Source: an uncultured bacterium | GTDB taxonomy: Bacteria > Verrucomicrobiota > Verrucomicrobiia > CAIQCK01 | Assembly: GCA_903870275.1 (NCBI GenBank) | Contig: CAIQCK010000103.1 | Span: 3,819-67,818 of the forward strand | Direction of reading: 5' to 3' | Length of the DNA stretch: 64,000 nt | Shown here: piece by piece, positions 1 to 64,000 of the stretch | Numbering within the stretch: position 1 is the stretch's first letter | Layout of the letters: every line of letters begins with the position of its first letter | Made by a program: the position numbers and the translations under genes | The notes under the pieces: model-generated | Databases searched by the model: none | The model's input: the letters and a program-made list of their open reading frames with translations, nothing else | What the model was told of the DNA's origin: nothing

Positions 1-132
1 TTGGAAGCCCGGGGCAAAACTGCCAGGCCAGCCGATCTGCCGGCCGACGACGCGCCGCCTGTCATCACGCTGCCCGCCACCCCGGCGTCAAAGACAAACG
101 CCTTGCCCAAGCGCAAGTAGCCGCGCGCCGCA

Positions 133-702
133 TTACAGTTTCACCGATGGCGCCTGCCGCTCAACAGCCGCTTCGATCTCGAAGAAATCCGCTGTCTGAA
201 ATCCGAAGGCGTTGGCGATGAATACCGACGGCACAGTCTGGCAGCGCGTGTTGTAGTCGCGGACGTTGGCGTTGTAGAACCGCCGCGCCGCCTGAAGGCG
301 GTCCTCCGTGTCCACCAGCGACTGCTGGAGATTCAAAAAGTTCTGGTTCGCTTTCAGTTCCGGATAGTTCTCCACCACCGCAAAGAGCGATTTCAGCGTG
401 CGCACCAGATTGTTCTCGTCCACCGCCTGGCTCGACGGCCGGCCTGTCGAGGCCACCGCCGCCGCGCGCGCCTGCGCCACCGCCTCGAACACACCGCGCT
501 CGTGCGCCGCGTAGCCGCGCACTGTCTCGACGAGGTTCGGGATCAGGTCGTAGCGCCGCTTCAACTCCGTGTCCACGTTCGCCCAGCTCTCGCGCACCAG
601 GTTGCGAAGCGACACAAGCTGGTTGTAGAGCGCCACGAAGATAAGCAGCGGCATCCCGAGAATGATCACCACGACGATGATGGGCAGGCAGTTGGCATTC
701 AT
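133..702 (-). CDS. lemA: LemA family membrane protein
   Basis: ORF 133..804 trimmed to the ATG at 702. N-terminal TM helix (LPIIVVVIILGMPLLIFVALY) is followed by LemA-type blocks (WANVDTELKRRYDLIPNLVETVRGYAAHE; ENYPELKAN; RRFYNANVRDYN). The ATG overlaps the upstream stop (ATGA at 699-702). Confidence 0.9.
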   Translation of the reverse strand: MNANCLPIIVVVIILGMPLLIFVALYNQLVSLRNLVRESWANVDTELKRRYDLIPNLVETVRGYAAHERGVFEAVAQARAAAVASTGRPSSQAVDENNLVRTLKSLFAVVENYPELKANQNFLNLQQSLVDTEDRLQAARRFYNANVRDYNTRCQTVPSVFIANAFGFQTADFFEIEAAVERQAPSVKL

Positions 703-1418
703 GCTTGTGCTCGCTCGCGGAGTTTGTCGAACAGGTAGTGCGGCAATCCTTCGACGAGGCTGCGCGCCAGATCGAGCGCCGCCGCCATCGTTTCCGGTTC
801 CCACGTCCGCTCGTCGAAAATCAAGATGGCCGAGCCGTTAAATTCGATGTGCCGGAACGGGCTGGCCAGCAGCCGCTGCATTGTCTGCGCGTTGATGATG
901 TCGAAGGCGATCTCGCGGTTCTCGGCCTTCACGTGGAAGACGCGGTTGAACTCCGCGCTCTCAAACTCCAGGTCGTGAAAGCCGACGAGATGCGCGGCCT
1001 TGTCGAGGAAGTTTTCCGGCCGCAGCCAGATCGCCGGCACGGGGTAGCTCAACTCCACAATCCCCGCCGAGCAGTAGGTGGTGTGCTCCTGCCGCTCCAT
1101 GTTGCCCTTGCTGTCGGTGGTGTAAGTGACCGTGGTGTATTGGAAATCGCATGCGCAATAGTTGCGGCCCTCCACCGCGCCGCGGATCACGTTGGAGGCG
1201 TAGCTGGAGTCGCCGCGCTGGAACAGCTCGAACTGCGCGAACGTGCCGGGCACGCCGATCGGGTCTTCGCCGCTGAACGCCAGCCCGCGTGCCGCCGCCA
1301 GTTGCGCCAGCGCCTGCCGCCGTTCCTGCGCGCGCTTGGCCGACCACCACACCAAAAAACCAACCACCGCGCCGATGGCGAGTATGAAGAACCAGAATGT
1401 GTTGCCGTCGAAAGGCAC
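699..1418 (-). CDS. membrane-anchored hypothetical protein, DUF3137-like LemA partner (tentative family)
   Basis: 239-aa ORF with an N-terminal TM (FWFFILAIGAVVGFLVWW) and ordinary protein composition. It has a 4-nt overlap with the lemA start. The family name is recalled from LemA neighbourhoods and is not verified. Confidence 0.7.
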   Translation of the reverse strand: MPFDGNTFWFFILAIGAVVGFLVWWSAKRAQERRQALAQLAAARGLAFSGEDPIGVPGTFAQFELFQRGDSSYASNVIRGAVEGRNYCACDFQYTTVTYTTDSKGNMERQEHTTYCSAGIVELSYPVPAIWLRPENFLDKAAHLVGFHDLEFESAEFNRVFHVKAENREIAFDIINAQTMQRLLASPFRHIEFNGSAILIFDERTWEPETMAAALDLARSLVEGLPHYLFDKLRERAQA

Positions 1419-1443
1419 GACGAAGCTGTAGCAAGCCTTGGCG

Positions 1444-3777
1444 CTATTTGCGAACCGAAATCAGCGCAGGTGGCACCAGGTTTTTCAGCCCGATCAGCGA
1501 GAAAACGTAGAGCGCGGCGGCGATCACCAGCAGCCATTGGTAGCCAACCACCAGCGAGAGGTATTCGAGCAGTCCGCCCAGCACCGCGCCCGCAATGTTC
1601 GCGCCGAACGCCAGTTCGGGCGACTTCGAGTTCCGGAACGAGCAGGCGAAGATGACGCCGGCGAAAAGAATCGGCAGACACATGACCACCGCGGACTTGG
1701 CCACTCGCAGCGCGAAGGTGTCCGCCAGAAGCCAGTCGAGTGGGATGCAGAGGTTGACGGCAAGGGCGGCGGCGAGTCCCGCGTAGTAGGGCCACATGCG
1801 TTGCGGCCGCGCCAGCAGGACGTACAGATTCGCCGCCAGAATCATCGCGAGAATCGCCGCGAAGACGATGGAGTTGACCAGCCAGGTGGAACCGAACAAC
1901 TGCGCCGCCTGGGTCACGCTTTTTGTCTCGATCAACATAAAGCCGGCTCCGAGGAAGAAGAAGTGCGGATTGACGCCGCGCAGCGTGCGGACCGGCGCGA
2001 AGACGGCCAGCAAGCCGAGCGAGAGGCCAAGCATCAGCGCCAGCCCCCGCCAGTTGTGCGCCGGGATGCGCGGCTCGCGCAAATAGAGGAACGGCCAATC
2101 GTCCTCGGGCAGTTTCCAGGTTTGCGACTCGATCAGGCTGGCCGATTTGAGGCGCACCGCCTCGCCCTCCGGCGCCGGTCTGCCTGCCAAATCGGCGGTG
2201 GTTGCCGTGAAGCCGTTGAGGGTTCGGTGGAAGTTCGGGTCCTGGTTGAAGAACAGAAAACTTCCGTGCTCGCTGAATTGTTTGCGAATCGGGCTGAGCG
2301 CATCGAGACCGCCGCCCAGCAGCATCGCCATGTGCATTCCCTCGCTCTCACTGTCGCGAATCTCGTCGCGCGGCGGCAGTGAAAGCAGCAGCGGCTCGCA
2401 ACCGAAGCTGTCGCGCATCATCCGGTGCAACCGGGCCACAATCCAGCCCTGGCGGTAGAAGTTGTAGGCGGCAAACACGCCACCGGGCTTCAAGTGCCGC
2501 GCGACGTCCGCGAACGCCTGCCGGGTGAACAGGAAATTTTCCAACCGGATGCTGGAAAAGCTGGAGTGCAACGTCAGCGAGTCCACGAGCGCATAGACGA
2601 TCAGGTCGTATTTCCGGTCGGTCGTCCGCAGGAAGGAGCGGCCGTCGTCAATAATCAACCGCACGCGCGGGTCGTCGTAAGGCCGGTTTGGGTGATGCCG
2701 CCGGCCAAGCCGCGCAATGGCCGGATCAATCTCCACCGCGTCAATGTGCTCCGCCCCTTGCGCGAGTCCGTGGGCCACGTCGTTGCCCGACCCGGCGCCG
2801 ATCACCAGCACGTCTCGAATCGGCGGCAATCCGGCGTCACGCCTCAGCAGATACGGCAACGCGTAGGCCGTCGCCGCCTTGGTGCGGTCCACCATGCGCT
2901 GGTGCGACAAATCATTAACCGAGATGTCCTGCGTCTCCGGCGCGTAACGGATGGAATAATAAGGCGACCAGTGAAACACACACACCGTCCCGCGCCAGCC
3001 CGTCACGCCGATGGCCACCAGCACAACGGCCAGCAGCGCCGTGTTCGAGACGGTGAGCCGCCCCGACGCCCGCAGAAAATAAATCACGCACGCCATGCCG
3101 ACGGCGAACCAGGCCACGGGCGGCAGTTCGCAATACGCCATCGCCCCAAACGCCACGATGCCCGCCAGGCTGCCCGCGATGTTGATGGTGTAGGATTGGA
3201 TGCGATTCTCGATCGCGGCGAGCTTGTTTCCCAAAATCTGGCCGAGCGCCACGAACCACAACGCAATCAGCGTGAAAAAAACGCCCATCAGCAACTCGAC
3301 CGGGATGACCAGTTTCGCCGTCGCCGCTCCCGCGAGTTCGGTGCCGAAGTAAACGAGTTGCGGGCTGCGCTGGTTGCCGACATCCACGCCCGCCAGCCAC
3401 GCGCTGCCCACGGCTGCATAGACCGCCAGCGCCGCCGCGCAGGTCACGCCCATCAGCGTCGGCAGATATGGCAGCACTTTCCACCGGCCGTCGCACGCCA
3501 GACAGCCGACCGACATCCCGACGAACGCCGCCAGCAGCACCGTGTTGGTGAAGAACGTCAGCGAAAAAACGTAGGCGGGAAACCACCGGATCGCGGCCAG
3601 TTCCAAAAACAGGATGGCGAAGCTGATCAGAAACAAATCGAACTTCGGGCGCGCCGCCGCCGGCGCCGGCGATGGCCGTCCCCGCGCCGCGCGCTGGGCC
3701 GCCAGCCACGCCCCCAAGCCGATCATCGCACCGCCCACCAGCGCAAAACACCAAAACGCGTCGCTGTCAAAATCCAT
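1444..3777 (-). CDS. polytopic membrane protein with a central spermidine-synthase-like (class I SAM-dependent) domain
   Basis: 777-aa ORF with many hydrophobic helices at both ends. The central soluble part carries a glycine-rich SAM loop (VLVIGAGSGNDV), IDAVEIDP and DLIVYALVDS, as in spermidine/spermine synthase-like proteins. Confidence 0.85.
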   Translation of the reverse strand: MDFDSDAFWCFALVGGAMIGLGAWLAAQRAARGRPSPAPAAARPKFDLFLISFAILFLELAAIRWFPAYVFSLTFFTNTVLLAAFVGMSVGCLACDGRWKVLPYLPTLMGVTCAAALAVYAAVGSAWLAGVDVGNQRSPQLVYFGTELAGAATAKLVIPVELLMGVFFTLIALWFVALGQILGNKLAAIENRIQSYTINIAGSLAGIVAFGAMAYCELPPVAWFAVGMACVIYFLRASGRLTVSNTALLAVVLVAIGVTGWRGTVCVFHWSPYYSIRYAPETQDISVNDLSHQRMVDRTKAATAYALPYLLRRDAGLPPIRDVLVIGAGSGNDVAHGLAQGAEHIDAVEIDPAIARLGRRHHPNRPYDDPRVRLIIDDGRSFLRTTDRKYDLIVYALVDSLTLHSSFSSIRLENFLFTRQAFADVARHLKPGGVFAAYNFYRQGWIVARLHRMMRDSFGCEPLLLSLPPRDEIRDSESEGMHMAMLLGGGLDALSPIRKQFSEHGSFLFFNQDPNFHRTLNGFTATTADLAGRPAPEGEAVRLKSASLIESQTWKLPEDDWPFLYLREPRIPAHNWRGLALMLGLSLGLLAVFAPVRTLRGVNPHFFFLGAGFMLIETKSVTQAAQLFGSTWLVNSIVFAAILAMILAANLYVLLARPQRMWPYYAGLAAALAVNLCIPLDWLLADTFALRVAKSAVVMCLPILFAGVIFACSFRNSKSPELAFGANIAGAVLGGLLEYLSLVVGYQWLLVIAAALYVFSLIGLKNLVPPALISVRK

Positions 3778-3844
3778 TCTGAACCTCTAGCAGGCTGCCG
3801 TGCCGATTGCGAATCGAAATCGCCGGTGATACTCTCCCGACGCT

Positions 3845-4375
3845 ATGGAGATTTTCGCCATCGGCCACTCGACCCAACCGCTGGAGGATTTCGTGGCGCT
3901 GCTCAAGGCGCATGGGATCGAAACCCTCGCCGACATTCGCACGGTGCCCAAGTCGCGCTACAACCCGCAGTTCAACCAGGACCGGCTCGCCCTCGAGTTG
4001 CCGCGCGTCGGCATCCGCTACGTTCACCTCAAGAACCTCGGCGGCCTGCGCCACGCCCGGCCCGACTCGCAAAACCTCGGCTGGGAGAACCCGGGCTTCC
4101 GCGGCTACGCCGACTACATGCAGACGGAGCCGTTTGCCGCGGGGTTGAACGAACTCATCGAGATGGGCGCGCAAAGCCGGACCTCCATCATGTGCGCCGA
4201 GGGCAACCCGGCGCGCTGCCATCGCAATCTGCTGGCGGACGCGCTCACCGTGCGCGGCGTGACCGTGCTGCACATCTCCAGCCCCAAAAGCGCCCATCCC
4301 CACAAGCTCACGCCGTTTGCCTGCGTCGAAGGCACGCGCGTGACCTATCCGGGTTCGCAACCCAATCTGCTCTGA
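3845..4375 (+). CDS. DUF488 family protein
   Basis: 176 aa. N-terminus MEIFAIGHS..., then LADIRTVPKSRYNPQF and YVHLKNLGG, the typical DUF488 blocks. Confidence 0.85.
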   Translation: MEIFAIGHSTQPLEDFVALLKAHGIETLADIRTVPKSRYNPQFNQDRLALELPRVGIRYVHLKNLGGLRHARPDSQNLGWENPGFRGYADYMQTEPFAAGLNELIEMGAQSRTSIMCAEGNPARCHRNLLADALTVRGVTVLHISSPKSAHPHKLTPFACVEGTRVTYPGSQPNLL

Positions 4376-4420
4376 CTTCGTCCATGTGTTTTTTAGTCGC
4401 CGACGTGTAGCCACCGACGC

Positions 4421-4490
4421 GTAGCCGCCGACGTGAGGAGGCGGAAAGGTCGTGACTGAAAAACATTCGCCTCCTTACGTCGGCGGCTAC
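4421..4490. repeat. REP-like inverted repeat (type B 23-mer GTAGCCGCCGACGTRAGGAGGCG)
   Basis: Arm 4421-4443 and arm 4468-4490 are reverse complements with one G/A difference (a G-U pair in RNA) and a 24-nt spacer. They are preceded by two degenerate 14-bp units (4398-4420). A third copy of the 23-mer lies at 27010-27032. Confidence 0.8.
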
Positions 4491-4539
4491 GGTTCGTCCT
4501 CGTCTCGTGCTACGCGTGAAAAAACGGGGCCAGTCAAAA

Positions 4540-4570
4540 ATCCGTGTTCCATCCGTGTTCCATCCGTGGC
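4540..4570 (+). repeat. 11-bp tandem repeat ATCCGTGTTCC x2.8 abutting the mutS start
   Basis: The sequence reads atccgtgttcc atccgtgttcc atccgtggc and ends 4 nt before the ATG at 4575. Confidence 0.85.
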
Positions 4571-4574
4571 TAAT

Positions 4575-7142
4575 ATGCCGCCAGTGACAACGACACCTGA
4601 TCCCAGCCTGACGCCCATGATGCAGCAGTATCGCCGCATCAAGCGGGAAATCCCCGCCGACGCGCTGCTCTTGTTCCGGCTGGGCGATTTTTACGAGATG
4701 TTTTTCGACGACGCAAAGTCCGGCGCGCAGACGCTCAACCTCACCCTCACCCACCGCAACCACGTCCCGATGTGCGGCATCCCGCATCACGCCGCCGAGG
4801 GCTACATCAGCCGCCTCCTGCGCGCGGGCCGCAAGGTCGCCATCTGCGACCAGATGGAGGAGCCGCGCCCCGGCCAGCTCGTGAAACGCGAGATTTCCCA
4901 AATCCTCAGTCCCGGCGCGCACTTCGACGGCCGGATGCTCGACGCCTCCCGCAACAACTACCTCGCCGCGCTCAGCACCGACGGCAAACGCTTCGGCTTC
5001 GCCCTCGTGGACCTGACCACCGGCGACTTCAGGCTGACGGAGCTGGACTCCGCCGAATTGCTCGCGCACGAACTGACGCGCACGCGGCCCGCGGAGGTCG
5101 TCGCGCCGGCGGCCAAGGTCGAGGAGTTGTCGAAGCTGCTGACCGATTCCCGCGTGATGATCACCGGCCACGAGGACTGGGTGTTCGAAAACCAGACGGC
5201 GTTCTTCACGCTGCGCGACCATTTCAAGACGCAATCGCTCGACGGCTTCGGCTGCGCGGGGATGACGCTCGGCATCGGCGCGGGCGGCGCGGCGCTCTAC
5301 TATCTCCAGAACGTCCTCCGCCGAAACGTCAGCCACATCCGCCGCCTGCAAGTGTATCAAACCGCTGAGTTCCTGGTGCTCGACTCGATCTCGCAGCGGA
5401 ACCTCGAACTGGTCGAGCCGCTCCGCCCCGACGCGCCAAAGAACTCCACGCTCTTCGCCGCGCTCAACCGCACCGCCACAGCGATGGGCGCGCGGCTGTT
5501 GCGTGAGTGGATCACGCATCCGTTGCGCAACGCCGAGGCCATCCGCGCGCGGCAAAAGGTGGTCTTCGAGTTCCACGACATGACCGACGTGCTCGCGGAC
5601 TTTCGCGACCAGCTCAGCCTCGTGCGCGACCTGGAGCGAACGCTCGCCCGGCTCACCGCCGGCAGCGGCAACGCTCGCGACCTGCTCGGCCTGAAGGAAT
5701 CGCTCGCCGCCCTGCCCCTCTTGAAGAGCATCGTCGAGCCGCTCGCCTCGCCGCTGGCGCTGACGTTGCGCGGCTCCATCATCGAACTGCCCGACACGTG
5801 CGACCTTGTCCAACGCGCCATCACCGACGAGCCGCCGTTTACGCTCAGCGACGGCGGCGTCATCCGCGAAGGCTTCAGCCCGGAGCTGGACGAAATCCGC
5901 CGCGCGTCCAAGGAGGGCAAGGAGTGGATCGCCAAGCTCCAGCAGGACGAGATCGAGCGCACCGGCATTTCGTCGCTGAAGGTCCGCTACAACTCCGTCT
6001 TCGGCTACTTCATCGAGGTCACCAAGTCCAACCTCGCCAAGGTTCCCGACAACTACACCCGCAAACAGACCGTCGCCACCGGCGAGCGGTTCATCACGCC
6101 GGAGTTGAAGGAGGTCGAGGGCAAAATCCTCGGCGCGGACGAGCGCGCGGCGAAGCTGGAGGTGGAGTTGTTCCATCAGGTCCGCGCGAAGGTGCTGGAG
6201 CAGACCGCCGCCATCCAACAGACCGCCTCGGCCGTCGCCCACCTCGACGTGCTGGCCGGCTTCGCCGAACTGGCGCGGCACCAGAACTACCATTGTCCGG
6301 AGGTCAACGAGGAGGCGCGCATCGAGATCCGCGACGGCCGCCATCCGGTCGTCGAGCAGCTCATGACCGAAGAGCGGTTCGTGCCCAACGACACCGTCAT
6401 GAACGGCTCCGAGGCGCGCGTGCTGGTCATCACCGGCCCGAACATGGCCGGCAAGAGCACCTACATCCGGCAGGTGGCGCTCTTGGTGCTCATGGCGCAG
6501 ATCGGCTCGTGGATTCCCGCTGCCAAGGCCACCGTCGGCATCGTGGACCGCATCTTCACCCGCGTCGGCGCCAGCGACGACCTCGTGCGCGGCCAGAGCA
6601 CGTTCATGGTGGAGATGAACGAGACCGCCAACATCCTCAACAACGCCACCGCCAAGAGCCTCGTCATCCTCGACGAGATCGGCCGCGGCACCAGCACGTT
6701 CGACGGCCTCTCCATCGCGTGGTCGGTCGCCGAGCACCTGCACAACGAGGTCAAGGCCAAGACGCTCTTCGCCACGCACTATCACGAGCTGACCGAACTG
6801 GCCCGCACCTGTTCCGCCGTCAAGAACTACAACGTCGCCGTCCGCGAGTGGAGCGACCAGATCATCTTCATCCGCAAGATCGTCGAGGGCGGCACCGACA
6901 AGAGCTACGGCATCCACGTCGCCCGCCTCGCCGGCCTCCCCCGCCCCGTCATCGAGCGCGCCAAGGAAATCCTCCGCAACCTCGAGGAGAGCGAACTGAC
7001 CCCCGAAGGCCAGCCCAAGATCGCCCAGCACGAGCACGGCCGGGGGAAAGCCGGAACGCGAAAGGCGAAAGGCGGAACCAAGCCCGCCAAAGTCAGCGAG
7101 CCGCCCCCGCAGATGTTTTTGTTCGGGGATAAGGTGAAATGA
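4575..7142 (+). CDS. mutS: DNA mismatch repair protein MutS
   Basis: N-terminus TPMMQQYRRIKRE...LFRLGDFYEMFFDDA, Walker A GPNMAGKSTYIRQ, and STFMVEMNETANIL...DEIGRGTSTFDGLSIAW. Start set at the ATG at 4575, because the 41 codons upstream translate the REP hairpin and the tandem repeat. Confidence 0.97.
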   Translation: MPPVTTTPDPSLTPMMQQYRRIKREIPADALLLFRLGDFYEMFFDDAKSGAQTLNLTLTHRNHVPMCGIPHHAAEGYISRLLRAGRKVAICDQMEEPRPGQLVKREISQILSPGAHFDGRMLDASRNNYLAALSTDGKRFGFALVDLTTGDFRLTELDSAELLAHELTRTRPAEVVAPAAKVEELSKLLTDSRVMITGHEDWVFENQTAFFTLRDHFKTQSLDGFGCAGMTLGIGAGGAALYYLQNVLRRNVSHIRRLQVYQTAEFLVLDSISQRNLELVEPLRPDAPKNSTLFAALNRTATAMGARLLREWITHPLRNAEAIRARQKVVFEFHDMTDVLADFRDQLSLVRDLERTLARLTAGSGNARDLLGLKESLAALPLLKSIVEPLASPLALTLRGSIIELPDTCDLVQRAITDEPPFTLSDGGVIREGFSPELDEIRRASKEGKEWIAKLQQDEIERTGISSLKVRYNSVFGYFIEVTKSNLAKVPDNYTRKQTVATGERFITPELKEVEGKILGADERAAKLEVELFHQVRAKVLEQTAAIQQTASAVAHLDVLAGFAELARHQNYHCPEVNEEARIEIRDGRHPVVEQLMTEERFVPNDTVMNGSEARVLVITGPNMAGKSTYIRQVALLVLMAQIGSWIPAAKATVGIVDRIFTRVGASDDLVRGQSTFMVEMNETANILNNATAKSLVILDEIGRGTSTFDGLSIAWSVAEHLHNEVKAKTLFATHYHELTELARTCSAVKNYNVAVREWSDQIIFIRKIVEGGTDKSYGIHVARLAGLPRPVIERAKEILRNLEESELTPEGQPKIAQHEHGRGKAGTRKAKGGTKPAKVSEPPPQMFLFGDKVK

Positions 7143-8236
7143 ATGCCGTAGGCAAGATTGGAATGTTCTGCCTTCTCTTGGCGGCAGTGGTTGTTTCTTT
7201 CCTTACGGGCTGTGCAATTGCGCGAGTGCCATATGACGTGACGGTGAAGTATGCAGAGGTTCGTGGTAACATGATTAAGGAGGAGTTCCACAAACAAGTC
7301 CCCTCAGAAATCAAGACATTTGAAGACCTAACCAAGCTGCTGGACGCCTACGACAAGTTCAAAGGCGTAAAGCAGATGAGCTTCGAAGAAAGCGTCTGGA
7401 CCGATGAGGCTCGCGAGGCCATTCGCGGTTTGGAATTCAATCATAACACTTCAGCAGTTTTCTTGGTCGAGATAGTTAGGCGAGAGTTCGATTGCGAAGA
7501 CTTTTGCAAATTCGCCGCGGAACACAGAAACGCAACTGTGGAGTTACTTGATCGCCTTGCAGATCACCCCAGAGAATCTGTTTGGCTTCAAGTCACCAAG
7601 AATTCGAACGTGACCACAGAACTGTTGCGAAAGATATATTTCAACCCAAAGTCTAATTTCTATGTTCGCGGTTACGCAGCTCACAATCCAAAGGCTCCGC
7701 CCGAAATCGTCACCGCTTTTCTTCAGGAAGCGATGTCGAACACGGATCCAAGAAAGAGATGCTGGGCTAGCGGTTTTCCACGCGCGTCGTTATCCTTAGG
7801 AGATTATTCAAAATTGTCGAAAGACCTCGACAAACGCGTTAGAGATGCGCTGGCTAGAAATCCATCAGCGCCAATCTCCATGCTGGAGTCACTTTCGGAA
7901 GATGCTGACCCATATGTGAGCCGGCACGCCCGCGAAACAATTCAAAAGGTGAAGACAAATCACTTCACAAAGAAGGCTCAAGATTTTGTTTGCAGCAACA
8001 AAACGGTTCTTAATCTGATCGGCTCGGTGCCAGAATTTCACCAATTCGATACCAGTTCCTCTAAAGAGCCGTGCCCCGACGGCGGATTTGCGGGACACAC
8101 CTACTTCAGAGTAGAGACACCATCAGCGCACAAAGGCTGTTTGATCAAGATTAGTTGGCGATCCAAAGATTGCGAAGACGACTTCCAACCATTGGAAATT
8201 CAGGCAAACAGCAAAGTGATTTGGAAGACGCAATAA
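7139..8236 (+). CDS. lipoprotein with LRV/HEAT-like repeats (unknown function)
   Basis: Signal peptide plus lipobox (LLLAAVVVSFLTGC). Repeated x-NP-x-x-P-x-x-L units (AAHNPKAPPEIV, ARNPSAPISMLESL, ADHPRESV). Visibly AT-richer than its flanks. Its ATG overlaps the mutS stop (ATGA at 7139-7142). Confidence 0.7.
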   Translation: MNAVGKIGMFCLLLAAVVVSFLTGCAIARVPYDVTVKYAEVRGNMIKEEFHKQVPSEIKTFEDLTKLLDAYDKFKGVKQMSFEESVWTDEAREAIRGLEFNHNTSAVFLVEIVRREFDCEDFCKFAAEHRNATVELLDRLADHPRESVWLQVTKNSNVTTELLRKIYFNPKSNFYVRGYAAHNPKAPPEIVTAFLQEAMSNTDPRKRCWASGFPRASLSLGDYSKLSKDLDKRVRDALARNPSAPISMLESLSEDADPYVSRHARETIQKVKTNHFTKKAQDFVCSNKTVLNLIGSVPEFHQFDTSSSKEPCPDGGFAGHTYFRVETPSAHKGCLIKISWRSKDCEDDFQPLEIQANSKVIWKTQ

Positions 8237-8259
8237 TCTTCCACAAAATTCCTCACCCC

Positions 8260-9405
8260 ATGCTTATGAAACGAATCACCGCCACCACGGTCGCGCTTTG
8301 GTTCCTGACCTCCGTGCTGTCAGCCTCGGACGGGACGGCGCCGACCGATGTGCCGCAGATTCCGCTGTGCATGATCGGCGACAGCATTACCTGGGCGGGC
8401 GAAGGCGATTACTGGCGGCAGGATCTCCTGGAGCAGCTTCCCGCGCTGGCTTTTGTCGGCACGCACACGGCCAAGCTCGGCTACAGCCACGCGGGCGAAG
8501 GCGGCAACGGCACGCGGGCCGTGCTCGCGCGCCTCGGCGATATCCCGGATTGTCCATACTACTCGCTGCACATCGGCACCAACGACAACAACCTCAAGGA
8601 CGCGTCCGCCATCGAGTCGCACGCCGCCGCCACCGCGGACCGCATCGTCGCCATCGTGCAGGGGCTGTTGAAGAAGCCGTCGGTGCGAAAGGTGTTCCTG
8701 TGCAGCATTCTCCCCTGCCAGACGGACAACCCGTTGCGGGACCGGACCAACGCCGCGACCAACGTGGTGTTGCGACAGAAGATGGCGGCGTTTCCCAAGG
8801 ACAAGGTGGTTTGGGTGGAACTGGAGAAGCCCGTCCGCGCCATCGAGAACTGGGGTCCGATGATCAAGCTGCACCCGACGCAGGAAGGATACAAGGTGAT
8901 GGGGAAGCTGCTGGCCGATGCCATCGCCGCGGCCCTCGGCGTGCAGGATCGCGCCGCCGTGCCGAAACCGCGGCCCGGTTGCGGCGTGCGGGTGGAGAAT
9001 CTTTGGGACGGCGGCGGCAACGGTCGCACGCGTGCGCCGATCATCGCCGGCTGGTATACGGCGTCGTTCGACGTGGTGCGCGCGGCCGGGCCGAAGGCCA
9101 CGGTGACGATCCGCGGCGAACTTCCGCCCGCAAAGGACCCCAAAACCGTGCAGCACGCATTCAACCAGTCATTCCCCGTGGCCTCCGGGGACGCCGGCAA
9201 GCGCGTCACGGTCAACTTCTTCACGGAACACGAGGGCTACAAATACACGCGCTCGCCGTTGGCGTTGACGGCCTCCGGATGCGAGATCACGAAAATCCTG
9301 GTCGAGAAGCGGCGGCCATCCGGCAAAGCCTCCACCTACGGCCAAGGCTCGTATGTGGACACCGCGACCGCACCCCTGCCCGGCGAACTTGTGGAACGAC
9401 CGTAA
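8260..9405 (+). CDS. secreted SGNH/GDSL hydrolase with a C-terminal beta-rich domain
   Basis: Signal peptide MLMKRITATTVALWFLTSVLSA. SGNH blocks GDSITWAG, GEGGNGT, HIGTNDNN and a LHPTQEGY-type block V. Start moved from 8155 to the Met preceding the signal peptide. Confidence 0.8.
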   Translation: MLMKRITATTVALWFLTSVLSASDGTAPTDVPQIPLCMIGDSITWAGEGDYWRQDLLEQLPALAFVGTHTAKLGYSHAGEGGNGTRAVLARLGDIPDCPYYSLHIGTNDNNLKDASAIESHAAATADRIVAIVQGLLKKPSVRKVFLCSILPCQTDNPLRDRTNAATNVVLRQKMAAFPKDKVVWVELEKPVRAIENWGPMIKLHPTQEGYKVMGKLLADAIAAALGVQDRAAVPKPRPGCGVRVENLWDGGGNGRTRAPIIAGWYTASFDVVRAAGPKATVTIRGELPPAKDPKTVQHAFNQSFPVASGDAGKRVTVNFFTEHEGYKYTRSPLALTASGCEITKILVEKRRPSGKASTYGQGSYVDTATAPLPGELVERP

Positions 9406-9503
9406 ACGCTGGCGACAGATTTACCCGGCGCTGATAGAAATCTCTGCAAAAGCCGTTGTCCACACTGTAGCGGCGGTCCCATGAAAATAATAGCAAGTTT
9501 CTC

Positions 9504-9532
9504 TTGACATATAGAGAAAGTATCTATATGTT
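9504..9532 (+). promoter_or_regulatory. sigma70-like promoter candidate (TTGACA-17 nt-TATGTT)
   Basis: Perfect -35 TTGACA at 9504-9509 inside a short AT-rich island (9481-9535) in otherwise GC-rich DNA. A -10-like TATGTT lies at 9527-9532 (alternative TATATG at 9525-9530). No annotated gene follows for about 760 nt. Confidence 0.45.
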
Positions 9533-10059
9533 CTTCCCGCCATGAATTGGACCGGCACGCGGGCGCAGACCCTCCGGCCGGGAGCCGGCGGCGGCAACCC
9601 GGAGGCCGGCCCGAGCCATCCGCGGATGGTTGCGGGCACCGGCCTCGTGCCGCCATCCAAGACCCGGCCCGGCCCCACAAGCCGGATGGTGACGGGCCAG
9701 ACGCCGCCGGCATGGACCACGGACGATCTGGCGGCCACGCCGCCTCTTGATGGCCCCAAGCGCCAGAACCGCCCCCAACGCGGACGGCTGCGGCTGGTGG
9801 CGGGACGATCATCCTCCCCATCCATCATCTGGGTCAATTTTTCAAAACGAACCCATATGATGGCCCCGGTCCAACCTGGAAAACATCGTTTTCCCGAAGA
9901 AAACCCGGGGTTCGATGCCCGAGGGCCGGGGAATTCAAAAGGTGTTTTTACGAAACGAAGCCAAATGAAAGGAGGCTCATGTCAGGGAATGATACGGTTC
10001 GGAGTTGGCCTTGCCCGGTAGCGGCGGTAGCGGCAAAGCGTCTCCAACCCGCTCGCTCG

Positions 10060-10170
10060 GTCAAGGTTCGGTCAAAGCCAGTCAAAGTGAAAACGCCCAA
10101 AAATAATTTGGCCTAATCCGGGTTGATCCGGCTGCATCCGACCTGATCCGACTCAATCCAACAGAAACCG
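10060..10170 (+). repeat. helically phased short direct repeats (GTCAARG x3, then ATCCG-like x6 at exact 10-bp spacing)
   Basis: GTCAAG at 10060, then GTCAAAG at 10071 and 10081. ATCCG at 10116, 10126, 10136 and 10146, then ATCCA at 10156 and AACCG at 10166. Confidence 0.8.
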
Positions 10171-10301
10171 ACCCAGTGAAACCCATGAAACATTGCAAAC
10201 GCACGATGGCTGTGGCGGCGGAACAAAACCAAATCATGCCACCGAAGGGCAAACATTTCACCGAGACTTTCTGGCTGGTTGCCATTAGGATGGCGCCCGA
10301 C

Positions 10302-10817
10302 ATGAAACGGCTTCTCATTCTGCTCCTGTTCGCCGCTGCCGTGTCCGTGGGCGCGGTGGAGGTGGATGTCACGCTCAAGAACGGCAAGAAGGTGACGGGC
10401 GGCGTGCTGGTTGATAACGACCGCGAGATCATCATCCTCGTGCAGGCGTCCAACGGCGTTTACCGGCAGACGATCAAGAAAGCCGACGTTGCTGGGGTCA
10501 AAGAGCACGCCGCGCCGAAAGCCGGGCCGCCCGGCCCCGCGGACGTGGCACGGCTGCAAAAGAGCATCAAGGCCGCCGAGGAGGACGTGCGCCGGCGCGA
10601 GGCGGAGATCCCCATTGCCCAGAAGGCGCTGGATGATTTCTACGGCAGCCACCCCGACGCCAAGGCGGCAACGCTGGACAGGGAGCGGAAGTTGCGTGCG
10701 CGACTGGCGACGACTCGAACGCAAGTGGATATCGCCCGCTCCAAACTCAACGCACTCACCTTGGACCTCGGAGCGATGAGCCGCCAGTTGACCGAGCCGC
10801 CGCCGCAGGCGAAGTGA
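10302..10817 (+). CDS. secreted hypothetical protein with a C-terminal coiled-coil
   Basis: Start chosen at MKRLLILLLFAAAVSVGA (signal peptide) within ORF 10176..10817. A small beta-rich N-domain is followed by a heptad-like charged region (AEEDVRRREAEIPIAQKALDD...). Confidence 0.55.
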   Translation: MKRLLILLLFAAAVSVGAVEVDVTLKNGKKVTGGVLVDNDREIIILVQASNGVYRQTIKKADVAGVKEHAAPKAGPPGPADVARLQKSIKAAEEDVRRREAEIPIAQKALDDFYGSHPDAKAATLDRERKLRARLATTRTQVDIARSKLNALTLDLGAMSRQLTEPPPQAK

Positions 10818-10839
10818 GGAAGCGGTGAGGCGAACCCTC

Positions 10840-11583
10840 TCAACCCTGCCGCCCTGCGGGAACTGTTCCCTTCAGAAGAACGCTGGTTCCCAGCGGCAAA
10901 GGAAGCCCCTTGTCCACCTGCAACAACGCGCGAAGGACGGCACTGGTGAACGGGTGGGTTTTGCTGTCGCCCGAATCGGCAAGCGGGTAGGCACGGCGCA
11001 AAATTCTGCTGTAGAGCAGGCAAACCGGGATCAGGGTGAATCCAAAATACCGCACTCGATCAACCACGACGGCACGGCCGACCGTTTGGCGCAACGAGCG
11101 GATGGAGTAGCGCCGGTAGTGCCCGAGGGATTCATCGTGAAAACCGAACAGCCATTGGCCCGCCGGCACGGTGAGCATCAAGAGGCCGCCGGGGCGCGCG
11201 CACGCGATCAATTTCTCCACGGCTTTCACATCGTCCCGGATATGCTCGATCACGTCGGTGGCGATCACGCAATCGTAGGGCTGGCTGACCTGAAGGTCTT
11301 CGATGGAGCAAACCTTGAACGTGCAACGGGGAATCGCCAGTGCCCCCGCCGTCTGCCTTGCCAGCTCGATATACTCGCGCGAAGGATCAACGCCCATGAC
11401 ATCGTGACCGGCTTCGGCCAGCAGGAACGACAGATCCCCCGAACCGCATCCCGCGTTCAAAATCCTCAGCGGCTTCGGCTCTGCGCCCAGCCATTCCAGG
11501 AGGATGCGATACTTCGTGTGCGCATACAAATCCCGCGAGCGCGCCAGCAAGTCTTGATACTGATAAGCGTTAAAGCCGTTCAT
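10840..11583 (-). CDS. class I SAM-dependent methyltransferase
   Basis: Motif I LRILNAGCGSGDLSFLLAEAGHDVMGVDPS, followed by VIATDVIEHI and GGLLMLTVP. Confidence 0.85.
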   Translation of the reverse strand: MNGFNAYQYQDLLARSRDLYAHTKYRILLEWLGAEPKPLRILNAGCGSGDLSFLLAEAGHDVMGVDPSREYIELARQTAGALAIPRCTFKVCSIEDLQVSQPYDCVIATDVIEHIRDDVKAVEKLIACARPGGLLMLTVPAGQWLFGFHDESLGHYRRYSIRSLRQTVGRAVVVDRVRYFGFTLIPVCLLYSRILRRAYPLADSGDSKTHPFTSAVLRALLQVDKGLPLPLGTSVLLKGTVPAGRQG

Positions 11584-11622
11584 GGCTGAATTACCGGGCG
11601 ACCGGTTCTCGCGACGGTTGTC

Positions 11623-12369
11623 TCACCGATTATAGACTCCGCGGCGGCGATTATAGGCGATGGCGAGCACGTCGCAGAAGGTCCTCACGTTCCGCAAAAA
11701 ACCGGCCCGGGTCGTGCCGTAGTCATTGTTCCACGTGACCGGGATGTCATAAATCCGATACCCGTGAAGCCGGGCGATGGCCAGCAGTTCGACATCGAAC
11801 GCAAATCCGGCGACGGTTTGCCGGCTGAAGACCGTCGTGGCGGCCGCGCGCGAAAAACACTTGAACCCGCACTGGCTGTCCTTGATCCCCGGAAGGACCA
11901 GCCACTGGTAGAACCATCGGAACAAAGCAGCGCCGAACCGGCGGAAAAGCGGGATGTGTTGGACCAGCACGGTGGAGGCGTTGGTCCGGGATGCAATCAC
12001 CACGTCGGCGCCGTTGGCCATCAGCGGCAGCACCTTTTCCATCTCCAGCAATCGCGTCGCATTGTCGGCGTCCATGAACATGATGAGGTCGTGCCGGGCC
12101 AGACTAACGCCATGTTTCACCGAGGCGCCTTTGCCGGCCGGGCCGGGATTCCAATGCGCCTTCATGTTGGGATGCGCCTTCAACAACTCCGCCATCGGCT
12201 CCATGTCTTCGTGCGTCGTCGCTTCGCCGACGAGGAGGACTTCCCAGGGCGCGCTCCATCGCTTGAGATAATCCAATACGTCCTCCAGCGTCCGGGCCAG
12301 TTGAACTCCCTCGTGGAAGAACGGAATGATCACTGAGAGCGAGGGTCGTTGCGGCATGGCGGGTGGCAT
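11623..12369 (-). CDS. glycosyltransferase family 2 (dolichyl/polyprenyl-phosphate sugar transferase-like)
   Basis: LSVIIPFFHEG, FMDADNATR (a DxD-type motif) and DSQCGFKCF. The start could be 12369 or 12357. Confidence 0.88.
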   Translation of the reverse strand: MPPAMPQRPSLSVIIPFFHEGVQLARTLEDVLDYLKRWSAPWEVLLVGEATTHEDMEPMAELLKAHPNMKAHWNPGPAGKGASVKHGVSLARHDLIMFMDADNATRLLEMEKVLPLMANGADVVIASRTNASTVLVQHIPLFRRFGAALFRWFYQWLVLPGIKDSQCGFKCFSRAAATTVFSRQTVAGFAFDVELLAIARLHGYRIYDIPVTWNNDYGTTRAGFLRNVRTFCDVLAIAYNRRRGVYNR

Positions 12370-12622
12370 GAACTAAAGCAAGCCTCTCAGGAACTCGATG
12401 TCTCCACGCTCGGCGTGTTTCATGGGTTATATGTTCGTCCATCCTGGAGTTGGCGCAAGAACATTTATCGCACCGCCCCCGACCCGACTCCGGCTGATTC
12501 GATTGCGCACACAAGCTCTCCCAAAAGCATCCGGGCAAATGAACCACCCGCGTCCTCTGCATCACCGCGCACCCATCGCCATGCGGCTCCGAAGCCGGCG
12601 TCCAGCCGGCGTCAGGGTCCGC

Positions 12623-12650
12623 TTGCAAAACTTTCCGCCGCGTGTAGAAT
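12623..12650 (+). promoter_or_regulatory. sigma70-like promoter candidate for the MscS gene (TTGCAA-16 nt-TAGAAT)
   Basis: -35 TTGCAA at 12623-12628 and -10 TAGAAT at 12645-12650. A purine-rich AAAAGGAG lies 6 nt before the ATG at 12691. Confidence 0.45.
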
Positions 12651-12690
12651 GCTCCCGTCTGCAAACGGCCAAACCGAAAAGGAGCGCAGC

Positions 12691-13527
12691 ATGAACAACA
12701 CTCTAATGACGTGGAAAGACACGCTTGTGGATTTCCTCATCCGCAAGGGGTTCGACATCCTTGGCGCAATTGTCATCCTCATCATCAGCGCGATCCTGGC
12801 GCGCTGGCTTGGCAAGCAGATCGAGAACTGGCTCGCGAAGCAAAAGATGGAGTTGCCCATTCGCACGCTCATCGTGCGCGTCGTCAAGATGCTGGTGTTC
12901 GTGCTGGCCGGCGTGCTGGTGCTCGAGAAACTGGGCGTGGCGATCGGGCCGATGATCGCGGGCATCGGCGTGGCCGGCGCGGGCATCGCGCTGGCGCTGC
13001 AAGGCGTGCTGAGCAACGTCACCGCCGGGTTGCAGCTCATTCTCACCAAACGTTTCCACGTCGGCGAATACATTGAAATCCTCGGCGAGCGCGGACAAGT
13101 CCACAACATCGAGTTATTCTCCATGGTACTGATCCGGCCGGACGGGTCGCGGGCCGTCATCCCCAACAGAAAGATCATCGGCGAGATTTTTCACAACTAC
13201 GGCACAACCCGGCAAGCCAGCCTCAGCGTCGGCGTGGCTTACGATTCGGACATCCCTCTGGTGTTCTCCACGATTCGCGAAGTGCTTGACGCCAACCCGC
13301 GCGTCATGAAAGACCCCGCGGCGGGCATCGGCATCGCCTCGCTGGGTGAGAGCGCCATCAACATCGGCATTTCGCCCTGGGTCACTTTGCAGGATTACGG
13401 AGCGGCCCAGGAGGAAATTTACAAGGTCCTCATCGAGAAGTTCCGAGAGAAGCGCATCGTAATCCCGTGCCCCCGACGCGACGTCCGATTGTTGAACACG
13501 CCGGCGGGCGGCGCGGCCGCGGCGTAA
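12691..13527 (+). CDS. small-conductance mechanosensitive channel (MscS family)
   Basis: Three N-terminal TM helices, then GIGVAGAGIALALQGVLSNVTAGLQLILTKRFHVGEYIEI...IPNRKI. Start set at the ATG at 12691, behind a Shine-Dalgarno-like AAGGAG. Confidence 0.9.
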   Translation: MNNTLMTWKDTLVDFLIRKGFDILGAIVILIISAILARWLGKQIENWLAKQKMELPIRTLIVRVVKMLVFVLAGVLVLEKLGVAIGPMIAGIGVAGAGIALALQGVLSNVTAGLQLILTKRFHVGEYIEILGERGQVHNIELFSMVLIRPDGSRAVIPNRKIIGEIFHNYGTTRQASLSVGVAYDSDIPLVFSTIREVLDANPRVMKDPAAGIGIASLGESAINIGISPWVTLQDYGAAQEEIYKVLIEKFREKRIVIPCPRRDVRLLNTPAGGAAAA

Positions 13528-13575
13528 GCTGAAGCGGAATTCATCGTGCAAAAACTCACGGGCGGTTCCCGCGCG

Positions 13576-14769
13576 TCACTCGCTCTTCTCAATCGGCTCA
13601 AAAAGTCCGAGCACGCTGGTGAAGCCGTGCACGAAGACCTTGTCGCCGACGGGGCCGATCTCGCCGTTGCAGAAAAATCCCGCCAGCGGCAACGCGCCGA
13701 GTTTCTCGTGAATGAGGCTCACGTCGTGGTTCGGCAGGCCGAACAGATTTTCGCCGCGACCGAGGCAGGAAAACAGCAGCGCGCCCTGCGGCGGGCTTTT
13801 CGCAAGCGCGGTTTTCTGCCGCTCGATCAACTCGCGCAGGTCTTCGTTGGCGGTGGCGCCGTCGCGCAGCTGGAATTGGATCGTCTGCCCGGAATGAATC
13901 TCCCGGTCGCCAATGGCGATGGCGCCGTTGTTCGGGTCGAGACCGACGATGTTGCGGATGAGGAAATCGCCGCGATGGAACTCGGCCTGATACTCGTTGA
14001 TGACACGGCCGACAAACAGCGCCTGCTGCGCCAGTTGCCGGTCCTGTTCGGAGAGCGCCTTGAGCGTTTCCTGCAACGCCACCACGGGCGGCTGGTTGGC
14101 CAGTTCGACGATGACGTTGCGCTGCGCTTTGGTGATGATGAGGGGTTCGCCGATGGGCCGGCAACCCTGGCTGACAATCACGCGCAACCGCACCGGTCCC
14201 ATCAGTGCCACGCCGACCGCGCCGCTGTCGTAAACCTTTTCGCCAATCCAGACGCGGTTCTCGCCGGCCTGCCGCGCGCCGCTGGCCAGCCCGCCGATAA
14301 TCGGACGGCCCGGATACGCCGCGCCGAGTTCCTCCACCGCGCGCGTGGCGTCCATGCTGAAAGGGTCAGGCAAAAAGATGAATGACGCCTCGTCCTCCGG
14401 TCCGACGCCCAGTTCCGAATGCCAGAAGGCCGGGCCGTTGGATTCCTCCACCTGTTCCTGCGTGATGCGAAACGGTTCGACGGTCACGCCGGGCATCGAA
14501 ACCGCCCAGAGCGCGATGGCGACTGATCCCTCCACTTCGCGATCCGCGCCGATGATGCCGCCGCCGGTGCAGCCGACAAGCCGCCGCGCGCCAACCCGGA
14601 GGTGAACGTCCTCGATGAGGTCCGGCAGCACATCCACAAAACGCGGCGAAACGAACAGCAAGGCAAGGTCCACCTTGGCCGCGCCAAGCTGCGCGCGCAC
14701 TTGCTCGCACAACTCAACAGCCGCCTTGCCGGCGTCGCGTTCGACGGATATGGCCGCGGAGAACTTCAT
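13576..14769 (-). CDS. FIST-domain sensory protein
   Basis: MKFSAAIS...DLALLFVSPRF...LVGCTGGGIIG and LGALPLAGFFCNGEIGPVG match the FIST_N/FIST_C pattern. Start at the Met 12 codons inside ORF 13576..14805. Confidence 0.85.
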   Translation of the reverse strand: MKFSAAISVERDAGKAAVELCEQVRAQLGAAKVDLALLFVSPRFVDVLPDLIEDVHLRVGARRLVGCTGGGIIGADREVEGSVAIALWAVSMPGVTVEPFRITQEQVEESNGPAFWHSELGVGPEDEASFIFLPDPFSMDATRAVEELGAAYPGRPIIGGLASGARQAGENRVWIGEKVYDSGAVGVALMGPVRLRVIVSQGCRPIGEPLIITKAQRNVIVELANQPPVVALQETLKALSEQDRQLAQQALFVGRVINEYQAEFHRGDFLIRNIVGLDPNNGAIAIGDREIHSGQTIQFQLRDGATANEDLRELIERQKTALAKSPPQGALLFSCLGRGENLFGLPNHDVSLIHEKLGALPLAGFFCNGEIGPVGDKVFVHGFTSVLGLFEPIEKSE

Positions 14770-14811
14770 CCGCTGTAAAATGCGCGCCCCTTGCCCTTCG
14801 CGCAAGCTCTT

Positions 14812-16281
14812 TCAAGGAAACACGTCCTCGCCCGTTTTCCCCGGCATGACGAGCGCCCCATGCACGCAGTCCGGCCGCGCATACAACATGCAGCCTTTGT
14901 CGCTGTAAAGGCGCGACCATTTTAGCTCGTTCACAATCTCCTGCTCTCGCGGCCAGCCGCGCGGCACGAGCGCGAAGTCCGTGGGGTAATCGGACAGCAG
15001 CCGCCGCCAGCCCGCTCGGCCCATCGAGAAGTCCAGCGAACAACGCACCGCGTCGCGCGTGAACACCGTCACATGGCGGCCGTCGGCGGACATGCGGCAT
15101 TGGCCGTGCAGCTTCCACACGACAAACTCGCCCCACGGAAACCAGATGGCGAGATTGCCGCGAAGGCCATTGGCCTTCATGAACTCGACGCCGCCGACCG
15201 GATAATAGATGCCACCGGCGTGGGGACTGCCCGGCACGCGCAGATGCCACGGCGCGCTGCGAAGCCACAAACCAAAAACGAGCGCCGCGATAACCAGCGC
15301 GCCAACGGGCACGATGCGCTGCGCCGCCGCCGTCTCCGCTCGCGGCCAGCGCTGGCGCAGGCGGGCCGCCCACCGTTCCATCACCGGCGGCAACAAAGCG
15401 ACGGCGCCAATGGCCAGCAACGGTATCTGCCGGTTCTGGCGTGTGCCCATGACGGCGAACAGCGCGAGCACCATCCACCGCCGCACATCACGCTCGCGGG
15501 CCGCCAGCAAAACGGCGAACGCCAGAAAGACGAGGATTTGAAACTCCGGATAGTTGTTGGTAAACCAGGCAACCGACTGCCACTCGGTGATGTCCTTGTT
15601 GGGGTCGCGGAGCGTTTCCCAAACCATCGCCCAGTAGTTCGCGTGATAAGGATTGACCAGCGTCGCCGCGGCGCAGGTGGCCGTGATGAGAGCGAGCCGT
15701 TTCGCCGTCGCCAGTTCGCGCCACGATCCAACCGTCCACATGCCCATCAGCACGAGTCCGATCAGCACCCCGGCATGCAGGTTGACCCACAACACGAAGA
15801 AGGCGGGCATCCACCACCACGCGCGCCCACAGCGGAGCCACGCCAGCAGCATCGCCACGAACAGAAAGGAAAACATCGTCTGCCGAAACGGCATCGCACC
15901 GACAGCCAATGAAGGAATGGCGCACGCGACAACCAGAAGCGTCACCAATGCCGACGCGCCCTCGCGCCGCGCCGCGCGATACGCCACCACGAACGTGCCG
16001 ATCATCAGCGCCAGCGTCAGCCCGCGCGCCGCCGCGCCGCCGCCCCAGACGAACAGCGGATAGGTCAGCGCGTTGCTCAGCCAATGGTGGCACACCCACG
16101 ATCCCGTCGGCAGGTAGGAGTCCGCGTCCACGCGGGGCGCGCCGCCGGTGTCCCACACGAGTTTGCCTTCCGAGAGATAACCCCAGAGATCATAGGTGGC
16201 GATGTAACCGCTGAGATAGACCAGCGCAATGCTCCAGACCAGCGCGTGGGCGGCAATGACGAGCAGGCGTTCGCGATTCAT
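14812..16281 (-). CDS. polytopic membrane protein (possible GT-C-type glycosyltransferase)
   Basis: More than 10 hydrophobic helices followed by a soluble C-terminal domain. Start set at MNRERLLVIAAHALVW (16281; alternative 16314). The upstream 110 codons of the ORF look non-coding. Confidence 0.65.
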   Translation of the reverse strand: MNRERLLVIAAHALVWSIALVYLSGYIATYDLWGYLSEGKLVWDTGGAPRVDADSYLPTGSWVCHHWLSNALTYPLFVWGGGAAARGLTLALMIGTFVVAYRAARREGASALVTLLVVACAIPSLAVGAMPFRQTMFSFLFVAMLLAWLRCGRAWWWMPAFFVLWVNLHAGVLIGLVLMGMWTVGSWRELATAKRLALITATCAAATLVNPYHANYWAMVWETLRDPNKDITEWQSVAWFTNNYPEFQILVFLAFAVLLAARERDVRRWMVLALFAVMGTRQNRQIPLLAIGAVALLPPVMERWAARLRQRWPRAETAAAQRIVPVGALVIAALVFGLWLRSAPWHLRVPGSPHAGGIYYPVGGVEFMKANGLRGNLAIWFPWGEFVVWKLHGQCRMSADGRHVTVFTRDAVRCSLDFSMGRAGWRRLLSDYPTDFALVPRGWPREQEIVNELKWSRLYSDKGCMLYARPDCVHGALVMPGKTGEDVFP

Positions 16282-16512
16282 GGGCGCGTGAGGACAATCG
16301 CGGCTTTCACTCATTGGCACAGCACGGCGGCGGGCGAAACGCCCAACGTCGCCTCGAAGATGTTGAAAACCAAGACGGCGAGCTTGACGTGCATCGTGCA
16401 AAGGATAGCCGCCCGCCGCATGCTTCGTCAACGTTACGTCGGACACCGTCGTCCGCAAAGAAAAACGCCTTGACAGAAAAATGCGGGGGTCGAGGATGAA
16501 CACGTGAACGGC

Positions 16513-18084
16513 ATGGCACGATTGCAGCGGCGGGACTGGGGCATTGCTGCATTGATCTTCCTGGCGAGCGCCGCGATACGCATCCCGTTTCGCAGTGAAC
16601 TGGCTTATCATTGGGATTGCATCGAGTTCTCACTGGGGATCAGCGACTACAACATGCTTCTCAACCAGCCGCATCCGCCCGGTTATTTTCTTTTTGTGAT
16701 GCTGGGCCGGCTGGTGAATCTGTGGCTGGGCGACCCGCACGCGAGCCTGGTGTGGGTCAGTCTTGTCGCGGGCGCGGCCGTGGCGGGCGGCGGTTATCTG
16801 CTGGGCACGTCGCTTTTCGGCCGGGCTTGCGGCGCAGCCACCGCCGTGATTCTGGCCACCGGCCCGACGTGCTGGTTCCACGGCGAGGTGGCCATGGCCA
16901 CGATGCTGGATTCCGCGCTGACACTGGCGACGGTGCTCGTGTGCCTGTGGGCCATCCACCGGGGCGGCGCGTGGTGGCAGGTGGCGCTCATGTCCCTGTC
17001 GCTGGCGCTGGTGGCATCCAACCGGGGCCACGTGGCCATCACCCTGGTGCCGTTCTGGCTTTACACGTTTTACCGGCTGCAACCACCCCGCGGGCTGAAG
17101 TTGCTGGCGGGGTTGCTGATGACCGCCGTCTTCTGTCTGGCATGGCTGGCGGCGTTGGCACACCTCTGCGGCGGCTTTGACGTTTACCTCGGCTGTTCCA
17201 TCCGCATGTGGCGGCGGCTGGGCGAGTATATGCCCTGGGGCTCGGGCATGTTCCAGGTGGTCGCCAGCGCGATGCAAATGGCGGCCTGTTGCTGGACGGG
17301 CTTGCTGCTGGCGGCCGTCATTGCGATCATCGAATTGGTGCGGTGGGCGATGTTTCAATCGCGTGAAAACAAAATCCGGTTCTTCGCGCAGCACCGCGAA
17401 TCATTGCTGCTATTGGCTTTTTGGCTGGGGCCGCAGGTGGCGTGCGGTTTGTTTGTGTTCTTCACGACCTCGCCCGGCCACGTGCTGAGTTACTTCCCGG
17501 TGCTGGCCGTGCTGGCTGGACTGGCGTTGTGCCGGGCCGCCGGCGGTCTCGGTGGAGAACGCCCTGCCGGCGGACTGAAATGGCCGGTTTTGTTTGCCGT
17601 GCTGGGCGCCGTCGCGCTGGTCAACGCGGGCGTCTTTATCTTCCAACCCAGAGGGTCGTTCGCGCTGCCGCTCACCTCGGCGCAACGCCGGCAGGACGAG
17701 CAACAACTCAAATCCTATTTCAAAACAATCCGCTCCGGTTATCCGCCGGAGACAACGTGGATTTGTCATTATGGCGAGTTTTTGTACTGTGGTTTTCAGC
17801 ACTTCGCGTATTACATGCCGGAGTATCACAACGTGTTGCTGGAGCGCGACCGGGCCTTGCCCAAACCCTACTCGGAAGAATTCTGGGTGAGCCACCAAAG
17901 ACACCTGACGTTTATCGAGCGTCTGGAGTGTCCGCCGGGCGTGACGCGTCTGTTGCTGGTGGTGCCGCCGCCCTGGTCGCTCGATTCCCTGTTCGCGCGG
18001 TTTTTTGACCTCGCCAAAGCGCGCCCGGTGCCGGGAACAGCGGGCATGTTGTTCGAGCTGCCCGTCGAGATCGCCCGCCCATGA
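16513..18084 (+). CDS. ArnT/PMT_2-like (GT-C fold) membrane glycosyltransferase candidate
   Basis: The N-terminus GIAALIFLASAAIRIPF...YHWDCIEF...NQPHPPGYFLF resembles PMT_2/ArnT family starts. About 11 TM helices. ATG at 16513 (a GTG at 16504 is also possible). Confidence 0.7.
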   Translation: MARLQRRDWGIAALIFLASAAIRIPFRSELAYHWDCIEFSLGISDYNMLLNQPHPPGYFLFVMLGRLVNLWLGDPHASLVWVSLVAGAAVAGGGYLLGTSLFGRACGAATAVILATGPTCWFHGEVAMATMLDSALTLATVLVCLWAIHRGGAWWQVALMSLSLALVASNRGHVAITLVPFWLYTFYRLQPPRGLKLLAGLLMTAVFCLAWLAALAHLCGGFDVYLGCSIRMWRRLGEYMPWGSGMFQVVASAMQMAACCWTGLLLAAVIAIIELVRWAMFQSRENKIRFFAQHRESLLLLAFWLGPQVACGLFVFFTTSPGHVLSYFPVLAVLAGLALCRAAGGLGGERPAGGLKWPVLFAVLGAVALVNAGVFIFQPRGSFALPLTSAQRRQDEQQLKSYFKTIRSGYPPETTWICHYGEFLYCGFQHFAYYMPEYHNVLLERDRALPKPYSEEFWVSHQRHLTFIERLECPPGVTRLLLVVPPPWSLDSLFARFFDLAKARPVPGTAGMLFELPVEIARP

Positions 18085-18085
18085 A

Positions 18086-18107
18086 GCCGGCCAGGCAACC
18101 GGCCGGC
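18086..18107. terminator. GC hairpin between convergent genes (possible bidirectional terminator)
   Basis: GCCGGCC-aggcaacc-GGCCGGC, a 7-bp perfect stem lying between the stops at 18084 and 18113. There is no U-tract. Confidence 0.3.
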
Positions 18108-18112
18108 ACGAA

Positions 18113-19675
18113 TCACTGCTTGCTTCGGTAGGAGCCAACCACCAGGTCGCTGATGAACCGCTCCGGGTTTTCCACGGCGGCGCGCGTCAGGATGAATTCG
18201 TTCTGGCCGGAGTTTTTCTTGATCAGCCGCAGGCCAAACTCAAAGTCCTTGAACAACTCATCGCAGAAGTCGCGCACCGGACGCTGCGCGGCGAGCGCCC
18301 GCTCCACGACGGCTTCGACACCGTCCGGATCAAAGCCGAGTGTCAACTCGTGTTTCCGGCTGAACCGCTCCGCCCACTGCCGCGCCAGCATGCGCGCCAC
18401 GATCTGCGGCTCATAGTTCGGATCGGCGAGCAGTTTCTCCAGCTCGCGCGCCGGGTTCTCGATCACCTCCGCGGTGACAACAAAACTGCGGACACTGCTC
18501 GATGGCAGATGAAACTTGAACTCGCGCAACGCCCGCTCGCAAACCGTCAGCAGCGCGCGCGCGCCGGTCCGCTCGGTCGCCGCCTGCCGGGCAATGGCGC
18601 GCAAGCCCTCCTCCGCAAAGAGCACGTCAATGCCGAACGCGCGGAAACTCTGCTCATACTGGTGGATCACCGAGCCTTCGCTCTGCCTGAGAATGGCGAA
18701 CAGGTCGTCCTCGGCCAGTTCGTCGCACACGACGCGCACGGGCAGCCGGCCGACGAACTCCGGCTCGAAGCCGAACTGGATGAGGTCCTCCGTCGTCGCT
18801 TTTCGCAACAGGTCGCCGCGGGGAATCTCGCCGCGGATTTTCGCGCCGAAGCCGATCTGCGCCTCGCGCAGCCTCGATCGGGCGATGTCCTCGAGTTTGT
18901 CGAAGGCACCGCTGACGATGAAGAGGATGTGGCGGGTGTTGATGGTCTGCCGCTTGATCTTGCCGTGGCGCTGAAATTCCATCGCCGCCTGGAGCTGGCC
19001 GGTGAGGTCGGTCTGCGAACGCAGCGGCACCTCGGTTTCCTCCATCAGCTTCAGGAGGTTGCTCTGCACGCCACGGCCGGAGACGTCGCGGCCGATGTTC
19101 TGCGCGGCGGCGGCGATCTTGTCAATCTCGTCCACGTAGATGATGCCGTATTGGGCGAGCTTGACGTTGCCGTCGGCGCGCGCGACCAGCTCGCGCACGA
19201 GGTCCTCGACGTCGCCGCCGACGTAGCCGGTCTCGCTGAACTTGGTGGCGTCGCCTTTGACAAACGGCACGCCGATGAGCTGGGCGATGCAGCGGATGAG
19301 GTAGGTCTTGCCCACGCCGGTCGGCCCGATGAGCACCACGTTCTGCTTGTGATACTCGTGGGTGGCGCGGCCGGTCTCGGCGAGCTTGACGTGGTTGTAG
19401 TGGTCGCACACGGCGATGGAGAGAACTTTCTTGGCCTCGTCCTGCCGGATGACGAACCGGTCGAGATGGGCCTTGATGTCCTTGGGCTTGAAGTTGAAAT
19501 CGAACGTGAGCGGCTTCTCCTCGGCGGCCTCGCCGGGTTCGTCGGTGGCAGCCCTCTCCGGCTGGTTCGGGACGCTGACGAAGACAGCCTTGTCGCCAAA
19601 CTGCTGTTTCATGAAATCGGAGAGTTTCTTCTGCACCTCTTCCGGCGTCGGCGAATTGTTCGCTTGTGGTTTCAT
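18113..19675 (-). CDS. ClpX-like AAA+ ATPase lacking the N-terminal zinc-binding domain
   Basis: Walker A GPTGVGKT, pore loop GYVG, Walker [11 protein letters not shown], and an IGF-type loop (AQIGFGAK). There is no Cys cluster at the N-terminus, and a C-terminal extension of about 130 aa. Start at MKPQANN (19675). Confidence 0.88.
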
Positions 19676-19831
19676 CGCGGCCGAATATACACGGCGGGAA
19701 TAGTGGTTGCACCGCCATTCCGCGCGCGGGCGGGCCATGCCGCTCCAAACACACCGTAAATTTCCGCTGGCCCGGCGCACTTCCTGTTTGACGCGTTTCC
19801 CTTGGGTTTGCTAAAAGCCACATGCGCTTTT

Positions 19832-20620
19832 ATGGCTATGATGTTCGGCAACCTGCTAATTCGAGCGGTCGGCGGCGTTCTTGTATTGAGCGCGGCGGCC
19901 TCCGCGACCCTGGCACAAACCGCCGGTGATTTTTTTATCCTCAAGATCGGCCAGCGCCGTGACGTCGTCATCACCCGCGCTGACGCGAAGAATCTCTATT
20001 ACCAAACGCCCAGCGGCGACGCGCCCATGCCGTGGCCGAGCATCAAGAACGAGCCGGGCAGTTGGAATCTGGCCGACCGGCCGGGCGTCAAAGAGGCGCT
20101 CGCCAGCGCCGATGCCGGCCAATACGCCGCCGCGCTGGCGGTCTTGAAACCGCTGGTGGAACGCTACATGGTGCTGCCGGTGCCGTGGGTCCAGGACGCG
20201 GTGGTCGCGGTGGTCCGGTGTCATACGGAGTTGAAGCAGTTCGCCGACGCGGACGCCGTGGCGAAAAAGTTTTCGGAATTCCAGCCCGGTCAGGCCAATC
20301 GCGTGAAGCCCTACCTCGCCATCGCGCTGGCCGGCCAGAAGAAGTATGACGAGGCGATCACTGTGCTCAGCGAAGTGGTCAAGTCCAGCGAAACCAAACT
20401 GGTCGTGACGTTCGCGGAGGCGCGGATGTTCGGCCTGGCGTATCTGGCGCTGGGCGACTGCTACGCTGCCAAAGGCGATGCCGCCAAAGCGCTGGAATGT
20501 TATTTGACGACGGCCGTCCTTTATTATCAGGATGAACCGACCGCCCGCCAGGCGCAGGCCAAGGCGGACGAATTGAAAAAGAAACTGCAACCGCAAACAG
20601 CCAAGGCATCCGATCAATAA
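19832..20620 (+). CDS. secreted TPR-like repeat protein
   Basis: Signal peptide (LVLSAAASATLA). Helical repeats include AYLALGDCYAAKGDAAKALECYLTTAVLYY. The ATG at 19832 is preferred over the TTG at 19802. Confidence 0.7.
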   Translation: MAMMFGNLLIRAVGGVLVLSAAASATLAQTAGDFFILKIGQRRDVVITRADAKNLYYQTPSGDAPMPWPSIKNEPGSWNLADRPGVKEALASADAGQYAAALAVLKPLVERYMVLPVPWVQDAVVAVVRCHTELKQFADADAVAKKFSEFQPGQANRVKPYLAIALAGQKKYDEAITVLSEVVKSSETKLVVTFAEARMFGLAYLALGDCYAAKGDAAKALECYLTTAVLYYQDEPTARQAQAKADELKKKLQPQTAKASDQ

Positions 20621-20677
20621 CAGCGTTTCACCACGAAAGCAAAAGTGCGTCGTCTTTGAGCCAACCGGAAATAACTT

Positions 20678-21646
20678 ATGAAAAATAAATTGAACATCCG
20701 TTTCGAAGCTCGTCATCGCTGGACGGCGGTCGCCACGCTGTTGGCTCTGAGCGCGGCATGGCCGGCCAACGCTTCGGCCGCGGCGGCTCATGAGACGCTG
20801 TGGGACACGCTCAAAGCCGGCGGTCCGATGCTGATCCTCATCGGCGTTCTCTCCGTGCTCACCGTGGGACTGATTTTGGAGTGCTCCTTCCGGCTGCGCG
20901 TGTCCAAAGCCGCGCCGAAGGCGATCGTGGATTTGTTGCAAAAGGCCATCGCCGACGGCAACTACCAGGAAGCGTGGCGCGTGTGCGACAAGAACCCCAC
21001 CTTCATGACCAACGTCCTCAAGCCCGCCATCCAGCGTGTCGGCCGCGGCAAGGAGGTCGTCCGCGAAATCATGTCGGACCACGCGTTGAAAGAGGCGATG
21101 GGCTGGCGCGCGCGGTGCAGCTATCTCTCCATGATCGGCGTCGTCGCGCCGATGTTCGGCCTGATGGGCACGGTGGTGGGCATGATTCACGCCTTCGCCG
21201 CTCTCGCCGGCGGCGGCATCATCGCCGACCCGACGAAGCTGGCCGGCGCCATCTCCGAGGCGCTGGTGAACACCGCCGCCGGTTTGTTTGTGGCGGTGCC
21301 TGGGTTCATGGCCTTTTACTTTTTCCGCAACCGCACGCAGGAAGTCATCGTCGCGGTTGAAGACGTCCTCAACATCCTCCTGGAGGACGTTCCCTACGAT
21401 CAGCTCCAGGGCATCAAGATCGGCCCGCAACTCGAAGCCGAGCTGAGCGGCGAGGCGGCTTCCACCACTCCATCCGGCGGTGAGGCGGGTTCTGCCTCTC
21501 CATCCGGCGAAGGAGCCGCGGGCGAGATGCCCAAGGCGGCGCCGGCTGCGGGCGCGGTCATCGTCCCCTGCCCCAACTGCAACGCGCAGATTCCGCAGGG
21601 CATTCCGACCTGCCCCAACTGCAAGTCCACGCTGGAGTGGGCCTGA
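20678..21646 (+). CDS. MotA/TolQ/ExbB proton-channel family protein with a C-terminal zinc-ribbon tail
   Basis: The core LSMIGVVAPMFGLMGTVVGMIHAF...ISEALVNTAAGLFVAVPGFMAFYFF is typical of ExbB/TolQ. The tail ends in CPNCNAQIPQGIPTCPNCKS. Confidence 0.9.
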   Translation: MKNKLNIRFEARHRWTAVATLLALSAAWPANASAAAAHETLWDTLKAGGPMLILIGVLSVLTVGLILECSFRLRVSKAAPKAIVDLLQKAIADGNYQEAWRVCDKNPTFMTNVLKPAIQRVGRGKEVVREIMSDHALKEAMGWRARCSYLSMIGVVAPMFGLMGTVVGMIHAFAALAGGGIIADPTKLAGAISEALVNTAAGLFVAVPGFMAFYFFRNRTQEVIVAVEDVLNILLEDVPYDQLQGIKIGPQLEAELSGEAASTTPSGGEAGSASPSGEGAAGEMPKAAPAAGAVIVPCPNCNAQIPQGIPTCPNCKSTLEWA

Positions 21647-21703
21647 GCGCGGGATGGTGTTCGAAGCCATGATGGTCTAGCTTGGCAGTAGCCGCGAGAA
21701 GCC

Positions 21704-22192
21704 ATGAGAAAAGAGTCCAAAGCCAGCAGGTTCATGAACGACATGGAGGATCCGGACATCTGCATCGCAGCGATGGCGGATTGCCTGTTCGTGCTCCTGA
21801 CTTTTTTCATGTCCATTTGCTCGCTGGACGTGATGCGCGCCACATTGGAGGTGGCGCTACCGGACGCGCTGAGCGCTCGCGAAATCAAGGAAGGCCGCCA
21901 GGGCTGGGCCTACATCCACATGGTCTGGCAACCGGTGGAGCGCGTCGCAGTGACCACTTTTGAAGGAAAACAATACACCGAGCCGGAGCAGCTCGCGCCG
22001 ATCCTCAGCCGGCGCATGAACGATACCAACCTCAAGAGCGCCTACATCCGCGCGCAAAAAGACTGCCCGTATATTTTCATCTCGCGCCTGACCAAAGTGA
22101 TCGCCGAAGCGGGCATTCCCAACCTGGTCTTCGGGACTTACGAGTCGGGCGGCGCGGGAGCCAAGGCCGCCGCCGCCGCAAAAAAACCATGA
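21704..22192 (+). CDS. ExbD/TolR family biopolymer transport protein
   Basis: N-terminal TM with ICIAAMADCLFVLLTFFM, followed by a periplasmic domain (YIRAQKDCPYIFISRLTKVIAEAG). Confidence 0.85.
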   Translation: MRKESKASRFMNDMEDPDICIAAMADCLFVLLTFFMSICSLDVMRATLEVALPDALSAREIKEGRQGWAYIHMVWQPVERVAVTTFEGKQYTEPEQLAPILSRRMNDTNLKSAYIRAQKDCPYIFISRLTKVIAEAGIPNLVFGTYESGGAGAKAAAAAKKP

Positions 22193-22611
22193 GAACAGAA
22201 GCGCCGGAAGAACAGGAAATCGGTTTTCAGATCACGCCCATCGTGGACATCGTCGCGTTGCTGATCATGTTCTTCATGTGCACCGCCTCCAAGGTGAAGC
22301 CAGAAGGCCAGATCGGCGTCACCCTGCCCGGCTCCGGCGAAGGCGCCAGTGTCGCCGAAGTGGAAGTCTATCTCGGCATCCAGCCCGACGGCGCGGTCAC
22401 GTTCAACGAATCGCCCATCGGCACGCCCATGGACGACAAACTGCAACAGTTGCGCGACAAGCTCCAGTCCATTACCAAGCGGTTCGGCGACAAGATTCCC
22501 GTCTATATCGCGCCGGCGCCCAATTGCATGCACCAGCGCGTGATAGACGTGCTCGATGCCTGCGCCGCCTCCGGCATCAAAAACCTCTCCTTCTCCGAAG
22601 CAGCCGGGTAG
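22189..22611 (+). CDS. ExbD/TolR family biopolymer transport protein (second copy)
   Basis: ITPIVDIVALLIMFFM, and later VYIAPAPNCMHQRVIDVLDACAASG. Its ATG overlaps the preceding stop (ATGA at 22189-22192). Confidence 0.85.
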   Translation: MRTEAPEEQEIGFQITPIVDIVALLIMFFMCTASKVKPEGQIGVTLPGSGEGASVAEVEVYLGIQPDGAVTFNESPIGTPMDDKLQQLRDKLQSITKRFGDKIPVYIAPAPNCMHQRVIDVLDACAASGIKNLSFSEAAG

Positions 22612-22717
22612 CGTGGTGCCGCCCCGGGTTTCTTCCTTCAGAGTCTGTTTTTCCGCCTTGCCTTCGACTGCGCCGGCTCCTACGTTGCCGTGCGTGGTCA
22701 GGCGACTCAAATGCCCC

Positions 22718-22912
22718 ATGAAAACGACCGACAGCTACAAGGCCAAATTGGATATCTGGGCGCGGGAGCACCAGCCATGCCCACAGCCGAAGATCGCCAA
22801 TCTTCCGCGCTTTGGTTCCAAGAAGTTCAACTCCTACGCCGAGCTGAACGCGTGGAAGAAACAGCTGCTCGAAACGCTGGCCAGCCGCGGCGGAGCGCGA
22901 TGGACGACGTAA
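22718..22912 (+). CDS. small hypothetical protein (64 aa), possible partner of the downstream nucleotidyltransferase
   Basis: MKTTDSYKAKLDIW...FNSYAELNAWKKQLLETL has a more protein-like composition than the alternative frame (ORF 22690..). Its 3' end overlaps the next start by 13 nt. Confidence 0.4.
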   Translation: MKTTDSYKAKLDIWAREHQPCPQPKIANLPRFGSKKFNSYAELNAWKKQLLETLASRGGARWTT

Positions 22913-23349
22913 TCCGCCTATTCAACCGGCATCGCGTGCGCTACTTGCTGATCGGAGGGCAGGCTGTGCGATTGGAGGGCATGCCGCGCTTCACCATGGA
23001 CTGGGATTTTTATGTTCCTGCGCGTGATGCGGTGAACATTGAAAAGATCAACCGTCTGTTGGCCGACGAACTGGACGCTCCATTGCTCCCGCTCGGCCCG
23101 CACGGCGAGAATTTTGTGCAAACCTATCAGACTCGCTGGGGAATCATCCAATTCCACCTCGGCGGTGTTGGACTTCCGGCTTTCGATAAAGCTGAAAAGC
23201 AAACCGTGGTTCATGTCACCGAAACCGGCGCCCGCGCGCGCTGCATGTGCACCAAGGACTTGATTGCGAGCAAGAAGCGCGCCGGACGCCCGCAGGACTT
23301 GCTCGACGTGGAGTTCTTGAAAAGAAAAACGGCGGCGAGTTCCTCTTAA
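22900..23349 (+). CDS. minimal nucleotidyltransferase (Pol-beta superfamily, MNT/DUF6036-like)
   Basis: LIGGQAVRLEGMPRFTMDWDFYV fits the G[GS]-x(9-13)-D-x-D NTase signature. 149 aa counted from the ATG at 22900. Confidence 0.7.
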   Translation: MDDVIRLFNRHRVRYLLIGGQAVRLEGMPRFTMDWDFYVPARDAVNIEKINRLLADELDAPLLPLGPHGENFVQTYQTRWGIIQFHLGGVGLPAFDKAEKQTVVHVTETGARARCMCTKDLIASKKRAGRPQDLLDVEFLKRKTAASSS

Positions 23350-23411
23350 AGAGATCCGCCACCCGCTGCCAGCACACCCAGCCGGTGTCCGTGCAATTTG
23401 GAAAGAATAGT

Positions 23412-23439
23412 TTGACAAGTCAGGGGCGATTCCTAGGAT
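23412..23439 (+). promoter_or_regulatory. sigma70-like promoter candidate for fabG-acpP-fabF (TTGACA-16 nt-TAGGAT)
   Basis: -35 TTGACA at 23412-23417 and -10 TAGGAT at 23434-23439, 16 nt upstream of the fabG ATG. Confidence 0.4.
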
Positions 23440-23454
23440 ACGCGCGGCTTTTTT

Positions 23455-24198
23455 ATGGGCAATCTAAACGACAAAATTGCGTTGGTTACGGGCGCGGGCC
23501 GCGGCATCGGCCAGGCTATTGCGCTCAAACTGGCTGCGAACGGCGCTGATGTGGCCGTCGTGGACCTCAAACCTGAGTTCTGCACCGAGACGTGCGACAA
23601 GGTCCGCGCGCTGGGCCGCCGCGCCTGGGCGTACGGCGCCGACGTCTCCAAAGCCGCCTCCGTGGAGGAGACGGTCGCCAAGGTCCTCGCCGACTGCGGC
23701 AAGGTGGACATTCTGGTCAACAACGCCGGCATCACCAAGGACACGCTGCTCATGCGCATGAGCGAGGCGGACTGGGACATGGTGCTGGACATCAATCTCA
23801 AGGGCACGTTCCTCTTCACCAAGGCGCTCGCGCGCGATTTCGTCAGACAGCGCTCCGGCCGCATCGTGAACATCGCCTCCGTCATCGGCCTCGTCGGCAA
23901 CGCCGGCCCGTGCACCTACGGCGCGTCCAAGGCCGGCGTCATCGGCCTGACCAAGTCCGTGGCCCGCGAGTTGGCCTCGCGCAGCGTCACCTGCAACGCC
24001 GTCGCCCCCGGCTTCATCGAAACAAAGATGACGGCGGCCCTCGGCGAGGAGATCCGGCAGAAGCTGATGACCCAAATCCCGCTGCGCCGGCTCGGTTCCC
24101 CCGAGGACGTGGCCAATGCAGTGCATTTTCTGGCAAGTGACCAGGCCGCTTACATCACCGGTCAGGTCTTGACAGTGGACGGCGGAATGGTGATGTAA
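23455..24198 (+). CDS. fabG: 3-oxoacyl-ACP reductase FabG
   Basis: ALVTGAGRGIGQAIA, NNAGIT, the catalytic YGASKAGVIGLTKSVA, and the ending ITGQVLTVDGGMVM. Located directly upstream of acpP-fabF. Confidence 0.95.
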   Translation: MGNLNDKIALVTGAGRGIGQAIALKLAANGADVAVVDLKPEFCTETCDKVRALGRRAWAYGADVSKAASVEETVAKVLADCGKVDILVNNAGITKDTLLMRMSEADWDMVLDINLKGTFLFTKALARDFVRQRSGRIVNIASVIGLVGNAGPCTYGASKAGVIGLTKSVARELASRSVTCNAVAPGFIETKMTAALGEEIRQKLMTQIPLRRLGSPEDVANAVHFLASDQAAYITGQVLTVDGGMVM

Positions 24199-24234
24199 AT
24201 AGCAAACATCTGAGAGAATAAGGAGAATACAACC

Positions 24235-24492
24235 ATGGCAGACAACAAAGGCAAGCCCACCTTCGAGCGCGTTAAGGACATTATTGTCGAACAGCTCGGC
24301 GTCAACCCCGACCAGGTGAAACCGGAAGCGCGTTTCATCGAGGACCTCTGCGCCGACTCGCTGGACACCGTCGAGCTGGTCATGGCTTTCGAGGAAGAGT
24401 TCGGCACCGAGATTCCCGACGAGGATGCGGAGAAGCTCCAAACCGTCGGCGACGCGGTCAAGTATATCGAGGAAAAAGCTCCCAAGAGCTAA
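24235..24492 (+). CDS. acpP: acyl carrier protein
   Basis: 85 aa, with the phosphopantetheine attachment motif [21 protein letters not shown]. Confidence 0.97.
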
Positions 24493-24514
24493 GCTCCATT
24501 CGAGCGGTTTACAC

Positions 24515-24566
24515 GGGGCATTGGTGGCGGCGCGACAGGACGCTTGACAACCGCACCCAATGCCCC
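24515..24566 (+). promoter_or_regulatory. acpP-fabF intergenic stem-loop
   Basis: GGGGCATTGGTGGCGG (24515-24530) pairs with CCGCACCCAATGCCCC (24551-24566). The outer 10 bp are perfect, a 2-nt mismatch and 4 more bp follow inward, and the loop is 20 nt. Confidence 0.5.
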
Positions 24567-24581
24567 AACTGTCTAATTCAT

Positions 24582-25829
<1,248 letters not shown>

Positions 25830-25958
25830 GCGCCTTCCCGGGAGCGCGGGCATCCTGCCCCCCGACGTTCACGCGCAGGCGCAGCCAGTTAGAAGGCGGT
25901 TGATGGAACCGTCTCTGTTGCGACCACTTTTTTTATCCATACTTTATTCGAACGCAGC

Positions 25959-26792
25959 ATGCAATTTACCATCGTCACACCCAGCTTCAGGAATTCTTCC
26001 TGGCTTAAGCTGTGCATCGCCTCGGTGGCCGACCAGGGTGTGGAGGCGGAACACATCGTCCAGGACTCCTGCTCCGATGACGGCACGCAGGACTGGCTGC
26101 CGCACGACTCCCGCGTCATCTCCGTCATCGAAAAGGACACGGGCATGTATGACGCGGTCAACCGCGGATTCCGCCGCGCACGGGGGGAATTGCTGGCCTA
26201 TCTCAACTGCGACGAACAATACCTTCCCGACGCTTTGCGCAAGGTAAGCCGTTTCTTTGACCAGCATCCCGGCGTGGACGTGATTTTCGGCGACACCGTG
26301 ATCGTCGGCCCCCAGGGCGAATACATCTGCGAGCGCCGCGCGCTCCTGCCCCATCGCCTCCATACCCTCATCAGCATGAACCTGAGTTTCCTCACGGCCG
26401 CCACCTTCATGCGGCGGCGGGTTTTTCATGAACTCGGACTCCACTTCGATCCAAGCCTGCGTGACGTGGGCGACGCCGAATGGACACTCCGTTTGCTCAA
26501 GGCTGGAGTGCGCATGGCGACGATGAAAGAATTGACCAGCGCGTATACGGAGACAGGAACCAACATGAGCCTCGGCCCGAATATGGCTCGCGAACGGGCT
26601 GTCTTCGCCCAAACCGCCCCGCTGTGGGCGCGCACACTGGCCCCGTTCCTCGTGGCCTATTTCCGGTCCCGCCGATGGCGCGCGGGGCATTACCGCTGCC
26701 AACCGCATTCGTATGTCATCTACACCAAGGACGGCCCCAACGAGCGAAAGCTCTTCCAAGCGAACCAGCCGACCTTCCGATGGTCGCGGTGA
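25959..26792 (+). CDS. glycosyltransferase family 2
   Basis: MQFTIVTPSFRNSSWL...EHIVQDSCSDDGT...DTGMYDAVNRGFRRARGELLAYLNCDEQY, the classic GT2 N-terminal half. Confidence 0.85.
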   Translation: MQFTIVTPSFRNSSWLKLCIASVADQGVEAEHIVQDSCSDDGTQDWLPHDSRVISVIEKDTGMYDAVNRGFRRARGELLAYLNCDEQYLPDALRKVSRFFDQHPGVDVIFGDTVIVGPQGEYICERRALLPHRLHTLISMNLSFLTAATFMRRRVFHELGLHFDPSLRDVGDAEWTLRLLKAGVRMATMKELTSAYTETGTNMSLGPNMARERAVFAQTAPLWARTLAPFLVAYFRSRRWRAGHYRCQPHSYVIYTKDGPNERKLFQANQPTFRWSR

Positions 26793-26845
26793 CCCGTCAG
26801 AAATCACGACGAAGCACGCAACCCTTGATATGACCGCCCTTCTTC

Positions 26846-26886
26846 GCTGTAGCGGCGGTCTCCAACCACCGAGCTGTTCATTATCA
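26846..26886. repeat. truncated REP-like element (type A, left arm plus loop only)
   Basis: gctgtagcggcggtctccaaccaccgagctgttcattatcaa matches the left arm and loop of the complete hairpin at 27059-27130. It stops exactly at the junction with the fabF fragment. Confidence 0.75.
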
Positions 26887-26999
26887 ACCTCAACTACACG
26901 CCCAACACCGCGCGCGAGTCGAAAGTGGACGCCATCCTCAACAACGCCCCCGGCTTTGGCGGCCACAACTGTTCCCTCGTCGCCAAGCGGTTCGTGTAG
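26887..26999 (+). pseudogene. duplicated 3'-terminal fragment of fabF (last ~37 codons plus stop)
   Basis: A 113-bp ungapped match to 25717-25829, offset exactly 1170 bp, with 6 mismatches. It encodes [36 protein letters not shown]. There is no in-frame start, because a TAG lies at 26850-26852 upstream. Confidence 0.85.
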
Positions 27000-27009
27000 G
27001 CAGACGCCT

Positions 27010-27032
27010 GTAGCCGCCGACGTAAGGAGGCG
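27010..27032. repeat. REP-like 23-mer (type B), third copy
   Basis: gtagccgccgacgtaaggaggcg is identical to the reverse complement of 4468-4490. Confidence 0.8.
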
Positions 27033-27058
27033 GTCATGTTCGCATCCTCGATCTTTCC

Positions 27059-27130
27059 GCTGTAGCGGCGGTCTCCGACCGCCGAAATGTTCATCATCAA
27101 CAACCGGCGGTCAGAGACCGCCGCTACAGC
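27059..27130. repeat. REP-like hairpin (type A, complete)
   Basis: Arms gctgtagcggcggtctccgaccgccg (27059-27084) and cggcggtcagagaccgccgctacagc (27105-27130) form a 26-nt inverted repeat with one mismatch and a 20-nt loop. A partial copy (ctgtagcggcggtc) lies at 9465-9478. Confidence 0.85.
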
Positions 27131-27199
27131 CACCGCTTGTCCGCGTGACTTCCCCCGCCCCTTCTGGTAGAAACGCCGCCAAGGAGAGCGGCAGAGACG

Positions 27200-29605
27200 A
27201 TGAAGAAGTGGCTGAAGATTCTGTCTGTGGTATTGCTCGGGGCTCTAATGGCAACGGGCGCGTTCTTCGTCGCCAAACCGGCAAGGATGCCGGTGTTCCA
27301 ATCAACTTCTGTTTTCCGGCATTATCACACTTTGTGCGTGCCTTACCGCCGACCACCGGCGCTTGATGCGGCCGAAGCAACCCCCATATTGGAACACGCC
27401 ATCCAGCGAATCCGCCAGCGCCTCTTTAAAGCCCGCAATCGTTTGCCGGCACTGTCGGAAATAGACAAAGCAACAATCAAGGGATGTGACTTCACATATC
27501 GGAAAGGAGACGTCTCCCGCGATGAGACAGGCAAGCGGGTTTTTGATCCGCCGGATTCCTGCTACTTGTCCCTGCATGCCGAATATCCGTTCTGGGAATC
27601 AATGATGCTGTCAGTTGTTCCAAAGGAGTATTCAGTGTATGGGGATTGTTTTGCTGTCTACGCATCGGTAACTACGGAAACCGGTCAGTCCGAGATTTAC
27701 AAAATAATTCAGCAGGAAATGGACCGTGCAGTTGAAGAACTCCAAACGGCGGTCCGGTCCAAAATGCTCAAGGCAGGGGAAGGAATCTTTCTGGCCGTCA
27801 GAACCAGCGACGCCGCAAAGGTGGAGCAGTTCCTGGCCCGCAAACCCGAGTTGGCCAATGCCAAAGACACCCATGGGCTTGCGCCGCTTCATTGGGCACA
27901 AGACACGCGCGTTGCGGAGTTGTTGCTGGCGAAGAAAGCCGATGTTACCGCCAAAGACAACTTCGGTCTCACGCCCCTGCACTGGGCGGTCTATAATGGC
28001 CGCTTCGAACTCGTAAAACTGCTCGTCGCCAACAGGGCCGACATCAACGCCAAAACCACCGATGGCTGGACTCCCACGGACCTCGCCGAGGAACTGTACG
28101 GTGAAGCCGGGAAAGCAACGTCTTTTCTTCTCCAGCACGGCGGAATTCCTGGCCTGCCCGACGCAAGATTGATGGTAGTTCTTAGATGGCTCGACAAAAC
28201 GCACTTGAAGCGAGCGCTGCAAATGAAACCTAATTTCGTTGCCCTGAAGGACGAACAGGGGCGCACCGCACTGCATCACGCAGTTTTATCTCGCAACAGA
28301 GAAGCGGTGGAACTGCTTTTGAACGCCGGCGCGGATCCCAACATCAAGGACAATTATGGAAACACGGCAATATTGACGCCAAATGTCATGGTTGATCCAA
28401 AACTGCTGGAACTGCTGCTGACTCACAAGGCCGACCTCAACGTCATGGACGAGAAAGGCCGGACGCCTCTCGACCGTGCACTACTGGATCATGCATCAGA
28501 AATCGTCGCTCTTCTTCGCAAATACGGCGCCCAGAGAGGAGTAGAACCCCTTCGCAATACCATAATGCAACAAGACATGGGCGAACTGAAAGTATTGCTG
28601 TCATCCCAAACGGTTGACGTCAATAAGAAGGACCGTTATGGCAGTTATCCCGTTCATCTTGCGGTGTTTTACAAAAACATCGAAATGCTGAAGCTGTTGC
28701 TGGATCACAACGCTGATCCCAATGTCAGGGACAAAGAAGGTTATACATTGTTCCAAGTGTTCCTCGGATCCAAAGAAATGATGGCTTTGCTGATCGCCCA
28801 CGGAGCCGATGTTAACGCCAGAGACGGGTGGGGTGCCACGGCGCTTCATCATGCAGTCGGACTTATCAACAACAAGGAAGCCGTAGAGTTCCTCATTGCC
28901 AACAAGGCCGACGTCAACGCTGAAGACAAGAATGGCTGCACACCTTTGGATCGCGCATTTCGGCACAGCTCTAACCCGCATCACAGAATTGTGATTGATC
29001 TTCTTCGAGAGCACGGTGGCATATTCAAGAAATACCAGAAAGAAGCCAGCATCATGGAGTCACACCTCAAGAGACGGCAGTACATAATGGCTGGGATGCC
29101 TCTCTTTCCATACGGTTTAACAAACATAATTATTCGCCCGTTGCCGATAGTCCGCAAAAAAACATCGCTTACTCCTATTCAGGATATGGAGTTGCGGAAC
29201 ATGCCGGATGTGAAGGCCGCCAGCGAAGCACTGTCGGAAACTGGCAAAAAGTCTGCCAACGTGAGAAGAGCGACAATGTCCAAACTGGGATATCACATTG
29301 AGTCTCGCACTAATGGCACGTCGAATGTCGGGACAAGCGTATTCCGTGGGTGGTTTACTGCCGATGGGGAGCGGGTGACGACCAAGCAATTGACGGAATT
29401 CGACGATTTGCCGGACGTGAAGGCCAGTCGTGAAGCCACTGCACAAGCTGGCATGCTATACTGGGCAGTGAGGAGAGCAGCAACGACCACGCTTGTTAAT
29501 CAGACAGGTTATGGCACCAATCGCGCATCATCGGCGATTCAAGCACCGCCGGCGGGATCGGGCACGAATGGAGCGGTGCAGGTGAAGGGGAATGTGATGC
29601 GATGA
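27200..29605 (+). CDS. membrane-anchored/secreted ankyrin-repeat protein
   Basis: N-terminal hydrophobic anchor (ILSVVLLGALMATGAFFVA). At least 10 ANK units (GLTPLHWAVYNGRFELVKLLVANRADINAK, GRTALHHAVLSRNREAVELLLNAGADPN, and others). AAGGAG lies upstream of the ATG. Clearly AT-richer than its neighbours. Confidence 0.9.
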   Translation: MKKWLKILSVVLLGALMATGAFFVAKPARMPVFQSTSVFRHYHTLCVPYRRPPALDAAEATPILEHAIQRIRQRLFKARNRLPALSEIDKATIKGCDFTYRKGDVSRDETGKRVFDPPDSCYLSLHAEYPFWESMMLSVVPKEYSVYGDCFAVYASVTTETGQSEIYKIIQQEMDRAVEELQTAVRSKMLKAGEGIFLAVRTSDAAKVEQFLARKPELANAKDTHGLAPLHWAQDTRVAELLLAKKADVTAKDNFGLTPLHWAVYNGRFELVKLLVANRADINAKTTDGWTPTDLAEELYGEAGKATSFLLQHGGIPGLPDARLMVVLRWLDKTHLKRALQMKPNFVALKDEQGRTALHHAVLSRNREAVELLLNAGADPNIKDNYGNTAILTPNVMVDPKLLELLLTHKADLNVMDEKGRTPLDRALLDHASEIVALLRKYGAQRGVEPLRNTIMQQDMGELKVLLSSQTVDVNKKDRYGSYPVHLAVFYKNIEMLKLLLDHNADPNVRDKEGYTLFQVFLGSKEMMALLIAHGADVNARDGWGATALHHAVGLINNKEAVEFLIANKADVNAEDKNGCTPLDRAFRHSSNPHHRIVIDLLREHGGIFKKYQKEASIMESHLKRRQYIMAGMPLFPYGLTNIIIRPLPIVRKKTSLTPIQDMELRNMPDVKAASEALSETGKKSANVRRATMSKLGYHIESRTNGTSNVGTSVFRGWFTADGERVTTKQLTEFDDLPDVKASREATAQAGMLYWAVRRAATTTLVNQTGYGTNRASSAIQAPPAGSGTNGAVQVKGNVMR

Positions 29606-29639
29606 GTGAAGAGTTTGGAAATTCCGGCAACTCTTCACT
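29605..29639. terminator. stem-loop between convergent genes (bidirectional terminator candidate)
   Basis: AGTGAAGAGTT (29605-29615) pairs with AACTCTTCACT (29629-29639) around a 13-nt loop. A T-rich stretch (cttcattcttaactttt) follows. It sits between the stops at 29605 and 29655. Confidence 0.55.
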
Positions 29640-29654
29640 CTTCATTCTTAACTT

Positions 29655-30734
29655 TTAACTCTTCACTTTCCTTCCCGCCAGCTCCTCGTAGAGATCCTCC
29701 AGCCGCCGGGCCATCCGGTCGAGGCTGAAGCTCTCCACCACGTGCGCGCGGGCGGCGTCGGCGAGACGTTGCGCCAGAGCCCGGTCGCGCAACAGCCGCG
29801 CCACGGCCTCCGCCAGCGCCCCCACGTCGCCCGATTGCACCACAAGGCCGTCGCGCTCGTGCGTGACGATCTCGCGCAGACCGTCCACGTTCGTCACGAC
29901 CACCGGCCGCGCCATCGCCATCGCCTCCAGCACGGCCAGCCCCAATCCCTCCCACAAGGCCGGCAGCACCACCACCGCCGCCCGTGCCAGCACCGGCTGC
30001 ACGTCCGGCACCGTGCCGAGGAAGTTGACGCGGCTGCCGATCCCAAGCTGCCCGGCGCGTGTTTGCAGTTCATCTCGCAGCATGCCGCCGCCGGCCAGTT
30101 CGAGCCGCAGGTCGGGAAACTCGCTCAACAACCGCCGCATGGCCTCCAGCAGGATGCGGTGGCCCTTCTGCTGGGTGAAGTTGGCCACGCAGACGACCGG
30201 CCCGGCCGCCGGCAGCGGTTGCGGCGCGAATTTTCCGCAATCCACGCCGTTGTGAATCACCTCCAGCCGGCGCGCGTGCCGATACTCCGCCGCCACCGCG
30301 CTCGACACCGCCACGACCGCGTCCACGCGCCGCTCCACCCAGCGCCCCACCGGCCGCAGCCGGCGGTCATGCCGGTCGTAATAGCGGACATTGTGCTTGG
30401 TGGAGACAATCGCCCGCGTCCACGCCAGCCGCCCCGCCGCATAACCCAGAATGTCCGCCTGGATCAGATGCGTGTGCAGGACCTCGATCCGCTCCCGCTT
30501 CAGCAACTGCGCCAGCCGCCACGCCGGCCAGGGGTCGAACTTCTGTGTCGAGCGCAGATGGTGAACGCGGATGCCGGCCCGCTCCAGTTCCGCCGCCAGC
30601 GGCGCGTCGCCGTGAAGATAAGCCACCTGCGGCTCGACCTTGGTGCGGTCAAGGCGTGGCAGCACCGTCGTCAACAGGCGCTCGGCGCCACCGACGTTCA
30701 GCTCGGTAATAAAATTCAAGACGCGGCAAGGCAT
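29655..30734 (-). CDS. glycosyltransferase family 4 (GT-B, WaaG-like)
   Basis: N-terminus VLNFITELNVGGAERL and C-terminal EGLGLAVLEAMAMARPVVVTNVDGLREIV (E-x7-E region). Start at MPCRVLNF (30734). Confidence 0.9.
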   Translation of the reverse strand: MPCRVLNFITELNVGGAERLLTTVLPRLDRTKVEPQVAYLHGDAPLAAELERAGIRVHHLRSTQKFDPWPAWRLAQLLKRERIEVLHTHLIQADILGYAAGRLAWTRAIVSTKHNVRYYDRHDRRLRPVGRWVERRVDAVVAVSSAVAAEYRHARRLEVIHNGVDCGKFAPQPLPAAGPVVCVANFTQQKGHRILLEAMRRLLSEFPDLRLELAGGGMLRDELQTRAGQLGIGSRVNFLGTVPDVQPVLARAAVVVLPALWEGLGLAVLEAMAMARPVVVTNVDGLREIVTHERDGLVVQSGDVGALAEAVARLLRDRALAQRLADAARAHVVESFSLDRMARRLEDLYEELAGRKVKS

Positions 30735-31864
30735 TGGTTGATTTCCTGAATCACGCGGTCCACGTCGAGTTGCCGCATGCAGCGGTGTTGAAAGTCGCAA
30801 CGCATCGGCGGGACGGCGGCGCAGTGTTGCTCATTTTCGGCGGCGGAACAAGCCAACATTGTCCACACCACGCGCTCGTTGGGCCAGCGCGGCAGGAAGC
30901 GCGGGTTTGTCGGCCCGTAGATTGCCACCGTCGGCACGCCGAGGCTCGCAACAATGTGCGTCAGTCCCGTGTCGAGTCCGACATAAACGCGGCAGCCGCG
31001 CGCCAGCGCCGCCACCTGGCGCACCGTCAGGTTGACGATCTCCGCCGGGTCGGACGGTCCGCCGACGAGCGCCACGCGCAAACTGCGCGCCCGGAAATGT
31101 CCGGCGACGGCGCGAAAATTCTCCACCGGCCAGAGCTTCAGCGGAAACCCCGCGCCAACGTGCAGGAGGATGTCGTACGCCGGGGGCGCAGCCGTCCCGC
31201 CCGCCGAAAGGGTGAAGTATACCCCTCTCGTAGACGATACCGGATTTGCCCCCCACCCTTGTCCCAAGGGTGGAACGCCGACACTCCCGGCAATTTCATT
31301 CTCGAGATAAATCGCCGGCATCTGGCCGCCCGCGTCCGCGCCGGCCAGTGCCGCCACCGCGTTGTATTTTTCCACCAACGGAATTTGGGAAACCGGCCGC
31401 AGTTCGCGGTCGAACACAAAACCCAATCCCGACCGCGAAAATCCGACGCTCCAACGCGGCCGGGCCAGCGCCGCCAGCGCGCAACTCGCCGGCACGCCGG
31501 TGAAATCCACGAGCAAGTCGCAACCGCGCAGCCGTCGCGCCAGCGCGAACAGTCCGCGCCAATCCGTGCGCGGCTCGCGGGTCCGGTCGTTGCAAAGCCC
31601 GTCGAAGCAAATGATCTCGCGCAGATGCGGATTACCAAGCAGCGCTTCGCGGGCGCGCGATTTGACGACGGCGTCCATGACGGCGTTTGGAAAGCGGCGT
31701 TTGAGCACGGCGATGGCCGGCGTGGCCAAGAACACATCGCCGAGATAATGGAAATGCAGGATGCCAATGCGGCGGACGTTTTCCGGTGTCGGCGCGCGAC
31801 GACCGCGCCGCCGCCACAGCGCGGCGCCGGCGGCGTGAAAGAGACCGGCCAGCAAACGTTTCAT
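30716..31864 (-). CDS. glycosyltransferase family 9 (LPS heptosyltransferase-like)
   Basis: RIGILHFHYLGDVFLATPAIAVLKRRFPNA and GLTHIVASLGVPTVAIYGPTNP. Start at MKRLLAGLF (31864). The longer ORF to 32248 reads through the tRNA gene. Confidence 0.9.
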   Translation of the reverse strand: MKRLLAGLFHAAGAALWRRRGRRAPTPENVRRIGILHFHYLGDVFLATPAIAVLKRRFPNAVMDAVVKSRAREALLGNPHLREIICFDGLCNDRTREPRTDWRGLFALARRLRGCDLLVDFTGVPASCALAALARPRWSVGFSRSGLGFVFDRELRPVSQIPLVEKYNAVAALAGADAGGQMPAIYLENEIAGSVGVPPLGQGWGANPVSSTRGVYFTLSAGGTAAPPAYDILLHVGAGFPLKLWPVENFRAVAGHFRARSLRVALVGGPSDPAEIVNLTVRQVAALARGCRVYVGLDTGLTHIVASLGVPTVAIYGPTNPRFLPRWPNERVVWTMLACSAAENEQHCAAVPPMRCDFQHRCMRQLDVDRVIQEINQCLAAS

Positions 31865-31897
31865 GACGGCTGCAGACTTCACCGCTCGGATGGAAAA

Positions 31898-31972
31898 TGG
31901 TGGGCGCTGTTGGGATTGAACCAACGACCCCTTGCGTGTGAAGCAAGTGCTCTCCCACTGAGCTAAGCGCCC
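31898..31972 (-). tRNA. tRNA-Val (anticodon CAC), CCA encoded
   Basis: Folded by hand. Acceptor GGGCGCT/AGCGCCC, D stem GCTC/GAGC, anticodon stem CTTGC/GCAAG with loop TTCACAC, T stem GTTGG/CCAAC with loop TTCAATC, discriminator A, then CCA. 75 nt. Confidence 0.92.
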
Positions 31973-31987
31973 AACCGAGGGCCGAAA

Positions 31988-32016
31988 TTTATAATGCAGC
32001 GCGGCGGCGGTTTCAA
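31988..32016 (-). promoter_or_regulatory. sigma70-like promoter candidate for tRNA-Val (TTGAAA-17 nt-TATAAA)
   Basis: The minus strand reads TTGAAAccgccgccgcgctgcatTATAAAtttcggccctcggtt and then the tRNA 5' G. The -10 hexamer ends about 15 nt upstream of the mature 5' end. Confidence 0.5.
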
Positions 32017-32105
32017 CCGGTAATTTCAACAACGTTTGGAATGGGGGCACATCGCGCTTCACCGACCGCCCTGAAAAGGCGGCGGGCAGCTCATCGGTTT
32101 TCGAT

Positions 32106-33254
32106 TCAGACCGCCGGCAGCGTGAACCAGAACGTGCTGCCCTTGCCGACTTCGCTTTCCACACCGATCTGGCCGCCGTGCGCTTCGATGGCGAGTTTGC
32201 TGAACACCAGCCCCATGCCGACGGTGTATTGACGCAAGTTCTGTTCAACCACGCCGTATTTTTCGAAGATTTTCCCGCGAGATTCGGGGCGAATCCCCGA
32301 TCCCGTGTCGGTCACCGCCACGCGCGCCATGGCATGGTGCCGGCTCACGGTGACACGGATCCGGCCGTTGTCGGGAGACGCCTTGATGGCATTGCCAACC
32401 AGAGCGGCCAGCACCCGTTGAATGATCTCCTTGTCGGCGTTGGCCACGACCGGCTCCAGTTGCAATTCGACGCTCAGAAAACGCTCTTCCACCAGGGAGC
32501 CGATGGATTCCATGACCGCCTGCATCAAGACCGCGAGGTCGTAAGCCTGCCGGTTCAAAGGCAGTTCACCCGCCTCCAGGCGGCTGGCATCCACCAGCGA
32601 GGCAATCATGCCGACCAGCCTCTCCGTGTTCTGACGAATGCTGTCGAAATACCGCACCTCGGTGCTGGTGAGTTTTCCGGCGGTCTTCGCCTTGAGCAGG
32701 TCCAGATAACCCATCATCGCCGCGATCGGCGAGCGCAAATCGTGCGCGATCATATGAACCAGATTGTCGCGGAAGATTTCGAGGTCGCGGAGGTGAGTGT
32801 AGCTCATCTGCAGCTGCTGGTTTTGCTGCTCCAGATTTTCTTGATAGCAGCGGTTGGCTTCCGTCAGGCGCGCGCGCTCGTCTTCGGACGCCTTCAGCCT
32901 GACGGCGTTGCCCACGCAACGCAGGATCGTCTCCTTGGAAATCGGCTTGACGAGGTAGTCGAACGCGCCGGCCCGCACGGCGGCGGCGGCCGTTTCCACG
33001 GCGGGCTGGCCCGTGATCATGATGACCTGAATGCGCGGCGATTCTTTGTGAATGGCTTGCAGGAGTTCCACGCCCGTGATGCGGGGCATCACGATGTCGG
33101 ACACCACCACGTCATAGTTTTTGGACGGGAGCCGTTGCAGCACCGCGACGGTTGCATCCTCCGCTGTTTCCACTTCGTATCCCGCATCCCGCAGAAACTC
33201 TTGCAGCGTCAGGCGGATGCTTTTTTCGTCGTCCACAATCAATATGCGAGCCAT
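32106..33254 (-). CDS. hybrid response regulator-histidine kinase (REC-HisKA-HATPase)
   Basis: REC domain: ILIVDDEKSIR...VVSDIVMPRITG...DYLVKP. H-box HMIAHDLRSPIAAMMGYLDLL. ATPase domain VTDTGSGI...GMGLVFSKLAIEAHGG. Confidence 0.92.
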   Translation of the reverse strand: MARILIVDDEKSIRLTLQEFLRDAGYEVETAEDATVAVLQRLPSKNYDVVVSDIVMPRITGVELLQAIHKESPRIQVIMITGQPAVETAAAAVRAGAFDYLVKPISKETILRCVGNAVRLKASEDERARLTEANRCYQENLEQQNQQLQMSYTHLRDLEIFRDNLVHMIAHDLRSPIAAMMGYLDLLKAKTAGKLTSTEVRYFDSIRQNTERLVGMIASLVDASRLEAGELPLNRQAYDLAVLMQAVMESIGSLVEERFLSVELQLEPVVANADKEIIQRVLAALVGNAIKASPDNGRIRVTVSRHHAMARVAVTDTGSGIRPESRGKIFEKYGVVEQNLRQYTVGMGLVFSKLAIEAHGGQIGVESEVGKGSTFWFTLPAV

Positions 33255-33266
33255 GCTTTCCTTTCG

Positions 33267-36200
33267 TTAGTCCTTGACGGGCAAATCCAGATGAAACCGC
33301 GTGTATAGCCCTGTTTGTGTCTCAAAGTGCAGTCCCCCTTGATGGTCTTTCGCGATGCCGTGGCTGATGGACAGTCCCAGACCCGTTCCTCCTTTTCCGA
33401 CCTTGGTGGTGAAGAAGGGGTCGAAAACACGGTCGCGGATTTCCCGAGGCACGCCGACCCCCTGGTCTTCAACGGTCAATCGAATCCAACGGCTTCCTTC
33501 CTTCTCCAGCGACCGGGCGGTGACGCGAATCGTCTTGTTTGCATCATGTTTCGGATACTTCTCGTTCAGCGCGTCGCGGGCGTTCGTCAGCAAGTTCAGA
33601 AACACCTGCTGGATTTGCTGGCTGTGGCACTTCACCTTGGGCAGGTCGGGAGGAACGTCCACGGTCAAGGCGATCTGGTCGTGCCGCATCACGGTCTGAA
33701 TGAGCCGGAGGACGGAGTTGACGATGTCGCTCATGTGCGTCCACTCGTGCTGCCGTTTGTCCTGCCGCGAAAAGGAGAGCAGGTTTTGGACGATCTGGGA
33801 CACGCGATCGGTTTCCTTGATGATCTCCGCCGCGTATTCCCGCAGGGGATTGTCCGCCGCCAGCCGGTCCACCATCAACTGCGCGTAGTTCATGATGCCG
33901 TTGATGGGATTGTTGATCTCGTGGGCGACGCCGCCCGCCAGCGTGCCGAGGGACTCCAGCTTTTGCGATTGGCGCAGTTGGGTTTCAAGCTCGGCTTCGC
34001 GCGTCACATCGAGCTTGAGGGCGATGTAGTTGACAATCCGGCCTGCTGCGTCCCGCACGGGGGAGATGGTGGCGTCCTCCTGGTAAAGCGTGCCATCCTT
34101 CTTTTTGTTGATCATGCGGCCATGCCAGACCTCGCCACGCGTGAGTGTCTCCCACATGTGCTGGTAGAACGCGGTGTCGTGTTTGCCGCTTTTGAGAACG
34201 CGCGGGTTCTGGCCAAGAGCCTCGTCGCGCGTGTAGCCGGTGATTTTCTCGAACGCCGGGTTGACATAGAGGATTGTGCCATGGGCATCGGTGATGACAA
34301 TGGTCTCGGCGGCTTGTTCCATGGCCGTGACCAGCCGCAGACGCTCCTCCTCCGCCCGCTTGCGCTCGGTGACGTCTTCCACAAATCCTTCGTAGAAAAG
34401 CACCCTGCCTTGCGAGCCCCGCGTGACGCGCGCGCTGGTGGAAACCCACATCGTGCTGCCGTCCTTGCGGTAGGCGCGGTTTTCAAATCCCCGCACTTCG
34501 CCCCGCTCTTCCAGTTGCCGTTGAAACTCCCGCCGGTATTCAGGGTGCAGGTAAAACTGGCGACCGATGTCCTGAACGGACGCCAGACACTCGGCGGGCG
34601 ACGCGTAGCCGTGCATGGCCGCGAACGCCGGGTTGACCGTGATCAACTTGCCGTCGGGCGTGCTCTGAAAAATGCCTTCCGCCGCGTTCTCAAAAATGCC
34701 GCGGTATTTCTCCTCCGCCTGGCGCAGTGCATCCTCCGTCCGCCGGCGTTCGGAAATGTCCCGGCTGACCCCCACGATGCCGACAAAGGCGTTCGTCTCG
34801 TCGAACATCCCGCTGTAGCCGACCTCGCACCATGCCGTCCAGCCATCCTTGCAGAGGTATTTGAGTTCGAGCGTTTCGCGCACGCGTTTGCCGGTCCGCA
34901 TCTGGGGGATCGTTTCGTCCAACTTCCCGCGAAGCGCCGTGGCGGAAGCCGCCACCAGCACTTGTTCCAAACCGCGCGACAGGACTTCCTCCGCCGTGTA
35001 GCCCAGCAACCGTTGAACCGAGGGACTCACGTAATTCAGCCGGCCCAACGTGTCCAGCGTCCAGATCACGTCGCTGGCGTTGTCGGCCAGCAACCGGAGG
35101 CGCTGTTCGTTCTCGCGCAACGTCTGTTCCATGAGCTTGCGCTCGCTGATGTCGCTCACCGTGCCCATCAGCCGGACCCGTTCGCCCTTTTCGTTGCGCC
35201 CGACGCGCCCCCGGACCGCAATCCAGCGCGGCGGCCGGCCCGGCCGGGCAATCCGGCACTCAAAACTGAGATGATCGGTGAACAGCGCCTGCGCAAAGCA
35301 ACGCTTGACCGGCTCAAGGTCTTCGGGCACGACATGCTTCAGGAGGATTTCGTAATTCCATTGGGATGGCGGGATGTCGTAGCCGAAAATTTGGTCGTGC
35401 CGCAACGTCCGCCAACTGGTGTCGCCGACCAAGTCCAACTCCCATGCACCCATCTGGCCTGCGTCCAGCGCGAGACGGAGCCGTTCCTCGCCTTGCTTCA
35501 ACTTCTCTTCAGCTTGTTTGCGCTCCGTCACGTCGTCGTAAACGGCCACCAACTCGCCCGACGGCAGCTTATAGACGTAATTTTCCCGCCACGAAACACT
35601 GCGACCCTGCTGGCGCAACGCACCGGAGTGCCGCTCGGGCACACCGGTTTTCCAAACGCGCCGGAACACGTCCAGCAACCCCATTTGCTGGACATTCGGA
35701 AACGTCTTGGCGATGCCTTTCCCAAGCAGTGCCTCCTTTTTCACGTTTTCGATCTGCTCGGCTGCCGTGTTAAAATCCTTGAAAATAAAATCCTCGCCGC
35801 TTCCCCGGACTTCGTAAACCGCGACGCCGCTTTTGATTCCGTTGAACAACTCCCGGTATCGTTTTTCGTTCTCGGCCAGTTGTTGCTCCGTTTGCGCGAG
35901 CTGCTTGCGATTCTGCGCCTCCTGCAAGGTCCGCCGCACGGCCGGCCCCAAACGGTTCAGCCTGTGCTTGAGCACGTAATCGGTCGCCCCTTGGTGCAGC
36001 GCGTCAATGGCGGTTTCCTCGCCAAGGTTGGCGGAAACGAAGATGAAGGGCACTTCGGGGCGTTTCTTTCGCGCAAGCTTCAGGGCGGACAGGCCGTCGT
36101 AGGACGGCAGGGAGTAATCGGCCAGAATCAGGTCCAGAGCCGGGTTCCGCAACCCGGCGGCAAAATCCGCCTCCGTCCAGACGCGCCGCACGCTGCACCG

Positions 36201-36287
36201 GATGCCTTCGCGCTTCAGTTCGCGCATCACCAGTTCGGCGTCGGCGGGGCGGTCTTCGAGGTTGAGTATCTGGAGTTCCTCGCTCAC
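33267..36287 (-). CDS. REC-(PAS)x~5-HisKA-HATPase sensor histidine kinase
   Basis: N-terminal REC ([13 protein letters not shown]...DYVLK). About five PAS-like modules. H-box [14 protein letters not shown]. ATPase [19 protein letters not shown]. The proposed start is the GTG at 36287, which overlaps the upstream stop (GTGA). The ATG at 36356 is the alternative. Confidence 0.9.
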
Positions 36288-36760
36288 GGCTTGGCGGTGG
36301 GAAAGCGCACTCCGGATGGACGTTCCGGCGGCTGGTTCAACAACAGCCAGTAACATCCCAGTTGCGCGACAGCTTCGGAAAAGTTGTCGAAGTTCACGGG
36401 CTTGACGATGTAGCTGTTCACGCCCAACTCGTAACTGCGTACGATGTCCTGCTCCTCGCGAGAGGAAGTGAGCACCACCACCGGGATGGTCTTCACGGAG
36501 TTGTCGGACTTGAGCTTGCGCAAGACATCCAGACCGTCCACCTTGGGCAGCTTCAGGTCCAACAGGATGATCTTGGGCCGGTTGCGCACCCGGCTGTTTC
36601 CGCCGCGAGGACCAAAGATAAACTCCAGCGCCTCTTCGCCGTCCTTGACCCAGACTAGTTTGTTGGTCAGGTTGCGTTTCTTGAGCGAGCGCATGGCCAG
36701 TTCGGCGTCGCGCGGATTGTCTTCAACCAACAGGATTTGAACTTCGCTATTTGTGCTCAT
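36284..36760 (-). CDS. single-domain CheY-like response regulator
   Basis: [13 protein letters not shown]...[20 protein letters not shown]...SYIVKP. Its ATG at 36760 overlaps the upstream stop (ATGA). Confidence 0.9.
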
Positions 36761-39700
36761 GGTCGTCCCTTTCTTACCGGCAGTGAGAAACAAAACATCG
36801 CGCCCTCGTTGAGAGTTGCCTCCGCCCGGACGCGGCCGCCGTGGCGGTGGATCACGCGCTGGACAATGGCCAGCCCGACACCCGTGCCCTCGAACTCAGC
36901 GTCGCCGTGCAACCGCTGGAACACGCCGAAGAGTTTGCCCACATATTTCATGTCGAAGCCGACGCCGTTGTCCTTCACGTAGTAGAGATGCTCCGAGCCT
37001 TCCGCACGGCCTCCGATCTCAATGATCGCCGTCTCCTTTGGACGGGTGTATTTGATGGCGTTGGAAATGAGGTTTACCCACACCTGGCGGAGCATAGCCC
37101 AGTCGCCCTCCGCCGGCGGCAGCGGATGAAGTTGGAACTGGATCTGCCGGCCCGTCGCCCGGGCCGCGCACTCGTCAAAGACCGCCTGAGCCAACCCGCC
37201 CATGTCAATCTCCACCGCATCCAAGGACTGGCGCCCCACCCGCGAAAACGCCAGCAGATCGTCAATCAACTGGCCCATGCGCTTGGTTTCGTCGCAGATG
37301 ATGTCCACGGTCCGCCGGCCTTCCTCGCCGAGTTGCTTGACATGGTCTTCCACCAGGATGTTCGCGAAGCCGTTGATGGCCCGCAGCGGCGCGCGCAAGT
37401 CGTGCGACACCGAGTAGGAAAACGCCTCGAGTTCCTTGTTGGCCGCCTCCAGTTGGGCAGTGCGCTGGATAACGCGCGTCTCCAGTTCGGCGTTGAGGGT
37501 GTTGATTTCCTCCTCCGTCCGCTTGCGCTCGGTGATGTCGCGACCCACAACCACCGATCCGACAATCGTACCGTCTTTGTCGCGAATAGGGGCGAAACTG
37601 TAGCTGCCCACCCACGTTTCGCCCGTGTCTTTGCGTCGCAGCACATGCTCCACATTGGTGGCCGTTTCGCCCCGGAGCGCTCTTGGAACCGCCCACTGAT
37701 CCGACGGCACCGGTTCGCCATTGGTCATGAATACGTCCAGAATCGCGTTGTAATCAGCCAGGATTCGACTGCATTGATCCTTGCTCTTGAACTTATGGAA
37801 CGTCGCGAAGGCGTCGTTGAACTCGATAAACCGCCCCTTGGAATCGGAAATAAACACGGCATCGGTCATGCTGGACATAGCTGCCTGCATTTTCGCCCGG
37901 CTCGCCAGCATCAGTTCCTCGGCCTGTTTGCGCGCGCTGATGTCACGCACAATGACTTGCGCGCCGGGCTTTCCCTCAAAGGTGAACGGCATGGCCCCCG
38001 CCTCCACGTCCACCACGCTGCCATCCAGTCGCAGAAACTGCTCTTCGATGATGGGAAGCGGCTCCGGGTTTCTTTCCATGGCCGCCATGCGCTCCAGAAC
38101 CTCCTGCCGGAACCTTGGGTGGATGAAATCCAAAATGAACTTGCCAAGCAGTTGTTCCGGCCGATCCGCGCCGAAAAGTTTCAGGCCGGCCGGATTGATG
38201 TAAACAAACTTCCGGTCCGAGGAGATGAAAATGGTGTCCGGAGACGACTCCACCAGCCGGCGGTAACGCTCCTCGCTTTCCCGCAGACTCTGTTGGCTCA
38301 GCCGATAGGCGATGGCTACCGCCAGATTGTCGGCCAGCCGCTCCAGCAACGCGACGCGTTCCGGCGTGAAACGCCCTTTGCGCTTGTCGTTGATTTGCAA
38401 CAGTCCGCAGGTGGTCTGGCTCGTGCGCAACGCCACGAGGGCTACCGATTCATAGCCTTCGCCATTGCAACGATTGCGCGTGCGGCCCTGGCGGTCGGCT
38501 TCCGTGGTGCCGGCCAGGAGTTCGGTGGTGGAATTGGTCCAAAAACTGCCGCGCGCGGTGAAGAACGGCTTCGTGCGGTTGAACCGTCCGCAGATCACGT
38601 TGCCGCACATGCAATCCAACACGGGATGGCCGTCGCTGTCCTGCAACGGCCGGCCCTCCGCGTCGTGCAGGCACAGTTTGTCTTCCGCGCGGACAAATTC
38701 CGCCGGAAACCCGCGTGTCTCAAAATACGGATAGTCGCCGTCCTCGCGCAGCCGGATGCCCACGGCATCGCAGTCGAGCCACTCCTTCAGCAACAGCGTC
38801 GAGTCCCGCAACAACTCGCGCAGGTTGCTGGCGGCGTTGAACACCCTGAGCAAATGCACCGTGATCTCGCGATCTCCTTCCAATCGCTTGCGTTCTGTGA
38901 TCACGTCGAACACGGCCACGAAGTGTTCCTTGGCGGGGCTATACACCGCGATTTCGAACCAGTCCTGCAGGCCCTCCACATAAACCTCGAACCGCTCCGG
39001 CACGCCGGTCGCCGCCACACGACCGTAGGTTTCAAGCAACTTTGGGTCGGCCTCGCGAATGCCGGGGATGATTTCGGTGATTTTCCGTCCGACGACATTC
39101 TTCAAGCCGGTTAGTTTTTCAAAAGCGTCGTTGACAGCCAGATAGACGAAGTCCTGCGGCCGGCCTTCCTCGTAAATCATCCGGCAATAGGCGAAACCGT
39201 TGAGCATGTTCTCGAACAAGAAGCGGTATTTCTCCGCGCTTTGCCGCGCCAGCTCCTGCGCCTCCTTGCGCTGGGTGATATCGCGGATGATGGCCAGCCC
39301 GCAGCGGACGCCGCCGACCTCCACAAACCGGTCGCTGCTCTCCACCGGGAACGTCGTGCCGTCCTTGCGCCGGTGGACGGTTTCAAACATGGCGGTGCTG
39401 TCGCGTTCCAGCCGCCAGACTTGTTGCGCGGCATCCTCGTGAGCCTCTGGCGCGCGCAAGTCAGTTAGCCGCATCCGCAGCAGTTCGGCCCGCGAATAAC
39501 CGTAGCTCTCCACGGCACGGTCGTTGGCTTCGAGGATCTTCCACTCCTTGTCGGTCAGCAGGATGATGTCGTTGGCGTTTTTCATCAGGTGCTCGATGCG
39601 CTGGGCCATCGCCACCCGCTCCTGCTCGACCCACAACTGGCGTCGCAACAAATTCACATCGTGCCGCCGCCAGAGCATCGCCACGCTGAGGCAGACGACG

Positions 39701-41385
39701 ACGGCCAGCAATCCCATCCCGCCCCAAACGGTTTGGGCCTGCCGCCGCAACTCGGCATAAATTTCGTCCCGATCCACCTTCGCGATCATGAACCAAGGCG
39801 TATCGGGAACGGCGCGGATGACGGCCAGCACCGGCACGCCGCGATAGTCCGCGCCCTCCACGCGGCCGGTCTCGCCCCGCGCCGCCATCGCCGCCGGCAA
39901 ATCTTTCTTGCCGATGGGCATTCGCAACGCGAGGGCAGTGTTTGTGCGATGGCGCAGTTCGCTCAGAAACAGCACGTCCCCGCCTTCGCGCCGCACCAGC
40001 AGCGTCTCTCCCGTCCGACTCGGCGTCGGCCACTCTCGCAACAGCGGATAGAGAAACCGCTCCGGGTCCACCTCCATGTCAATAGCGCCGATGGCTGGGC
40101 CGCCGTTCGCCGCGAGAATTGGCACCGCGAGGTCGAGATGGATATCTCCGTTGAACCGGCTGCGGTGCAGGTCGGACATGACAACCTCGCTCGAGCGCAT
40201 GGCTTGCTGCGCGTAGCTCACGCCGATGGGGCCAACACCGGTTCTCTCCGAGGGAGAAACCAGAAGCACCCGGCCCGTCGCGTCCGTCAGCGCCACGCAC
40301 AAAGCCTGGTTGTGTTCCCTCAAGGCGTCGAGCCATTGCGTCAGCCGTTCGGGCGAGATGCTGTTGGTCGAATCCTTGAGAAAGTGATTCATCGCCTCGA
40401 TCATGAAGGGATTCAGCAGCCAGGAGCGGGCGTCGCCGAGGCGTTCGGCGCGCCAGTCCACGATCTGCCGCACCTTCAAGTCCGCAATGGCGGTCACGTC
40501 GCCCATCGCGCTCTTGCGCGCCAGGGTGTCCAGATGATTGAGGAAGAAGAAACCGGCGGCCGCTGTCGCCGCGACAACAGACATCAATGCCGCTAGCAGC
40601 GTCAGGCCGAAACTCCGCCGTGACGGCAACGCTGACGCGGCCTGGCCGAACACCATTTGCAACGGCCATCGGTCCAGGCCCGCGGCAAACAAGAGGCCCG
40701 CGCCCAGCAACGTCAACGCAACGGCCGAGGCCGGCGCCATGGGAATCCAGTCGCTTTCGTGAAGGATGGACACGCCCATCGCGTAGCCGAGAATCGCCGA
40801 AAGGCCCAGCAACGTCACCATCAACGCGAATCCGGCGGCCAGTTGTCGAAGCTCCCGCCACCGGCCTATCGGCGGCAGTTGCGTCAGCAACGCCAGCGCC
40901 GCCACCAACAATCCCCCCGCGCTCATCACGGATATCCGACCCACCGGCACGCCGCCGACCTTGGCATGAACGTCCGCCAGCCAGCGTTCGAGGCTGGGGA
41001 TGGCGCCGCTCTCTTTCGTCAACGCCAGCAGACAGAACGCGACCACAGCCAACGCCGCCAGATAAGCCGCTGCTATCGGAACCCAACGCGACGGCCAGCG
41101 GTGGCGCAGGAACAACGCGCCGCTGAGCAGGACTGTCAAGCACGCCGTCAACGGCGCCATCGGCACATGCTCGTCGCCGAATGCGCCCCACTGCCAGCGG
41201 CCACTCCACCATGAGACCATCGCCAGCGCCGCGATGCCCGCCGCGCCAAACGCGCCCCACGCCACCGCGCGGCGCTGAATGATCTGCTGTTTGGAATCCG
41301 CGTTCACGCTCGTTGGCCGTAGTAGCAGTTCGTGGGCATCCCTGGACCGCGAGCGGTCTTCCACCAGGATATCATGGCAGTCCAC
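36757..41385 (-). CDS. giant multi-domain sensor histidine kinase (multi-TM, Cache-like, PAS/GAF, HisKA, HATPase)
   Basis: About 8 N-terminal TM helices, an extracytoplasmic segment of ~280 aa resembling a double-Cache domain, one more TM, then PAS-PAS-GAF-PAS-PAS. H-box [18 protein letters not shown] and ATPase [18 protein letters not shown]. The GTG start at 41385 is uncertain. Confidence 0.9.
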
Positions 41386-41706
41386 GCAATGTGCGCGATC
41401 CTCCCTGAACTGCTGGCGATTCTCCCCGAACGCCTCAGGACACAGCTTGGCCCCCGCCCGCTGATTTCATCCTCCCTCATCGTTGGATTGATAACACAAT
41501 CCACGAAGGAAAAACTAGTTATGGCTCGCCTTGACTTCATTGCCACCCACCAACGCACAACTTTGCCGTTGTGCATGCCCATTCAAAACGACAGCTACGA
41601 ATGTCACCTCGGTTCAGCATGACCTTCCGTGCGCAGGCTAATACTCTTAACACCCTTCTCCTGACAGCGCTAGTCAGGAACCCGCCGACAGGGTGTAGGA
41701 ATTATC

Positions 41707-42381
41707 CTACACGGCGGCACTGGGCGGGGTCTGCCCGGTCAACTGGTGACGGATGGCATAGTGGATCAGGTCTGTTGTTGTTCGTAGATCCATCTTCTTC
41801 AACAACCGCGCACGGTAGGTGCTGACCGTCTTCTCACTCAAGCCCAGTTCCGCCGCGATGGTTTTGCCGGAACCGCCGGCCACGATGCGGTGCAACACTT
41901 CGAATTCGCGGTTGGAGAGATTCTCGTGGGGCAACAGCGTGCGCGCGCCCAAACTGCTCGCCAGCCGTTCGGCGAACGAGGAACTGACGTAGGTGCCACC
42001 GGCCAGAATCCTCCGCACCGCGTCGGCAAGTTCCTCCGGCGCGCGCTCCTTGGTCAAATACCCCGCCGCGTGAAACTTCAACGAGCGCATGGCGAATTGG
42101 TCTTCGGGGTGCACGCTGAAAACCAACACCGGCAACTCCGGGCGTCTTTGTTTGACCTCGCGCAGCACGCTCAAGCCGTCACGATCCGGCAGCGAGATAT
42201 CCAGAATCAGCAAGTCCCACCGTTCCCTGCCGAGTTGCCGCAGCGTCCCGGCGGCGTCCGCCGCCTCGCCAAAGACCGCGCCCCGAAACTCTTCCTTCAG
42301 AATCTGTTTGATGCCAAGCCGCGTGGTGGCGTGGTCGTCGGTAATCAGGATGCGGAGCGGTTTGCGGGCAGGTTTTTTCAT
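41707..42381 (-). CDS. NarL/FixJ (LuxR-type HTH) response regulator
   Basis: REC domain LRILITDDHATTRLG...LILDISLPDRDG. HTH region LSNREFEVLHRIVAGGSGKTIAAELGLSEKTVSTYRARLLKKM. The ATG at 42381 overlaps the kinase stop (ATGA). Confidence 0.92.
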   Translation of the reverse strand: MKKPARKPLRILITDDHATTRLGIKQILKEEFRGAVFGEAADAAGTLRQLGRERWDLLILDISLPDRDGLSVLREVKQRRPELPVLVFSVHPEDQFAMRSLKFHAAGYLTKERAPEELADAVRRILAGGTYVSSSFAERLASSLGARTLLPHENLSNREFEVLHRIVAGGSGKTIAAELGLSEKTVSTYRARLLKKMDLRTTTDLIHYAIRHQLTGQTPPSAAV

Positions 42382-43649
42382 GAATGCTTCAAGGGAATCG
42401 CAACCCGGACGGTGGTGCCTTCGCCGGGCGCGCCGTGAATGATCACCTCGCCCCCAAACTCGCGCGCCCGCTCCCGCATGCCCAGCAGGCCCACGGCGCC
42501 GGCGTCGGCCATCTCCCGTGACGAGATGCCGCGGCCGTTGTCCGACACTTCCATCACCGCCCGACCGGCTACGGCCCGCAGCCGCGTGCGAACGCGCGTA
42601 GCTCCCGCATGGCGCGCGACGTTTGCCAGAATCTCCTGGAAGATGCGGAACATCGCCGTGGACCGGCCCGTGTCGAGCACCATTCCCTCCGCCGGCAAGT
42701 CCAACTCGCACTCGATGCCGCTACGCTCTTCAAACTGTTTCGCCCCCCACTCCATCGCCGCCACAAAACCCGACGTGTCCAGCACGGCGGGCCGCAACTC
42801 GGTGGAAATCCGCCGCGCCGTGTTGAGATCGCTTTCGACGCGCTTCATCATCGTTGCAATCCGCCGGCGCACGCCGGACTGGCCCGATTGCTTTTTCTCA
42901 TCCAACCGCCGGTCCAGCCATGCAAGGTCGAGTTTCAAATCCGTAAATGCATGGCCCATTTCGTCGTGAATTTCGCGGGCGATCCGGGCGCGCTCTTCCT
43001 CGCGAACGCTTCGCAGCCGGGCCGCCAGCGTCCGCAACTGTTCCCGCGAGGTCAGCAACCGTTGTTCGACCTGTTTGCGCTCGGTGATGTCGCGAATCGC
43101 GGCGACATGAATGCCGCGCCCCCGGCTTGTGAAATAGCTGCCCGCGATTTCCACCGGGAACACCGTGCCGTCCTTCTTGCGGTGCCAGCGGAGCGGAACA
43201 CTGGTTTCGCGCGCGGCGATGGCTTGCCCGGTTTTTTCCGGTTCCGCGGACATATCGGTCGGTTTCAACTTCAGAAATTCCTCACGACTGTAGCCGTAGA
43301 GCCGGGTCGCGGCGGCGTTGGCGTCCAAAACACGGCCCGTCTCGCCGTCAATCATGAGAATCGCATCGGACTCGATTTCGAACAGCCGGCGATGCCACTC
43401 TTCGGACTCGGCCAGTGCCTCGCCGTCCGGCTTGCGCCCGGCGATTTCGCGCTCGTCCGCCACCCATTTCTCCCGCTGCCGGCCCAATTCCACCGCCACC
43501 GCGTCCAATTCTCTCATCGCCTCGATCAAGTGCCGCTGCGTCGCGGTCTCTGCCGGTTGTTCATCCGGCGCGGCGTCCCACCTTTCCCGTAAAGCCGCCA
43601 GATGCCGCCGGGCTGCCTCGATGCGTTGGTTGATCAGTTTGTCACTCAC
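42378..43649 (-). CDS. PAS-HisKA_3-HATPase sensor histidine kinase (NarX/DegS class)
   Basis: PAS (WHRRLFEIESDAILMIDGETGRVLDAN...). HisKA_3 H-box EERARIAREIHDEMGHAFTDL. ATPase VSDNGRGI...GLLGMRERAREFGG. No TM segment is seen, so the protein is probably cytoplasmic. Confidence 0.9.
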   Translation of the reverse strand: MSDKLINQRIEAARRHLAALRERWDAAPDEQPAETATQRHLIEAMRELDAVAVELGRQREKWVADEREIAGRKPDGEALAESEEWHRRLFEIESDAILMIDGETGRVLDANAAATRLYGYSREEFLKLKPTDMSAEPEKTGQAIAARETSVPLRWHRKKDGTVFPVEIAGSYFTSRGRGIHVAAIRDITERKQVEQRLLTSREQLRTLAARLRSVREEERARIAREIHDEMGHAFTDLKLDLAWLDRRLDEKKQSGQSGVRRRIATMMKRVESDLNTARRISTELRPAVLDTSGFVAAMEWGAKQFEERSGIECELDLPAEGMVLDTGRSTAMFRIFQEILANVARHAGATRVRTRLRAVAGRAVMEVSDNGRGISSREMADAGAVGLLGMRERAREFGGEVIIHGAPGEGTTVRVAIPLKHS

Positions 43650-43958
43650 ATGTTCAGTTTTGTCAGACGCAGGCCGTCGCCTGCTATCGCCGTTTATACT
43701 GTGGCCGATAATTTGCTCCTTTTTCCAGTGTCAAATGCCCATGACCCTAAAAACTTTCCCCGGTATTTCCCGTTGTCAGCCTGTTGAAACGGCGTAGTCT
43801 GTCCGCCGGCATCGGACGGCGCAATTGGCGAGAGGAGCTTTTCTTCGTTTGAGCCGTCTAATGCCGTGGTGACCCACATGAACTTCAGACCTGGAAACCG
43901 AAGTTGCGCGGGCAAGGATGCCGGTGCCACGGTCAACTTCAGTTTTCGGGTCAAACCC

Positions 43959-46900
43959 ATGACGCCCATGAACATATACACTCAATTCCTTGCCGCGCTC
44001 GCGGCGATAACCCTCCTCTCTCCAACCGGCGTCGCACTCGCCGACAACGAAATCGGCTTCATCGAACGCTTCGCCCTCGCGCCCGACCGCGAAAAGGCGC
44101 TCAGCGAACTCGTGCCCGGCAGCGAGGATTTTTATTACTACCACGCGCTCCATGTCCAGAACGCGCGCGACACCGTCAAACTTGCCGACACGTTGACGCA
44201 GTGGAAAAAGCGGTTCCCCAACTCCGAGCGGCGGTGCGTGATCGAGAACCGCGAGGCGCTCATCGGCTACGAAACCAATCCGCAAACAACGCTGGCGTAT
44301 CTGCGCGAAAAGCTGAGCCTGCATTTCAACCACGTGCAGGAGGCCCGCGACAAAAAACCCGATCTGCCCTCCTCGCTCGACCCGAAACGCATCGCCCGCG
44401 GGGTCTTCGAGAAAGATTCGCTCACCCACGACGGCGGCATGCAAAGCTTCTCCCAAACCGCGCTGGAGGATCTGGTAAAACGCCAAGCGCCGCTCGATGA
44501 ACAGCGCCGCCGCGCTCTGCTGGCGAAGATTCACCGTCCCGATGTGTCACATCTGGTCGAGGTGATCGTCGCCGATTTGAAATGCAAGGAGTCGCGCGGC
44601 TTCGGCGAGTTTGCGATTCACCGCGCATTGTTACCCGACCAACTCGACGCGCTTGTCCGGGCACTGCCGGCGCTGGCGGTGAACGAGGCGTTCGTGTTAA
44701 CGCGACTACGCAAGCTCGCGCCGTCCGCCGATGCCGACATCGAGTTCGGCACCGCCGAGCGCGAGGCGTGGCTGGAGCGCGTGTGGAACTACACGAAGAC
44801 GCTGCCGCCGGCCTTCAACGCGCTGAAAGCTTGCGTGCTTTATCAGCGGCTCGACCACGACCGCAAAAAGAGCGTCTATAACCACGAGCGGTTTCTCGAA
44901 TACGTCAAGCTGCCGCGCAGTTTCTTCTACGTGAACCCGCTCTGGCTCCGGAGCCGGACGCAACTTGGCGAGCCGGTCGCCGATCTCAACATTAGCTTTG
45001 CTGACCCGCTGCCCGGCGTGCGGCCCGTCGGCATGGACGAACCGCTGGTGCGCGATTATTTCGTGCATCTCTTTGCCGCCAACGGCAAGGCCGACAGCGA
45101 TGCCCATGCGCTGCTGTCGCCGTGGACCGATTACATTCGCGAGTCGTGGCTCAAACCGATCCTCGCCGAGGCGATGATCCTCCACGGCATCGGCGACCCG
45201 GAACGCTGGGCGTCGCTGCTCGCGCCCTCGGAATTTCAGCGGTTGAAGGAACGCGTGGACATCGAGTTTCCGCCGACCAACACCCCGTTCACCACGCCCG
45301 GCGCCGACGTGGCGATGGATGTGATCCTCAAAAACACGCCGAAGCTGCTCGTCCGAATATACGAAGTCAACGCCCTGAACTTTTTCCTCGTGCAACACCG
45401 CCAGCTCAACACCGACCTCAACCTCGACGGCCTCGTCGCCAACAGCGAACGCACGCAGACGTTCGACGCCGGCCCATTCAAGCGCGTGCGGCAGACCTTC
45501 AAGTTTCCCGAACTCCGGGGCCGGCGCGGCGCGTGGATCGTGGAGTTCATCGGCGGCGGGCGCAGCAGCCGGGCGCTGGTGCGCGTCGGCCAGTGGCAGT
45601 TACTCCAGCAAACCGGCCCCGGCGGCGATCTGCTGACCGTGCTCGACGAACAAGGCGAGCCGGTGAAGGACGCCGTCGCGTGGCTCGACGGACGGAAGTT
45701 CACGCGCGACGAAAAGCTCGGCCGCATCAACGTCCCGTTCACCCAACAGCCCGGCCGCGCCAACATCGTCATCTCGGACACGGCCGGCACGTTCGCGACG
45801 CTGACGCAGTTCGAGCATCACGCCGAGGACTACCGGCTCGACGCGCAATTTCACGTTGAGCGCGAACAACTACTGGCCCGGCGCGAAGCGACTCTCGCGG
45901 TGCGCACAACGCTCATGCTCGGCGAATCACACCTCGACCCGGCGATCCTCCGCGAGCCGAAGCTCGCCATCACCACGACCACGCTCGACGGCATCTCCAC
46001 AACGCGCGAGGTCCAGGACGTGAAACTGACCGCCGCGCACGAGTTAACGCATACGCTGACGGTGCCTGAGCGGCTGGCGCAACTCCAAGTGACACTCAGC
46101 GGCAAGGTGGACGTGCTCAGCGAGGGCGGCGCCAAGCGCGACTTGAGCGCGTCGCACACGTGGAACATCAACGGCATGGACAAGACCGACGCGATTAGCG
46201 ACGGGCATTTGTCAAAGTTCGGCGGCGATTACGTCTTCGAGTTGCTCGGCAAGAACGGCGAACCGCTCGCCGACCAGCAGGTAGTGTTTGCGTTCACGCA
46301 TCGTGATTTCAGCCGGCCGCAGCACATCGCGCTCAAGACCAATGAGCGCGGTCGCATCGCGCTCGGCCCGCTCACTGGTTTGCGCAGCGCGCGCGCCAAG
46401 TGTCCGAACAATCGCGAGAGCACGTGGGCGCTCGCGGACTTCGAGCGGACGTGGCCCGGCGTGATTCACGCCCGCGCCGGCGAGGCTATCCGGGTTCCGA
46501 TGCCGCTGCACTCGCGAGAGTTCTCGCTGCTCGAAACCCGCGCCGGAACCTTTGTCGCCGACTGCACCGCGCAGATGAAACCCGATGGCGAATTCCTGGT
46601 CATCCCGGCACTGGCCGCCGGCGATTACTCGTTGCGCTTCCGCAACGACAATCGCGAACTCACGGTCAAAATCACCGACGGCAAACCCAGCGCCGGGTGG
46701 TTCCTCGGCAAAAACCGACAACTTCAGGCGAAGAACACCGCGCCGCTCCATATCACCGGCGTGAGCGTGGAAAAAGATGTCATCGAAATCAAACTGGCGA
46801 ACGCCTCGCCGTTCGCGCGCGTCCATGTCGCCGCGTCGCGGTTCGAGCCAGGGCGCGGATTGTTTGGGGGACTAGCCGGCTTTGCGCGATTTGGCGCGGC

Positions 46901-49900
46901 TGAGAGTGCGCCCGCGAAGCAGCCAAACCTTTACGCCGGCGGCCGCGAGATTGGCGACGAGTATCGCTACATCCTCGAACGCCGCAACGGCCGCGTGTTT
47001 CCGGGTAACATGCTCACGCGCCCCGGCCTGTTGCTCAATCCGTGGGAGACGCGAGACACCGGTCTCGCGGAACTCGAACAAAGGGCCGGCGAAATGGCCG
47101 GGGCCACAGCGGGTAATCGCGCCATGTCAAGATACGGCGGCGGCATGGTCGGCACTCCCAACGTGATGGCCGCAGCCGGCGCAGTTGCGGACAGCGATCT
47201 CGATTTCCTCGCTGCGAGCGAGCCGGTGATTTTCAATCTGTTGCCGGACAAGAACGGCGTTGTGCGCGTCGCGCGCGAGGCGCTCGCCGACCGCCAACAC
47301 GTGCAGGTCTATGCGGAGGATCTCGACGACGCCGTCTGGCGCTCGTTTGCGCTGCCGGAGGCGGGGACCAAGTTCACGGACTTGCGGCTCGCGCACAATC
47401 TCGACCCGGCCAAACCGTTCGCGCAGAAAAAGGAAATTGCCGTGCTCAAGCCGGGCGGGGCATTTGCGCTGACCGACACGCTCACCGGCGAACTCGAAAC
47501 CTATGACACGCTCGGCAGCGTGTACGCGCTTTTCACGACGCTCAGCGGCGACGGCAATCTCGCAAAATTCGCCTGGCTGTTGCAATGGCCAAAGCTCGGC
47601 GACGAAGAACGGCACGCGAAATACGGCGAGTTCGCCTGCCACGAGTTGAACTTTTTCCTGTGGCGCAAAGACGCGGCGTTTTTCGAGAAGACGGTGCGGC
47701 CGTATCTGGCCAACAAGAAGGACAAGACGTTCATGGATGACTTCCTGCTCGGTAACGATCTGGCGCGCTATCTCGAACCGTGGGCCTACGCGCGGCTCAA
47801 CGTCGTCGAGCGCGCGTTGCTGGCCCAGCGCGCGAAAGGCGAAGCCGCCAATGCCGCGCGGCATCTGCGCGAGTTGTGGGAGATGGTGCCGCCCAATCCC
47901 GACGAGCAAGACCGCTTGTTCGAGACCGCGTTGCGCGGCCGGGCGCTGGAATCCTTGATCAAACTCGGGGCGGGGACTTTGATCCTCAATGGTTCCAACT
48001 CCTACGCAGGCGGCGTCGTCATCAATGCCGGCAACCTGTCAGTGACGGTGGCAGGAGGAGGTGCACTCGCAACCGCGCCTCTTCCGCCACCCGGCGCCGC
48101 CGCGCCGGCCACTCCCGCTCTCGTTGTGACGAAAGATGCGCGTCACCTCTCTTTTCGTGCCGATCAATTGGAGACGCTGGCGGAGAAGGCCCCAGCAAAA
48201 CAATCGCCCAAAAACCTCAGGGTACCGATGGAAGTTCGGGCTATGGCAGAACAACGCCACGCCATCTTCAAAAAAGCCGGTCTTGCCATGGATGGGGAAG
48301 AAGGTGTTTTGAGAGACAAAAGCGAATCCGGTCGTTGGGGCTACTTCGGCGCAGACGCCACCAAGCACGCCCGCGGCGAGGGGCGCGCCTATTACCGCCA
48401 GCTCGGCGCGACCAAGGAATGGGCGGAGAATAATTACTACAACCTCCGCATCGCGCAGCAAAATGACAGTCTCGTCGGCATCAACGCCTTCTGGCGCGAC
48501 TACGCCCAGTGGGTTGCCGACGGCGCGAAAGCCCCGTTCGTCTCCGCCAACGTCGCGGAAGCGCACAATGACTTCGCCGAGATGATGCTCGCGCTGGCCG
48601 TGCTCGATCTGCCGTTCGAGGCGCCGAAGCACGCCTCCCAAGTCACGAATCACGAATTACGATTCACAGCCGCCAGCCCGGTCATCATCTACCACAAGGA
48701 AATCAAACCGACCGCGCCCGCCGCCGCGCCGCAGGCGGAACTGCTGGTCTCGCAAAGTTTCTTCCGCCAGGGCGACCGTTACCGGCAGGAAGGCAACGAG
48801 AAGTTCGAGAAATACGTGACGGAGGAATTTCTCGCCGGCGCCGTCTATGGCGCCAACATCGTCGTCACCAACCCGACCAGCGCACCGGTGAAGGCCGAGG
48901 TGCTCCTGCAAATCCCGCAGGGCGCGTTGCCGGCGCTCGGCAGCAAGAACACCGATTCGCGCCGGCTGCGGTTGGAGCCTTACACGACCCAGACCTTCGA
49001 GTATTGTTTTTACTTCCCCGCCACGCCGGCCAAGCCCAATGAAACATTCGCCCACTACCCCGTCAACATCGCCGTCGCCGGCCACTGTGCGGCGGCGGCC
49101 CGGCCGTTTGCGTTCAACGTCGTCGTCAAGCTCTCGCAGATGGACAGGGCATCGTGGGATTATCTCTCGCAATACGGCAGCGAGGCGGAGGTCTTCGCGT
49201 TCCTCAACCAGAACAACGTCGAGCGGCTCGACTTCGAGCGCGTGGCGTGGCGCTGCCGGCAGAGCGTGGATTTCTTCCGGAAACTGACGGGGTTCATGCA
49301 GGTCCACCACGTCTGGAACGAAACGGTTTACAGTTACGCGGTCGTTCACAATGACACGCCGGCGTTGCGCGAGTGGCTGCGGCACAAGGACGAGTTCCTG
49401 GCGAACTGCGGCCCGTTCCTCGCCTGCAAACTGGTCGTGCTCGATCCGATCGAGCGGCGCGCTTACGAGCATCTGGAATACTCGCCGCTGGTCAACCAGC
49501 GCGCGCACCGGCTCGGCAACGAGTGGCGCATCGCCAATCCCGCCGTGCGCGACCAATACCTGCGGCTGCTCGACATCCTCGCGCACAAGTCCGCGCTCGA
49601 TGCGATGGACAGCATGAGCGTGACTTATTATTTGTTCCTGCAAGACCGTGTCGAGGAGGCGCTGGCGCGATTCAAGACGATTGACCCGAAACAACTGCCG
49701 GCGCGCGTGCAGCACGATTACTTCCGCTGCTATGCCGGTTTCTACGAAAGCAACCTGGCCGACGCGCGCGCCATCGCGACCGGCTACCGCGACTTCGCCG
49801 TGCCGCGCTGGCAGAAACTTTTCGCCGAGGTCGCCCGGCAGCTCGATGAGATCGAGGACAAAGCCGTCGTCGCGTCGAAGAAATCCGCCGATGACAAACC

Positions 49901-50591
49901 CGACCGCGAGAAACAACAAAGCGAACTGGCGGCGACCGAGCCGGTTTTCGATTTCAAGGTGGAGAACAAAACCATCGCGTTGACCTGGAAACATCTCGGC
50001 GAGGTGACGATCAACTACTACCTGCTGGACCCGGAGTTTTCGTTCAGCAGCAATCCGTTTGTGAGCCAGGACGCCAGCCGGTTCAGCATCATCAAACCCA
50101 ACAAGACCGCCGCGCAACCGCTGCCGAAGGAGAAGGACGCGCTCGACGTGCCGCTGCCCGGCGAGTTTGCGAAGGCCAACGTGCTGGTGGAGATCGGCGG
50201 CGCCGGCCAGCGCAAAGCGCAGGCGTATCACGCCAACACGTTGAAACTGGCGCTGGCCGAAAACTACGGCCGGCTCGAAGCGCGCGACAGCGTCACCGGC
50301 AAGGCGGTGGCGAAGGCTTACGTGAAGGTGTATGCGCGCCTGCGCAACGGCACGGTGCGGTTCTTCAAGGACGGCTACACCGACCTGCGCGGCCGTTTCG
50401 ATTACGCGAGCCTCAACAGCGCCGGCTCCGAAATGGCGCCGGGGATGCCTGGCGAGACAGCGCCCGCGAACGGTCTCGACTACCAGATGCTCAAGCCCGC
50501 CGAGTTGGGCGAAGTGGAGAAGCTGGCGATTCTCATCCTCAGCGACACCAACGGCGCCGCCACCCGCGAGGTCAATCCGCCCCGCCAGTAG
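43959..50591 (+). CDS. giant secreted protein of unknown function (~2,210 aa)
   Basis: One uninterrupted ORF (43866..50591). Start set at the Met preceding a signal peptide (MTPMNIYTQFLAALAAITLLSPTGVALA-DN). One autotransporter-associated beta-strand-type repeat (GAGTLILNGSNSYAGGVVINAGNLSV). The C-terminal module (YVKVYARLRNGTVRFFKDGYTDLRGRFDY) resembles a carboxypeptidase-regulatory-like beta-sandwich. I recognised no catalytic motif. Confidence 0.85.
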   Translation: MTPMNIYTQFLAALAAITLLSPTGVALADNEIGFIERFALAPDREKALSELVPGSEDFYYYHALHVQNARDTVKLADTLTQWKKRFPNSERRCVIENREALIGYETNPQTTLAYLREKLSLHFNHVQEARDKKPDLPSSLDPKRIARGVFEKDSLTHDGGMQSFSQTALEDLVKRQAPLDEQRRRALLAKIHRPDVSHLVEVIVADLKCKESRGFGEFAIHRALLPDQLDALVRALPALAVNEAFVLTRLRKLAPSADADIEFGTAEREAWLERVWNYTKTLPPAFNALKACVLYQRLDHDRKKSVYNHERFLEYVKLPRSFFYVNPLWLRSRTQLGEPVADLNISFADPLPGVRPVGMDEPLVRDYFVHLFAANGKADSDAHALLSPWTDYIRESWLKPILAEAMILHGIGDPERWASLLAPSEFQRLKERVDIEFPPTNTPFTTPGADVAMDVILKNTPKLLVRIYEVNALNFFLVQHRQLNTDLNLDGLVANSERTQTFDAGPFKRVRQTFKFPELRGRRGAWIVEFIGGGRSSRALVRVGQWQLLQQTGPGGDLLTVLDEQGEPVKDAVAWLDGRKFTRDEKLGRINVPFTQQPGRANIVISDTAGTFATLTQFEHHAEDYRLDAQFHVEREQLLARREATLAVRTTLMLGESHLDPAILREPKLAITTTTLDGISTTREVQDVKLTAAHELTHTLTVPERLAQLQVTLSGKVDVLSEGGAKRDLSASHTWNINGMDKTDAISDGHLSKFGGDYVFELLGKNGEPLADQQVVFAFTHRDFSRPQHIALKTNERGRIALGPLTGLRSARAKCPNNRESTWALADFERTWPGVIHARAGEAIRVPMPLHSREFSLLETRAGTFVADCTAQMKPDGEFLVIPALAAGDYSLRFRNDNRELTVKITDGKPSAGWFLGKNRQLQAKNTAPLHITGVSVEKDVIEIKLANASPFARVHVAASRFEPGRGLFGGLAGFARFGAAESAPAKQPNLYAGGREIGDEYRYILERRNGRVFPGNMLTRPGLLLNPWETRDTGLAELEQRAGEMAGATAGNRAMSRYGGGMVGTPNVMAAAGAVADSDLDFLAASEPVIFNLLPDKNGVVRVAREALADRQHVQVYAEDLDDAVWRSFALPEAGTKFTDLRLAHNLDPAKPFAQKKEIAVLKPGGAFALTDTLTGELETYDTLGSVYALFTTLSGDGNLAKFAWLLQWPKLGDEERHAKYGEFACHELNFFLWRKDAAFFEKTVRPYLANKKDKTFMDDFLLGNDLARYLEPWAYARLNVVERALLAQRAKGEAANAARHLRELWEMVPPNPDEQDRLFETALRGRALESLIKLGAGTLILNGSNSYAGGVVINAGNLSVTVAGGGALATAPLPPPGAAAPATPALVVTKDARHLSFRADQLETLAEKAPAKQSPKNLRVPMEVRAMAEQRHAIFKKAGLAMDGEEGVLRDKSESGRWGYFGADATKHARGEGRAYYRQLGATKEWAENNYYNLRIAQQNDSLVGINAFWRDYAQWVADGAKAPFVSANVAEAHNDFAEMMLALAVLDLPFEAPKHASQVTNHELRFTAASPVIIYHKEIKPTAPAAAPQAELLVSQSFFRQGDRYRQEGNEKFEKYVTEEFLAGAVYGANIVVTNPTSAPVKAEVLLQIPQGALPALGSKNTDSRRLRLEPYTTQTFEYCFYFPATPAKPNETFAHYPVNIAVAGHCAAAARPFAFNVVVKLSQMDRASWDYLSQYGSEAEVFAFLNQNNVERLDFERVAWRCRQSVDFFRKLTGFMQVHHVWNETVYSYAVVHNDTPALREWLRHKDEFLANCGPFLACKLVVLDPIERRAYEHLEYSPLVNQRAHRLGNEWRIANPAVRDQYLRLLDILAHKSALDAMDSMSVTYYLFLQDRVEEALARFKTIDPKQLPARVQHDYFRCYAGFYESNLADARAIATGYRDFAVPRWQKLFAEVARQLDEIEDKAVVASKKSADDKPDREKQQSELAATEPVFDFKVENKTIALTWKHLGEVTINYYLLDPEFSFSSNPFVSQDASRFSIIKPNKTAAQPLPKEKDALDVPLPGEFAKANVLVEIGGAGQRKAQAYHANTLKLALAENYGRLEARDSVTGKAVAKAYVKVYARLRNGTVRFFKDGYTDLRGRFDYASLNSAGSEMAPGMPGETAPANGLDYQMLKPAELGEVEKLAILILSDTNGAATREVNPPRQ

Positions 50592-50650
50592 CGACGCACG
50601 GCGAAAGCGGGAATTCATTGCGGTTTTTGAGATTTCCGGGATGAACTCTG

Positions 50651-50672
50651 TTGCTTGCTCAGGCTCAAGCAA
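50651..50672. terminator. weak hairpin between convergent genes
   Basis: TTGCTTG-ctcaggct-CAAGCAA, a 7-bp stem with no U-tract, between the stops at 50591 and 50748. Confidence 0.25.
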
Positions 50673-50747
50673 ATCAAAACTCTGTTTCGGATCTAGAGGA
50701 AACACTTCACGCCCACCGGCCAGGGCAAAAGGCTGACAACGCTTCCG

Positions 50748-53222
50748 TCACTTCAACGACCAGGCTTCGAGTCGTCTGGCACCGGTATAGAGAATCTGCC
50801 CGTTCGGCGCAAACGCCAGGGCGATCCCCGGCCCGACCGCATTCACCCGGTTGAACTGAATCTCCACCAGCAACTCGCCGGTACCGATGCGAAACACTCC
50901 AATCCGGCCTTTGTCCGTATTCAAAGGCGCCCCGACGATGGCCAGCCAGCGGCCATCGGGTGAGAAGACCAGCGAGCACGCCCGGTCCGCCACCGGGTAG
51001 GCAAAGCCTTGCTGGAGCCTGCCCGTCGCCACATCCCACAGCCGAGTTCCGTCCCCTGCCGTGGCCGTGGCAAGGCAGCGGCCATCGGACGAAAAAGCCA
51101 GTCCGCTTACTTGGCCGGCATGTTCGTCAAACTGCCGCAATAGCTTGCCCGTGGCGGTGTCAAACAGTCTTATCGTTTTCGTTGAGACCGAGCCGCCGCC
51201 CGCGGCCAGCAGACTGCCGTCAGGCGACACCGCGACGACGCTCTTCACGCCGCTGTCGCCCTTGTGCTGCCACAAAGCGCGCCCGCTCCCGATATCAAAA
51301 CAGGCGATGTCGTTGAAACCGGCATAACCCAGGCGGAGCGCGGCGCGATCAAACGCAAAAGGACCAAGGCCAATGCCGCTGCTGGGCCTGCCTTTCAGTT
51401 CGATCTCCGAAACCAACTTCCGCTCGGCGACATCCCACTCACTTAACCACCCCTGTTGGTGAACTAGCACCACCTTATGTCCGGTATCGTGGAACGCCGT
51501 CCCCAGACACCAAGACCTGGGCTCGCGCGGAACCTGCCACACAGAGTTCCCCGATTTCGCCTCCCAGATTTCGACCGTTCCGTTGGTGAGCGTTGCCAAC
51601 AACTGGCCGTCGGGCGAGAGAATGAGATGCGACGGGTTGACGAAGAGCGGTGTGGCATAGACAGGTTCGGTGAGGATTTGCCTGGGCAGAGGCGACGGCT
51701 TGGGCGCTGGCTGTTCGGCCAGGTCATATTCATTGCGGAGCAAGTTCCGCCATTGGGCCAGCACCGTCTTCTGGTCGGCTGAACTCCGAGGCTGGGCGTC
51801 GTAGATACTCCGCACGCTGACGAGCGGTTCAGGCCGGCCGGCGTTCGAAATCTCCAGCATCTCTTTGAGTGTGTGCCAGTCGGTCAACTCGAACCGGGGA
51901 TGCTTCATTAACGCGATGAGCAATTCCCTCGTGTCGGGGCGCGCAGCCACCCGCACTTCCTGCAAGAATATTTCCGGCTGGTGGAAAGGATCTCTTGCCG
52001 TGACGAGTGCCTTATAGAACCAATCGGTGAGAAAATCCTTCTCCGCGGCGCCACAAACCCGCCACAAACCGCCGGTCAAATAGCCTGCGGCGCCGACATA
52101 ATCCCTTGTTTCGTGTTTCAGCGCCGTCCGCAGGATGTCGCCGGCGCGGGCGGGTTGCAGCGCCGCCGCGCCGATGGACCATGCCGGGTTGACGCCGTGA
52201 TAATCACGTTCCGCATCCTCGCAGGTGAGCAGCGCGCCGGCATCCTCCGGTCGCAGCAATTGGGCGGCATGACGAAGGATGAAATTGGCGATTCTCACAA
52301 AGTTAGGGTTCTTTTTGTTTTCCATCCGCAGGTCTGGATCGTCCGTCACCGGCTTGCGTTGGAGAAATCGCAACAGCGCTTCCGGCCCCAGTTCGCAGGC
52401 CGTGGCCAGCAGTTCCCGGTCTGACGCCAAACAATGTTCCGCCATGTATCCCTCGTTCCAACCTTCGGGGCATAAAACAAAAAGCCGTGTCCATGCGCGC
52501 TCCCTTGGAGGCAGTGCGTCCATCTCCGTCAAGACCCGCTTGATGTCCGATTGGTATTCCGGCTGAATCGGACTTGTTTCGCGCGTGGCGCGGTTCATTT
52601 TGACTGCGAACCAACCCGCCGAATACTGGCGGCCTTCATATTTCTTCCAGTATTTCTTGAAGATTTCCGCCGTCACCCGCGTCTCCCGTTCATCCGAAAC
52701 TCCCCAAAACTTGAGCATGGCTTGAGCCACGTGATCCACCGTCTGCGGACTCTCTAACTCGTCCACGGGACGCGGGCCTCCCATGCTGCTCATGAGTGCG
52801 CTGTTCATGAATTCGTGGAGGTCCGGGAACGTGGGAGCCTCATCGTCCACGAGCGATGCGATCAGCGGCAAATCCCGTCCATCTTCGCGCTCAAAAAGCG
52901 CGCCCAACGCCAGCGTTCGCATCTTCGGGTTGGGATGTTCGAGCAGTGCCGCCAAACTCTCGCGGTTGCCACTCAACGCGCGAAGCTCGCGCGCCAGACG
53001 ATCCTGCTGCGCCGCCAGCCGGTCATTATCCCACAGCCGCAACTGCCGGTTATAAATGAGGGTGGTTCGCGCGAAGTGACTGTAGGTCTGCGCCATCCGT
53101 TCCAACTGGATCTGAACCTGATTGCCGGTGGCGTCGGCCGCTGACAAGGCCGTAGCCGCCAGAAGCCATGCTGCAAACGTGCCGATGCGAGAGAGGGACC
53201 GGTGTTTCAGTTTGCGGAACAT
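50748..53222 (-). CDS. exported protein: N-terminal alpha-helical (HEAT/ARM-like) region plus C-terminal WD40 beta-propeller
   Basis: Signal peptide MFRKLKHRSLSRIGTFAAWLLAATALSA-AD. About 500 aa of helical sequence, followed by WD40-like blades (LSPDGQLLATLTNGTVEIWEA, FSSDGRCLATATAGDGTRLWDV, FSPDGRWLAIVG). Confidence 0.85.
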   Translation of the reverse strand: MFRKLKHRSLSRIGTFAAWLLAATALSAADATGNQVQIQLERMAQTYSHFARTTLIYNRQLRLWDNDRLAAQQDRLARELRALSGNRESLAALLEHPNPKMRTLALGALFEREDGRDLPLIASLVDDEAPTFPDLHEFMNSALMSSMGGPRPVDELESPQTVDHVAQAMLKFWGVSDERETRVTAEIFKKYWKKYEGRQYSAGWFAVKMNRATRETSPIQPEYQSDIKRVLTEMDALPPRERAWTRLFVLCPEGWNEGYMAEHCLASDRELLATACELGPEALLRFLQRKPVTDDPDLRMENKKNPNFVRIANFILRHAAQLLRPEDAGALLTCEDAERDYHGVNPAWSIGAAALQPARAGDILRTALKHETRDYVGAAGYLTGGLWRVCGAAEKDFLTDWFYKALVTARDPFHQPEIFLQEVRVAARPDTRELLIALMKHPRFELTDWHTLKEMLEISNAGRPEPLVSVRSIYDAQPRSSADQKTVLAQWRNLLRNEYDLAEQPAPKPSPLPRQILTEPVYATPLFVNPSHLILSPDGQLLATLTNGTVEIWEAKSGNSVWQVPREPRSWCLGTAFHDTGHKVVLVHQQGWLSEWDVAERKLVSEIELKGRPSSGIGLGPFAFDRAALRLGYAGFNDIACFDIGSGRALWQHKGDSGVKSVVAVSPDGSLLAAGGGSVSTKTIRLFDTATGKLLRQFDEHAGQVSGLAFSSDGRCLATATAGDGTRLWDVATGRLQQGFAYPVADRACSLVFSPDGRWLAIVGAPLNTDKGRIGVFRIGTGELLVEIQFNRVNAVGPGIALAFAPNGQILYTGARRLEAWSLK

Positions 53223-53230
53223 GGGATGCC

Positions 53231-55657
53231 TTAGTTGATCGTTCCTGCGCCCGCCGATGCGCGCCGCTGCCGGAGACGTGTCAATGATGACTTCGCCGTC
53301 TGGGTAAGCGGAGCGGCGGGGTCGCCGTGAGTCAGTGTTTCAATCACGGACTCCGCCGCAGCCACGCGGCTGTGTTCGAGCGCCATCACGGCCCGCGGAG
53401 GACGCAGGCGCGCGGATAACGGCAGCAATTTAATTTGCTCTGGGTCGGAGACCGTCGCCGGGCGCAGACGCGCAGCCATGAAAGCCACGGCCGCTTCACC
53501 ACCGGCTGCGAGTGTCCACGCGGCTTGATGCGCAGCCCAATGGTCATTGCTGCCAAGCACCTGCCACAAGGATTCCATTTCGGCCTGCGTCAGCGCGAGG
53601 GCGGGCAATCGGCCGTGTTGCAGCCGGCCGGTCATGTCCCAAACCAAGGCGTCAGCGTCGTCTGGCGTGACCAGCATGGTGTCGTCGGGGAAAAAAGCTA
53701 GCGCACGGCCATCTCTTCTGCCGGTTTTCCAGCGGTGGATTTCCTTCCTGGTCAGCACCTCCCAGAACGCAATCTCACCAAACCGGATCGTCGCCAGAAG
53801 GCAGCCATCAGAAGAAATCGCAGCGGCCGCCTCGTGACTTCCCTTCGCAAGGATTTCACCCGTCTTCGCGTCCCAAACACCGCTGCCCACCGCCAGCCAG
53901 TCGCCATCGGGCGAGACGGCAAGGCTTGGGAGCAAATGGTTGGCGCCCTTGAGCGCGCGGACATCTTCGCCCGTCGTCAGGTCTCGCAAGGCCAGATTCT
54001 GGTATTCACCCGCCCACCAAGCTTGGCTGCCGTCTGATGTGGGTTGCACTGAATAGACAGGTTTCTTGGGGCGCGCGGCTTTTTTTTCAGCGCCGGCACC
54101 GTTCGTTGGTTGCGCCGCAGGGATCGGTGCTTTCGGGTTGTCTATTGAACGCAGCAGCTTACCGGAGGCGGCTTCCCACACGCACATCCCATTCCGTGCA
54201 CCCGTCAACACCTCTTTGCCGTCCGCCAGAAACGCCACAGGTCCGTTGCCTTGGTGGTTTTTTCCAAATTGCGAAACCGGTTCTCCGGTCGCCGTATCAA
54301 AAAGAAAGAACGTGTCACCGCCATTGATCCAAGCTGTCGCGGCAAGGACGCGGCCATCGGGCGAAAACCTCAAATGTTGCACACCCCAATGAGACCCCAC
54401 GCCTTCGATCCGTTTCCGTTCTCGCGCTTCCGGCCAAGTCCACAGAATGATTCTGCCGTCCTGGCCGCCCGTGGCGATCGTCCTGCCATCCGGCGACACC
54501 GCGACCGCCTGTACCGGTTCGTCATGGCCGCAGCCGGGATTGATCTCCTGCCAGGTGTCCGTGTTCCAAAACCGAACACGATGCCCCTGTCCGGTGGCGA
54601 GGGTTTTCCCATCGGGCGAAAAGGCCAACGCTCCAACAGCTTCATGACTGGCTGGCAGACGATGAAGTTCTTGGCCGGTGACGGGGTCGTAGATTCTGAC
54701 CATTTCAGAACCCTTGGCGGCAAACCATCGGCCATCGGGCGAGAACACGCCCCCGCTGTAAGTGCCCGGCACATCATGCAACTCTTGTCCCGTGGCGGGA
54801 TCCCAGAATCGCAAAAACGCCCGATGGGCTCCGGGAATTGGCACCATGCAGGAACCCACCACTATTTTGCCGTTGGGTGAAAAGGCGAACCACGCATGAA
54901 AACCCGTCCCACCCGCCAGCCGAACGGGCGGACCTTCCGTATGGACGGGGCAAACCCACATCTCACCTTCGAAGGAACGCCCCCGGGAATAGGCCAAGGC
55001 GAGATACTGGTCGTCCGGAGAAAATTGCAGAGCCGAGACCAACGGAGAAAATTGCATTTTTTGAAACAACTTCTCATCCGATTTCCAACGCCGCAGTTCT
55101 TTCGCCTGTTCCACATCCCAGAAGATGATGTCGCCGCCATCGCCACTGGCTGCTTGAAGCCCGTCCGCGCTCAAGGCCACGGCGCGAGATATCTCCTTCG
55201 CACCGGTCAATTCGGAGCGGCGCTCCCCGGTGGCCGCATCGAAAACATGGATGATTGGAGGCCCGTTCTCCGCCAGCACCACCGTCCGCCAATCCCGCGA
55301 AATCGCGCCAGCCGTCACGAAGGATGTGGGCTTGAACACCTGCCGTTTTTTTCCTGTCGCCACGTCCCAAAGACCGACTTCGTTCCCTGCCTCCGTGAAC
55401 AACACCGATCCATCGGGCGAAAACGCCAAGCTGCGAATGTGTTCCTGGTGCATAAACCTGTGCGAGCCGAGGCGCGCCACTGTTTTTAGAGCGGCTTCAT
55501 CGCCACCCACGGGTTCCGCGCCAATCGCCACTGCCAGTGTTGGATCCCCTGCAATAGTCAACAACATCGAGAGAACGGCCCCCTCCAACATAGATCGAGT
55601 TTTTCCAAGCACTCTTCTCCAGATTCCCGATTTCCGCCAAACAAAAGCTGTTGTCAT
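53231..55657 (-). CDS. exported WD40-repeat protein (tandem beta-propellers) with a short helical C-terminus
   Basis: At least 12 blades (FSPDGSVLFTEAGNEVGLWDV, FSPDGKTLATGQGHRVRFWN, VSPDGRTIATGGQDGRIILW, and others). Signal-peptide-like N-terminus (start 55657 or 55591). Lies 8 bp upstream of the next gene. Confidence 0.88.
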   Translation of the reverse strand: MTTAFVWRKSGIWRRVLGKTRSMLEGAVLSMLLTIAGDPTLAVAIGAEPVGGDEAALKTVARLGSHRFMHQEHIRSLAFSPDGSVLFTEAGNEVGLWDVATGKKRQVFKPTSFVTAGAISRDWRTVVLAENGPPIIHVFDAATGERRSELTGAKEISRAVALSADGLQAASGDGGDIIFWDVEQAKELRRWKSDEKLFQKMQFSPLVSALQFSPDDQYLALAYSRGRSFEGEMWVCPVHTEGPPVRLAGGTGFHAWFAFSPNGKIVVGSCMVPIPGAHRAFLRFWDPATGQELHDVPGTYSGGVFSPDGRWFAAKGSEMVRIYDPVTGQELHRLPASHEAVGALAFSPDGKTLATGQGHRVRFWNTDTWQEINPGCGHDEPVQAVAVSPDGRTIATGGQDGRIILWTWPEARERKRIEGVGSHWGVQHLRFSPDGRVLAATAWINGGDTFFLFDTATGEPVSQFGKNHQGNGPVAFLADGKEVLTGARNGMCVWEAASGKLLRSIDNPKAPIPAAQPTNGAGAEKKAARPKKPVYSVQPTSDGSQAWWAGEYQNLALRDLTTGEDVRALKGANHLLPSLAVSPDGDWLAVGSGVWDAKTGEILAKGSHEAAAAISSDGCLLATIRFGEIAFWEVLTRKEIHRWKTGRRDGRALAFFPDDTMLVTPDDADALVWDMTGRLQHGRLPALALTQAEMESLWQVLGSNDHWAAHQAAWTLAAGGEAAVAFMAARLRPATVSDPEQIKLLPLSARLRPPRAVMALEHSRVAAAESVIETLTHGDPAAPLTQTAKSSLTRLRQRRASAGAGTIN

Positions 55658-55719
55658 GGGTCACCTCGATACGAGCATCACCGCTGCGGTTATCAATGCG
55701 AGTCGGTTCATAAGTGCCT

Positions 55720-57192
55720 TTATGGCGTCGGTTCGGGCGGATCTGGTTTCTTGGTCTTCGGCGCCGGCGACACGGGGGCGGACCCGACAGCAGGCTTGCG
55801 CAGTTTGTTCAGCGCCTCGGCGGCAAAGTGGCGCACGTCCCGATCTGTATCAATCAAGCAGGCGGTCAGTGGGTTGATGGCTCGCGTGTCCCCCAGCCTG
55901 CCCAGCGCCCAAGCGGCTTGGCAGCGGACCTGCTGATTCTTATCGTTCAAGCAAGCGATCAGCAGATCAACGGCTCGCTTGTCACCCAGCTTGCCCAACG
56001 CCCAAGCAGCTAGCCAGCGGACCTGCTGATTCTGGTCTTTCAAGCAAATGATCAGCGGCTCGACGGCTCGCTTGTCCCCCAGCTTGCCTAGGGACTCGGC
56101 AGAGTTACTGCGCACCGACCACGCTTCATCTTTCAGGCAGGCGATCAACGGTTCAACGGCCCGCACATCCCCCAAATCGCCCAACGCCGCGGCGGCAGGC
56201 CAAGACAGACGATTGTCCCGGTCTTGGTCCGTCAAGCAGGCGATCAGCGGCTCCAAAGCCCGCTTGTCCCCCACGTGGCCCAGCGCATGGGCGGCTATTC
56301 TGCGCACGACCCAATCCTGGTCTTTCAAGCAGGCGATCAACGGCTCGACGGCCCGTTCGTTCCCCGGTTTGCCCAGCGCCATGGCGGCATGCCAGCGCAT
56401 GACCTTGTCCTCATCCTTCAAACAGGCGATCAGATGCTCAACGGCTCGCACATCCTCCAGTTTGCCCAGGACCGAGATGGCGCCCCAGCGCATGTTCTCA
56501 TCTGGACCTTTCGAGCAGACAATGAGCGGCTCGACGACTGGCTTGCCCAGCTTGCCCAGCGCCTTGGCGGCGCCTGATCTCACACTCCGATCTTGATCTT
56601 TCAAACAGCCGATCAGCGGCTCGACGGCTGGTTTGCCCAACTTGCCCAGCGCCTCGGCGGTATGGTAGACTACATACAGTTCCTGATTCTTCATCAACTT
56701 CAAGCAGGCGATCAGCGGCTCGACGGCCCGCGCGTCTCCGAGTTTGCCCAGTGCCTCGGCGGCGACCCACCGCAGATTCTGATTCTGATCCTTCAAGCAA
56801 GCGATCAGAGGCTCAACGGCTTGTGCGTCTCCGAGTTTGCCCAACGCCTCGCCGGCGGCCCTGAACACCCTGTATTCTTGATCCTTCAGGCAGGCGATCA
56901 ACGGCTCAACTGCCCGCTTGTCCCCCAGTTTGCCCAGCGCCACAGCCGCACCCGCGCGCACACGCAAATCCGAATCCTTCAAGCAGGCGATCAACGGCCC
57001 GATGGCCCGCTTGTCGCCCAGGTCGCCCAGCGCATAAACCGCACTCTCGCGTCCAAAAAAGCCAAGCGGATCATTCAACTCGTTGATTCGTTCTTGAACG
57101 GTGTCGGTCGTTCCCACCGCCCCGGCCGCCGCAAGACTCATGCAAAGCGTTATTGAACGAATCAACGCCACGACAAAAGGCTTCACGTTCAT
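55720..57192 (-). CDS. exported HEAT-repeat (PBS-lyase HEAT-like) array protein
   Basis: Signal peptide MNVKPFVVALIRSITLCMSLAAAGA. About 13-14 consecutive units of ~31 aa, D-x-x-x-x-V-R-x-x-A-A-x-A-L-G-K-L-G-D-x-R-A-V-E-P-L-I-A-C-L-K. Confidence 0.9.
   Translation of the reverse strand: MNVKPFVVALIRSITLCMSLAAAGAVGTTDTVQERINELNDPLGFFGRESAVYALGDLGDKRAIGPLIACLKDSDLRVRAGAAVALGKLGDKRAVEPLIACLKDQEYRVFRAAGEALGKLGDAQAVEPLIACLKDQNQNLRWVAAEALGKLGDARAVEPLIACLKLMKNQELYVVYHTAEALGKLGKPAVEPLIGCLKDQDRSVRSGAAKALGKLGKPVVEPLIVCSKGPDENMRWGAISVLGKLEDVRAVEHLIACLKDEDKVMRWHAAMALGKPGNERAVEPLIACLKDQDWVVRRIAAHALGHVGDKRALEPLIACLTDQDRDNRLSWPAAAALGDLGDVRAVEPLIACLKDEAWSVRSNSAESLGKLGDKRAVEPLIICLKDQNQQVRWLAAWALGKLGDKRAVDLLIACLNDKNQQVRCQAAWALGRLGDTRAINPLTACLIDTDRDVRHFAAEALNKLRKPAVGSAPVSPAPKTKKPDPPEPTP
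55782..57060 (-). repeat. ~93-bp tandem coding repeats (HEAT units)
   Basis: Strings such as caagcaggcgatcagcggctcgacggc and ttgcccagcgcc recur with a period of about 93 bp across the gene. Confidence 0.8.
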
Positions 57193-57369
57193 ATGGCTGC
57201 CTTCATTTTATAACGAACGGTTGCCGATCCGCTTCACCGGTGCAGCCGCCGTTGTTGAGTCCAAGCATTGTGTGTCCGGAGCGCCCGCATGAACTTGTTG
57301 TCGTGTATGCGGCCATCTGTGTTCATCCGGGAATCTGTCAATGATCAGGAGTTGTGACCCCACGCGAAG

Positions 57370-60300
57370 TCATTTGCGGAGGTTGGCGCGCAGCTCGGCG
57401 ATTCGGTCCTGGTAATATGCCTTCTCGACGCTGGAGAGGTTGGCCTCCAACTGGTCAATCTCAGCGAGTGACGGAAGGTGAGTTTCTGTATATGCCGGCC
57501 GGAAGAGGAACAGGTTCAATACTTGTTCCCTCAGATCATCGAAGTATTGTCCGTTGCGCTTCACCGTTCGCGGTGGCAGCAACATGACCATGCGTATCAC
57601 TTCGTTTCGAGCGTCCGTCTCGTCGCTTTCAATCAAGTATCTGCTCGCGGAATAACGAATCTTTGGATGATCGGCCGCAAGCTGTTTGATCGCAAAGACT
57701 TTGATCTCCTGCCCCTTGAGTCCATGAACCGCTTCATAGATGGCATCGCCGAAACAATTGTTTTTTCCGGGCTGCCCGCGAAGTAAAAGAGCCAGTTCGA
57801 GTTTGGCAAGGCCGTAGCCTGGATCGTGTTTGATAAGATACCGCAGCAAGGCCGCCTGAATCGTGCAGGCCCACCCGCCGTTGGAAGATGAATACAGGGC
57901 CTTTACCTCGTCGAGCAAGGCTGGTGAGCCATAACGCCCGATCACGAAGCTCATCTTGAAAAGGTCGCAAGACCGCTGACCACGCCACGAAAGAGCCGCA
58001 ACCCGAAAGGCCGCATCCAGTTCCGGTACAGGTTGCTCCGGAAGCGATGCCAGTCCTTTGAAAGCAAATCGCGGGTAGCCGCTGCGAATGTCCTCCAGCA
58101 AAAGTTTGCGCGCAGCGTCTGAACCCAGTTCGATCAGACGCTGCATAATGTCGTCGGCAATCGTGTGGCCGGCGTCTTGTTCGGGTTTGTCCGGCAGACG
58201 CAACATCGCTTCAAGCACGGGCTGGAATTGCTGGCAGCGCACGCGTGACCACATCTCATCGCCGAGCACGGCACGTTGTTCGTATTCCTGGAGTCCCGGG
58301 AATGCCTGTGCCAAAGCAAGGCGATCCTTCATCGAAGCACCCTCGCCAACGTTAAGATGATACCGAAGCGCCACACGGCTCTTGAGCGGGCGAAACTGCA
58401 TGGGTATGGACGAAACATCGTAACCGGGATCGCCGGACGGTGAACGTTGCGGCTCCTCGATGCTCACCGGTTTGGTTACCCGATTCTCCAGGCTGCGTTC
58501 GCCGCCTGTGCCGTCATAAGCGATGGTCAATGACCAGGTGTAGTTGGTTCCGTATTTGTCCACCCATTGGTCTGCAAACAGATACATCTCATGATTGTCG
58601 AAGTCTTTGAAGCGGTCAAAAGTATAGCCTCTGAAGCGGCCAAAAGTTTCGCAACTGTTCCAAGCCGGTATGTTTCTTTCGGCCTCGGCGCGCGTCATGC
58701 CCGCTTTGATCGAAGCCGCTTGTGCCATCCAAAGCTTCTTGTCCTCCGGCGAACGCATGACTTTGTTGACCTTGACCGGTGCCAGCACTCTTTCCTGATT
58801 GTTTGGAATCCCGAACTTCTCTCTTTTGGAAACGTCGTAAGTGACTATCACTCGCCAGTCTGCCGAGACGAAGTACTGTTCGGTCATAGAATAGAAGTCG
58901 CCCCACCCGCTCCCGCAAAAGTCATAACTGTTTGAAGCCGGAGGAATCCATCGCGGCAAGATCTTCTCCACCTCCGCCCGCGTCATGCCCACCTTCACCG
59001 TCGCGGCACGGGCTTGCCAATCTGTTAGAGTGTCTTTGTCCTCAACGCGCACTGCCGCGTCATCAGCGTTCATTAACACCACCCGCAAACCGCGGTTGCC
59101 AATGCGATTGGGAGGCGCGCCGCCGTTGCCGCGGCAACTCGACGTGAGAAAGGCGGGATCGCGCATAAACGCCCCGCCTCGCAACACATGGCCTGTGCCG
59201 GAAACCGGGCCTTGAGGGTCTACCGGGACATTGGACAGATGCGGCTCATACCAATCCCTGCACCACTCCCAAACATTGCCGTGCATGTCATAGAGGCCCC
59301 ACGCGTTCGGCTCCTTCAACCCGACCGGGTGGGGCCTGTTTCCCGAGTTGGATTCATACCAGGCGTACATGCCAAGGCGGGTTTCGTCGTCGCCGAAGGA
59401 GTACTTGGTGGTGCTGCCGGCGCGGCACGTGTATTCCCACTGCGCTTCGGTCGGCAGCAGCGCCTTCATGCCGGGCACTTTCTCGCTCAGCGTGGCCAGA
59501 AACGGCTGGCAATCGTCCCATCGGACATTCTCCACCGGATTCCTCGGGTCTTTGGTGGGGTGCGGATTGCCGCCCAAGACGGCCAGCCATTGCTCCCGTG
59601 TTACTTCGTATTTCCCCATGTAAAACGGCTGGGTGAGAACGACCCGGTGCTTTTCGTTTCCATCGCCCATCATGAACGAGCCGCCGGGGATGAGGACAAA
59701 CGCCATTGTCACACCGCCGCCCAGGTTCACGGTGAGGGTTCTTTGCGCTTTTCGTATATCGGGCTCGCGGCTGGCTTTCGCAATGTCCGGGTGCCGCAGG
59801 ATACGGCCCTTGCCGGTGACCTCGTTCACGTCAATCGAATGAAAGACCGTTTCGGCGCGATCACTGACCAGACCCAATGCTCGCTCGTTCGGAAGTTTCC
59901 ACAATCTCTGGCGGCTGGCGTCGCTGAAGTCGGTTTTCCATTCGTTCATCAATCGGCCATCAAGAAAGGCGCGTACGCCGTTCTTCCGCACTTGCAGGAC
60001 CGAAGAATAAACCCGGTTGTTCGCCAGAGAGTGAGGCGTCCACACCGTCAGGGGGTTGTTGTTCGCCGTCCTGCCCTTCACCATTTCGAAGCCGAAACAA
60101 CTGTTGCACCAATGCCCCATCACCCAAAGAGCGGGTCTTTCGTCCTGCGAGAACAATTGCCCAACCGGCTCTTCTCCTTCGGTGCGGGTAAAGACTATGC
60201 GAAAATCGTATTCCTCCGGCGGCTCGTAGGGAATTTGCAGCCGCGCTGCCTGCACATCATCCGCACAAACCAGAGCCTCATCTCGCATCCTCCACCTTCC

Positions 60301-63300
60301 CAGAACCGCGTCCTTGATTGGATCAATAAGCGGCAACAATTGGACTGATCCCGGCCACGCCGCAGCGCTAGTCAAGTGAGCGTCTGCGCTGCCTGGCTCG
60401 AAGATCGAACCGTCATCCACCAAACCGAGCGAGCGGACGACGGTGTCACTGCGCCCAAAAACTCCGACAATCGGCTTGCCCATCCCGGCAAGTTTGATGG
60501 TATCGCCAACGCTGTTCTTGCCGCCAAGCCAGCCGCTCTTGTATCCATCATGAGTATCCAGACCACCGCCGGCGCCTTGGATCTTCATGAATTCGATCTC
60601 AAAGCCGTTAAGAAACACAATCCCCATCCCATTGAGTCCGCCAACCGCGTAGCCGGGCTTGGCCTCCACCGTCTGCGTGGGTTCCTGCACCTCTCCCTGC
60701 ACGGCGCCTAGAAACTTTTTCATGCCCGCGCGGTAGATCGGTTGCAAGGATTTCACCACCCTTTGGTTCTTCTCCTCCCCGAAACTGACCTTGAAGCCGA
60801 CCAGGAACAATTGCGGTTGCGGTATTTCCAAAAAGGCAGCGCCGATGCCGCTGCCGAGTGAAGCGGGCAGTTTGAGCATCGTAGATGTTGGTTTTTGCGC
60901 AAATGCCGGCGCGGCCATCTCAGCGTCGTCAAGCCCCGATGTGAGCCGCTTTTGCAATTGCGTTTCAGCAGTCTCGCGACCGGCTTCCGCGATTCCCAAA
61001 TGCGGCACAACCCTGCCTTTGCTGGTGATTTCTAACAGCTGGATCTCTTGAAAAACGACACGGCTTAGGAAACTCCCCACGCCGAGGCAATTGTGGTCTG
61101 GAATGTCCCAATGGGGATGAAGAGTGCCATCCTTGAAGTCTGTGTTCCAAATCGAAATCAGCTCGTTATTCAGGTAAGCCTTCACGCCGTTCTTCCGAAC
61201 TCGCAATAGGGAAGTGTAAATCTGGCCGTTTTTAAGGAAGTCCTGTCGCTTGACAGTGGTTGCATTATGTTGTGAATCCTGGCCGTTGATGTGTTCGAAG
61301 CCAAAAACTTTGTTGTGATCTCCAGCCATTTGCCAGAGGGCGGCGCGTCCAACGTGAGTCACATATTGGGCAATGCAATCGTTGCCGGAGGTGCGGATAA
61401 AAACGATGCGGAAGTCGTATTCTTCAGGCGGCTCGTAAGGAATCATTAGCCTTTCGTGTTTGCCGCTCCCGGAAACGAGACTGTCTCCTTGGAATGTCCA
61501 CGCTCCCTTTACGGCATCCTTCACAGGATCAATCAGCGGCATGAGATTGACGGCGCGCGACCATGCGGCGTCGTTTTCAGGCAGAGTAGCCAGTGCCTCT
61601 AACGTAAAAGTCTGCTTGCCGCTGCCTTGATTTGAGACAACGGTTTTTGACGACAGCCAACCACACAACTTTTTATCGGCGGAGAGTTCGGGAAGCGAAC
61701 TGCCAGAAGGCTCGGAGATTGTGTGAAACGTGACGGTTTCGTAAGGTTTCTTTGCATAAGACACATTCAGGGGTGCATGAGAAGCGGGGAAAACTCGCCA
61801 AGTTTCGTGGGGTGGCGTGCCGAGCGTGTCGGCTACGTAAGCAACTGTATCTGTCGGCACTTCCGATTCAAATGACTCGCCGGATATGAACGTGCATCCC
61901 ATGAAATTGGAACCCTCTGCGCACCACATAACAGTAGGTGGCACCGCGCAGTCAACGAACTGACAGGAACTAATGGTATTCCACTTGCTGCGAAGTAATT
62001 TCATGTGGTCGAATGGCTTGTCCTTCAAGCGCCTGTGCGCGATTTCCGGAAATCGCATTGACACGAATGCACAATGGGTAAACTGGATCCCGAAATCCGT
62101 TCCTTTGAGTGACGGGAACGCAGATTTGTAGAACAGACAGGAATCCGCCACCCACTTGGAGGAATAATAGCTAAACCACGCACCCCGCTTTTCAAACTGG
62201 CATCGGTCAAAGACGGCCCATTTCGCCTTCAGACCGTGGGGGTTAAGATTCTGTCTGATCGTAACGCCTCGTAGTACCGCCGGTTTCTCCGGCGTGCCTT
62301 CGATCGCAAACTCCCCGTCCTTGTTCAGATAAATGTCACCGCCTCGAATTTCCACTCCCGGCGCCACTTTGATCTCTATGGCGTGCCGGATATTTTCCTT
62401 TACTGCGTAAGTGCCGTTCAACACATACGGCCTCGACGTGTCTGTGAACGCGTAGTCCTTCTCGATGTTCAGGGGAAGGTAAGACTCATTTTGCTTATCA
62501 GTTCGCCACGGCGACCACCACAACAGCCCCGCGAGCGCGAAGGCGACAGCCGCGAAGGCTGCGAACACCAACGGCGCCCGCTGGCGCGGAGGAGTTGCTG
62601 CCGCGCCCGCCGCACCGCCCGCGCTCTGGGTCGGTTGCGATGCCGTGATGGTTTCCACCCGCGTCTTGACCTCACTGATTTGCTGATAGCGGCGTTCGGG
62701 TTCCTTTTCCAGCGCGCGCAACACAACTTCGTCCAGCCGCACATCAATTTGCACTTTTCTCGATGGTGGTTCGATGGGTTTGCCGGGCAGTTCGCCGGTG
62801 AGCAGTTCGTAGAGCACCACGCCGAGCGAGTAGATGTCCGCGCGATGATCGGTAACGCGATGCGCCTTCTGTTCCGGGGCCATGTAGGCTGGCGTACCGC
62901 CGGGCTCGGATCGTGATGTGGGCACTCCTGCGCGCGCGTCATTGCTTTCACAAACAGAAATGTCCGTGCTACGGCCGAGCATTTTCGCGATGCCGAAGTC
63001 GGCAATCTTGACGCGACCGTCCTTGTCCAACAGCAGGTTCTCCGGCTTGACGTCGCGATGCACGATACCGTGCTCATGGGCGTATTGCAGCGCCTCGCAC
63101 ACGGGAGGGACAATGGCCAGCGCCTGTTCCGGCGTGAACCGCTCCGCCTTCATCGCCTGGCGCAGGTTCACGCCGTCCACGAACTCCATCAGCAGGTAGT
63201 AGAAGCCGCCGGCCTGGCCGAAGTCATAAACCGTGACGATGTTCGCATGATTCAGCATCGCGAGCGCCCGCGCTTCGTGAGCGAACCGCTCGGCAAATTG

Positions 63301-63609
63301 CGGATCGCCTACGCGTTCGGGGGCGAGCAGTTTGAGTGCGACGAGGCGGTCGAGGTTCTTCTGTCGCGCCTTATAGACCACGCCCATGCCGCCACGGCCA
63401 AGGTATTCGAGAATTTCCAGTTGCGGGAAGTGCGGCGCCAGCTCCAGTGGGGACAGGGCCTTGCGGGACGCGACAGGTTCCGCATCCGGCTTCGTCGGCG
63501 CCATCGCCTCCGCCATCAGACAGCGGGGGCAAAGACCCGCCGTGGACGCCACCGGCAAAACTGCGCCGCACTTCGGGCACGCATTTGTCGCTGAAGAGGG
63601 TTCGCTCAT
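57370..63609 (-). CDS. giant transmembrane Ser/Thr protein kinase with a lectin-like/FGE-sulfatase ectodomain (2079 aa)
   Basis: Start at MSEPSS (63609). Zn-ribbon CPKCG...CPRC. Kinase motifs GRGGMGVVYKA, ALK, HRDVKPEN, DFG and APE. One TM (PLVFAAFAAVAFALAGLLWW). FGE-sulfatase block (MGKYEVTREQW...AQWEYTCRAG...GLYDMHGNVWEWCRDWY...VLRGGAF). The 114 upstream codons in the ORF track overlap the sigma gene region and are not credible. Confidence 0.92.
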   Translation of the reverse strand: MSEPSSATNACPKCGAVLPVASTAGLCPRCLMAEAMAPTKPDAEPVASRKALSPLELAPHFPQLEILEYLGRGGMGVVYKARQKNLDRLVALKLLAPERVGDPQFAERFAHEARALAMLNHANIVTVYDFGQAGGFYYLLMEFVDGVNLRQAMKAERFTPEQALAIVPPVCEALQYAHEHGIVHRDVKPENLLLDKDGRVKIADFGIAKMLGRSTDISVCESNDARAGVPTSRSEPGGTPAYMAPEQKAHRVTDHRADIYSLGVVLYELLTGELPGKPIEPPSRKVQIDVRLDEVVLRALEKEPERRYQQISEVKTRVETITASQPTQSAGGAAGAAATPPRQRAPLVFAAFAAVAFALAGLLWWSPWRTDKQNESYLPLNIEKDYAFTDTSRPYVLNGTYAVKENIRHAIEIKVAPGVEIRGGDIYLNKDGEFAIEGTPEKPAVLRGVTIRQNLNPHGLKAKWAVFDRCQFEKRGAWFSYYSSKWVADSCLFYKSAFPSLKGTDFGIQFTHCAFVSMRFPEIAHRRLKDKPFDHMKLLRSKWNTISSCQFVDCAVPPTVMWCAEGSNFMGCTFISGESFESEVPTDTVAYVADTLGTPPHETWRVFPASHAPLNVSYAKKPYETVTFHTISEPSGSSLPELSADKKLCGWLSSKTVVSNQGSGKQTFTLEALATLPENDAAWSRAVNLMPLIDPVKDAVKGAWTFQGDSLVSGSGKHERLMIPYEPPEEYDFRIVFIRTSGNDCIAQYVTHVGRAALWQMAGDHNKVFGFEHINGQDSQHNATTVKRQDFLKNGQIYTSLLRVRKNGVKAYLNNELISIWNTDFKDGTLHPHWDIPDHNCLGVGSFLSRVVFQEIQLLEITSKGRVVPHLGIAEAGRETAETQLQKRLTSGLDDAEMAAPAFAQKPTSTMLKLPASLGSGIGAAFLEIPQPQLFLVGFKVSFGEEKNQRVVKSLQPIYRAGMKKFLGAVQGEVQEPTQTVEAKPGYAVGGLNGMGIVFLNGFEIEFMKIQGAGGGLDTHDGYKSGWLGGKNSVGDTIKLAGMGKPIVGVFGRSDTVVRSLGLVDDGSIFEPGSADAHLTSAAAWPGSVQLLPLIDPIKDAVLGRWRMRDEALVCADDVQAARLQIPYEPPEEYDFRIVFTRTEGEEPVGQLFSQDERPALWVMGHWCNSCFGFEMVKGRTANNNPLTVWTPHSLANNRVYSSVLQVRKNGVRAFLDGRLMNEWKTDFSDASRQRLWKLPNERALGLVSDRAETVFHSIDVNEVTGKGRILRHPDIAKASREPDIRKAQRTLTVNLGGGVTMAFVLIPGGSFMMGDGNEKHRVVLTQPFYMGKYEVTREQWLAVLGGNPHPTKDPRNPVENVRWDDCQPFLATLSEKVPGMKALLPTEAQWEYTCRAGSTTKYSFGDDETRLGMYAWYESNSGNRPHPVGLKEPNAWGLYDMHGNVWEWCRDWYEPHLSNVPVDPQGPVSGTGHVLRGGAFMRDPAFLTSSCRGNGGAPPNRIGNRGLRVVLMNADDAAVRVEDKDTLTDWQARAATVKVGMTRAEVEKILPRWIPPASNSYDFCGSGWGDFYSMTEQYFVSADWRVIVTYDVSKREKFGIPNNQERVLAPVKVNKVMRSPEDKKLWMAQAASIKAGMTRAEAERNIPAWNSCETFGRFRGYTFDRFKDFDNHEMYLFADQWVDKYGTNYTWSLTIAYDGTGGERSLENRVTKPVSIEEPQRSPSGDPGYDVSSIPMQFRPLKSRVALRYHLNVGEGASMKDRLALAQAFPGLQEYEQRAVLGDEMWSRVRCQQFQPVLEAMLRLPDKPEQDAGHTIADDIMQRLIELGSDAARKLLLEDIRSGYPRFAFKGLASLPEQPVPELDAAFRVAALSWRGQRSCDLFKMSFVIGRYGSPALLDEVKALYSSSNGGWACTIQAALLRYLIKHDPGYGLAKLELALLLRGQPGKNNCFGDAIYEAVHGLKGQEIKVFAIKQLAADHPKIRYSASRYLIESDETDARNEVIRMVMLLPPRTVKRNGQYFDDLREQVLNLFLFRPAYTETHLPSLAEIDQLEANLSSVEKAYYQDRIAELRANLRK

Positions 63610-63653
63610 GTCACTGTCCTGACGTGGAAACAGGGGTTGGTTACAAAGTTTTT

Positions 63654-64000
63654 TTAGCTTCCCAAGGCGGCAAACAAGACGCCCATCTCGGTCTCGACCT
63701 GACCGGGATCTCGCAGCGTGCCGGCAACCTCCGACCTCACCAACTGGCGGAACCGTTTCTTCATGCGATGCACCGCGACCTTCAGCGCGACAGGGTTCAG
63801 TCCGCAGCCAGCCGCCATCGCCGTCTGATCGCCATGTGCCGCATCGCCGGTAAGCCACGGCTTGATCTGCTCGAAGAAAGCCCCGCGCCCTTCCGATGCG
63901 CACTCCCGCTGCAACGCCTCCAAAGCGCGAGCCAGCACGGTTAGTGCCCATTGCCGGTCAAAGGCCGCGTCGGGAGTCAACGCCTTCGGGTCTGCCACCG
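63654..64000 (-). CDS. ECF-type RNA polymerase sigma factor, C-terminal part (5' end lies outside the window)
   Basis: Region-4-like HTH (GLNPVALKVAVHRMKKRFRQLV), preceded by FDRQWALTVLARALEAL. The reading frame is still open at the window edge. It lies 44 bp upstream of the kinase gene. Confidence 0.8.
   Translation of the reverse strand, partial: VADPKALTPDAAFDRQWALTVLARALEALQRECASEGRGAFFEQIKPWLTGDAAHGDQTAMAAGCGLNPVALKVAVHRMKKRFRQLVRSEVAGTLRDPGQVETEMGVLFAALGS

Follow-up and report, generated by a model that had tools for sequence, protein, structure and literature searches.

The locus and its features

The segment 9406–10301 of the window, by which we mean the whole 64 000-nt stretch of DNA that was analysed, lies directly upstream of a gene at 10302–10817 that codes for a secreted protein of 171 amino acids. 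A sequence-only reading had described it as a region with no convincing gene, a strong promoter and a GC-rich, palindrome-laden sequence downstream of that promoter. This description is borne out. The substitution, frame and GC3 tests given below all speak against coding, the GC content is 0.68–0.75 at 9500–9800 and decreases to about 0.5 at 9800–10000, and the promoter (10 of 12 in our scan) and all three palindromes lie exactly where they had been placed.

From about 9485 to 10222 the segment represents a single copy of a non-coding family that is modular and dispersed; the features of this unit are collected in Table 1. Two promoter-like sites are found in a region of 2 kb where 0.2 are expected. 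The box pattern shared by blocks B and C matches the window twice (at 9841 and 9949; 0.05 expected), and the right-end pattern TGAAACCC-N17-GCACGATGG matches it once against an expectation of 0.00. The promoter, the palindrome at 9616–9629 (in the form CAATCC-AC-GGATTG) and that at 9878–9894 recur in dozens of paralogous copies, which is beyond chance.

Table 1. Features of the unit in the window and at its left edge.
Feature	Position	Strand	Remarks
Half of a REP-like palindrome, CTGTAGCGGCGGTC	9465–9478	+	Separate repeat, adjoining the unit on its left
Sigma-70-type promoter	9490–9532	+	A/T-rich upstream block AGCAAGTTTCTC; −35 TTGACA (9504–9509), 17-nt spacer, −10 TATGTT (9527–9532); conserved in the family
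Inverted repeat TTTCTCT/AGAGAAA	9498–9504/9513–9519	+	Brackets the −35 element like an operator
'cnATGAA' word	9542–9546	+	About 10–12 nt past the −10 element; taken by gene callers as the start of a spurious ORF
GC-rich body	9547–9800	+	Variable in length and sequence; contains the first two palindromes
Palindrome CCTCCGG/CCGGAGG	9571–9577/9599–9605		In the variable part; sequence loosely conserved as ...CCGCCGGAGGCC...
14-bp palindrome CCATCCGCGGATGG	9616–9629		Homologous to the hairpin CAATCC-AC-GGATTG of the family and to tandem CACGGATT repeats
Second CCGGATGG	9682–9689		Within the GC-rich body
Imperfect hairpin	9822–9863	+	Inverted repeat with block B as its 3' arm; formed in 27 of 41 copies
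Block B, TTTTTCAAAACGAACCCATATGATGG	9838–9863	+	Varies little or not at all in 41 sequences
AAAAC/GUUUU system	9878–9916	+	GGAAAAC (9878–9884), atc, GTTTTCC (9888–9894), cgaa, GAAAAC (9899–9904) ... TTCGAT (9911–9916)
Block C, TTTTTACGAAACGAAGCCAAATGA	9945–9968	+	Second copy of the box; invariant in 41 copies; predicted to be mostly unpaired
RGTCAAAG repeats, GGTCAAAGCCAGTCAAAGTG	10060–10083	+	Period of about 10 nt; also in L006, L011, L017, L033 and L060
nATCCGnnnn array, TAATCCGGGT TGATCCGGCT GCATCCGACC TGATCCGACT CAATCCAACA	10113–10165	+	10-bp phasing; TRF period 10
Right-end block, TGAAACCC-N17-GCACGATGG-CTGTGGCGGCGG	10177–10222	+	Aligns across ten copies

The REP-like sequence at the left edge matches the window five times (0.7 expected), with a full inverted pair at 27060–27129. 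The 12-mer CTGTRGCGGCGG flanks the unit on both sides: its left occurrence belongs to this separate REP-like family, while the right one is the conserved end of the unit itself.

A dispersed multi-copy family

We found 44 distinct copies of the unit in assemblies from boreal lakes. The two-box pattern identifies 41 loci in two lake metagenomes, among them five contigs with two copies each, and further copies were found via homologues of the ORF calls. One copy is located in a MAG of 'Verrucomicrobia subdivision 3' (Limisphaerales). In the fetched DNA nhmmer gives 55 full-length matches, compared with only one in the 64-kb window; neither nhmmer nor the pattern searches detect a second copy there. 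The similarity between paralogues spans about 9490–10222 only and is zero in the flanking genes, as seen in the BLAST coverage profile. Rather than being a single structured RNA, the unit belongs to a modular family with many copies, and what the family conserves is mostly primary sequence. The family is previously undescribed and belongs to a Limisphaerales lineage of boreal lakes.

Pairs of paralogues on the same contig are 47–62% identical overall, with the promoter and blocks B and C invariant or nearly so. Since five contigs hold two copies each, it is unlikely that the paralogues are orthologues drawn from many strains. The order of the modules is not fixed: in L043, L051 and L053 the ATCCG array and the right-end block are found upstream of block B.

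The unit has no BLAST match in plasmid and phage collections, and with neither terminal inverted repeats nor target-site duplications an origin as a mobile element, plasmid or phage was rejected. In particular, no inverted repeat joins the ends of the unit as in a MITE, its left edge is ragged between subfamilies, and the same-contig identities given above are not those of a recent spread within one genome. A single viral match to the 20-mer is probably random. The short contigs that carry P0005 and P0010 were considered as transcripts and set aside; they are metagenome scaffolds and give no transcript ends.

The unit encodes no protein

The longest ORF of the segment (9542–10021) translates into 159 amino acids rich in Pro, Gly and Arg. 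Its GC content at the three codon positions is 0.65/0.62/0.67 and shows no GC3 bias, compared with about 0.63/0.44/0.82 in the real genes of the window, and a Pfam search gives no match. Comparison with two orthologous copies yields substitutions that are evenly spread over the codon positions (6/9/7, 11/11/7 and 7/12/8), as do the sums over one subfamily (369/375/392), whereas the neighbouring gene 10302–10817, used as a control, has the expected third-position excess (6/8/18).

The ATG is conserved, and in 33 copies the frame from this ATG to block B is 0, 1 and 2 in 19, seven and seven cases, respectively; a stop is encountered within 50 codons of the ATG in seven copies. Blocks B and C contain the same nucleotide box in different reading frames. 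A search for protein homologues retrieves only ORF calls of 125–197 amino acids at the same element in several assemblies, and their C-termini are frameshifted over identical nucleotides. In GC-rich DNA long ORFs are expected by chance. The 159-amino-acid ORF called by gene callers is spurious and the unit encodes no protein.

Two shorter ORFs were also rejected. The 45-amino-acid ORF at 9979–10116, which lies behind AAAGGAGG, has, by eye, a frameshift in L006 and no start codon in L062. The ORF of 36 codons that runs from the ATG of block B to the TGA of block C is in frame only in the seven of 33 copies with a 103-nt spacing. Thus, among the block B–C ORF and the 45-amino-acid ORF no conserved small hydrophobic ORF is found that would point to a type I toxin–antitoxin system.

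The promoter is the best-conserved island

In the family, the promoter takes the form TTGACA-16/17-TATAT and is flanked by TTTCTCT/AGAGAAA. The exact pattern TTTCTCTTGACA-N14-19-TATAT is found at 25 fetched loci, always beside the 3' module. It is the best-conserved island among paralogues that are so divergent overall, and judged by this conservation the promoter is almost certainly real. The 'cnATGAA' word that follows it is conserved in nearly all promoter-bearing copies, with no ORF conserved behind it. A sigma-54 promoter on the opposite strand was considered by eye and discarded, as its spacing fits only some of the copies from outside Verrucomicrobia.

The GC-rich body varies while the 3' module is conserved

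The GC-rich, palindrome-laden stretch on which the sequence-only reading had laid its emphasis is the variable and weakly constrained part of the unit; it is the 3' module that is conserved instead. In other copies the body is about 48–433 nt long, the distance from the ATG to block B ranges from 70 to 450 nt, and few paralogues extend into the body in BLAST. The family hairpin CAATCC-AC-GGATTG has an A–U pair in eight sequences that is replaced by C–G in five, an exchange that speaks for a plus-strand RNA.

The 3' module is AT-richer and comprises about 125 nt. It consists of two boxes of the form (U)5-ACGAAACGAAsCCAAAUGA together with a system of AAAAC/GUUUU hairpins; in one subfamily the box is present three times. 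The AAAAC and GUUUU arms permit two mutually exclusive hairpins, one formed by 9878–9894 and the other by 9888–9904 plus an outer GAAAA/UUUC helix. Some copies, for example L052 and L060, have perfect hairpin versions of 16–17 bp. The A/T tracts are phased around AAAAC/GTTTT. The mean predicted probability of being unpaired is 0.56 for block C versus 0.40 for the whole RNA. By eye, likeness of GTTTTCC/GGAAAAC to parS, complementarity of CGAACC to the tRNA T-arm and the AAnAAnAA motif of Hfq were each considered, and none gives a consistent fit.

Downstream of block C, two or more ATCCG repeats are present in 23 of 33 units, and their phasing continues into the right-end block. This last block may serve as a second promoter, of ECF-sigma-like type, or it may mark where the unit ends on its 3' side. 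The GTCAAAG repeats do not consistently fit a CtsR box by eye. Pairing of CGGAU words in the 5' part with the AUCCG array in the 3' part was rejected, since the 3' region of a unit ranks no better for its own 5' part than that of other units; the test is a weak one, as the duplex energies are implausibly large.

RNA folding is weakly supported by covariation

The RNA 9539–9970 folds with z = −3.0 relative to shuffled sequences on the plus strand, versus −1.75 on the minus strand. In the conserved helices G·U outnumbers A·C by 57:11 and 26:11, an asymmetry that favours folding of a plus-strand transcript. Hairpin 1 is paired in 90% of the cells; for the central hairpin the figure is 73%. Consensus folding with RNAalifold yields −0.39 kcal/mol for the 3' module, while the 5' part reaches −10.35 kcal/mol, its covariation term being about zero. 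For hairpin 1 and for the central hairpin, which was drawn by hand, covariation is no higher than in shuffles. Because covariation is this weak, conservation is mostly at the level of primary sequence. Of the conservation and covariation that a structured RNA was anticipated to display among relatives, the first is thus present, as conserved primary sequence, and the second is weak.

The segment had by eye shown no signature of RNase P, tmRNA, SRP or 6S RNA, and Rfam 15 agrees. At gathering thresholds, cmscan of the whole window (HEARO included among the models) returns only tRNA-Val at 31901–31972. With E ≤ 10, the only match on 9200–10500 is a chance one to rseX on the minus strand, with 23.1 bits compared with a gathering score of 50. 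Ten related loci likewise have no Rfam match, and ARAGORN finds no tmRNA.

Interpretation

The reading that we favour, in which our belief and our doubt are about equal, is a family of co-regulated ncRNA genes, some of which would perhaps also act as leaders, with boxes that probably bind a shared factor. Every copy would be its own transcription unit, and the inverted repeat that brackets the promoter would allow one repressor or activator to control all copies jointly. In the window, we infer that the promoter fires rightwards from about 9539 and that the RNA reaches at least block C (about 430 nt), perhaps going onward to about 10222 or into the gene at 10302; because no terminator is visible, it may run past block C. 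The 5' body would be a fast-evolving GC-rich scaffold of local hairpins, and the conserved 3' module would be the functional end that presents the boxes. In subfamily A, one box would be sequestered in a hairpin and one exposed, with the two-fold AAAAC/GUUUU system between them. The boxes are candidate binding sites for a shared trans-acting factor, either a protein or another RNA, and the family may then be a titrating or regulatory RNA set of many genes, with the build of CsrB, RsmZ and CrcZ and the multi-copy character of FopS. Against this stand the weak consensus folding energy and covariation, the missing intrinsic terminator and the 10-bp period of the internal repeats, and tens of copies per genome would be unusually many for a trans-acting sRNA family.

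Part of the evidence also suits a cis-acting cassette, in which any gene downstream, here that of the secreted protein, would receive from the unit a strong, regulated promoter together with a long 5' leader, and perhaps the second promoter-like block at 10177–10207. The boxes would then work in cis, for example in antitermination or NusG-like recruitment, as pause sites, as Rho antagonists or as elements of translation or stability. No plus-strand terminator is found between 9532 and 10302, nor 3' of block C in the window, in L008 or in L037. According to a crude gene finder, 25 of 36 units have a downstream gene in the same orientation and the other 11 a convergent one. The bias would also fit a leader or promoter cassette; the 11 convergent cases speak for autonomous units. 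Upstream, the neighbouring gene is divergent in 20 of 29 units. Some of the downstream genes are very long (890–1552 amino acids), and arrays of a related box form the leader, of about 600 nt, of a paaK-like gene in Binataceae-type MAGs. On the other hand, independent gene calls place a convergent gene, or none in the same orientation, downstream of at least three copies. Where the downstream genes are co-oriented, they look mutually unrelated and seem to share no function (from their first residues, by eye), and in the window the leader would be about 760 nt long for a gene of 171 codons. The earlier suggestion of a very long leader for the gene at 10302 is therefore possible for the window copy and does not extend to a general function of the family. 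As an account of the family, we consider the cassette possible, if on the unlikely side.

Unlikely, too, is that the unit acts purely as DNA, as a mosaic repeat that is dispersed like the BIME/REP, BOX, ERIC or Correia elements, with incidental transcription. Its islands would be sites for nucleoid proteins, for a response regulator (the ATCCG array) or for a repressor (the inverted repeat), or they would be curvature elements. The modules vary in number and order, as in the three loci with altered order, and other repeats of REP-like and MITE-like kind accompany the units. The three internal repeats with a 10-bp period (CACGGATT, RGTCAAAG and ATCCG) match the DNA helical repeat and hint at protein binding at the DNA level, in line with the phased A/T tracts, and the weak RNA covariation points the same way. 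However, old paralogues within one genome keep a full consensus promoter, which is unexpected for structural or selfish repeats. The excess of G·U over A·C argues for a folded RNA, and the unit edges and the plasmid and phage searches described above give no sign of a mobile repeat.

Two further explanations fare far worse. That public assemblies are right to annotate a genuine gene for the Pro/Gly/Arg-rich protein is very improbable: the conserved ATG and the 19 copies in frame 0 are outweighed by the absent third-position excess in orthologues and paralogues alike, the early stops and the frameshifted C-termini. In its length of about 430–700 nt and its dedicated promoter the unit resembles housekeeping or large ncRNAs, and it could be a diverged form of an RNA already described (RNase P, tmRNA, 6S, SRP, a riboswitch, ROOL, GOLLD or OLE), but housekeeping RNAs are single-copy, and together with the negative Rfam and ARAGORN results this makes the probability next to nil.

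If the favoured set of ncRNA genes is transcribed, an uncultured lineage of freshwater Verrucomicrobia would run tens of co-regulated ncRNA genes of 0.4–0.7 kb from one type of promoter, which to our knowledge is far above any described paralogous sRNA family. A repeated primary-sequence box on a variable scaffold points to titration of a factor and not to base pairing by a structured core. The element also supplies a testable consensus of promoter and operator for Verrucomicrobia, for which we know of almost no promoter data, and it reveals a systematic annotation error, with units called as 'hypothetical proteins' of 125–197 amino acids in public assemblies.

The C/A-rich box may have a wider distribution. 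It is found in same-strand arrays in Limisphaerales and seven times within 420 nt of a gene leader in the Binataceae-type MAGs. Acidobacteriaceae MAGs have it six times, spread over two long ORFs and falling in three frames. By eye, one of these ORFs is helicase-like and the other methyltransferase-like. The arrays of Binatia-type and Acidobacteria genomes suggest that the recognition element is of broader use. That the box (RAAACRAAsCCA, here ACGAAACGAAsCCAAAUGA) is recognized across phyla by a conserved candidate nucleic-acid-binding factor is nevertheless a doubtful proposition, for which we would claim little. If true, the Limisphaerales family would amount to a co-regulated RNA regulon with many members, sponges and leaders, centred on this factor.

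Comparison with known systems

Searches of the literature by sequence words and by topic, a limited test, retrieve no described homologous element, and only the analogy with FopS is relevant. Among DNA repeats, the BIME/REP elements of Escherichia coli, the pneumococcal BOX elements (A–B(n)–C) and the Correia elements of Neisseria are 35–300 bp long, are more uniform between copies and do not keep a full consensus promoter plus operator in every copy. The present family resembles them in being dispersed, intergenic and palindrome-rich, in the varying number and order of its modules, in its promoter-like sequences and in its co-occurrence with other repeat families. It differs in that its paralogues are old with only specific islands conserved, and in that no terminal inverted repeats or target duplications are seen.

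The ops/JUMPstart elements used by RfaH, LoaP and UpxY are strand-specific sequences of about 12 nt that are found in long leaders and are read on the non-template strand; ops is normally single. Here too a short strand-specific element would be recognized by its sequence and not by an RNA fold. The box of the present family is repeated and has another sequence, however, and some units are not followed by a co-oriented operon.

CsrB, RsmY and RsmZ (for CsrA) and CrcZ (for Hfq/Crc) are protein-titrating sRNAs of a few hundred nucleotides with a dedicated regulated promoter. Their conserved feature is a short motif that is repeated between hairpins and not the global fold, and they are present in 1–3 gene copies. 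Length, a repeated motif between hairpins and a dedicated promoter are shared with the present family, and some copies contain CAnGGAnK words in tandem (CACGGAUU), which are similar to the CsrA/RsmE consensus. Words of the CACGGATT type number 0–5 per copy and are missing from many copies; the window has two CGGAT. In contrast to these sRNAs, the main box contains no GGA, its Verrucomicrobia version does not fit AAnAAnAA, it occurs only two or three times per RNA and the genes are present in tens of copies.

The FopS RNAs of Bacteroides thetaiotaomicron form a paralogous sRNA family of 14 members with canonical promoters; they are 65–70 nt long, carry their seed at the 5' end and finish in a Rho-independent terminator (PMC11697453). 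The copies are intergenic and co-expressed, and a conserved single-stranded region is bound by a global RNA-binding protein (PMC11697453). The present family shares no sequence with FopS, its units are 430–740 nt long without a visible terminator and their 3' part has two or three copies of the box. As in FopS, the family is multi-copy (five two-copy contigs) and intergenic, the copies have their own promoter (25 loci) and they diverge apart from a conserved stretch, with block C being both invariant and predicted to be accessible.

A multi-copy family in the CDS-poor gap

The gap ahead of the gene at 10302–10817 contains one copy of an undescribed, modular multi-copy family, either of paralogous ncRNAs or of mosaic intergenic elements. 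A protein search with its longest ORF (159 amino acids) returned ten ORF calls. The close ones (77–84% identity) are syntenic orthologues, and in the distant ones the similarity is limited to the middle of the ORF and the gene neighbourhoods are quite different. Scanning JGI metagenomes for the two-box pattern of blocks B and C yielded 41 loci from two lake samples, with two copies apiece on five contigs. Among GTDB representative genomes, scanned for a single box, there was one true family member; it belongs to a MAG titled 'Verrucomicrobia subdivision 3', a group that is the order Limisphaerales in current NCBI naming. An HMM of the 3' module has 55 full-length matches in all fetched DNA (44 distinct) and a single match in the 64 kb window. 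When window 8500–11500 was compared with the other loci using BLAST, paralogue similarity was found only at ~9490–10222 and not in the flanking genes, which means that one family unit makes up essentially all of the gap.

The copies are old paralogues under selective constraint: two from one contig share only 47–62% identity over ~750 nt, with promoter and boxes invariant or nearly so. This fits function at each locus. Recent selfish spread was considered as well and does not fit this combination. Neither terminal inverted repeats nor target duplications are seen at the family units, and plasmid and phage collections hold no similarity to the unit.

Architecture of the unit

Features of the unit and related repeats (window coordinates)
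Feature	Position	Strand	Remarks
REP-like palindromic repeat	9465–9478, 26847–26860, 27060–27073, 27116–27129 (- strand)		
Inverted repeat TTTCTCT / AGAGAAA	9498–9504 and 9513–9519		Flanks the -35 element on both sides
Promoter TTGACA / TATGTT	9504–9509 / 9527–9532	+	17 nt spacer; direct sequence reading
Longest ORF	9542–10021		159 amino acids
CCTCCGG / CCGGAGG pairing	9571–9577 with 9599–9605		Sequence reading
14 bp palindrome CCATCCGCGGATGG	9616–9629		Sequence reading
Block B, TTTTTCAAAACGAACCCAwATGATGG	9838–9863	+	
GGAAAAC-atc-GTTTTCC	9878–9894		Sequence reading
AAAAC/GUUUU arm system	9878–9916		Between blocks B and C
Block C, TTTTTACGAAACGAAsCCAAATGA	9945–9968	+	103–104 nt downstream of block B
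RGTCAAAG repeats	10060–10083		Period ~10 nt
nATCCGnnnn repeat array	10113–10165		10 bp phasing
Right-end block TGAAACCC-N17-GCACGATGG	10177–10207		Similarity extends to ~10222

The near-consensus promoter and the three palindromes described in the sequence-only reading are all present where it had placed them. The promoter lies in an AT-rich island and scores 10/12 in a scan of a 2 kb region, where two promoter-like sites are observed and 0.2 expected. In the copy alignment this block is strongly kept (AGCAAaTTTCTCTTGACAT-ATAGAGAAa..CTATAT). Twenty-five loci have the exact pattern TTTCTCTTGACA-N14-19-TATAT, every time together with the 3' module, and a cnATGAA word is conserved 10–12 nt past the -10 element. 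The promoter is very likely to be functional.

The GC content is 0.68–0.75 across 9500–9800 and ~0.5 around 9800–10000. The GC-rich body is variable, with 70–450 nt separating the conserved ATG from block B among copies. The hairpin CAATCC-AC-GGATTG is frequent in it, as are CACGGATT words in tandem, and the 14 bp palindrome of the window is the covarying homologue of this hairpin (A-U in eight sequences, C-G in five). The variable part of units L017, L030, L059 and L061 contains a near-perfect, MITE-like hairpin of ~110 nt (GGTGGGGCGAGACTCCGTCGAGCCTCC...GGAGGCTCGACGGAGTCTCGCCCCACC), which looks like a repeat inserted into some family copies; it was not found in the window.

In subfamily A block B is the 3' arm of an imperfect 13–20 bp hairpin, and in subfamily B a third box follows ~80 nt beyond block C. 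The arms between the blocks have two possible forms, GGAAAAC-nnn-GUUUUCC or GUUUUCC-loop-GGAAAAC with an outer GAAAA/UUUCG helix, and some copies have perfect 16–17 bp versions. A terminator-like site on the minus strand within the conserved 3' module (9904–9923; CTCGGGCATCGAACCCCGGG then TTTTCTTCGG) may be a by-product of the palindromes of this module. At loci L043, L051 and L053 the nATCCGnnnn array and the right-end block are located upstream of block B, and modules have therefore been shuffled among copies.

Gene context

Gene orientations were counted with a crude GC3-based gene finder that was checked on the window. Of the downstream genes, 25 run in the direction of the unit and 11 are convergent; of the upstream genes, 20 are divergent and nine co-oriented. 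Independent gene calls confirmed the convergent or orphan setting of three copies. Judged by eye from their first residues, the co-oriented downstream genes seem unrelated (ribosomal protein S1-, HisG- and cytochrome bd subunit-like). The mixed orientations and apparently unrelated downstream genes thus indicate an autonomous module that tends to promoter-type spacers, and the unit is not the leader of one particular regulon. A cis-acting promoter or leader cassette, which would suit the co-oriented settings and not the convergent or orphan ones, is a doubtful yet serious contender.

CTGTAGCGGCGGTC(TC)...GAGACCGCCGCTACAG, a REP-like palindromic repeat distinct from the unit, has five matches in the window against 0.7 expected, with a full inverted pair in the spacer at 27.06–27.13 kb. 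A half-site adjoins the left edge of the unit, and the same word lies beside copies L006, L036, L043 and L044. The gene at 7139–8236 has a GC content of ~0.46–0.50, compared with ~0.62–0.67 for its neighbours, and a leucine-rich-repeat-variant (LRV) Pfam match; it may be a horizontal acquisition.

RNA or DNA

In fixed alignment columns, G.U/U.G cells far outnumber A.C/C.A cells: the inner central helix has 57 of the former to 11 of the latter, and hairpin 1 has 26 to 11. The folding z is -3.0 for the plus-strand transcript versus -1.75 for the minus strand, and the predicted mean unpaired probability of block C is 0.56 versus an RNA average of 0.40 (34 copies). With the A-U/C-G exchanges in the family hairpin, these signals favour a plus-strand RNA. 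Against a classical structured RNA stand the RNAalifold energies (-0.39 kcal/mol for the 3' module; -10.35 kcal/mol with a covariation term of ~0 for the 5' part), drawn helices that show no excess over shuffles, the 10 bp period of three internal repeat types and the absence of a detectable plus-strand intrinsic terminator after block C. A mosaic repeat that acts as DNA, through arrays bound by proteins, would accommodate the 10 bp periods and leave the G.U excess aside; we consider it unlikely.

Coding potential and known RNA families

Gene callers do call the 159-residue ORF in public assemblies, but the unit is non-coding. The ORF has no Pfam match, and its GC1/2/3 values are 0.65/0.62/0.67 versus ~0.63/0.44/0.82 for real genes of the window. 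The C-termini of the calls are frameshifted over identical nucleotides (block C gives GVFTKRSQMKGG in the window and GFLRNEPK* in the public call P0006), and the conservation is therefore at the nucleotide level. Differences at codon positions 1/2/3 among the window and the orthologous loci L006 and L011 are 6/9/7, 11/11/7 and 7/12/8, compared with 6/8/18 in the adjacent real gene; summed over six copies of one subfamily they are 369/375/392. Counted from the conserved ATG, block B falls in frame 0 in 19 copies, in frame 1 in seven and in frame 2 in seven. A stop occurs within 50 codons in seven copies, and the nucleotide box common to blocks B and C is read in different frames in the two blocks. 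Long ORFs are to be expected where GC-rich DNA ends in AT-rich stop-bearing blocks. A protein gene is thus highly improbable.

Public assemblies annotate hypothetical proteins of 125–197 amino acids on the non-coding unit (P0001–P0010). In addition, their downstream gene begins at 10185, within the repeat unit; because paralogue similarity reaches ~10222, a start at the signal peptide (10302, MKRLLILLLF...) is the more plausible one.

A known RNA family is a practically negligible alternative: at gathering thresholds Rfam 15 finds only tRNA-Val (31901–31972) in the whole window, ARAGORN finds no tmRNA, and with permissive filters the sole match in 9200–10500 is rseX on the minus strand (23 bits versus a gathering score of 50, E = 4), which is a chance match.

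The sequence-only reading had seen no convincing CDS and no RNase P, tmRNA, SRP or 6S signature in the segment, and both observations hold. Its proposal of a structured ncRNA or long leader was right about the non-coding nature and the promoter. The conserved part is the repeated sequence box and not the GC-rich palindromes, and the multi-copy modular family had been missed.

The box motif outside Limisphaerales

The shorter consensus AAACRAASCCA occurs in seven same-strand copies within 420 nt of L025, from a Binataceae-type MAG (expected 0.00). This array (215–636, minus strand) lies in the ~600 nt leader of a paaK-like gene, assigned by eye as phenylacetate-CoA-ligase-like, and is conserved in L015 and L028; such leaders in these Binataceae-type and 'delta proteobacterium' MAGs hold 5–7 same-strand copies 40–100 nt apart. 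In Acidobacteriaceae MAGs, L022 has six copies (expected 0.02), and 5–6 one-strand copies (L022 2364–3297, L019 3170–4148) lie inside two long adjacent ORFs of 852 and 1271 amino acids, by eye one SNF2-helicase-like and the other Eco57I-like methyltransferase; they span three reading frames. The evidence for a wider motif is these local arrays and not the match count, because the 16 GTDB matches of the exact 20-mer are about our chance estimate. A function common to these arrays and the boxes of Limisphaerales seems improbable. One exact block C 20-mer match in a viral contig (L072 1367–1386; IMG/VR IMGVR_UViG_3300030107_006499) is probably due to chance.

Proposed function

The best-supported reading, to which we give an even chance, is that the units are non-coding RNA genes forming one co-regulated family; transcription, RNA ends and partner are what we infer. 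An operator-bearing promoter would drive the RNA, with the fast-evolving GC-rich body as a scaffold. The conserved 3' module would display two or three copies of the C/A-rich box, set between AAAAC/GUUUU hairpins of alternative form, and the exposed boxes could form a binding platform for a putative shared factor, as the primary sequence is conserved in exposed repeats. CsrB, RsmZ and CrcZ follow the same building plan, with conserved primary sequence in exposed repeats and a shared factor. A precedent for the multi-copy organization with canonical promoters is FopS, a 14-member, multi-copy family with canonical promoters that is bound by RbpB (PMC11697453).

Follow-up and report, generated by a model that had tools for sequence, protein, structure and literature searches.

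Do helically phased short repeats upstream of a gene have to be its control site? The question is raised by two abutting arrays of short direct repeats that lie before a gene for a small secreted protein in the window (the whole 64,000-nt stretch of DNA analysed here), and which a preliminary description had likened to iterons, cooperative regulator arrays or intrinsically curved DNA. To our knowledge, almost no regulatory DNA or RNA elements have been characterised in Verrucomicrobia.

The arrays and the block that holds them

Contigs identical to the window were found in several lake metagenomes, the closest named genomes are Verrucomicrobiia MAGs, and the host is a high-GC freshwater member of the Verrucomicrobiia. 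The arrays sit in a gap of ~900 bp between a GDSL-lipase gene (8260-9405) and a 171-codon gene (10302-10817, plus strand); methyltransferase, glycosyltransferase, MscS and FIST genes make up the remaining neighbourhood. The 171-aa product of the downstream gene has a signal-peptide-like N-terminal segment and matched no Pfam family above the cutoff; its homologues, at 42-90% identity, come from Verrucomicrobiia MAGs and start at an equivalent MK..LL.

A base-by-base check bore out the layout first described. Array 1 (10060-10087, plus strand) consists of three copies, GTCAAG at 10060 and GTCAAAG at 10071 and 10081, spaced 11 and 10 bp apart. It is followed by a 28-nt A/T-rich spacer with 12 A residues (TGAAAACGCCCAAAAATAATTTGGCCTA, 10088-10115, plus strand) and then by array 2 (10116-10175, plus strand), in which ATCCG at 10116, 10126, 10136 and 10146, ATCCA at 10156 and AACCG at 10166 form six decamers of the type NR-ATCCGRCY with a period of exactly 10; about 130 nt separate the last repeat from the ATG at 10302. 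The claim that all six sites share one face of the helix is roughly right, but a strict 10-bp period drifts by ~17 degrees per unit at 10.5 bp per turn.

The exact 10-bp register proved non-random when compared with 300 simulated windows. Array 2 is the sole run of four identical pentamers in phase (periods 7 to 15) in the 64-kb window, and no such four-fold run arose in any of the 300 first-order Markov simulations; phased triple runs numbered 8, against 1.7 +/- 1.3 expected from the same simulations. Three of the triple runs are non-coding: array 2, a second ATCCG array at 4540-4568 and a REP-associated CCGAC repeat at 4400. Both phased arrays at the locus under study are real and not products of chance. 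The repeated unit is wider than ATCCG, since a consensus from 51 units (the window array plus homologous arrays) reads N-R-A-T-C-C-G-R-C-Y with 8 of 10 positions informative; its conserved core (ATCCGRCY) spans 8 nt, and 2 nt vary. Tandem Repeats Finder (TRF) called only 2.9 copies of TGATCCGACC in array 2 because the copies are degenerate.

The 64-kb window has a second phased ATCCG array, which the preliminary description does not mention (ATCCGTGTTCC, 4540-4568, plus strand, 2.6 copies), with a period of 11 and preceded by CCAGTCAAA. It stops 6 nt short of the mutS ATG (4575) and is absent at mutS of the relative L008.

Both arrays at the main locus lie in a non-coding block of ~0.85 kb (about 9440-10285), all parts of which are described here on the plus strand. 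Its left edge (9440-9478) is half of a GTAG-tagged REP/MITE palindrome (...CTGCAAAAGCCGTTGTCCACACTGTAGCGGCGGTC); the complete palindrome, with 22-bp arms and 67 extra nt, stands at the same edge in L013 and L015, and full copies occur in the window at 27050-27135. Next comes a near-consensus sigma-70 promoter, P (TTGACA-17-TATGTT, 9504-9532), which reads towards the arrays, matches the consensus at 10 of 12 positions where shuffled sequences are expected to yield 0.1 sites in the promoter scan, and is 95-98% conserved in relatives. A GC-rich variable body (9540-9830) diverges at about the neutral rate and folds better than shuffles (z = -3.0). Module A (9840-9970) comprises two copies of AAACGAASCCAAAT (9844 and 9948), each preceded by a T-run in a motif search across loci, around the hairpin GGAAAACATCGTTTTCC (9878-9894); in a 10-sequence alignment its ends were conserved and no convincing covariation was found. 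A conserved linker (9971-10059) takes in the SD-like AAAGGAGG (9968-9975), and a 45-codon ORF (9979-10116) begins within it. Beyond array 2 a conserved tail (TGAAAC...CATTGCAAACGCACGATG, 10177-10208; across loci TGAAAC...CATTGCAAAYGCACGATG) follows, and the motif TAGGATGGCGCCCGAC (10286-10301), directly before the start codon, marks the right edge. UGAUCCGGCUGC is a candidate for complementarity to the 16S 3' region, the window itself containing no 16S gene.

The promoter scan found no sigma-70-like promoter between 10176 and 10301, and a search for a plus-strand terminator that would mark a 3' end found none. Rfam searches of the window at the gathering threshold, and of 9350-10400 at E up to 10, returned only a chance-level rseX match (E = 3.2); those of the related loci returned a SAM riboswitch and Acido-Lenti-1 and nothing else, neither of them within the arrays. 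The plus-strand RNA of the array region is less structured than shuffles (z = +1.2), and the minus-strand fold reaches only z = -1.8. The array stretch is A-rich and contains more C than G, with a C/G of 1.6-1.9 where window extremes reach 4.4.

The block carries no coding signal. A 159-aa ORF called by pipelines (9542-10021) was rejected, with 8 synonymous and 26 non-synonymous substitutions in its frame against 6/28 and 8/25 in the other frames, and it had no Pfam match. The 45-codon ORF was rejected as well: array-1 copy number shifts its frame, giving it three different C-termini, and all its substitutions are non-synonymous. That the repeats encode this 45-aa product, or an N-terminal extension of the downstream protein, draws support from the strong SD-like sequence 3 nt before the ATG at 9979 and from pipelines that start the downstream product at 10185, where its 202-210 aa reach into the tail region. 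A 10-bp period, however, is unable to hold a reading frame, the frame of the small ORF is broken as described, and more distant homologues of the downstream protein begin at the MK..LL signal peptide, all of which make a coding role highly improbable. Annotation is corrected accordingly, the 159-aa ORF and the 202-210-aa extended product being unsupported.

A recent insertion, probably from a dispersed family

Seven near-identical contigs (L001-L007) were uninformative, being 100% identical over the region. First-tier relatives at strain or species level (L013-L016 and L103) keep the whole block at 86-93% nucleotide identity. Their array 2 has the same six units, with ATCTG at site 1 and a perfect ATCCGAC at site 5; its identity is 93%, units 2-4 are invariant, and the spacer (10088-10115) is 96-100% identical. 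Array 1 behaves as a variable-number tandem repeat, with three copies in the window and in L013, four in L103 and seven in L016, while array 2 is fixed at six units in close strains and has three to eight at homologous loci. Identity in relatives reaches 93-95% over the linker and ~88.5% at third codon positions, and divergence over 9971-10059 plus 10088-10175 is ~5%, against ~11.5% at third codon positions of the downstream gene; these few sequences provide mild evidence that the two stretches are under constraint. The greater conservation of units 2-4 and the spacer than of neutral sites fits a function and speaks against a reading of the arrays as junk.

Second-tier relatives, comprising five MAGs (L008-L012) with 89-94% identity to the window in MutS and 82-85% in the GDSL lipase, lack the block at the orthologous junction between the GDSL and secreted-protein genes in every case. 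This junction holds 47 bp from the GDSL stop to the ATG in L008, an unrelated 290 bp in L009 and another gene in L010-L012. The proximal motif (TAGGATGGCGCC..ATG) is retained in all five, directly before the ATG, and is thus the ancestral sequence at the right edge of an insertion. The preliminary description had expected that arrays absent or unphased in close relatives would tell against a role, and the outcome was divided: the phased array is present in the closest relatives (86-93% nucleotide identity) and absent in the next tier. Since block and arrays are both missing there, the arrays reflect a recent insertion and not an ancestral control region.

Modules of the block (P, the AAACGAASCCAAAT module, array 1, array 2 and the tail) recur at unrelated loci on freshwater Verrucomicrobiia contigs, which we retrieved by a search with the spurious ORF as query and by scanning metagenomes for three phased ATCCGRC/ATCCGAC cores. 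BLAST of the block matched L184, where the element lies upstream of rpsA, at 76% identity over 207 nt and 71% over 171 nt; it also matched L158, L180, L220, L223 and L105. The neighbouring genes differ at all of these loci and in the P0030 contigs, which have homologous copies too. Promoter P is almost identical at all six of these loci (L105, L158, L180, L184, L220 and L223), and GTC(C)AAAG-type repeats form a third shared module. The order in the window and in L184 is P, module A, array 1, array 2, tail; in L180, L223, L220 and L158 it is P, purine-rich 7/8-bp repeats, array 2, (tail), module A; and L105 has P and module A only. Repeats like those of array 1 precede the decamer array in L184, L151 and L138, and the tail follows the array in L013, L016, L103, L184 and L180, whereas in L223 the tail is split by a REP-type MITE, an insertion of the palindrome element with a 9-bp target duplication. 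GTAG-tagged REP palindromes are likewise intermixed with family units.

Two features of these loci bear on how the arrays are related and transcribed. The order of unit variants (AATCCGGYT, then CGATCCGACT, then NAATCCGACY) is common to the window, L158, L180, L200 and L223, which indicates that whole arrays are related by descent and did not arise by independent slippage. At every one of the 6 loci that combine P with a decamer array, the array lies on the P-sense strand, 110-600 nt past P; through shared ancestry this count may reflect only ~4 independent lineages. A convergent gene faces the unit in L158, L220, L180, L105 and P0030 contigs; the units therefore stand alone, and P seems to serve the element itself.

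More distant relatives widen the picture. Peat-bog contigs L119, L140 and L151, whose sequences are far more diverged, have the same motifs and the layout of array 1, spacer and array 2. The L119 array immediately precedes the -35 of a SAM-riboswitch/thrC promoter, the position expected of an activator array. Other tandem repeats, with periods of 7, 8, 9 and 10, abound at related loci, so the 10-bp period is not special in these genomes.

The metagenome scan for phased cores yielded at least 120 contigs. In control scans of viral contigs, three copies of ATCCGAC gave 4 matches and three scrambled cores gave 12, 3 and 2; because the scrambled cores are comparable, we rejected the raw match count as a sign of enrichment, and it shows only that decamer tandem repeats are common. 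It is the homologous contexts of the arrays that are informative, not match counts. Dispersal within one genome is inferred from metagenome contigs not assignable to a single genome.

What the arrays may do

From these comparisons we are confident, short of certainty, that the arrays belong to a dispersed element. The fuller reading that we favour, at somewhat better than an even chance, is that they are tandem-repeat modules of an inserted mosaic non-coding intergenic element whose family is dispersed in freshwater Verrucomicrobiia. An element of ~0.85 kb would have inserted between the GDSL-lipase and secreted-protein genes in the recent ancestry of the species. Family members would consist of a strong sigma-70-type promoter and a body built from a few modules, namely 7-10-bp tandem repeats, the AAACGAASCCAAAT module, the RATCCGRCY decamer array and the tail. 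Replication slippage would create and resize the arrays, which would spread with the element. There is an even chance that the arrays are transcribed from the predicted promoter P, in which case they would appear as an unstructured, G-poor, mildly C-rich stretch of non-coding RNA, and transcription at this locus may continue into the secreted-protein gene, giving it a long leader. A sequence-specific factor whose gene lies elsewhere could use the conserved 8-nt core as a multivalent recognition unit. Binding of the decamer core by a specific protein is a putative step to which we give clearly less than an even chance; should one bind, its target is about as likely to be DNA as RNA.

One reading of the preliminary description, iterons, points to a role in replication. 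Two abutting direct-repeat arrays around an A/T-rich spacer do resemble an origin, and TGATCC is similar to the first six bases of some DnaA boxes. But the units are 10 bp and not the 17-22 bp of iterons, there is no rep, par, dnaA or dnaN gene nearby, neither an AT-rich unwinding region nor, within 3 kb, a DnaA box is present, the sole TTWTNCACA match in 64 kb is at 13187, no GC-skew switch was seen, and homologous arrays sit at several unrelated loci. The 30-nt stretch richest in A/T is the promoter at 9484, away from the arrays. Replication-origin iterons, a partition site or a DnaA-box cluster are thus effectively refuted. Intrinsic curvature of the arrays did not survive inspection for A-tracts either, given that runs of 4 or more A or T are missing from both arrays; phased A-tracts are confined to the spacer (A4 at 10090, A5 at 10099, then AATTT).

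A regulator array acting on DNA comes closer to the evidence. A regulator of the OmpR/PhoB/ArcA/CpxR or ParR type that recognises head-to-tail repeats spaced by one helical turn would occupy the six decamers, and perhaps array 1, with the A-tract spacer bent in between, and the complex would control the secreted-protein gene. This would account for direct repeats that recur every 10 bp exactly and combine an 8-nt core with 2 variable nt, for units 2-4 and a spacer that are invariant or nearly so in relatives, for A-tracts confined to the spacer, and for the homologous array that abuts a promoter -35 in L119; a candidate binder also exists in the Nu1/Mu-gp27-like family described below. Against it, five close relatives lack the block at the orthologous promoter, the stretch from 10176 to 10301 yielded no sigma-70-like promoter, the same arrays occur without a co-oriented gene after them, the window has neither a regulator gene nor a Nu1-like gene, the candidate's assignment as terminase/HTH reaches no threshold, and periods of 7-9 bp are no rarer among these repeats. 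We consider this reading unlikely as a whole. What stands of the earlier proposal is the non-random phasing, and a tandem protein-binding array keeps some probability because copies and loci preserve the 8-nt core. What lacks support is dedicated control of the secreted-protein gene, because five relatives have no block at the orthologous junction and the same modules lie upstream of rpsA and between convergent genes. The arrays are probably not a dedicated control site for that gene.

Slightly less likely still, in our judgement, is a platform or sponge at the RNA level, in which stand-alone non-coding RNAs driven by P would present single-stranded AUCCGRCY motifs to several copies of an RNA-binding protein or to a multimeric one. 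The constant position of the array past P on the sense strand, seen at all 6 loci with no gene between, is in line with such a role, as are the weak structure of the plus strand, its A-richness and excess of C over G (1.6-1.9), the units that face convergent genes with P apparently serving only the element, and the arrays at Nu1-like genes and mutS, which lie on the sense strand in the 5' untranslated region abutting the start codon. It is opposed by the missing Rfam match and plus-strand terminator, by the near-neutral rate at which the rest of the body evolves and, as far as we know, by the fact that no known RNA-binding protein recognises the AUCCGRCY motif. We give a similarly low probability to a broader version, in which Verrucomicrobia would have a family of stand-alone, strongly promoted non-coding units with bodies made mostly of short tandem repeats, and the RATCCGRCY array, as RNA or as DNA, would serve a sequence-specific protein as multivalent decoy or as a platform for assembly, with a Nu1/Mu-gp27-like protein as the best binder candidate. 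Far less probable is a segment used by Rho to stop the untranslated P transcript before the secreted-protein gene: ~80-170 nt without structure, a C/G above 1 and regularly spaced C-rich units are compatible with it, and six 10-nt units come close in length to the RNA site that a Rho hexamer binds, but the C/G of only 1.6-1.9 is well below the window extremes (4.4), other family members have G-rich repeats before the array and conserved modules hundreds of nt downstream, and only three units are present at mutS and at Nu1-like genes.

The candidate binder came to light because ATCCGAC decamers bracket a gene for a ~225-aa helical protein (MNxTRNGKIARLP...) in 13 recovered loci. They are found on the sense strand in every case, either 3-142 nt ahead of the start codon or immediately past the stop codon, and a small ORF upstream terminates within the array. 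In L226, which was retrieved by protein alone, the same three decamers abut the ATG, and L200 physically links a Nu1-like gene to an array of the window type. The family has at least 1212 members, the named ones only from Chthoniobacterales MAGs; its resemblance to Mu gp27 and small terminases falls short of threshold (Pfam E 0.016-0.2; PHROG terS E 0.0017). An AlphaFold model has a mean pLDDT of 69.5, with 88-95 over the N-terminal 60 residues, and gave no significant PDB or viral fold match; no PDB sequence match was found, and tblastn detected no homologue in the window. ORFs beside arrays in general were sense in 18 cases and antisense in 10, with no clear bias beyond the Nu1-like family. 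As candidate binders of the decamer core, these proteins offer a lead and no more than that.

Known systems and implications

No account of these elements came up in our literature searches, which covered the motif strings and tandem repeats in Verrucomicrobia. The feature is best classed as short tandemly repeated repetitive (STRR)-like repeats within a promoter-carrying, BIME/BOX-like mosaic element. STRR sequences are reportedly heptamers in cyanobacteria (Mazel et al. 1990). Intergenic simple-sequence repeats are also known in other bacteria, such as the 7-bp repeats upstream of Haemophilus influenzae hmw1A (PMC8262952, PMC12721329). Like both, the window arrays are head-to-tail, at most 10 bp in unit and non-coding, many different units occur in the same genomes, copy number differs among strains (array 1: 3, 4 or 7), and placement is often in a promoter or 5' leader. 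Unlike these 7-bp repeats, they have periods of 10 and 11, and the decamer array is not a perfect slippage-prone tract but a series of degenerate copies, their conserved cores separated by variable 2-nt spacers, and it travels with a promoter and other modules.

Mosaic intergenic elements include the BIMEs of E. coli (mosaics of REPs), pneumococcal BOX elements (boxA-boxB(n)-boxC) and the Correia elements of Neisseria, which can carry promoters. The block resembles them in being non-coding and modular, in occupying unrelated intergenic sites, in the variable copy number, number and order of its modules, and in being present or absent at orthologous sites, with an empty site of 47 bp in the relative L008. 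As with BIMEs, REPs are physically associated with the element, here of the GTAG-tagged class described previously (PMC3733652). It differs from them in that self-similarity revealed no second copy within the 64-kb window, a near-consensus promoter reads into the element itself, and the unit is 10 bp as opposed to 45 bp for boxB. We recognised neither terminal inverted repeats nor a clear target duplication around the block as a whole, the one clear duplication (9 bp) being that of the nested MITE in L223.

Tandem operators offer a further comparison, among them ompF F1-F3 (bound by OmpR), the GTAAA-N5-GTAAA site of CpxR and the 11-bp repeats of ArcA, as do the ParR centromeres R1 parC and the 10-bp repeats of pSK41. 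The arrays share with OmpR/PhoB operators and ParR centromeres (up to 6-10 units) a short core placed head-to-tail at about every helical turn. They depart from these in lacking a cognate regulator or partition gene nearby, in not being conserved at the orthologous promoter and in occurring where there is nothing to regulate.

Repeats next to terS genes are found in phages as the R sites of lambda cosB, upstream of Nu1, and as the hexamer clusters that flank the central region of P1 pac. The 13 metagenome loci and L226, with at least 3 ATCCGAC decamers beside a gene weakly similar to Mu gp27 and small terminases, recall this arrangement, and the two repeat clusters of the window flank an A/T-rich spacer. 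Unlike these cases, the window has no such gene, the terminase assignment is sub-threshold and lacks fold support, and no phage genes adjoin the array. For binding at the RNA level, the analogues are CsrB/RsmZ with CsrA, and TRAP with its triplet repeats. A CsrB/RsmZ-type sponge on the minus strand, which would display CGGAU motifs, was considered and rejected: Rfam gave no match beyond the chance rseX, there is no minus-strand promoter upstream of the array, and orientation is biased to the plus strand.

The locus provides an example of helically phased short repeats that lie upstream of a gene and need not be its operator, having come with an inserted element. The array itself is of moderate interest, and the wider pattern of a promoter joined to repeat-built units is more worth following. 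One decamer is common to non-coding units and to a large Chthoniobacterales gene family and, if a binder exists, the system is directly testable. Were the units indeed strongly promoted decoys or assembly platforms, they would constitute a repeat-built regulatory or titration system that is not known to have been described in any phylum. More broadly, our data point to an undescribed intergenic layer in Verrucomicrobia, made up of a portable and near-invariant promoter, the AAACGAASCCAAAT motif and families of 7-10-bp repeats.

Decamers and other repeats beyond the element

Decamers with an ATCCGAC core, resembling those of the array at window 10116-10175, bracket the genes of a large Chthoniobacterales family (at least 1212 proteins) on the sense strand. 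Members are helical, about 225 aa long, begin with MNxTRNGKIARLP and have weak similarity to Mu gp27 and small terminases. This arrangement is seen, among others, at loci L195 (2562-2590), L205, L143, L169, L197, L224 and L226 (5969-6001); there the decamer array adjoins the ATG, and a small upstream ORF has its stop codon within it. On the peat-bog contig L119 (612-729, minus strand), five AATCCGACC decamers together with an A7 tract adjoin the -35 hexamer of a promoter that is directly followed by a SAM-I riboswitch and a thrC-like gene.

Further repeats were also observed in the window. A 490-aa minus-strand ORF (55720-57192) contains several tandem-repeat arrays that overlap one another (55879-57051); their units of 90-93 bp correspond to repeats of about 31 residues. 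ACTCTTC is repeated 5.4 times at 29630-29667, and nowhere else in the 64 kb are the C/G and G/C ratios as extreme as in the 78-nt windows flanking this array. The only above-threshold Rfam match in the window was its single tRNA gene (31901-31972, minus strand).

GTAG-tagged palindromes and the mutS upstream region

The GTAG-tagged REP palindromes of the window belong to two families, CTGTAGCGGCGGTC… and GTAGCCGCCGACGTRAGGAGGCGG, with sites at 9463-9478, 26845-26860 and 27050-27135 (the last a full REP doublet) and also at 27008-27035 and 4419-4442. At the metagenome locus L223 (2250-2385), the same REP forms a MITE of about 125 bp with a 9-bp target duplication, ATTATAGAG. Upstream of mutS (4376-4575), 2.6 copies of CCGACGYGTAGCC (4400-4435) are accompanied by a long GTAG-tagged hairpin (~4419-4493), 3′ of which come CCAGTCAAA and then 2.6 copies of ATCCGTGTTCC, an array that stops 6 nt short of the mutS start codon; no Shine-Dalgarno sequence precedes this ATG. 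These repeats and the hairpin are all absent from L008, a relative that lacks the element.

Recurring modules and public gene calls

A 14-17-mer, AAACGAASCCAAAT, recurs at many loci from distant lineages in two to three copies about 100 nt apart, usually with a T-run before each. Copies lie at 9844-9863 and 9948-9966 in the window and at 2208, 2313 and ~2420 in L158; others were found in L180, L220, L223, L105 and L184, and in the peat-bog loci L119, L140 and L151. No covariation-supported fold for this module emerged from the alignment.

Two public gene calls appear to be wrong. The downstream secreted-type protein as called (10185-10817; 202-210 aa) carries a 31-39-residue N-terminal extension that is missing in more distant homologues, and the element's non-coding body (9542-10021) has been annotated as encoding a "protein" of 159-187 aa.

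The conserved promoter of the element

Long, purine-rich tandem repeats of 7/8 bp (GAAGTCRG, ~15 copies) directly follow the element's promoter in L180 (10105-10208) and L223 (1835-1933). Read on the opposite strand, their GTCGGA core gives TCCGAC, the core of the decamer array that lies further 3′ in the same unit. The Acido-Lenti-1 RNA motif (RF01687) scored above its gathering threshold in L184 (11096-11140, minus strand), about 50 nt upstream of the promoter, and in L158 (13964-14009, minus strand).

The promoter itself (window 9504-9532) has a near-consensus sigma-70 sequence that contains the inverted repeat CATATAGA-N7-TCTATATG. Promoter and inverted repeat are kept nearly base for base between the window and six unrelated metagenome loci (L105 54-90, L158 1809-1840, L180 10268-10235, L184 11048-11015, L220 4197-4165 and L223 1782-1815), and every copy is followed after 9-12 nt by an ATG and then by a repeat-rich non-coding body. 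It has the look of a portable promoter, or else of the beginning of a non-coding RNA family that has yet to be described.

Follow-up and report, generated by a model that had tools for sequence, protein, structure and literature searches.

The locus described here belongs to an established class, that of ECF sigma factors coupled to kinases. Taken as a whole, it is probably best explained as a two-gene module in which a divergent sigma factor is controlled through phosphorylation by the membrane Ser/Thr kinase encoded beside it, with the HEAT and WD40 genes that follow being no more than neighbours in one lineage. Within the window, by which we mean the whole 64,000-nucleotide stretch of DNA that was analysed, five ORFs (sigma, kinase, HEAT, WD1 and WD2) lie on the minus strand and are separated by gaps of 44, 177, 62 and 8 bp, just as the original prediction had described them (Table 1). 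The same arrangement recurs in contigs from four samples of one species. An identical contig that reaches beyond the window edge supplies the rest of the sigma gene and, upstream of it, the sigma promoter, a tRNA-Leu and a fragment of a tyrosine integrase; no anti-sigma gene lies there, in agreement with the predicted anti-sigma-free arrangement. An Rfam search found the tRNA-Leu only. The tRNA and integrase fragment prompted us to consider a genomic-island origin, which we rejected, since the tRNA has the integrase on its 5' side, which faces away from the cluster, and the sigma gene and the cytoplasmic half of the kinase have typical GC3. The cluster had also been described as somewhat AT-richer than the core genes. 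This is true of the kinase ectodomain modules, to which the effect is largely confined (GC3 0.60-0.65 vs 0.74-0.76 in the sigma gene and cytoplasmic kinase half), but not of those latter two segments or of HEAT, WD1 and WD2, whose G+C of 0.60-0.61 is near the window mean of 0.613.

Table 1. Features of the sigma-kinase locus and of the three genes that follow it. Positions are those of the window; residue numbers (aa) in the kinase rows are those of the kinase.
Feature	Position	Strand	Details
Sigma gene, 3' part	63654..64000	-	last 114 codons and stop of a 253-aa ECF-like sigma; remainder outside the window (L001:557-1318)
Kinase ECF-type promoter	63617..63644	-	GTAACCAACCCCTGTTTCCACGTCAGGA; -35 GTAACC, -10 CGTC; inside the 44-bp sigma-kinase gap
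Hanks-type membrane Ser/Thr kinase, 2079 aa	57370..63609	-	Pfam Pkinase 2.6e-50
Kinase N-terminal CxxC-x12-CxxC, aa 11-30, cytoplasmic	63520..63579	-	C11, C14, C27 and C30 at least 90% conserved in 36 orthologues
Kinase catalytic domain, aa 65-285	62755..63417	-	Pfam Pkinase; VALK, HRD, DFG and APE intact
Single TM helix, aa 344-367	62509..62580	-	only 19-residue Kyte-Doolittle window above 1.6
Ectodomain aa 380-675	61585..62472	-	no Pfam match; missing from closest orthologue L004; GC3 0.60
Concanavalin-A-like module, copy 1, aa 680-868	61006..61572	-	44% protein identity to copy 2
Possible jacalin-like beta-prism, aa about 919-1065	60415..60855	-	weak: Pfam Jacalin E 0.04, below threshold; low model confidence
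Concanavalin-A-like module, copy 2, aa 1085-1272	59794..60357	-	pLDDT 94-98
FGE-sulfatase (sulfatase-modifying factor 1-like) domain, aa 1303-1511	59077..59703	-	Pfam PF03781 4.9e-39
Region with GMTRAE motif twice, aa 1520-1760	58330..59052	-	possibly BamE-like, weak: Pfam BamE E 0.011, below threshold
C-terminal ectodomain, aa 1760-2079	57373..58332	-	no Pfam match; lineage-specific
HEAT-repeat protein, 490 aa	55720..57192	-	Pfam HEAT_2 4.7e-98, HEAT_PBS 1.4e-85; signal-peptide-like N-terminus
WD1, WD40 protein, 808 aa (786 aa from alternative start)	53231..55657	-	Pfam WD40 2.4e-35
WD2, 824 aa	50748..53222	-	signal-peptide-like start, Pfam-less N-terminal domain of ~500 aa, WD40 propeller

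The locus was compared with 80 other Verrucomicrobiota loci, 76 of which extend past the sigma gene and 50 of which include at least 2 kb beyond the kinase. A Ser/Thr kinase is the next gene after the sigma gene in 75 of the 76, which bears out the predicted pairing of an ECF-type sigma factor with a membrane Ser/Thr kinase and no anti-sigma factor. Clustering of all flanking ORFs returned no conserved neighbour besides the kinase, anti-sigma genes included, and Pfam detects no anti-sigma domain within the kinase itself. The sigma factor and the cytoplasmic half of the kinase, with its CxxC motif and catalytic domain, are conserved across Verrucomicrobiota. The kinase has the layout that had been proposed for it: CxxC..CxxC, a kinase domain and one hydrophobic helix, followed by about 1,710 residues. 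The CxxC-x12-CxxC motif looks like a zinc ribbon and is seen in most of the loci listed, being absent from five (L055, L068, L071, L076 and L077); no sigma feature clearly tracks its presence or absence. The Hanks motifs are all in place, with K93, H184-R185-D186, D204-F205-G206 and P245-E246 invariant in 36 orthologues.

Beyond the membrane, sequence comparison presents the ectodomain as a lineage-specific mosaic whose modules are swapped between lineages. The kinase of the closest orthologous locus aligns to residues 1-379 and 676-1271 only; it has neither residues 380-675 nor anything past about residue 1300. Complete related kinases reach up to 2169 aa, with a median length of 1006 aa. A scan of 36 kinases, the window kinase and 35 orthologues, found the FGE-sulfatase domain in 6; TPR, PDZ, peptidase S41 or thioredoxin-like domains occur in others. 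Residues 899-1271 are 78-82% identical to stand-alone proteins and only 65% identical to the orthologous kinase, and concanavalin-A-like modules of the copy 1 type occur in 39 other PVC proteins with different partner domains. The ectodomain had been called lectin-rich; this description holds for the two concanavalin-A-like modules, of which only copy 2 is confidently modelled, but the jacalin-like stretch is a weak hint. Because the model of copy 1 has low confidence, its fold is taken from that of copy 2. Foldseek searches of the PDB with copy 2 gave 221 matches at E<=0.001, and the top matches comprise a putative sugar hydrolase (3nmb, E 3.8e-6), CBM66 (E 4e-6; TM up to 0.72) and also 3-keto-glycoside eliminase/hydratases. 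The two 190-aa modules (copy 1 by extension) share the concanavalin-A-like fold with proteins of these last two types. Unlike CBM66-type proteins, they have no Pfam sequence match and form part of a putative kinase sensor.

The 253-aa protein encoded upstream of the kinase is a divergent ECF-type sigma factor. It has the two-domain architecture of ECF (group 4) sigma factors, sigma2 and sigma4 without sigma3, with an ECF sigma fold in both domains, and its region 4 retains the HTH-like segment ALKVAVHR(L/M)K(R/K)RFR. The 114-aa fragment encoded in the window matched no Pfam or NCBIfam family, and the full protein passes none of the curated sigma models (Pfam Sigma70_r2, Sigma70_r4_2 and Sigma70_ECF; TIGR02937), scoring below the cut-off with PF07638 (16.4 bits vs 21.1), PF04542 (10.1 vs 24) and TIGR02937 (21.7 vs 42.9). 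Searched against PDB sequences, the sigma profile yielded no sigma match, only chance matches to a ubiquitin-conjugating enzyme. Since the protein is sub-threshold everywhere and has no PDB sequence match, its identity rests on its fold, its relatives and its promoter. These relatives and the window protein belong to a very large family, with 16,746 cluster representatives at E<=0.001. Unlike the window protein, the relatives retrieved with the family profile exceed the cut-offs of Pfam Sigma70_r2 and Sigma70_ECF, and typical members carry DA(Q/E)DLTQEFF. An hhalign comparison of the sigma alignment with E. coli RpoE gave no usable alignment, so the register of region 2.2 was fixed against distant family members that retain DAxDLTQEFF. 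In this register, region 2.2 reads AARE(M/L)AH(E/D), with A68-A69-R70-E71 in the window protein and no Ser or Thr in residues 68-75. The DxxD contact motif has lost its first Asp and has Arg at position 3. An acidic residue (E or D) is kept at position 4 in 82 of 83 family sequences, so the sigma factor may not be intrinsically inactive. Further features are an invariant N-terminal TTRWT motif, conserved linker residues S128 and S/T147, and a C-terminal tail of ~20 aa.

Upstream of the sigma gene lies an ECF-type promoter, GTAACC-N16-CGTC (GTAACCTTTCCCnTCCAACACGTCAGG), which is found in exact register in 44 loci and as variants in others; an AAC-type -35 and a CGT-type -10, the elements of an autoregulatory ECF promoter, are both present. 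A weight matrix built from this motif in the 44 loci matched a single site in the 64-kb window, at 18.5 bits, and gave no match of 6 bits or more in five shuffles. The site falls between the sigma and kinase genes, in a gap that can be aligned across loci, and a site of at least 10 bits occupies the same position in 40 related loci. Its CGTC ends 11 nt 5' of the kinase ATG, and a near-leaderless kinase transcript is therefore implied. The same scan placed no sigma-type promoter before the HEAT or WD40 genes. A separate scan of 50.4-64 kb for sigma-70 promoters and terminators performed no better than on shuffles, with none in the 177-bp gap. A 9-codon upstream ORF overlaps the sigma start codon.

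A conserved ECF-type motif in front of both the sigma and the kinase gene is what would be expected of an autoregulating sigma factor. This bears on the alternative that the protein is not an active sigma factor, serving instead as a sigma-like adaptor or as a kinase substrate without directing transcription. Its scores under all of the curated thresholds and the altered DxxD motif would suit such a role, but the fold of both domains, the HTH-like segment and the paired promoter motifs speak against it, and we consider it very unlikely. Even less credible is the view put forward in the original prediction, in which all five genes make up one conserved surface-sensing system and the kinase ectodomain has exported HEAT and beta-propeller scaffolds as its fixed partners. 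It draws on the single strand, the gaps of 177, 62 and 8 bp and the lack of a predicted terminator, which together make co-transcription of the three downstream genes possible in the source species, on the identical arrangement in the four same-species samples, and on signal-like N-termini. The HEAT repeats (about 11, of the PBS-lyase type) and the WD40 repeats of WD1 and WD2 were confirmed by Pfam, and the predicted signal-peptide-like N-termini are clear (Sec-like) in HEAT and WD2 but ambiguous in WD1, which has two possible start codons and a hydrophobic stretch at residues 27-46. Comparison with related loci nonetheless contradicts a fixed entourage. A HEAT homologue occurs in none of the 80 sigma loci, including the 50 with at least 2 kb beyond the kinase; among these 50, the WD2 helical domain never follows the kinase, and one locus has a WD40 gene there, which is generic and unrelated. 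Over 49 loci, the largest ORF starting within 1.5 kb past the kinase matches 69 Pfam families, the commonest in 4 loci, and lies on the opposite strand in 26. The three genes are missing from the two closest relatives (sigma factors 82% and 79% identical), where housekeeping or other unrelated genes follow the kinase. WD2 has about 50 full-length orthologues, and in the surroundings of six of these, at five other loci, sigma, kinase, HEAT and WD1 genes are all missing. The anticipated co-occurrence of the kinase, HEAT and two WD40 genes across relatives thus fails, no sigma-type promoter precedes the downstream genes, and the chance of a conserved five-gene system is minimal. The small genes upstream of the WD2 orthologues were considered as a conserved partner of WD2 and discarded, since they are related neither to one another nor to the window proteins.

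A narrower alternative is that the three repeat proteins were recruited recently, in the source species only, where they would be co-transcribed with the kinase and work with residues 1520-2079 of its ectodomain, which are likewise peculiar to this lineage. Nothing homologous to the C-terminal ectodomain occurs in the kinases encoded at the 80 related loci, so the ectodomain and its gene neighbours are new in the same lineage, and the genes share a strand and short gaps. On a short contig from a relative (L089; 56% identity), a WD1-like gene is followed by a WD2-like gene, and WD1 and WD2 may therefore form a pair; a metagenome scan with WD1 found only three loci, two of which encode generic WD40 proteins. 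Against recruitment, the kinase C-terminal region has no homology to HEAT, WD1 or WD2, no promoter link was found, and 177 bp is more than is usual between genes of an operon. In related genomes, moreover, exported proteins with Ank, WD40, concanavalin-A-like or beta-helix repeats move from one variable slot to another, so the adjacency could plausibly be due to chance. Recent recruitment therefore seems unlikely to us. Read-through from the kinase promoter may reach the HEAT and WD40 genes; on the comparisons made here they are lineage-specific neighbours that nothing links to the sigma-kinase unit, and the unusual-looking claim of fixed exported partners does not hold.

The favoured two-gene module has several parallels among known systems. 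ECF43 sigma factors are paired with Hanks kinases in Vibrio parahaemolyticus (EcfP/PknT) and Xanthomonas citri (EcfK/PknS), and as in these pairs a sigma factor of the sigma2 and sigma4 type adjoins a single-pass membrane Ser/Thr kinase, no anti-sigma factor is encoded, and ectodomains vary (PMC8999054, PMC13147305). The ECF43-type label of the original prediction is apt for the Hanks-type kinase beside the sigma gene and the lack of a co-encoded anti-sigma factor, but the region-2.2 signature is absent, and the comparison is one of analogy only. In ECF43 proteins, uncharged residues that include a conserved Thr (QTTA or STTA) take the place of DAED, whereas the window sigma has AARE, without Ser or Thr and with the acidic position 4 kept, and adds the TTRWT motif and the C-terminal tail. 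A phospho-acceptor at the position used in ECF43 proteins is excluded, as region 2.2 contains neither Ser nor Thr. Kinase-associated groups described from Planctomycetes and others (ECF59, ECF60, ECF61, ECF62, ECF217 and ECF283; PMC7826278, PMC8103513) share with our locus a PVC-superphylum sigma factor, a conserved kinase neighbour and no anti-sigma factor; the Thr or Ser near DAED that the literature proposes as the acceptor is Ala (A73) in the window protein. A similar build, with the kinase in the cytoplasm, a single TM helix and an extensive repeat or FGE-sulfatase region in the periplasm, is known from PVC membrane Ser/Thr kinases that have periplasmic WD40, TPR or FGE-sulfatase domains, and their accessory domains are scattered over lineages (PMC11032199). 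Our locus differs from them in that the WD40 and HEAT repeats sit in the products of separate downstream genes, not in the kinase itself, and the ectodomain has concanavalin-A-like modules instead.

By analogy with EcfP/PknT and EcfK/PknS, we propose that an envelope or environmental ligand, probably a glycan, would bind the ectodomain and activate the kinase, which would then phosphorylate the sigma factor and so allow it to engage core RNA polymerase. The active sigma factor would raise transcription of both the sigma and the kinase genes, giving positive feedback. We infer phosphorylation of the sigma factor only from gene adjacency and precedent; candidate acceptor sites are S128, S/T147 and the N-terminal TTRWT (T24, T25 and T28). 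A more elaborate version combines a switch unlike that of ECF43 with several further elements. Since region 2.2 has no phospho-acceptor, control would act through TTRWT or the linker residues S128 and S/T147. The CxxC..CxxC of the kinase might be a built-in docking or anti-sigma-like part, and expression would be set by the twin sigma-dependent promoters, the near-leaderless kinase mRNA and the upstream ORF. In a single lineage, the exported HEAT and WD40 proteins might also have been recruited as co-receptors of the kinase. It is doubtful that all of these elements hold together.

Kinase-coupled ECF sigma factors are an accepted yet barely characterised bacterial sensing route, and to our knowledge only two such pairs have been studied biochemically, both from Proteobacteria. 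The two-gene module described here represents a very widespread PVC family in which the sigma factor, the cytoplasmic half of the kinase and the two promoters are near constant, while the sensor modules are freely exchanged. The family therefore offers a convenient natural series for understanding how different ectodomains feed one output and, since it is without the ECF43 phospho-site, could reveal a second route of activation.

ORF coordinates and a Pfam scan bore out, in essentials, the original description of the region as five consecutive minus-strand ORFs, which are separated by gaps of 44, 177, 62 and 8 bp. Using the sigma alignment to scan one genome per species (GTDB), we recovered 80 related loci, nearly all labelled Verrucomicrobiota, with sigma identities from 52% to 82%; they include members of Limisphaerales/Pedosphaera, Chthoniobacterales and Verrucomicrobiales, among them Chthoniobacter flavus and Prosthecobacter. 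When the window proteins were searched against every ORF of these loci, a kinase proved to be the next gene in 75 of the 76 with 300 bp or more of sequence beyond the sigma gene, at a usual spacing of about 45 bp. When the flanking ORFs were clustered all against all, every other family was confined to 11 loci or fewer, shadow ORFs that overlap the sigma or kinase genes excepted. Sigma factor and kinase therefore constitute a self-contained pair found in differing genomic contexts, and the predicted pairing of the two without an anti-sigma factor is supported and generalizes to the phylum. The single related locus with no kinase after the sigma gene (L064:9959-10738) has about 10 kb of downstream sequence and still carries a degenerate promoter-like sequence past the sigma stop codon. 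Duplicated arrangements occur at L030:4773-15805, L066:6129-13189, L040 and L041. Some genomes contain tandem sigma-kinase pairs in which the second sigma factor is a distant paralogue, that of L066 having a canonical DAEDLTQEFF motif. Others have two kinases in tandem behind one sigma gene, and in L041 the promoter motif also precedes the second kinase.

Coordinates of features in the window and on L001, an identical contig that reaches past the window edge
Feature	Coordinates	Strand	Basis or remark
Sigma promoter motif	L001:501-528		Outside window; upstream alignment
Complete sigma gene, 253 aa	L001:557-1318		ORF and homologue alignment
Sigma gene fragment	ends 63654, runs off window edge	-	ORF
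Kinase, 2079 aa	57370..63609	-	ORF; Pfam Pkinase aa 65-285, FGE-sulfatase aa 1303-1511
190-aa module of kinase, two copies	aa 680-868; aa 1085-1272		
HEAT protein, 490 aa	55720..57192	-	Pfam: about 11 PBS-lyase-type HEAT repeats
WD1, 808 aa	53231..55657	-	Pfam WD40 repeats
WD2, 824 aa	50748..53222	-	Pfam WD40 repeats
Hybrid kinase	32106-33254		
Two large PAS/GAF histidine kinases	33267-36356; 36757-41385		
LuxR-type response regulator	41707-42711		
PAS/HisKA_3 kinase	42378-43649		
PATR-repeat protein, 2241 aa	43866-50591		Convergent with WD2 gene; after two-component block

The identical kinase is encoded on contigs of four samples, one of which (L001) has 1,362 bp of sequence before the kinase gene and contains the complete sigma gene. 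A 222-aa gene-caller version of the sigma factor was rejected because it starts too late: over 100 homologues have lengths of 250-253 aa, and their alignment begins at residue 1. No anti-sigma gene lies upstream of the sigma gene on L001; the sequence there holds just the promoter region, a tRNA-Leu(UAA) and what is left of the C-terminal part of a tyrosine integrase. The integrase remnant and then the tRNA occupy L001:3-463, and four independent assemblies stop inside the integrase; among 75 related loci checked, the tRNA is upstream of the sigma gene in this genome only.

Sequence evidence from the 253-aa protein for its identity as a sigma factor is thin. The fragment inside the window gave no match in a Pfam/NCBIfam scan, the full-length protein reached E values of 0.0085 (PF07638) and 1.3e-4 (TIGR02937), both below the curated cut-offs, and a profile search of PDB sequences found no sigma factor. 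An exhaustive profile search collected 16,746 cluster representatives at E<=0.001, of which 2,826 reach E<=1e-30. Ten sampled distant members all share an N-terminal TT(R/H/Q)W(S/T) motif; nine have R(G)(R/K)FR(S/A)(Y/F/W)L (the exception, P0350, reads RGRLRSYLL), nine have a KRGG motif, and several score above the Pfam cut-offs for Sigma70_r2 and Sigma70_ECF. These Pfam matches in the wider family and the textbook ECF-type promoter before the gene agree in identifying the protein as a sigma factor.

When the 250-bp stretches before the sigma genes were aligned, GTAACCTTTCCCnTCCAACACGTCAGG emerged in exact register in 44 loci and as close variants in others, the end of the motif usually lying 31 nt before the ATG. 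The corresponding weight matrix has a single match in the 64-kb window (63644..63617, minus strand, 18.5 bits) and no match of at least 6 bits in five shuffles. This site falls inside the 44-bp gap between the sigma and kinase genes, with 11 nt from its CGTC end to the kinase ATG. A same-position site of at least 10 bits is present in 40 related loci, and across loci the gap aligns as ...GGTAACCAAACC...CACGTCAGGACAC.GG(C/T)ATGAGCGA. The kinase therefore has its own copy of the sigma promoter and a predicted, nearly leaderless message. With one copy per gene, the active sigma factor would boost both its own expression and that of the kinase. Apart from these two genes, hardly anything within 10 kb of the pair carries the motif in the 80 genomes, so the real sigma targets probably lie elsewhere in these genomes. 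Neither the weight matrix nor loose regular expressions detected a sigma-type motif before the HEAT or WD1 genes, and a generic promoter and terminator scan of the region was uninformative. A 9-codon upstream ORF (L001:538-567, +1 frame) opens 13 nt past the -10 element of the sigma promoter and closes 8 nt past the sigma start codon; about 30 related loci have it at the equivalent position. Its peptide is MMCPGCDGC in L001 and MICPDSDDR, MACPPTDEH or MISPAPDDH elsewhere, and it may act in translational coupling or regulate sigma synthesis.

The further idea that HEAT and WD40 proteins are fixed partners of the pair was refuted by the co-occurrence test named beforehand. Of the 50 loci with 2 kb or more of sequence past the kinase (4 kb or more in 42), none encodes there a protein homologous to HEAT or to the WD2 N-terminal domain, and the sole WD40 case is an unrelated protein about 2.4 kb beyond the kinase in L074. 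For 49 loci we ran Pfam on the largest ORF that begins no more than 1.5 kb past the kinase; 26 of these ORFs lie on the opposite strand. They hit 69 families, the commonest being HATPase_c (four loci), with FGE-sulfatase in three; HEAT and WD repeats (PF00400) are absent among the 25 families listed of these 69. In the closest relative (L004, sigma 82% identical), the kinase is followed by an opposite-strand FGE-sulfatase gene and then by carbamoyltransferase, dehydrogenase and thioredoxin-like genes, and in L005 (sigma 79% identical) by hypothetical genes and a collagen-like/CBM5_12 gene. WD2 has about 50 full-length orthologues (36-57% identity), and the surroundings of the six examined, spread over five loci (L084, L086, L088, L093 and, with two copies, L094), contain no sigma, kinase, HEAT or WD1 orthologue. 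Two of the three downstream genes were seen together at one other place, a 1.6-kb metagenome contig (L089:11-1584): it carries a WD1-like gene (56% identity) and, some 540 bp further on, the first part of a WD2-like gene (84% identity over 25 aa), so that in a narrow clade WD1 and WD2 may belong together as a pair. The N-terminal domain of WD2 (about 500 aa; window 51663-53222, aa 1-520) has no Pfam family and also occurs in stand-alone proteins of 450-680 aa in Verrucomicrobiota and Planctomycetota (for example Thermoguttaceae and Schlesneria). L094:1-22541 is an array spanning 22 kb that holds two WD2 paralogues and a serpin; of its 23 called genes, a single one runs on the other strand, and hardly any matches Pfam.

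The catalytic residues of the kinase are invariant in 36 orthologues, and its N-terminal CPxCG-x12-LCPRC motif is at least 90% conserved. A hydrophobicity scan found a single strongly hydrophobic stretch (aa 344-367), which would therefore place about 1,710 residues outside the cytoplasm. Beyond the membrane the kinases diverge completely: complete proteins have a median length of 1006 aa and reach 2169 aa at most, and Pfam assigns FGE-sulfatase to six of 36, DUF6263 and PDZ to three each, TPR to two, and peptidase S41 and thioredoxin-like domains to single cases. The L004 kinase aligns solely to aa 1-379 (79% identity) and 676-1271 (65%). The duplicated 190-aa module recurs in 39 other PVC proteins, where its fusion partners are Lon-like, LRR, FHA, trypsin-like, DUF1501 or kinase domains. 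A model of its second copy (pLDDT 94-98) resembles concanavalin-A-like beta-sandwiches, including 3nmb (a putative sugar hydrolase), 3-keto-glycoside eliminase/hydratases and CBM66 (E about 4e-6, TM up to 0.72; 221 matches at E<=0.001). Sub-threshold Pfam hints point to Jacalin between the two copies and to BamE at aa 1520-1760, and the last 320 residues have no Pfam match. GC3 is 0.74-0.76 in the sigma gene and the cytoplasmic half of the kinase versus 0.60-0.65 in most ectodomain modules, and stand-alone proteins of other Verrucomicrobia are 78-82% identical to kinase aa 899-1271, compared with 65% for the orthologous kinase. Taken together, the shared modules, the drop in GC3, the closer stand-alone relatives and the divergent ectodomains indicate that the sensor half was probably assembled by exchange of cassettes.

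These stand-alone relatives of the kinase piece (window 59794-60912) are 400-540 aa long (L095:7983-9245, L096:2641-4260), and in both loci the lectin-like gene adjoins a convergent TauE gene. A convergent TauE gene also follows the closest WD2 orthologue (L092, 76% identity), which suggests that the TauE-adjacent site could be a variable position occupied by exported repeat or lectin-like genes. Elsewhere in the window, an 801-aa ankyrin-repeat protein (27200-29605) has the lowest G+C of the window genes measured (0.527; GC3 0.59), and this repeat protein, too, may have been acquired recently. Positions 32106-43649 are densely packed with two-component signalling genes.

Sigma factors co-encoded with Ser/Thr kinases and without anti-sigma factors are an established class (ECF43, ECF59-62, ECF217, ECF267 and ECF283; PMC7826278). 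In EcfP/PknT, the region 2.2 DAED is replaced by STTA, and phosphorylation of the second Thr restores the charge for beta' binding (PMC8999054); EcfK/PknS uses linker sites in addition (PMC13147305). We set the region 2.2 register by alignment with distant family members that keep DAxDLTQEFF. In the present clade it reads A68-A69-R70-E71-(L/M)-A73-H74-(D/E)75: the motif lacks the first Asp, has Arg at position 3 and keeps an acidic residue at position 4 in 82 of 83 sequences. The window sigma factor has no Ser/Thr in this segment. In contrast to STTA with its phosphorylated Thr, it thus presents AARE without a phospho-acceptor; the defining signature of ECF43 therefore fails and the ECF43 switch is not transferable to it. 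Positions conserved as Ser/Thr in at least 88% of the 83 sequences are T24, T25, T28, S37, S98, S128, S/T147, T159, T189 and T233. S128 falls within a part of the linker modelled as disordered, S/T147 is found at the linker end, and these candidate sites resemble the linker sites of EcfK. By gene adjacency and precedent, we infer that the kinase might phosphorylate the sigma factor.

Collectively, the locus remains a further case of the known kinase-coupled ECF sigma systems. Its incremental contributions are the twin promoters, the near-leaderless kinase message, the conserved upstream ORF, a region 2.2 without a phospho-acceptor, and a lectin-like sensor apparently built from cassettes.
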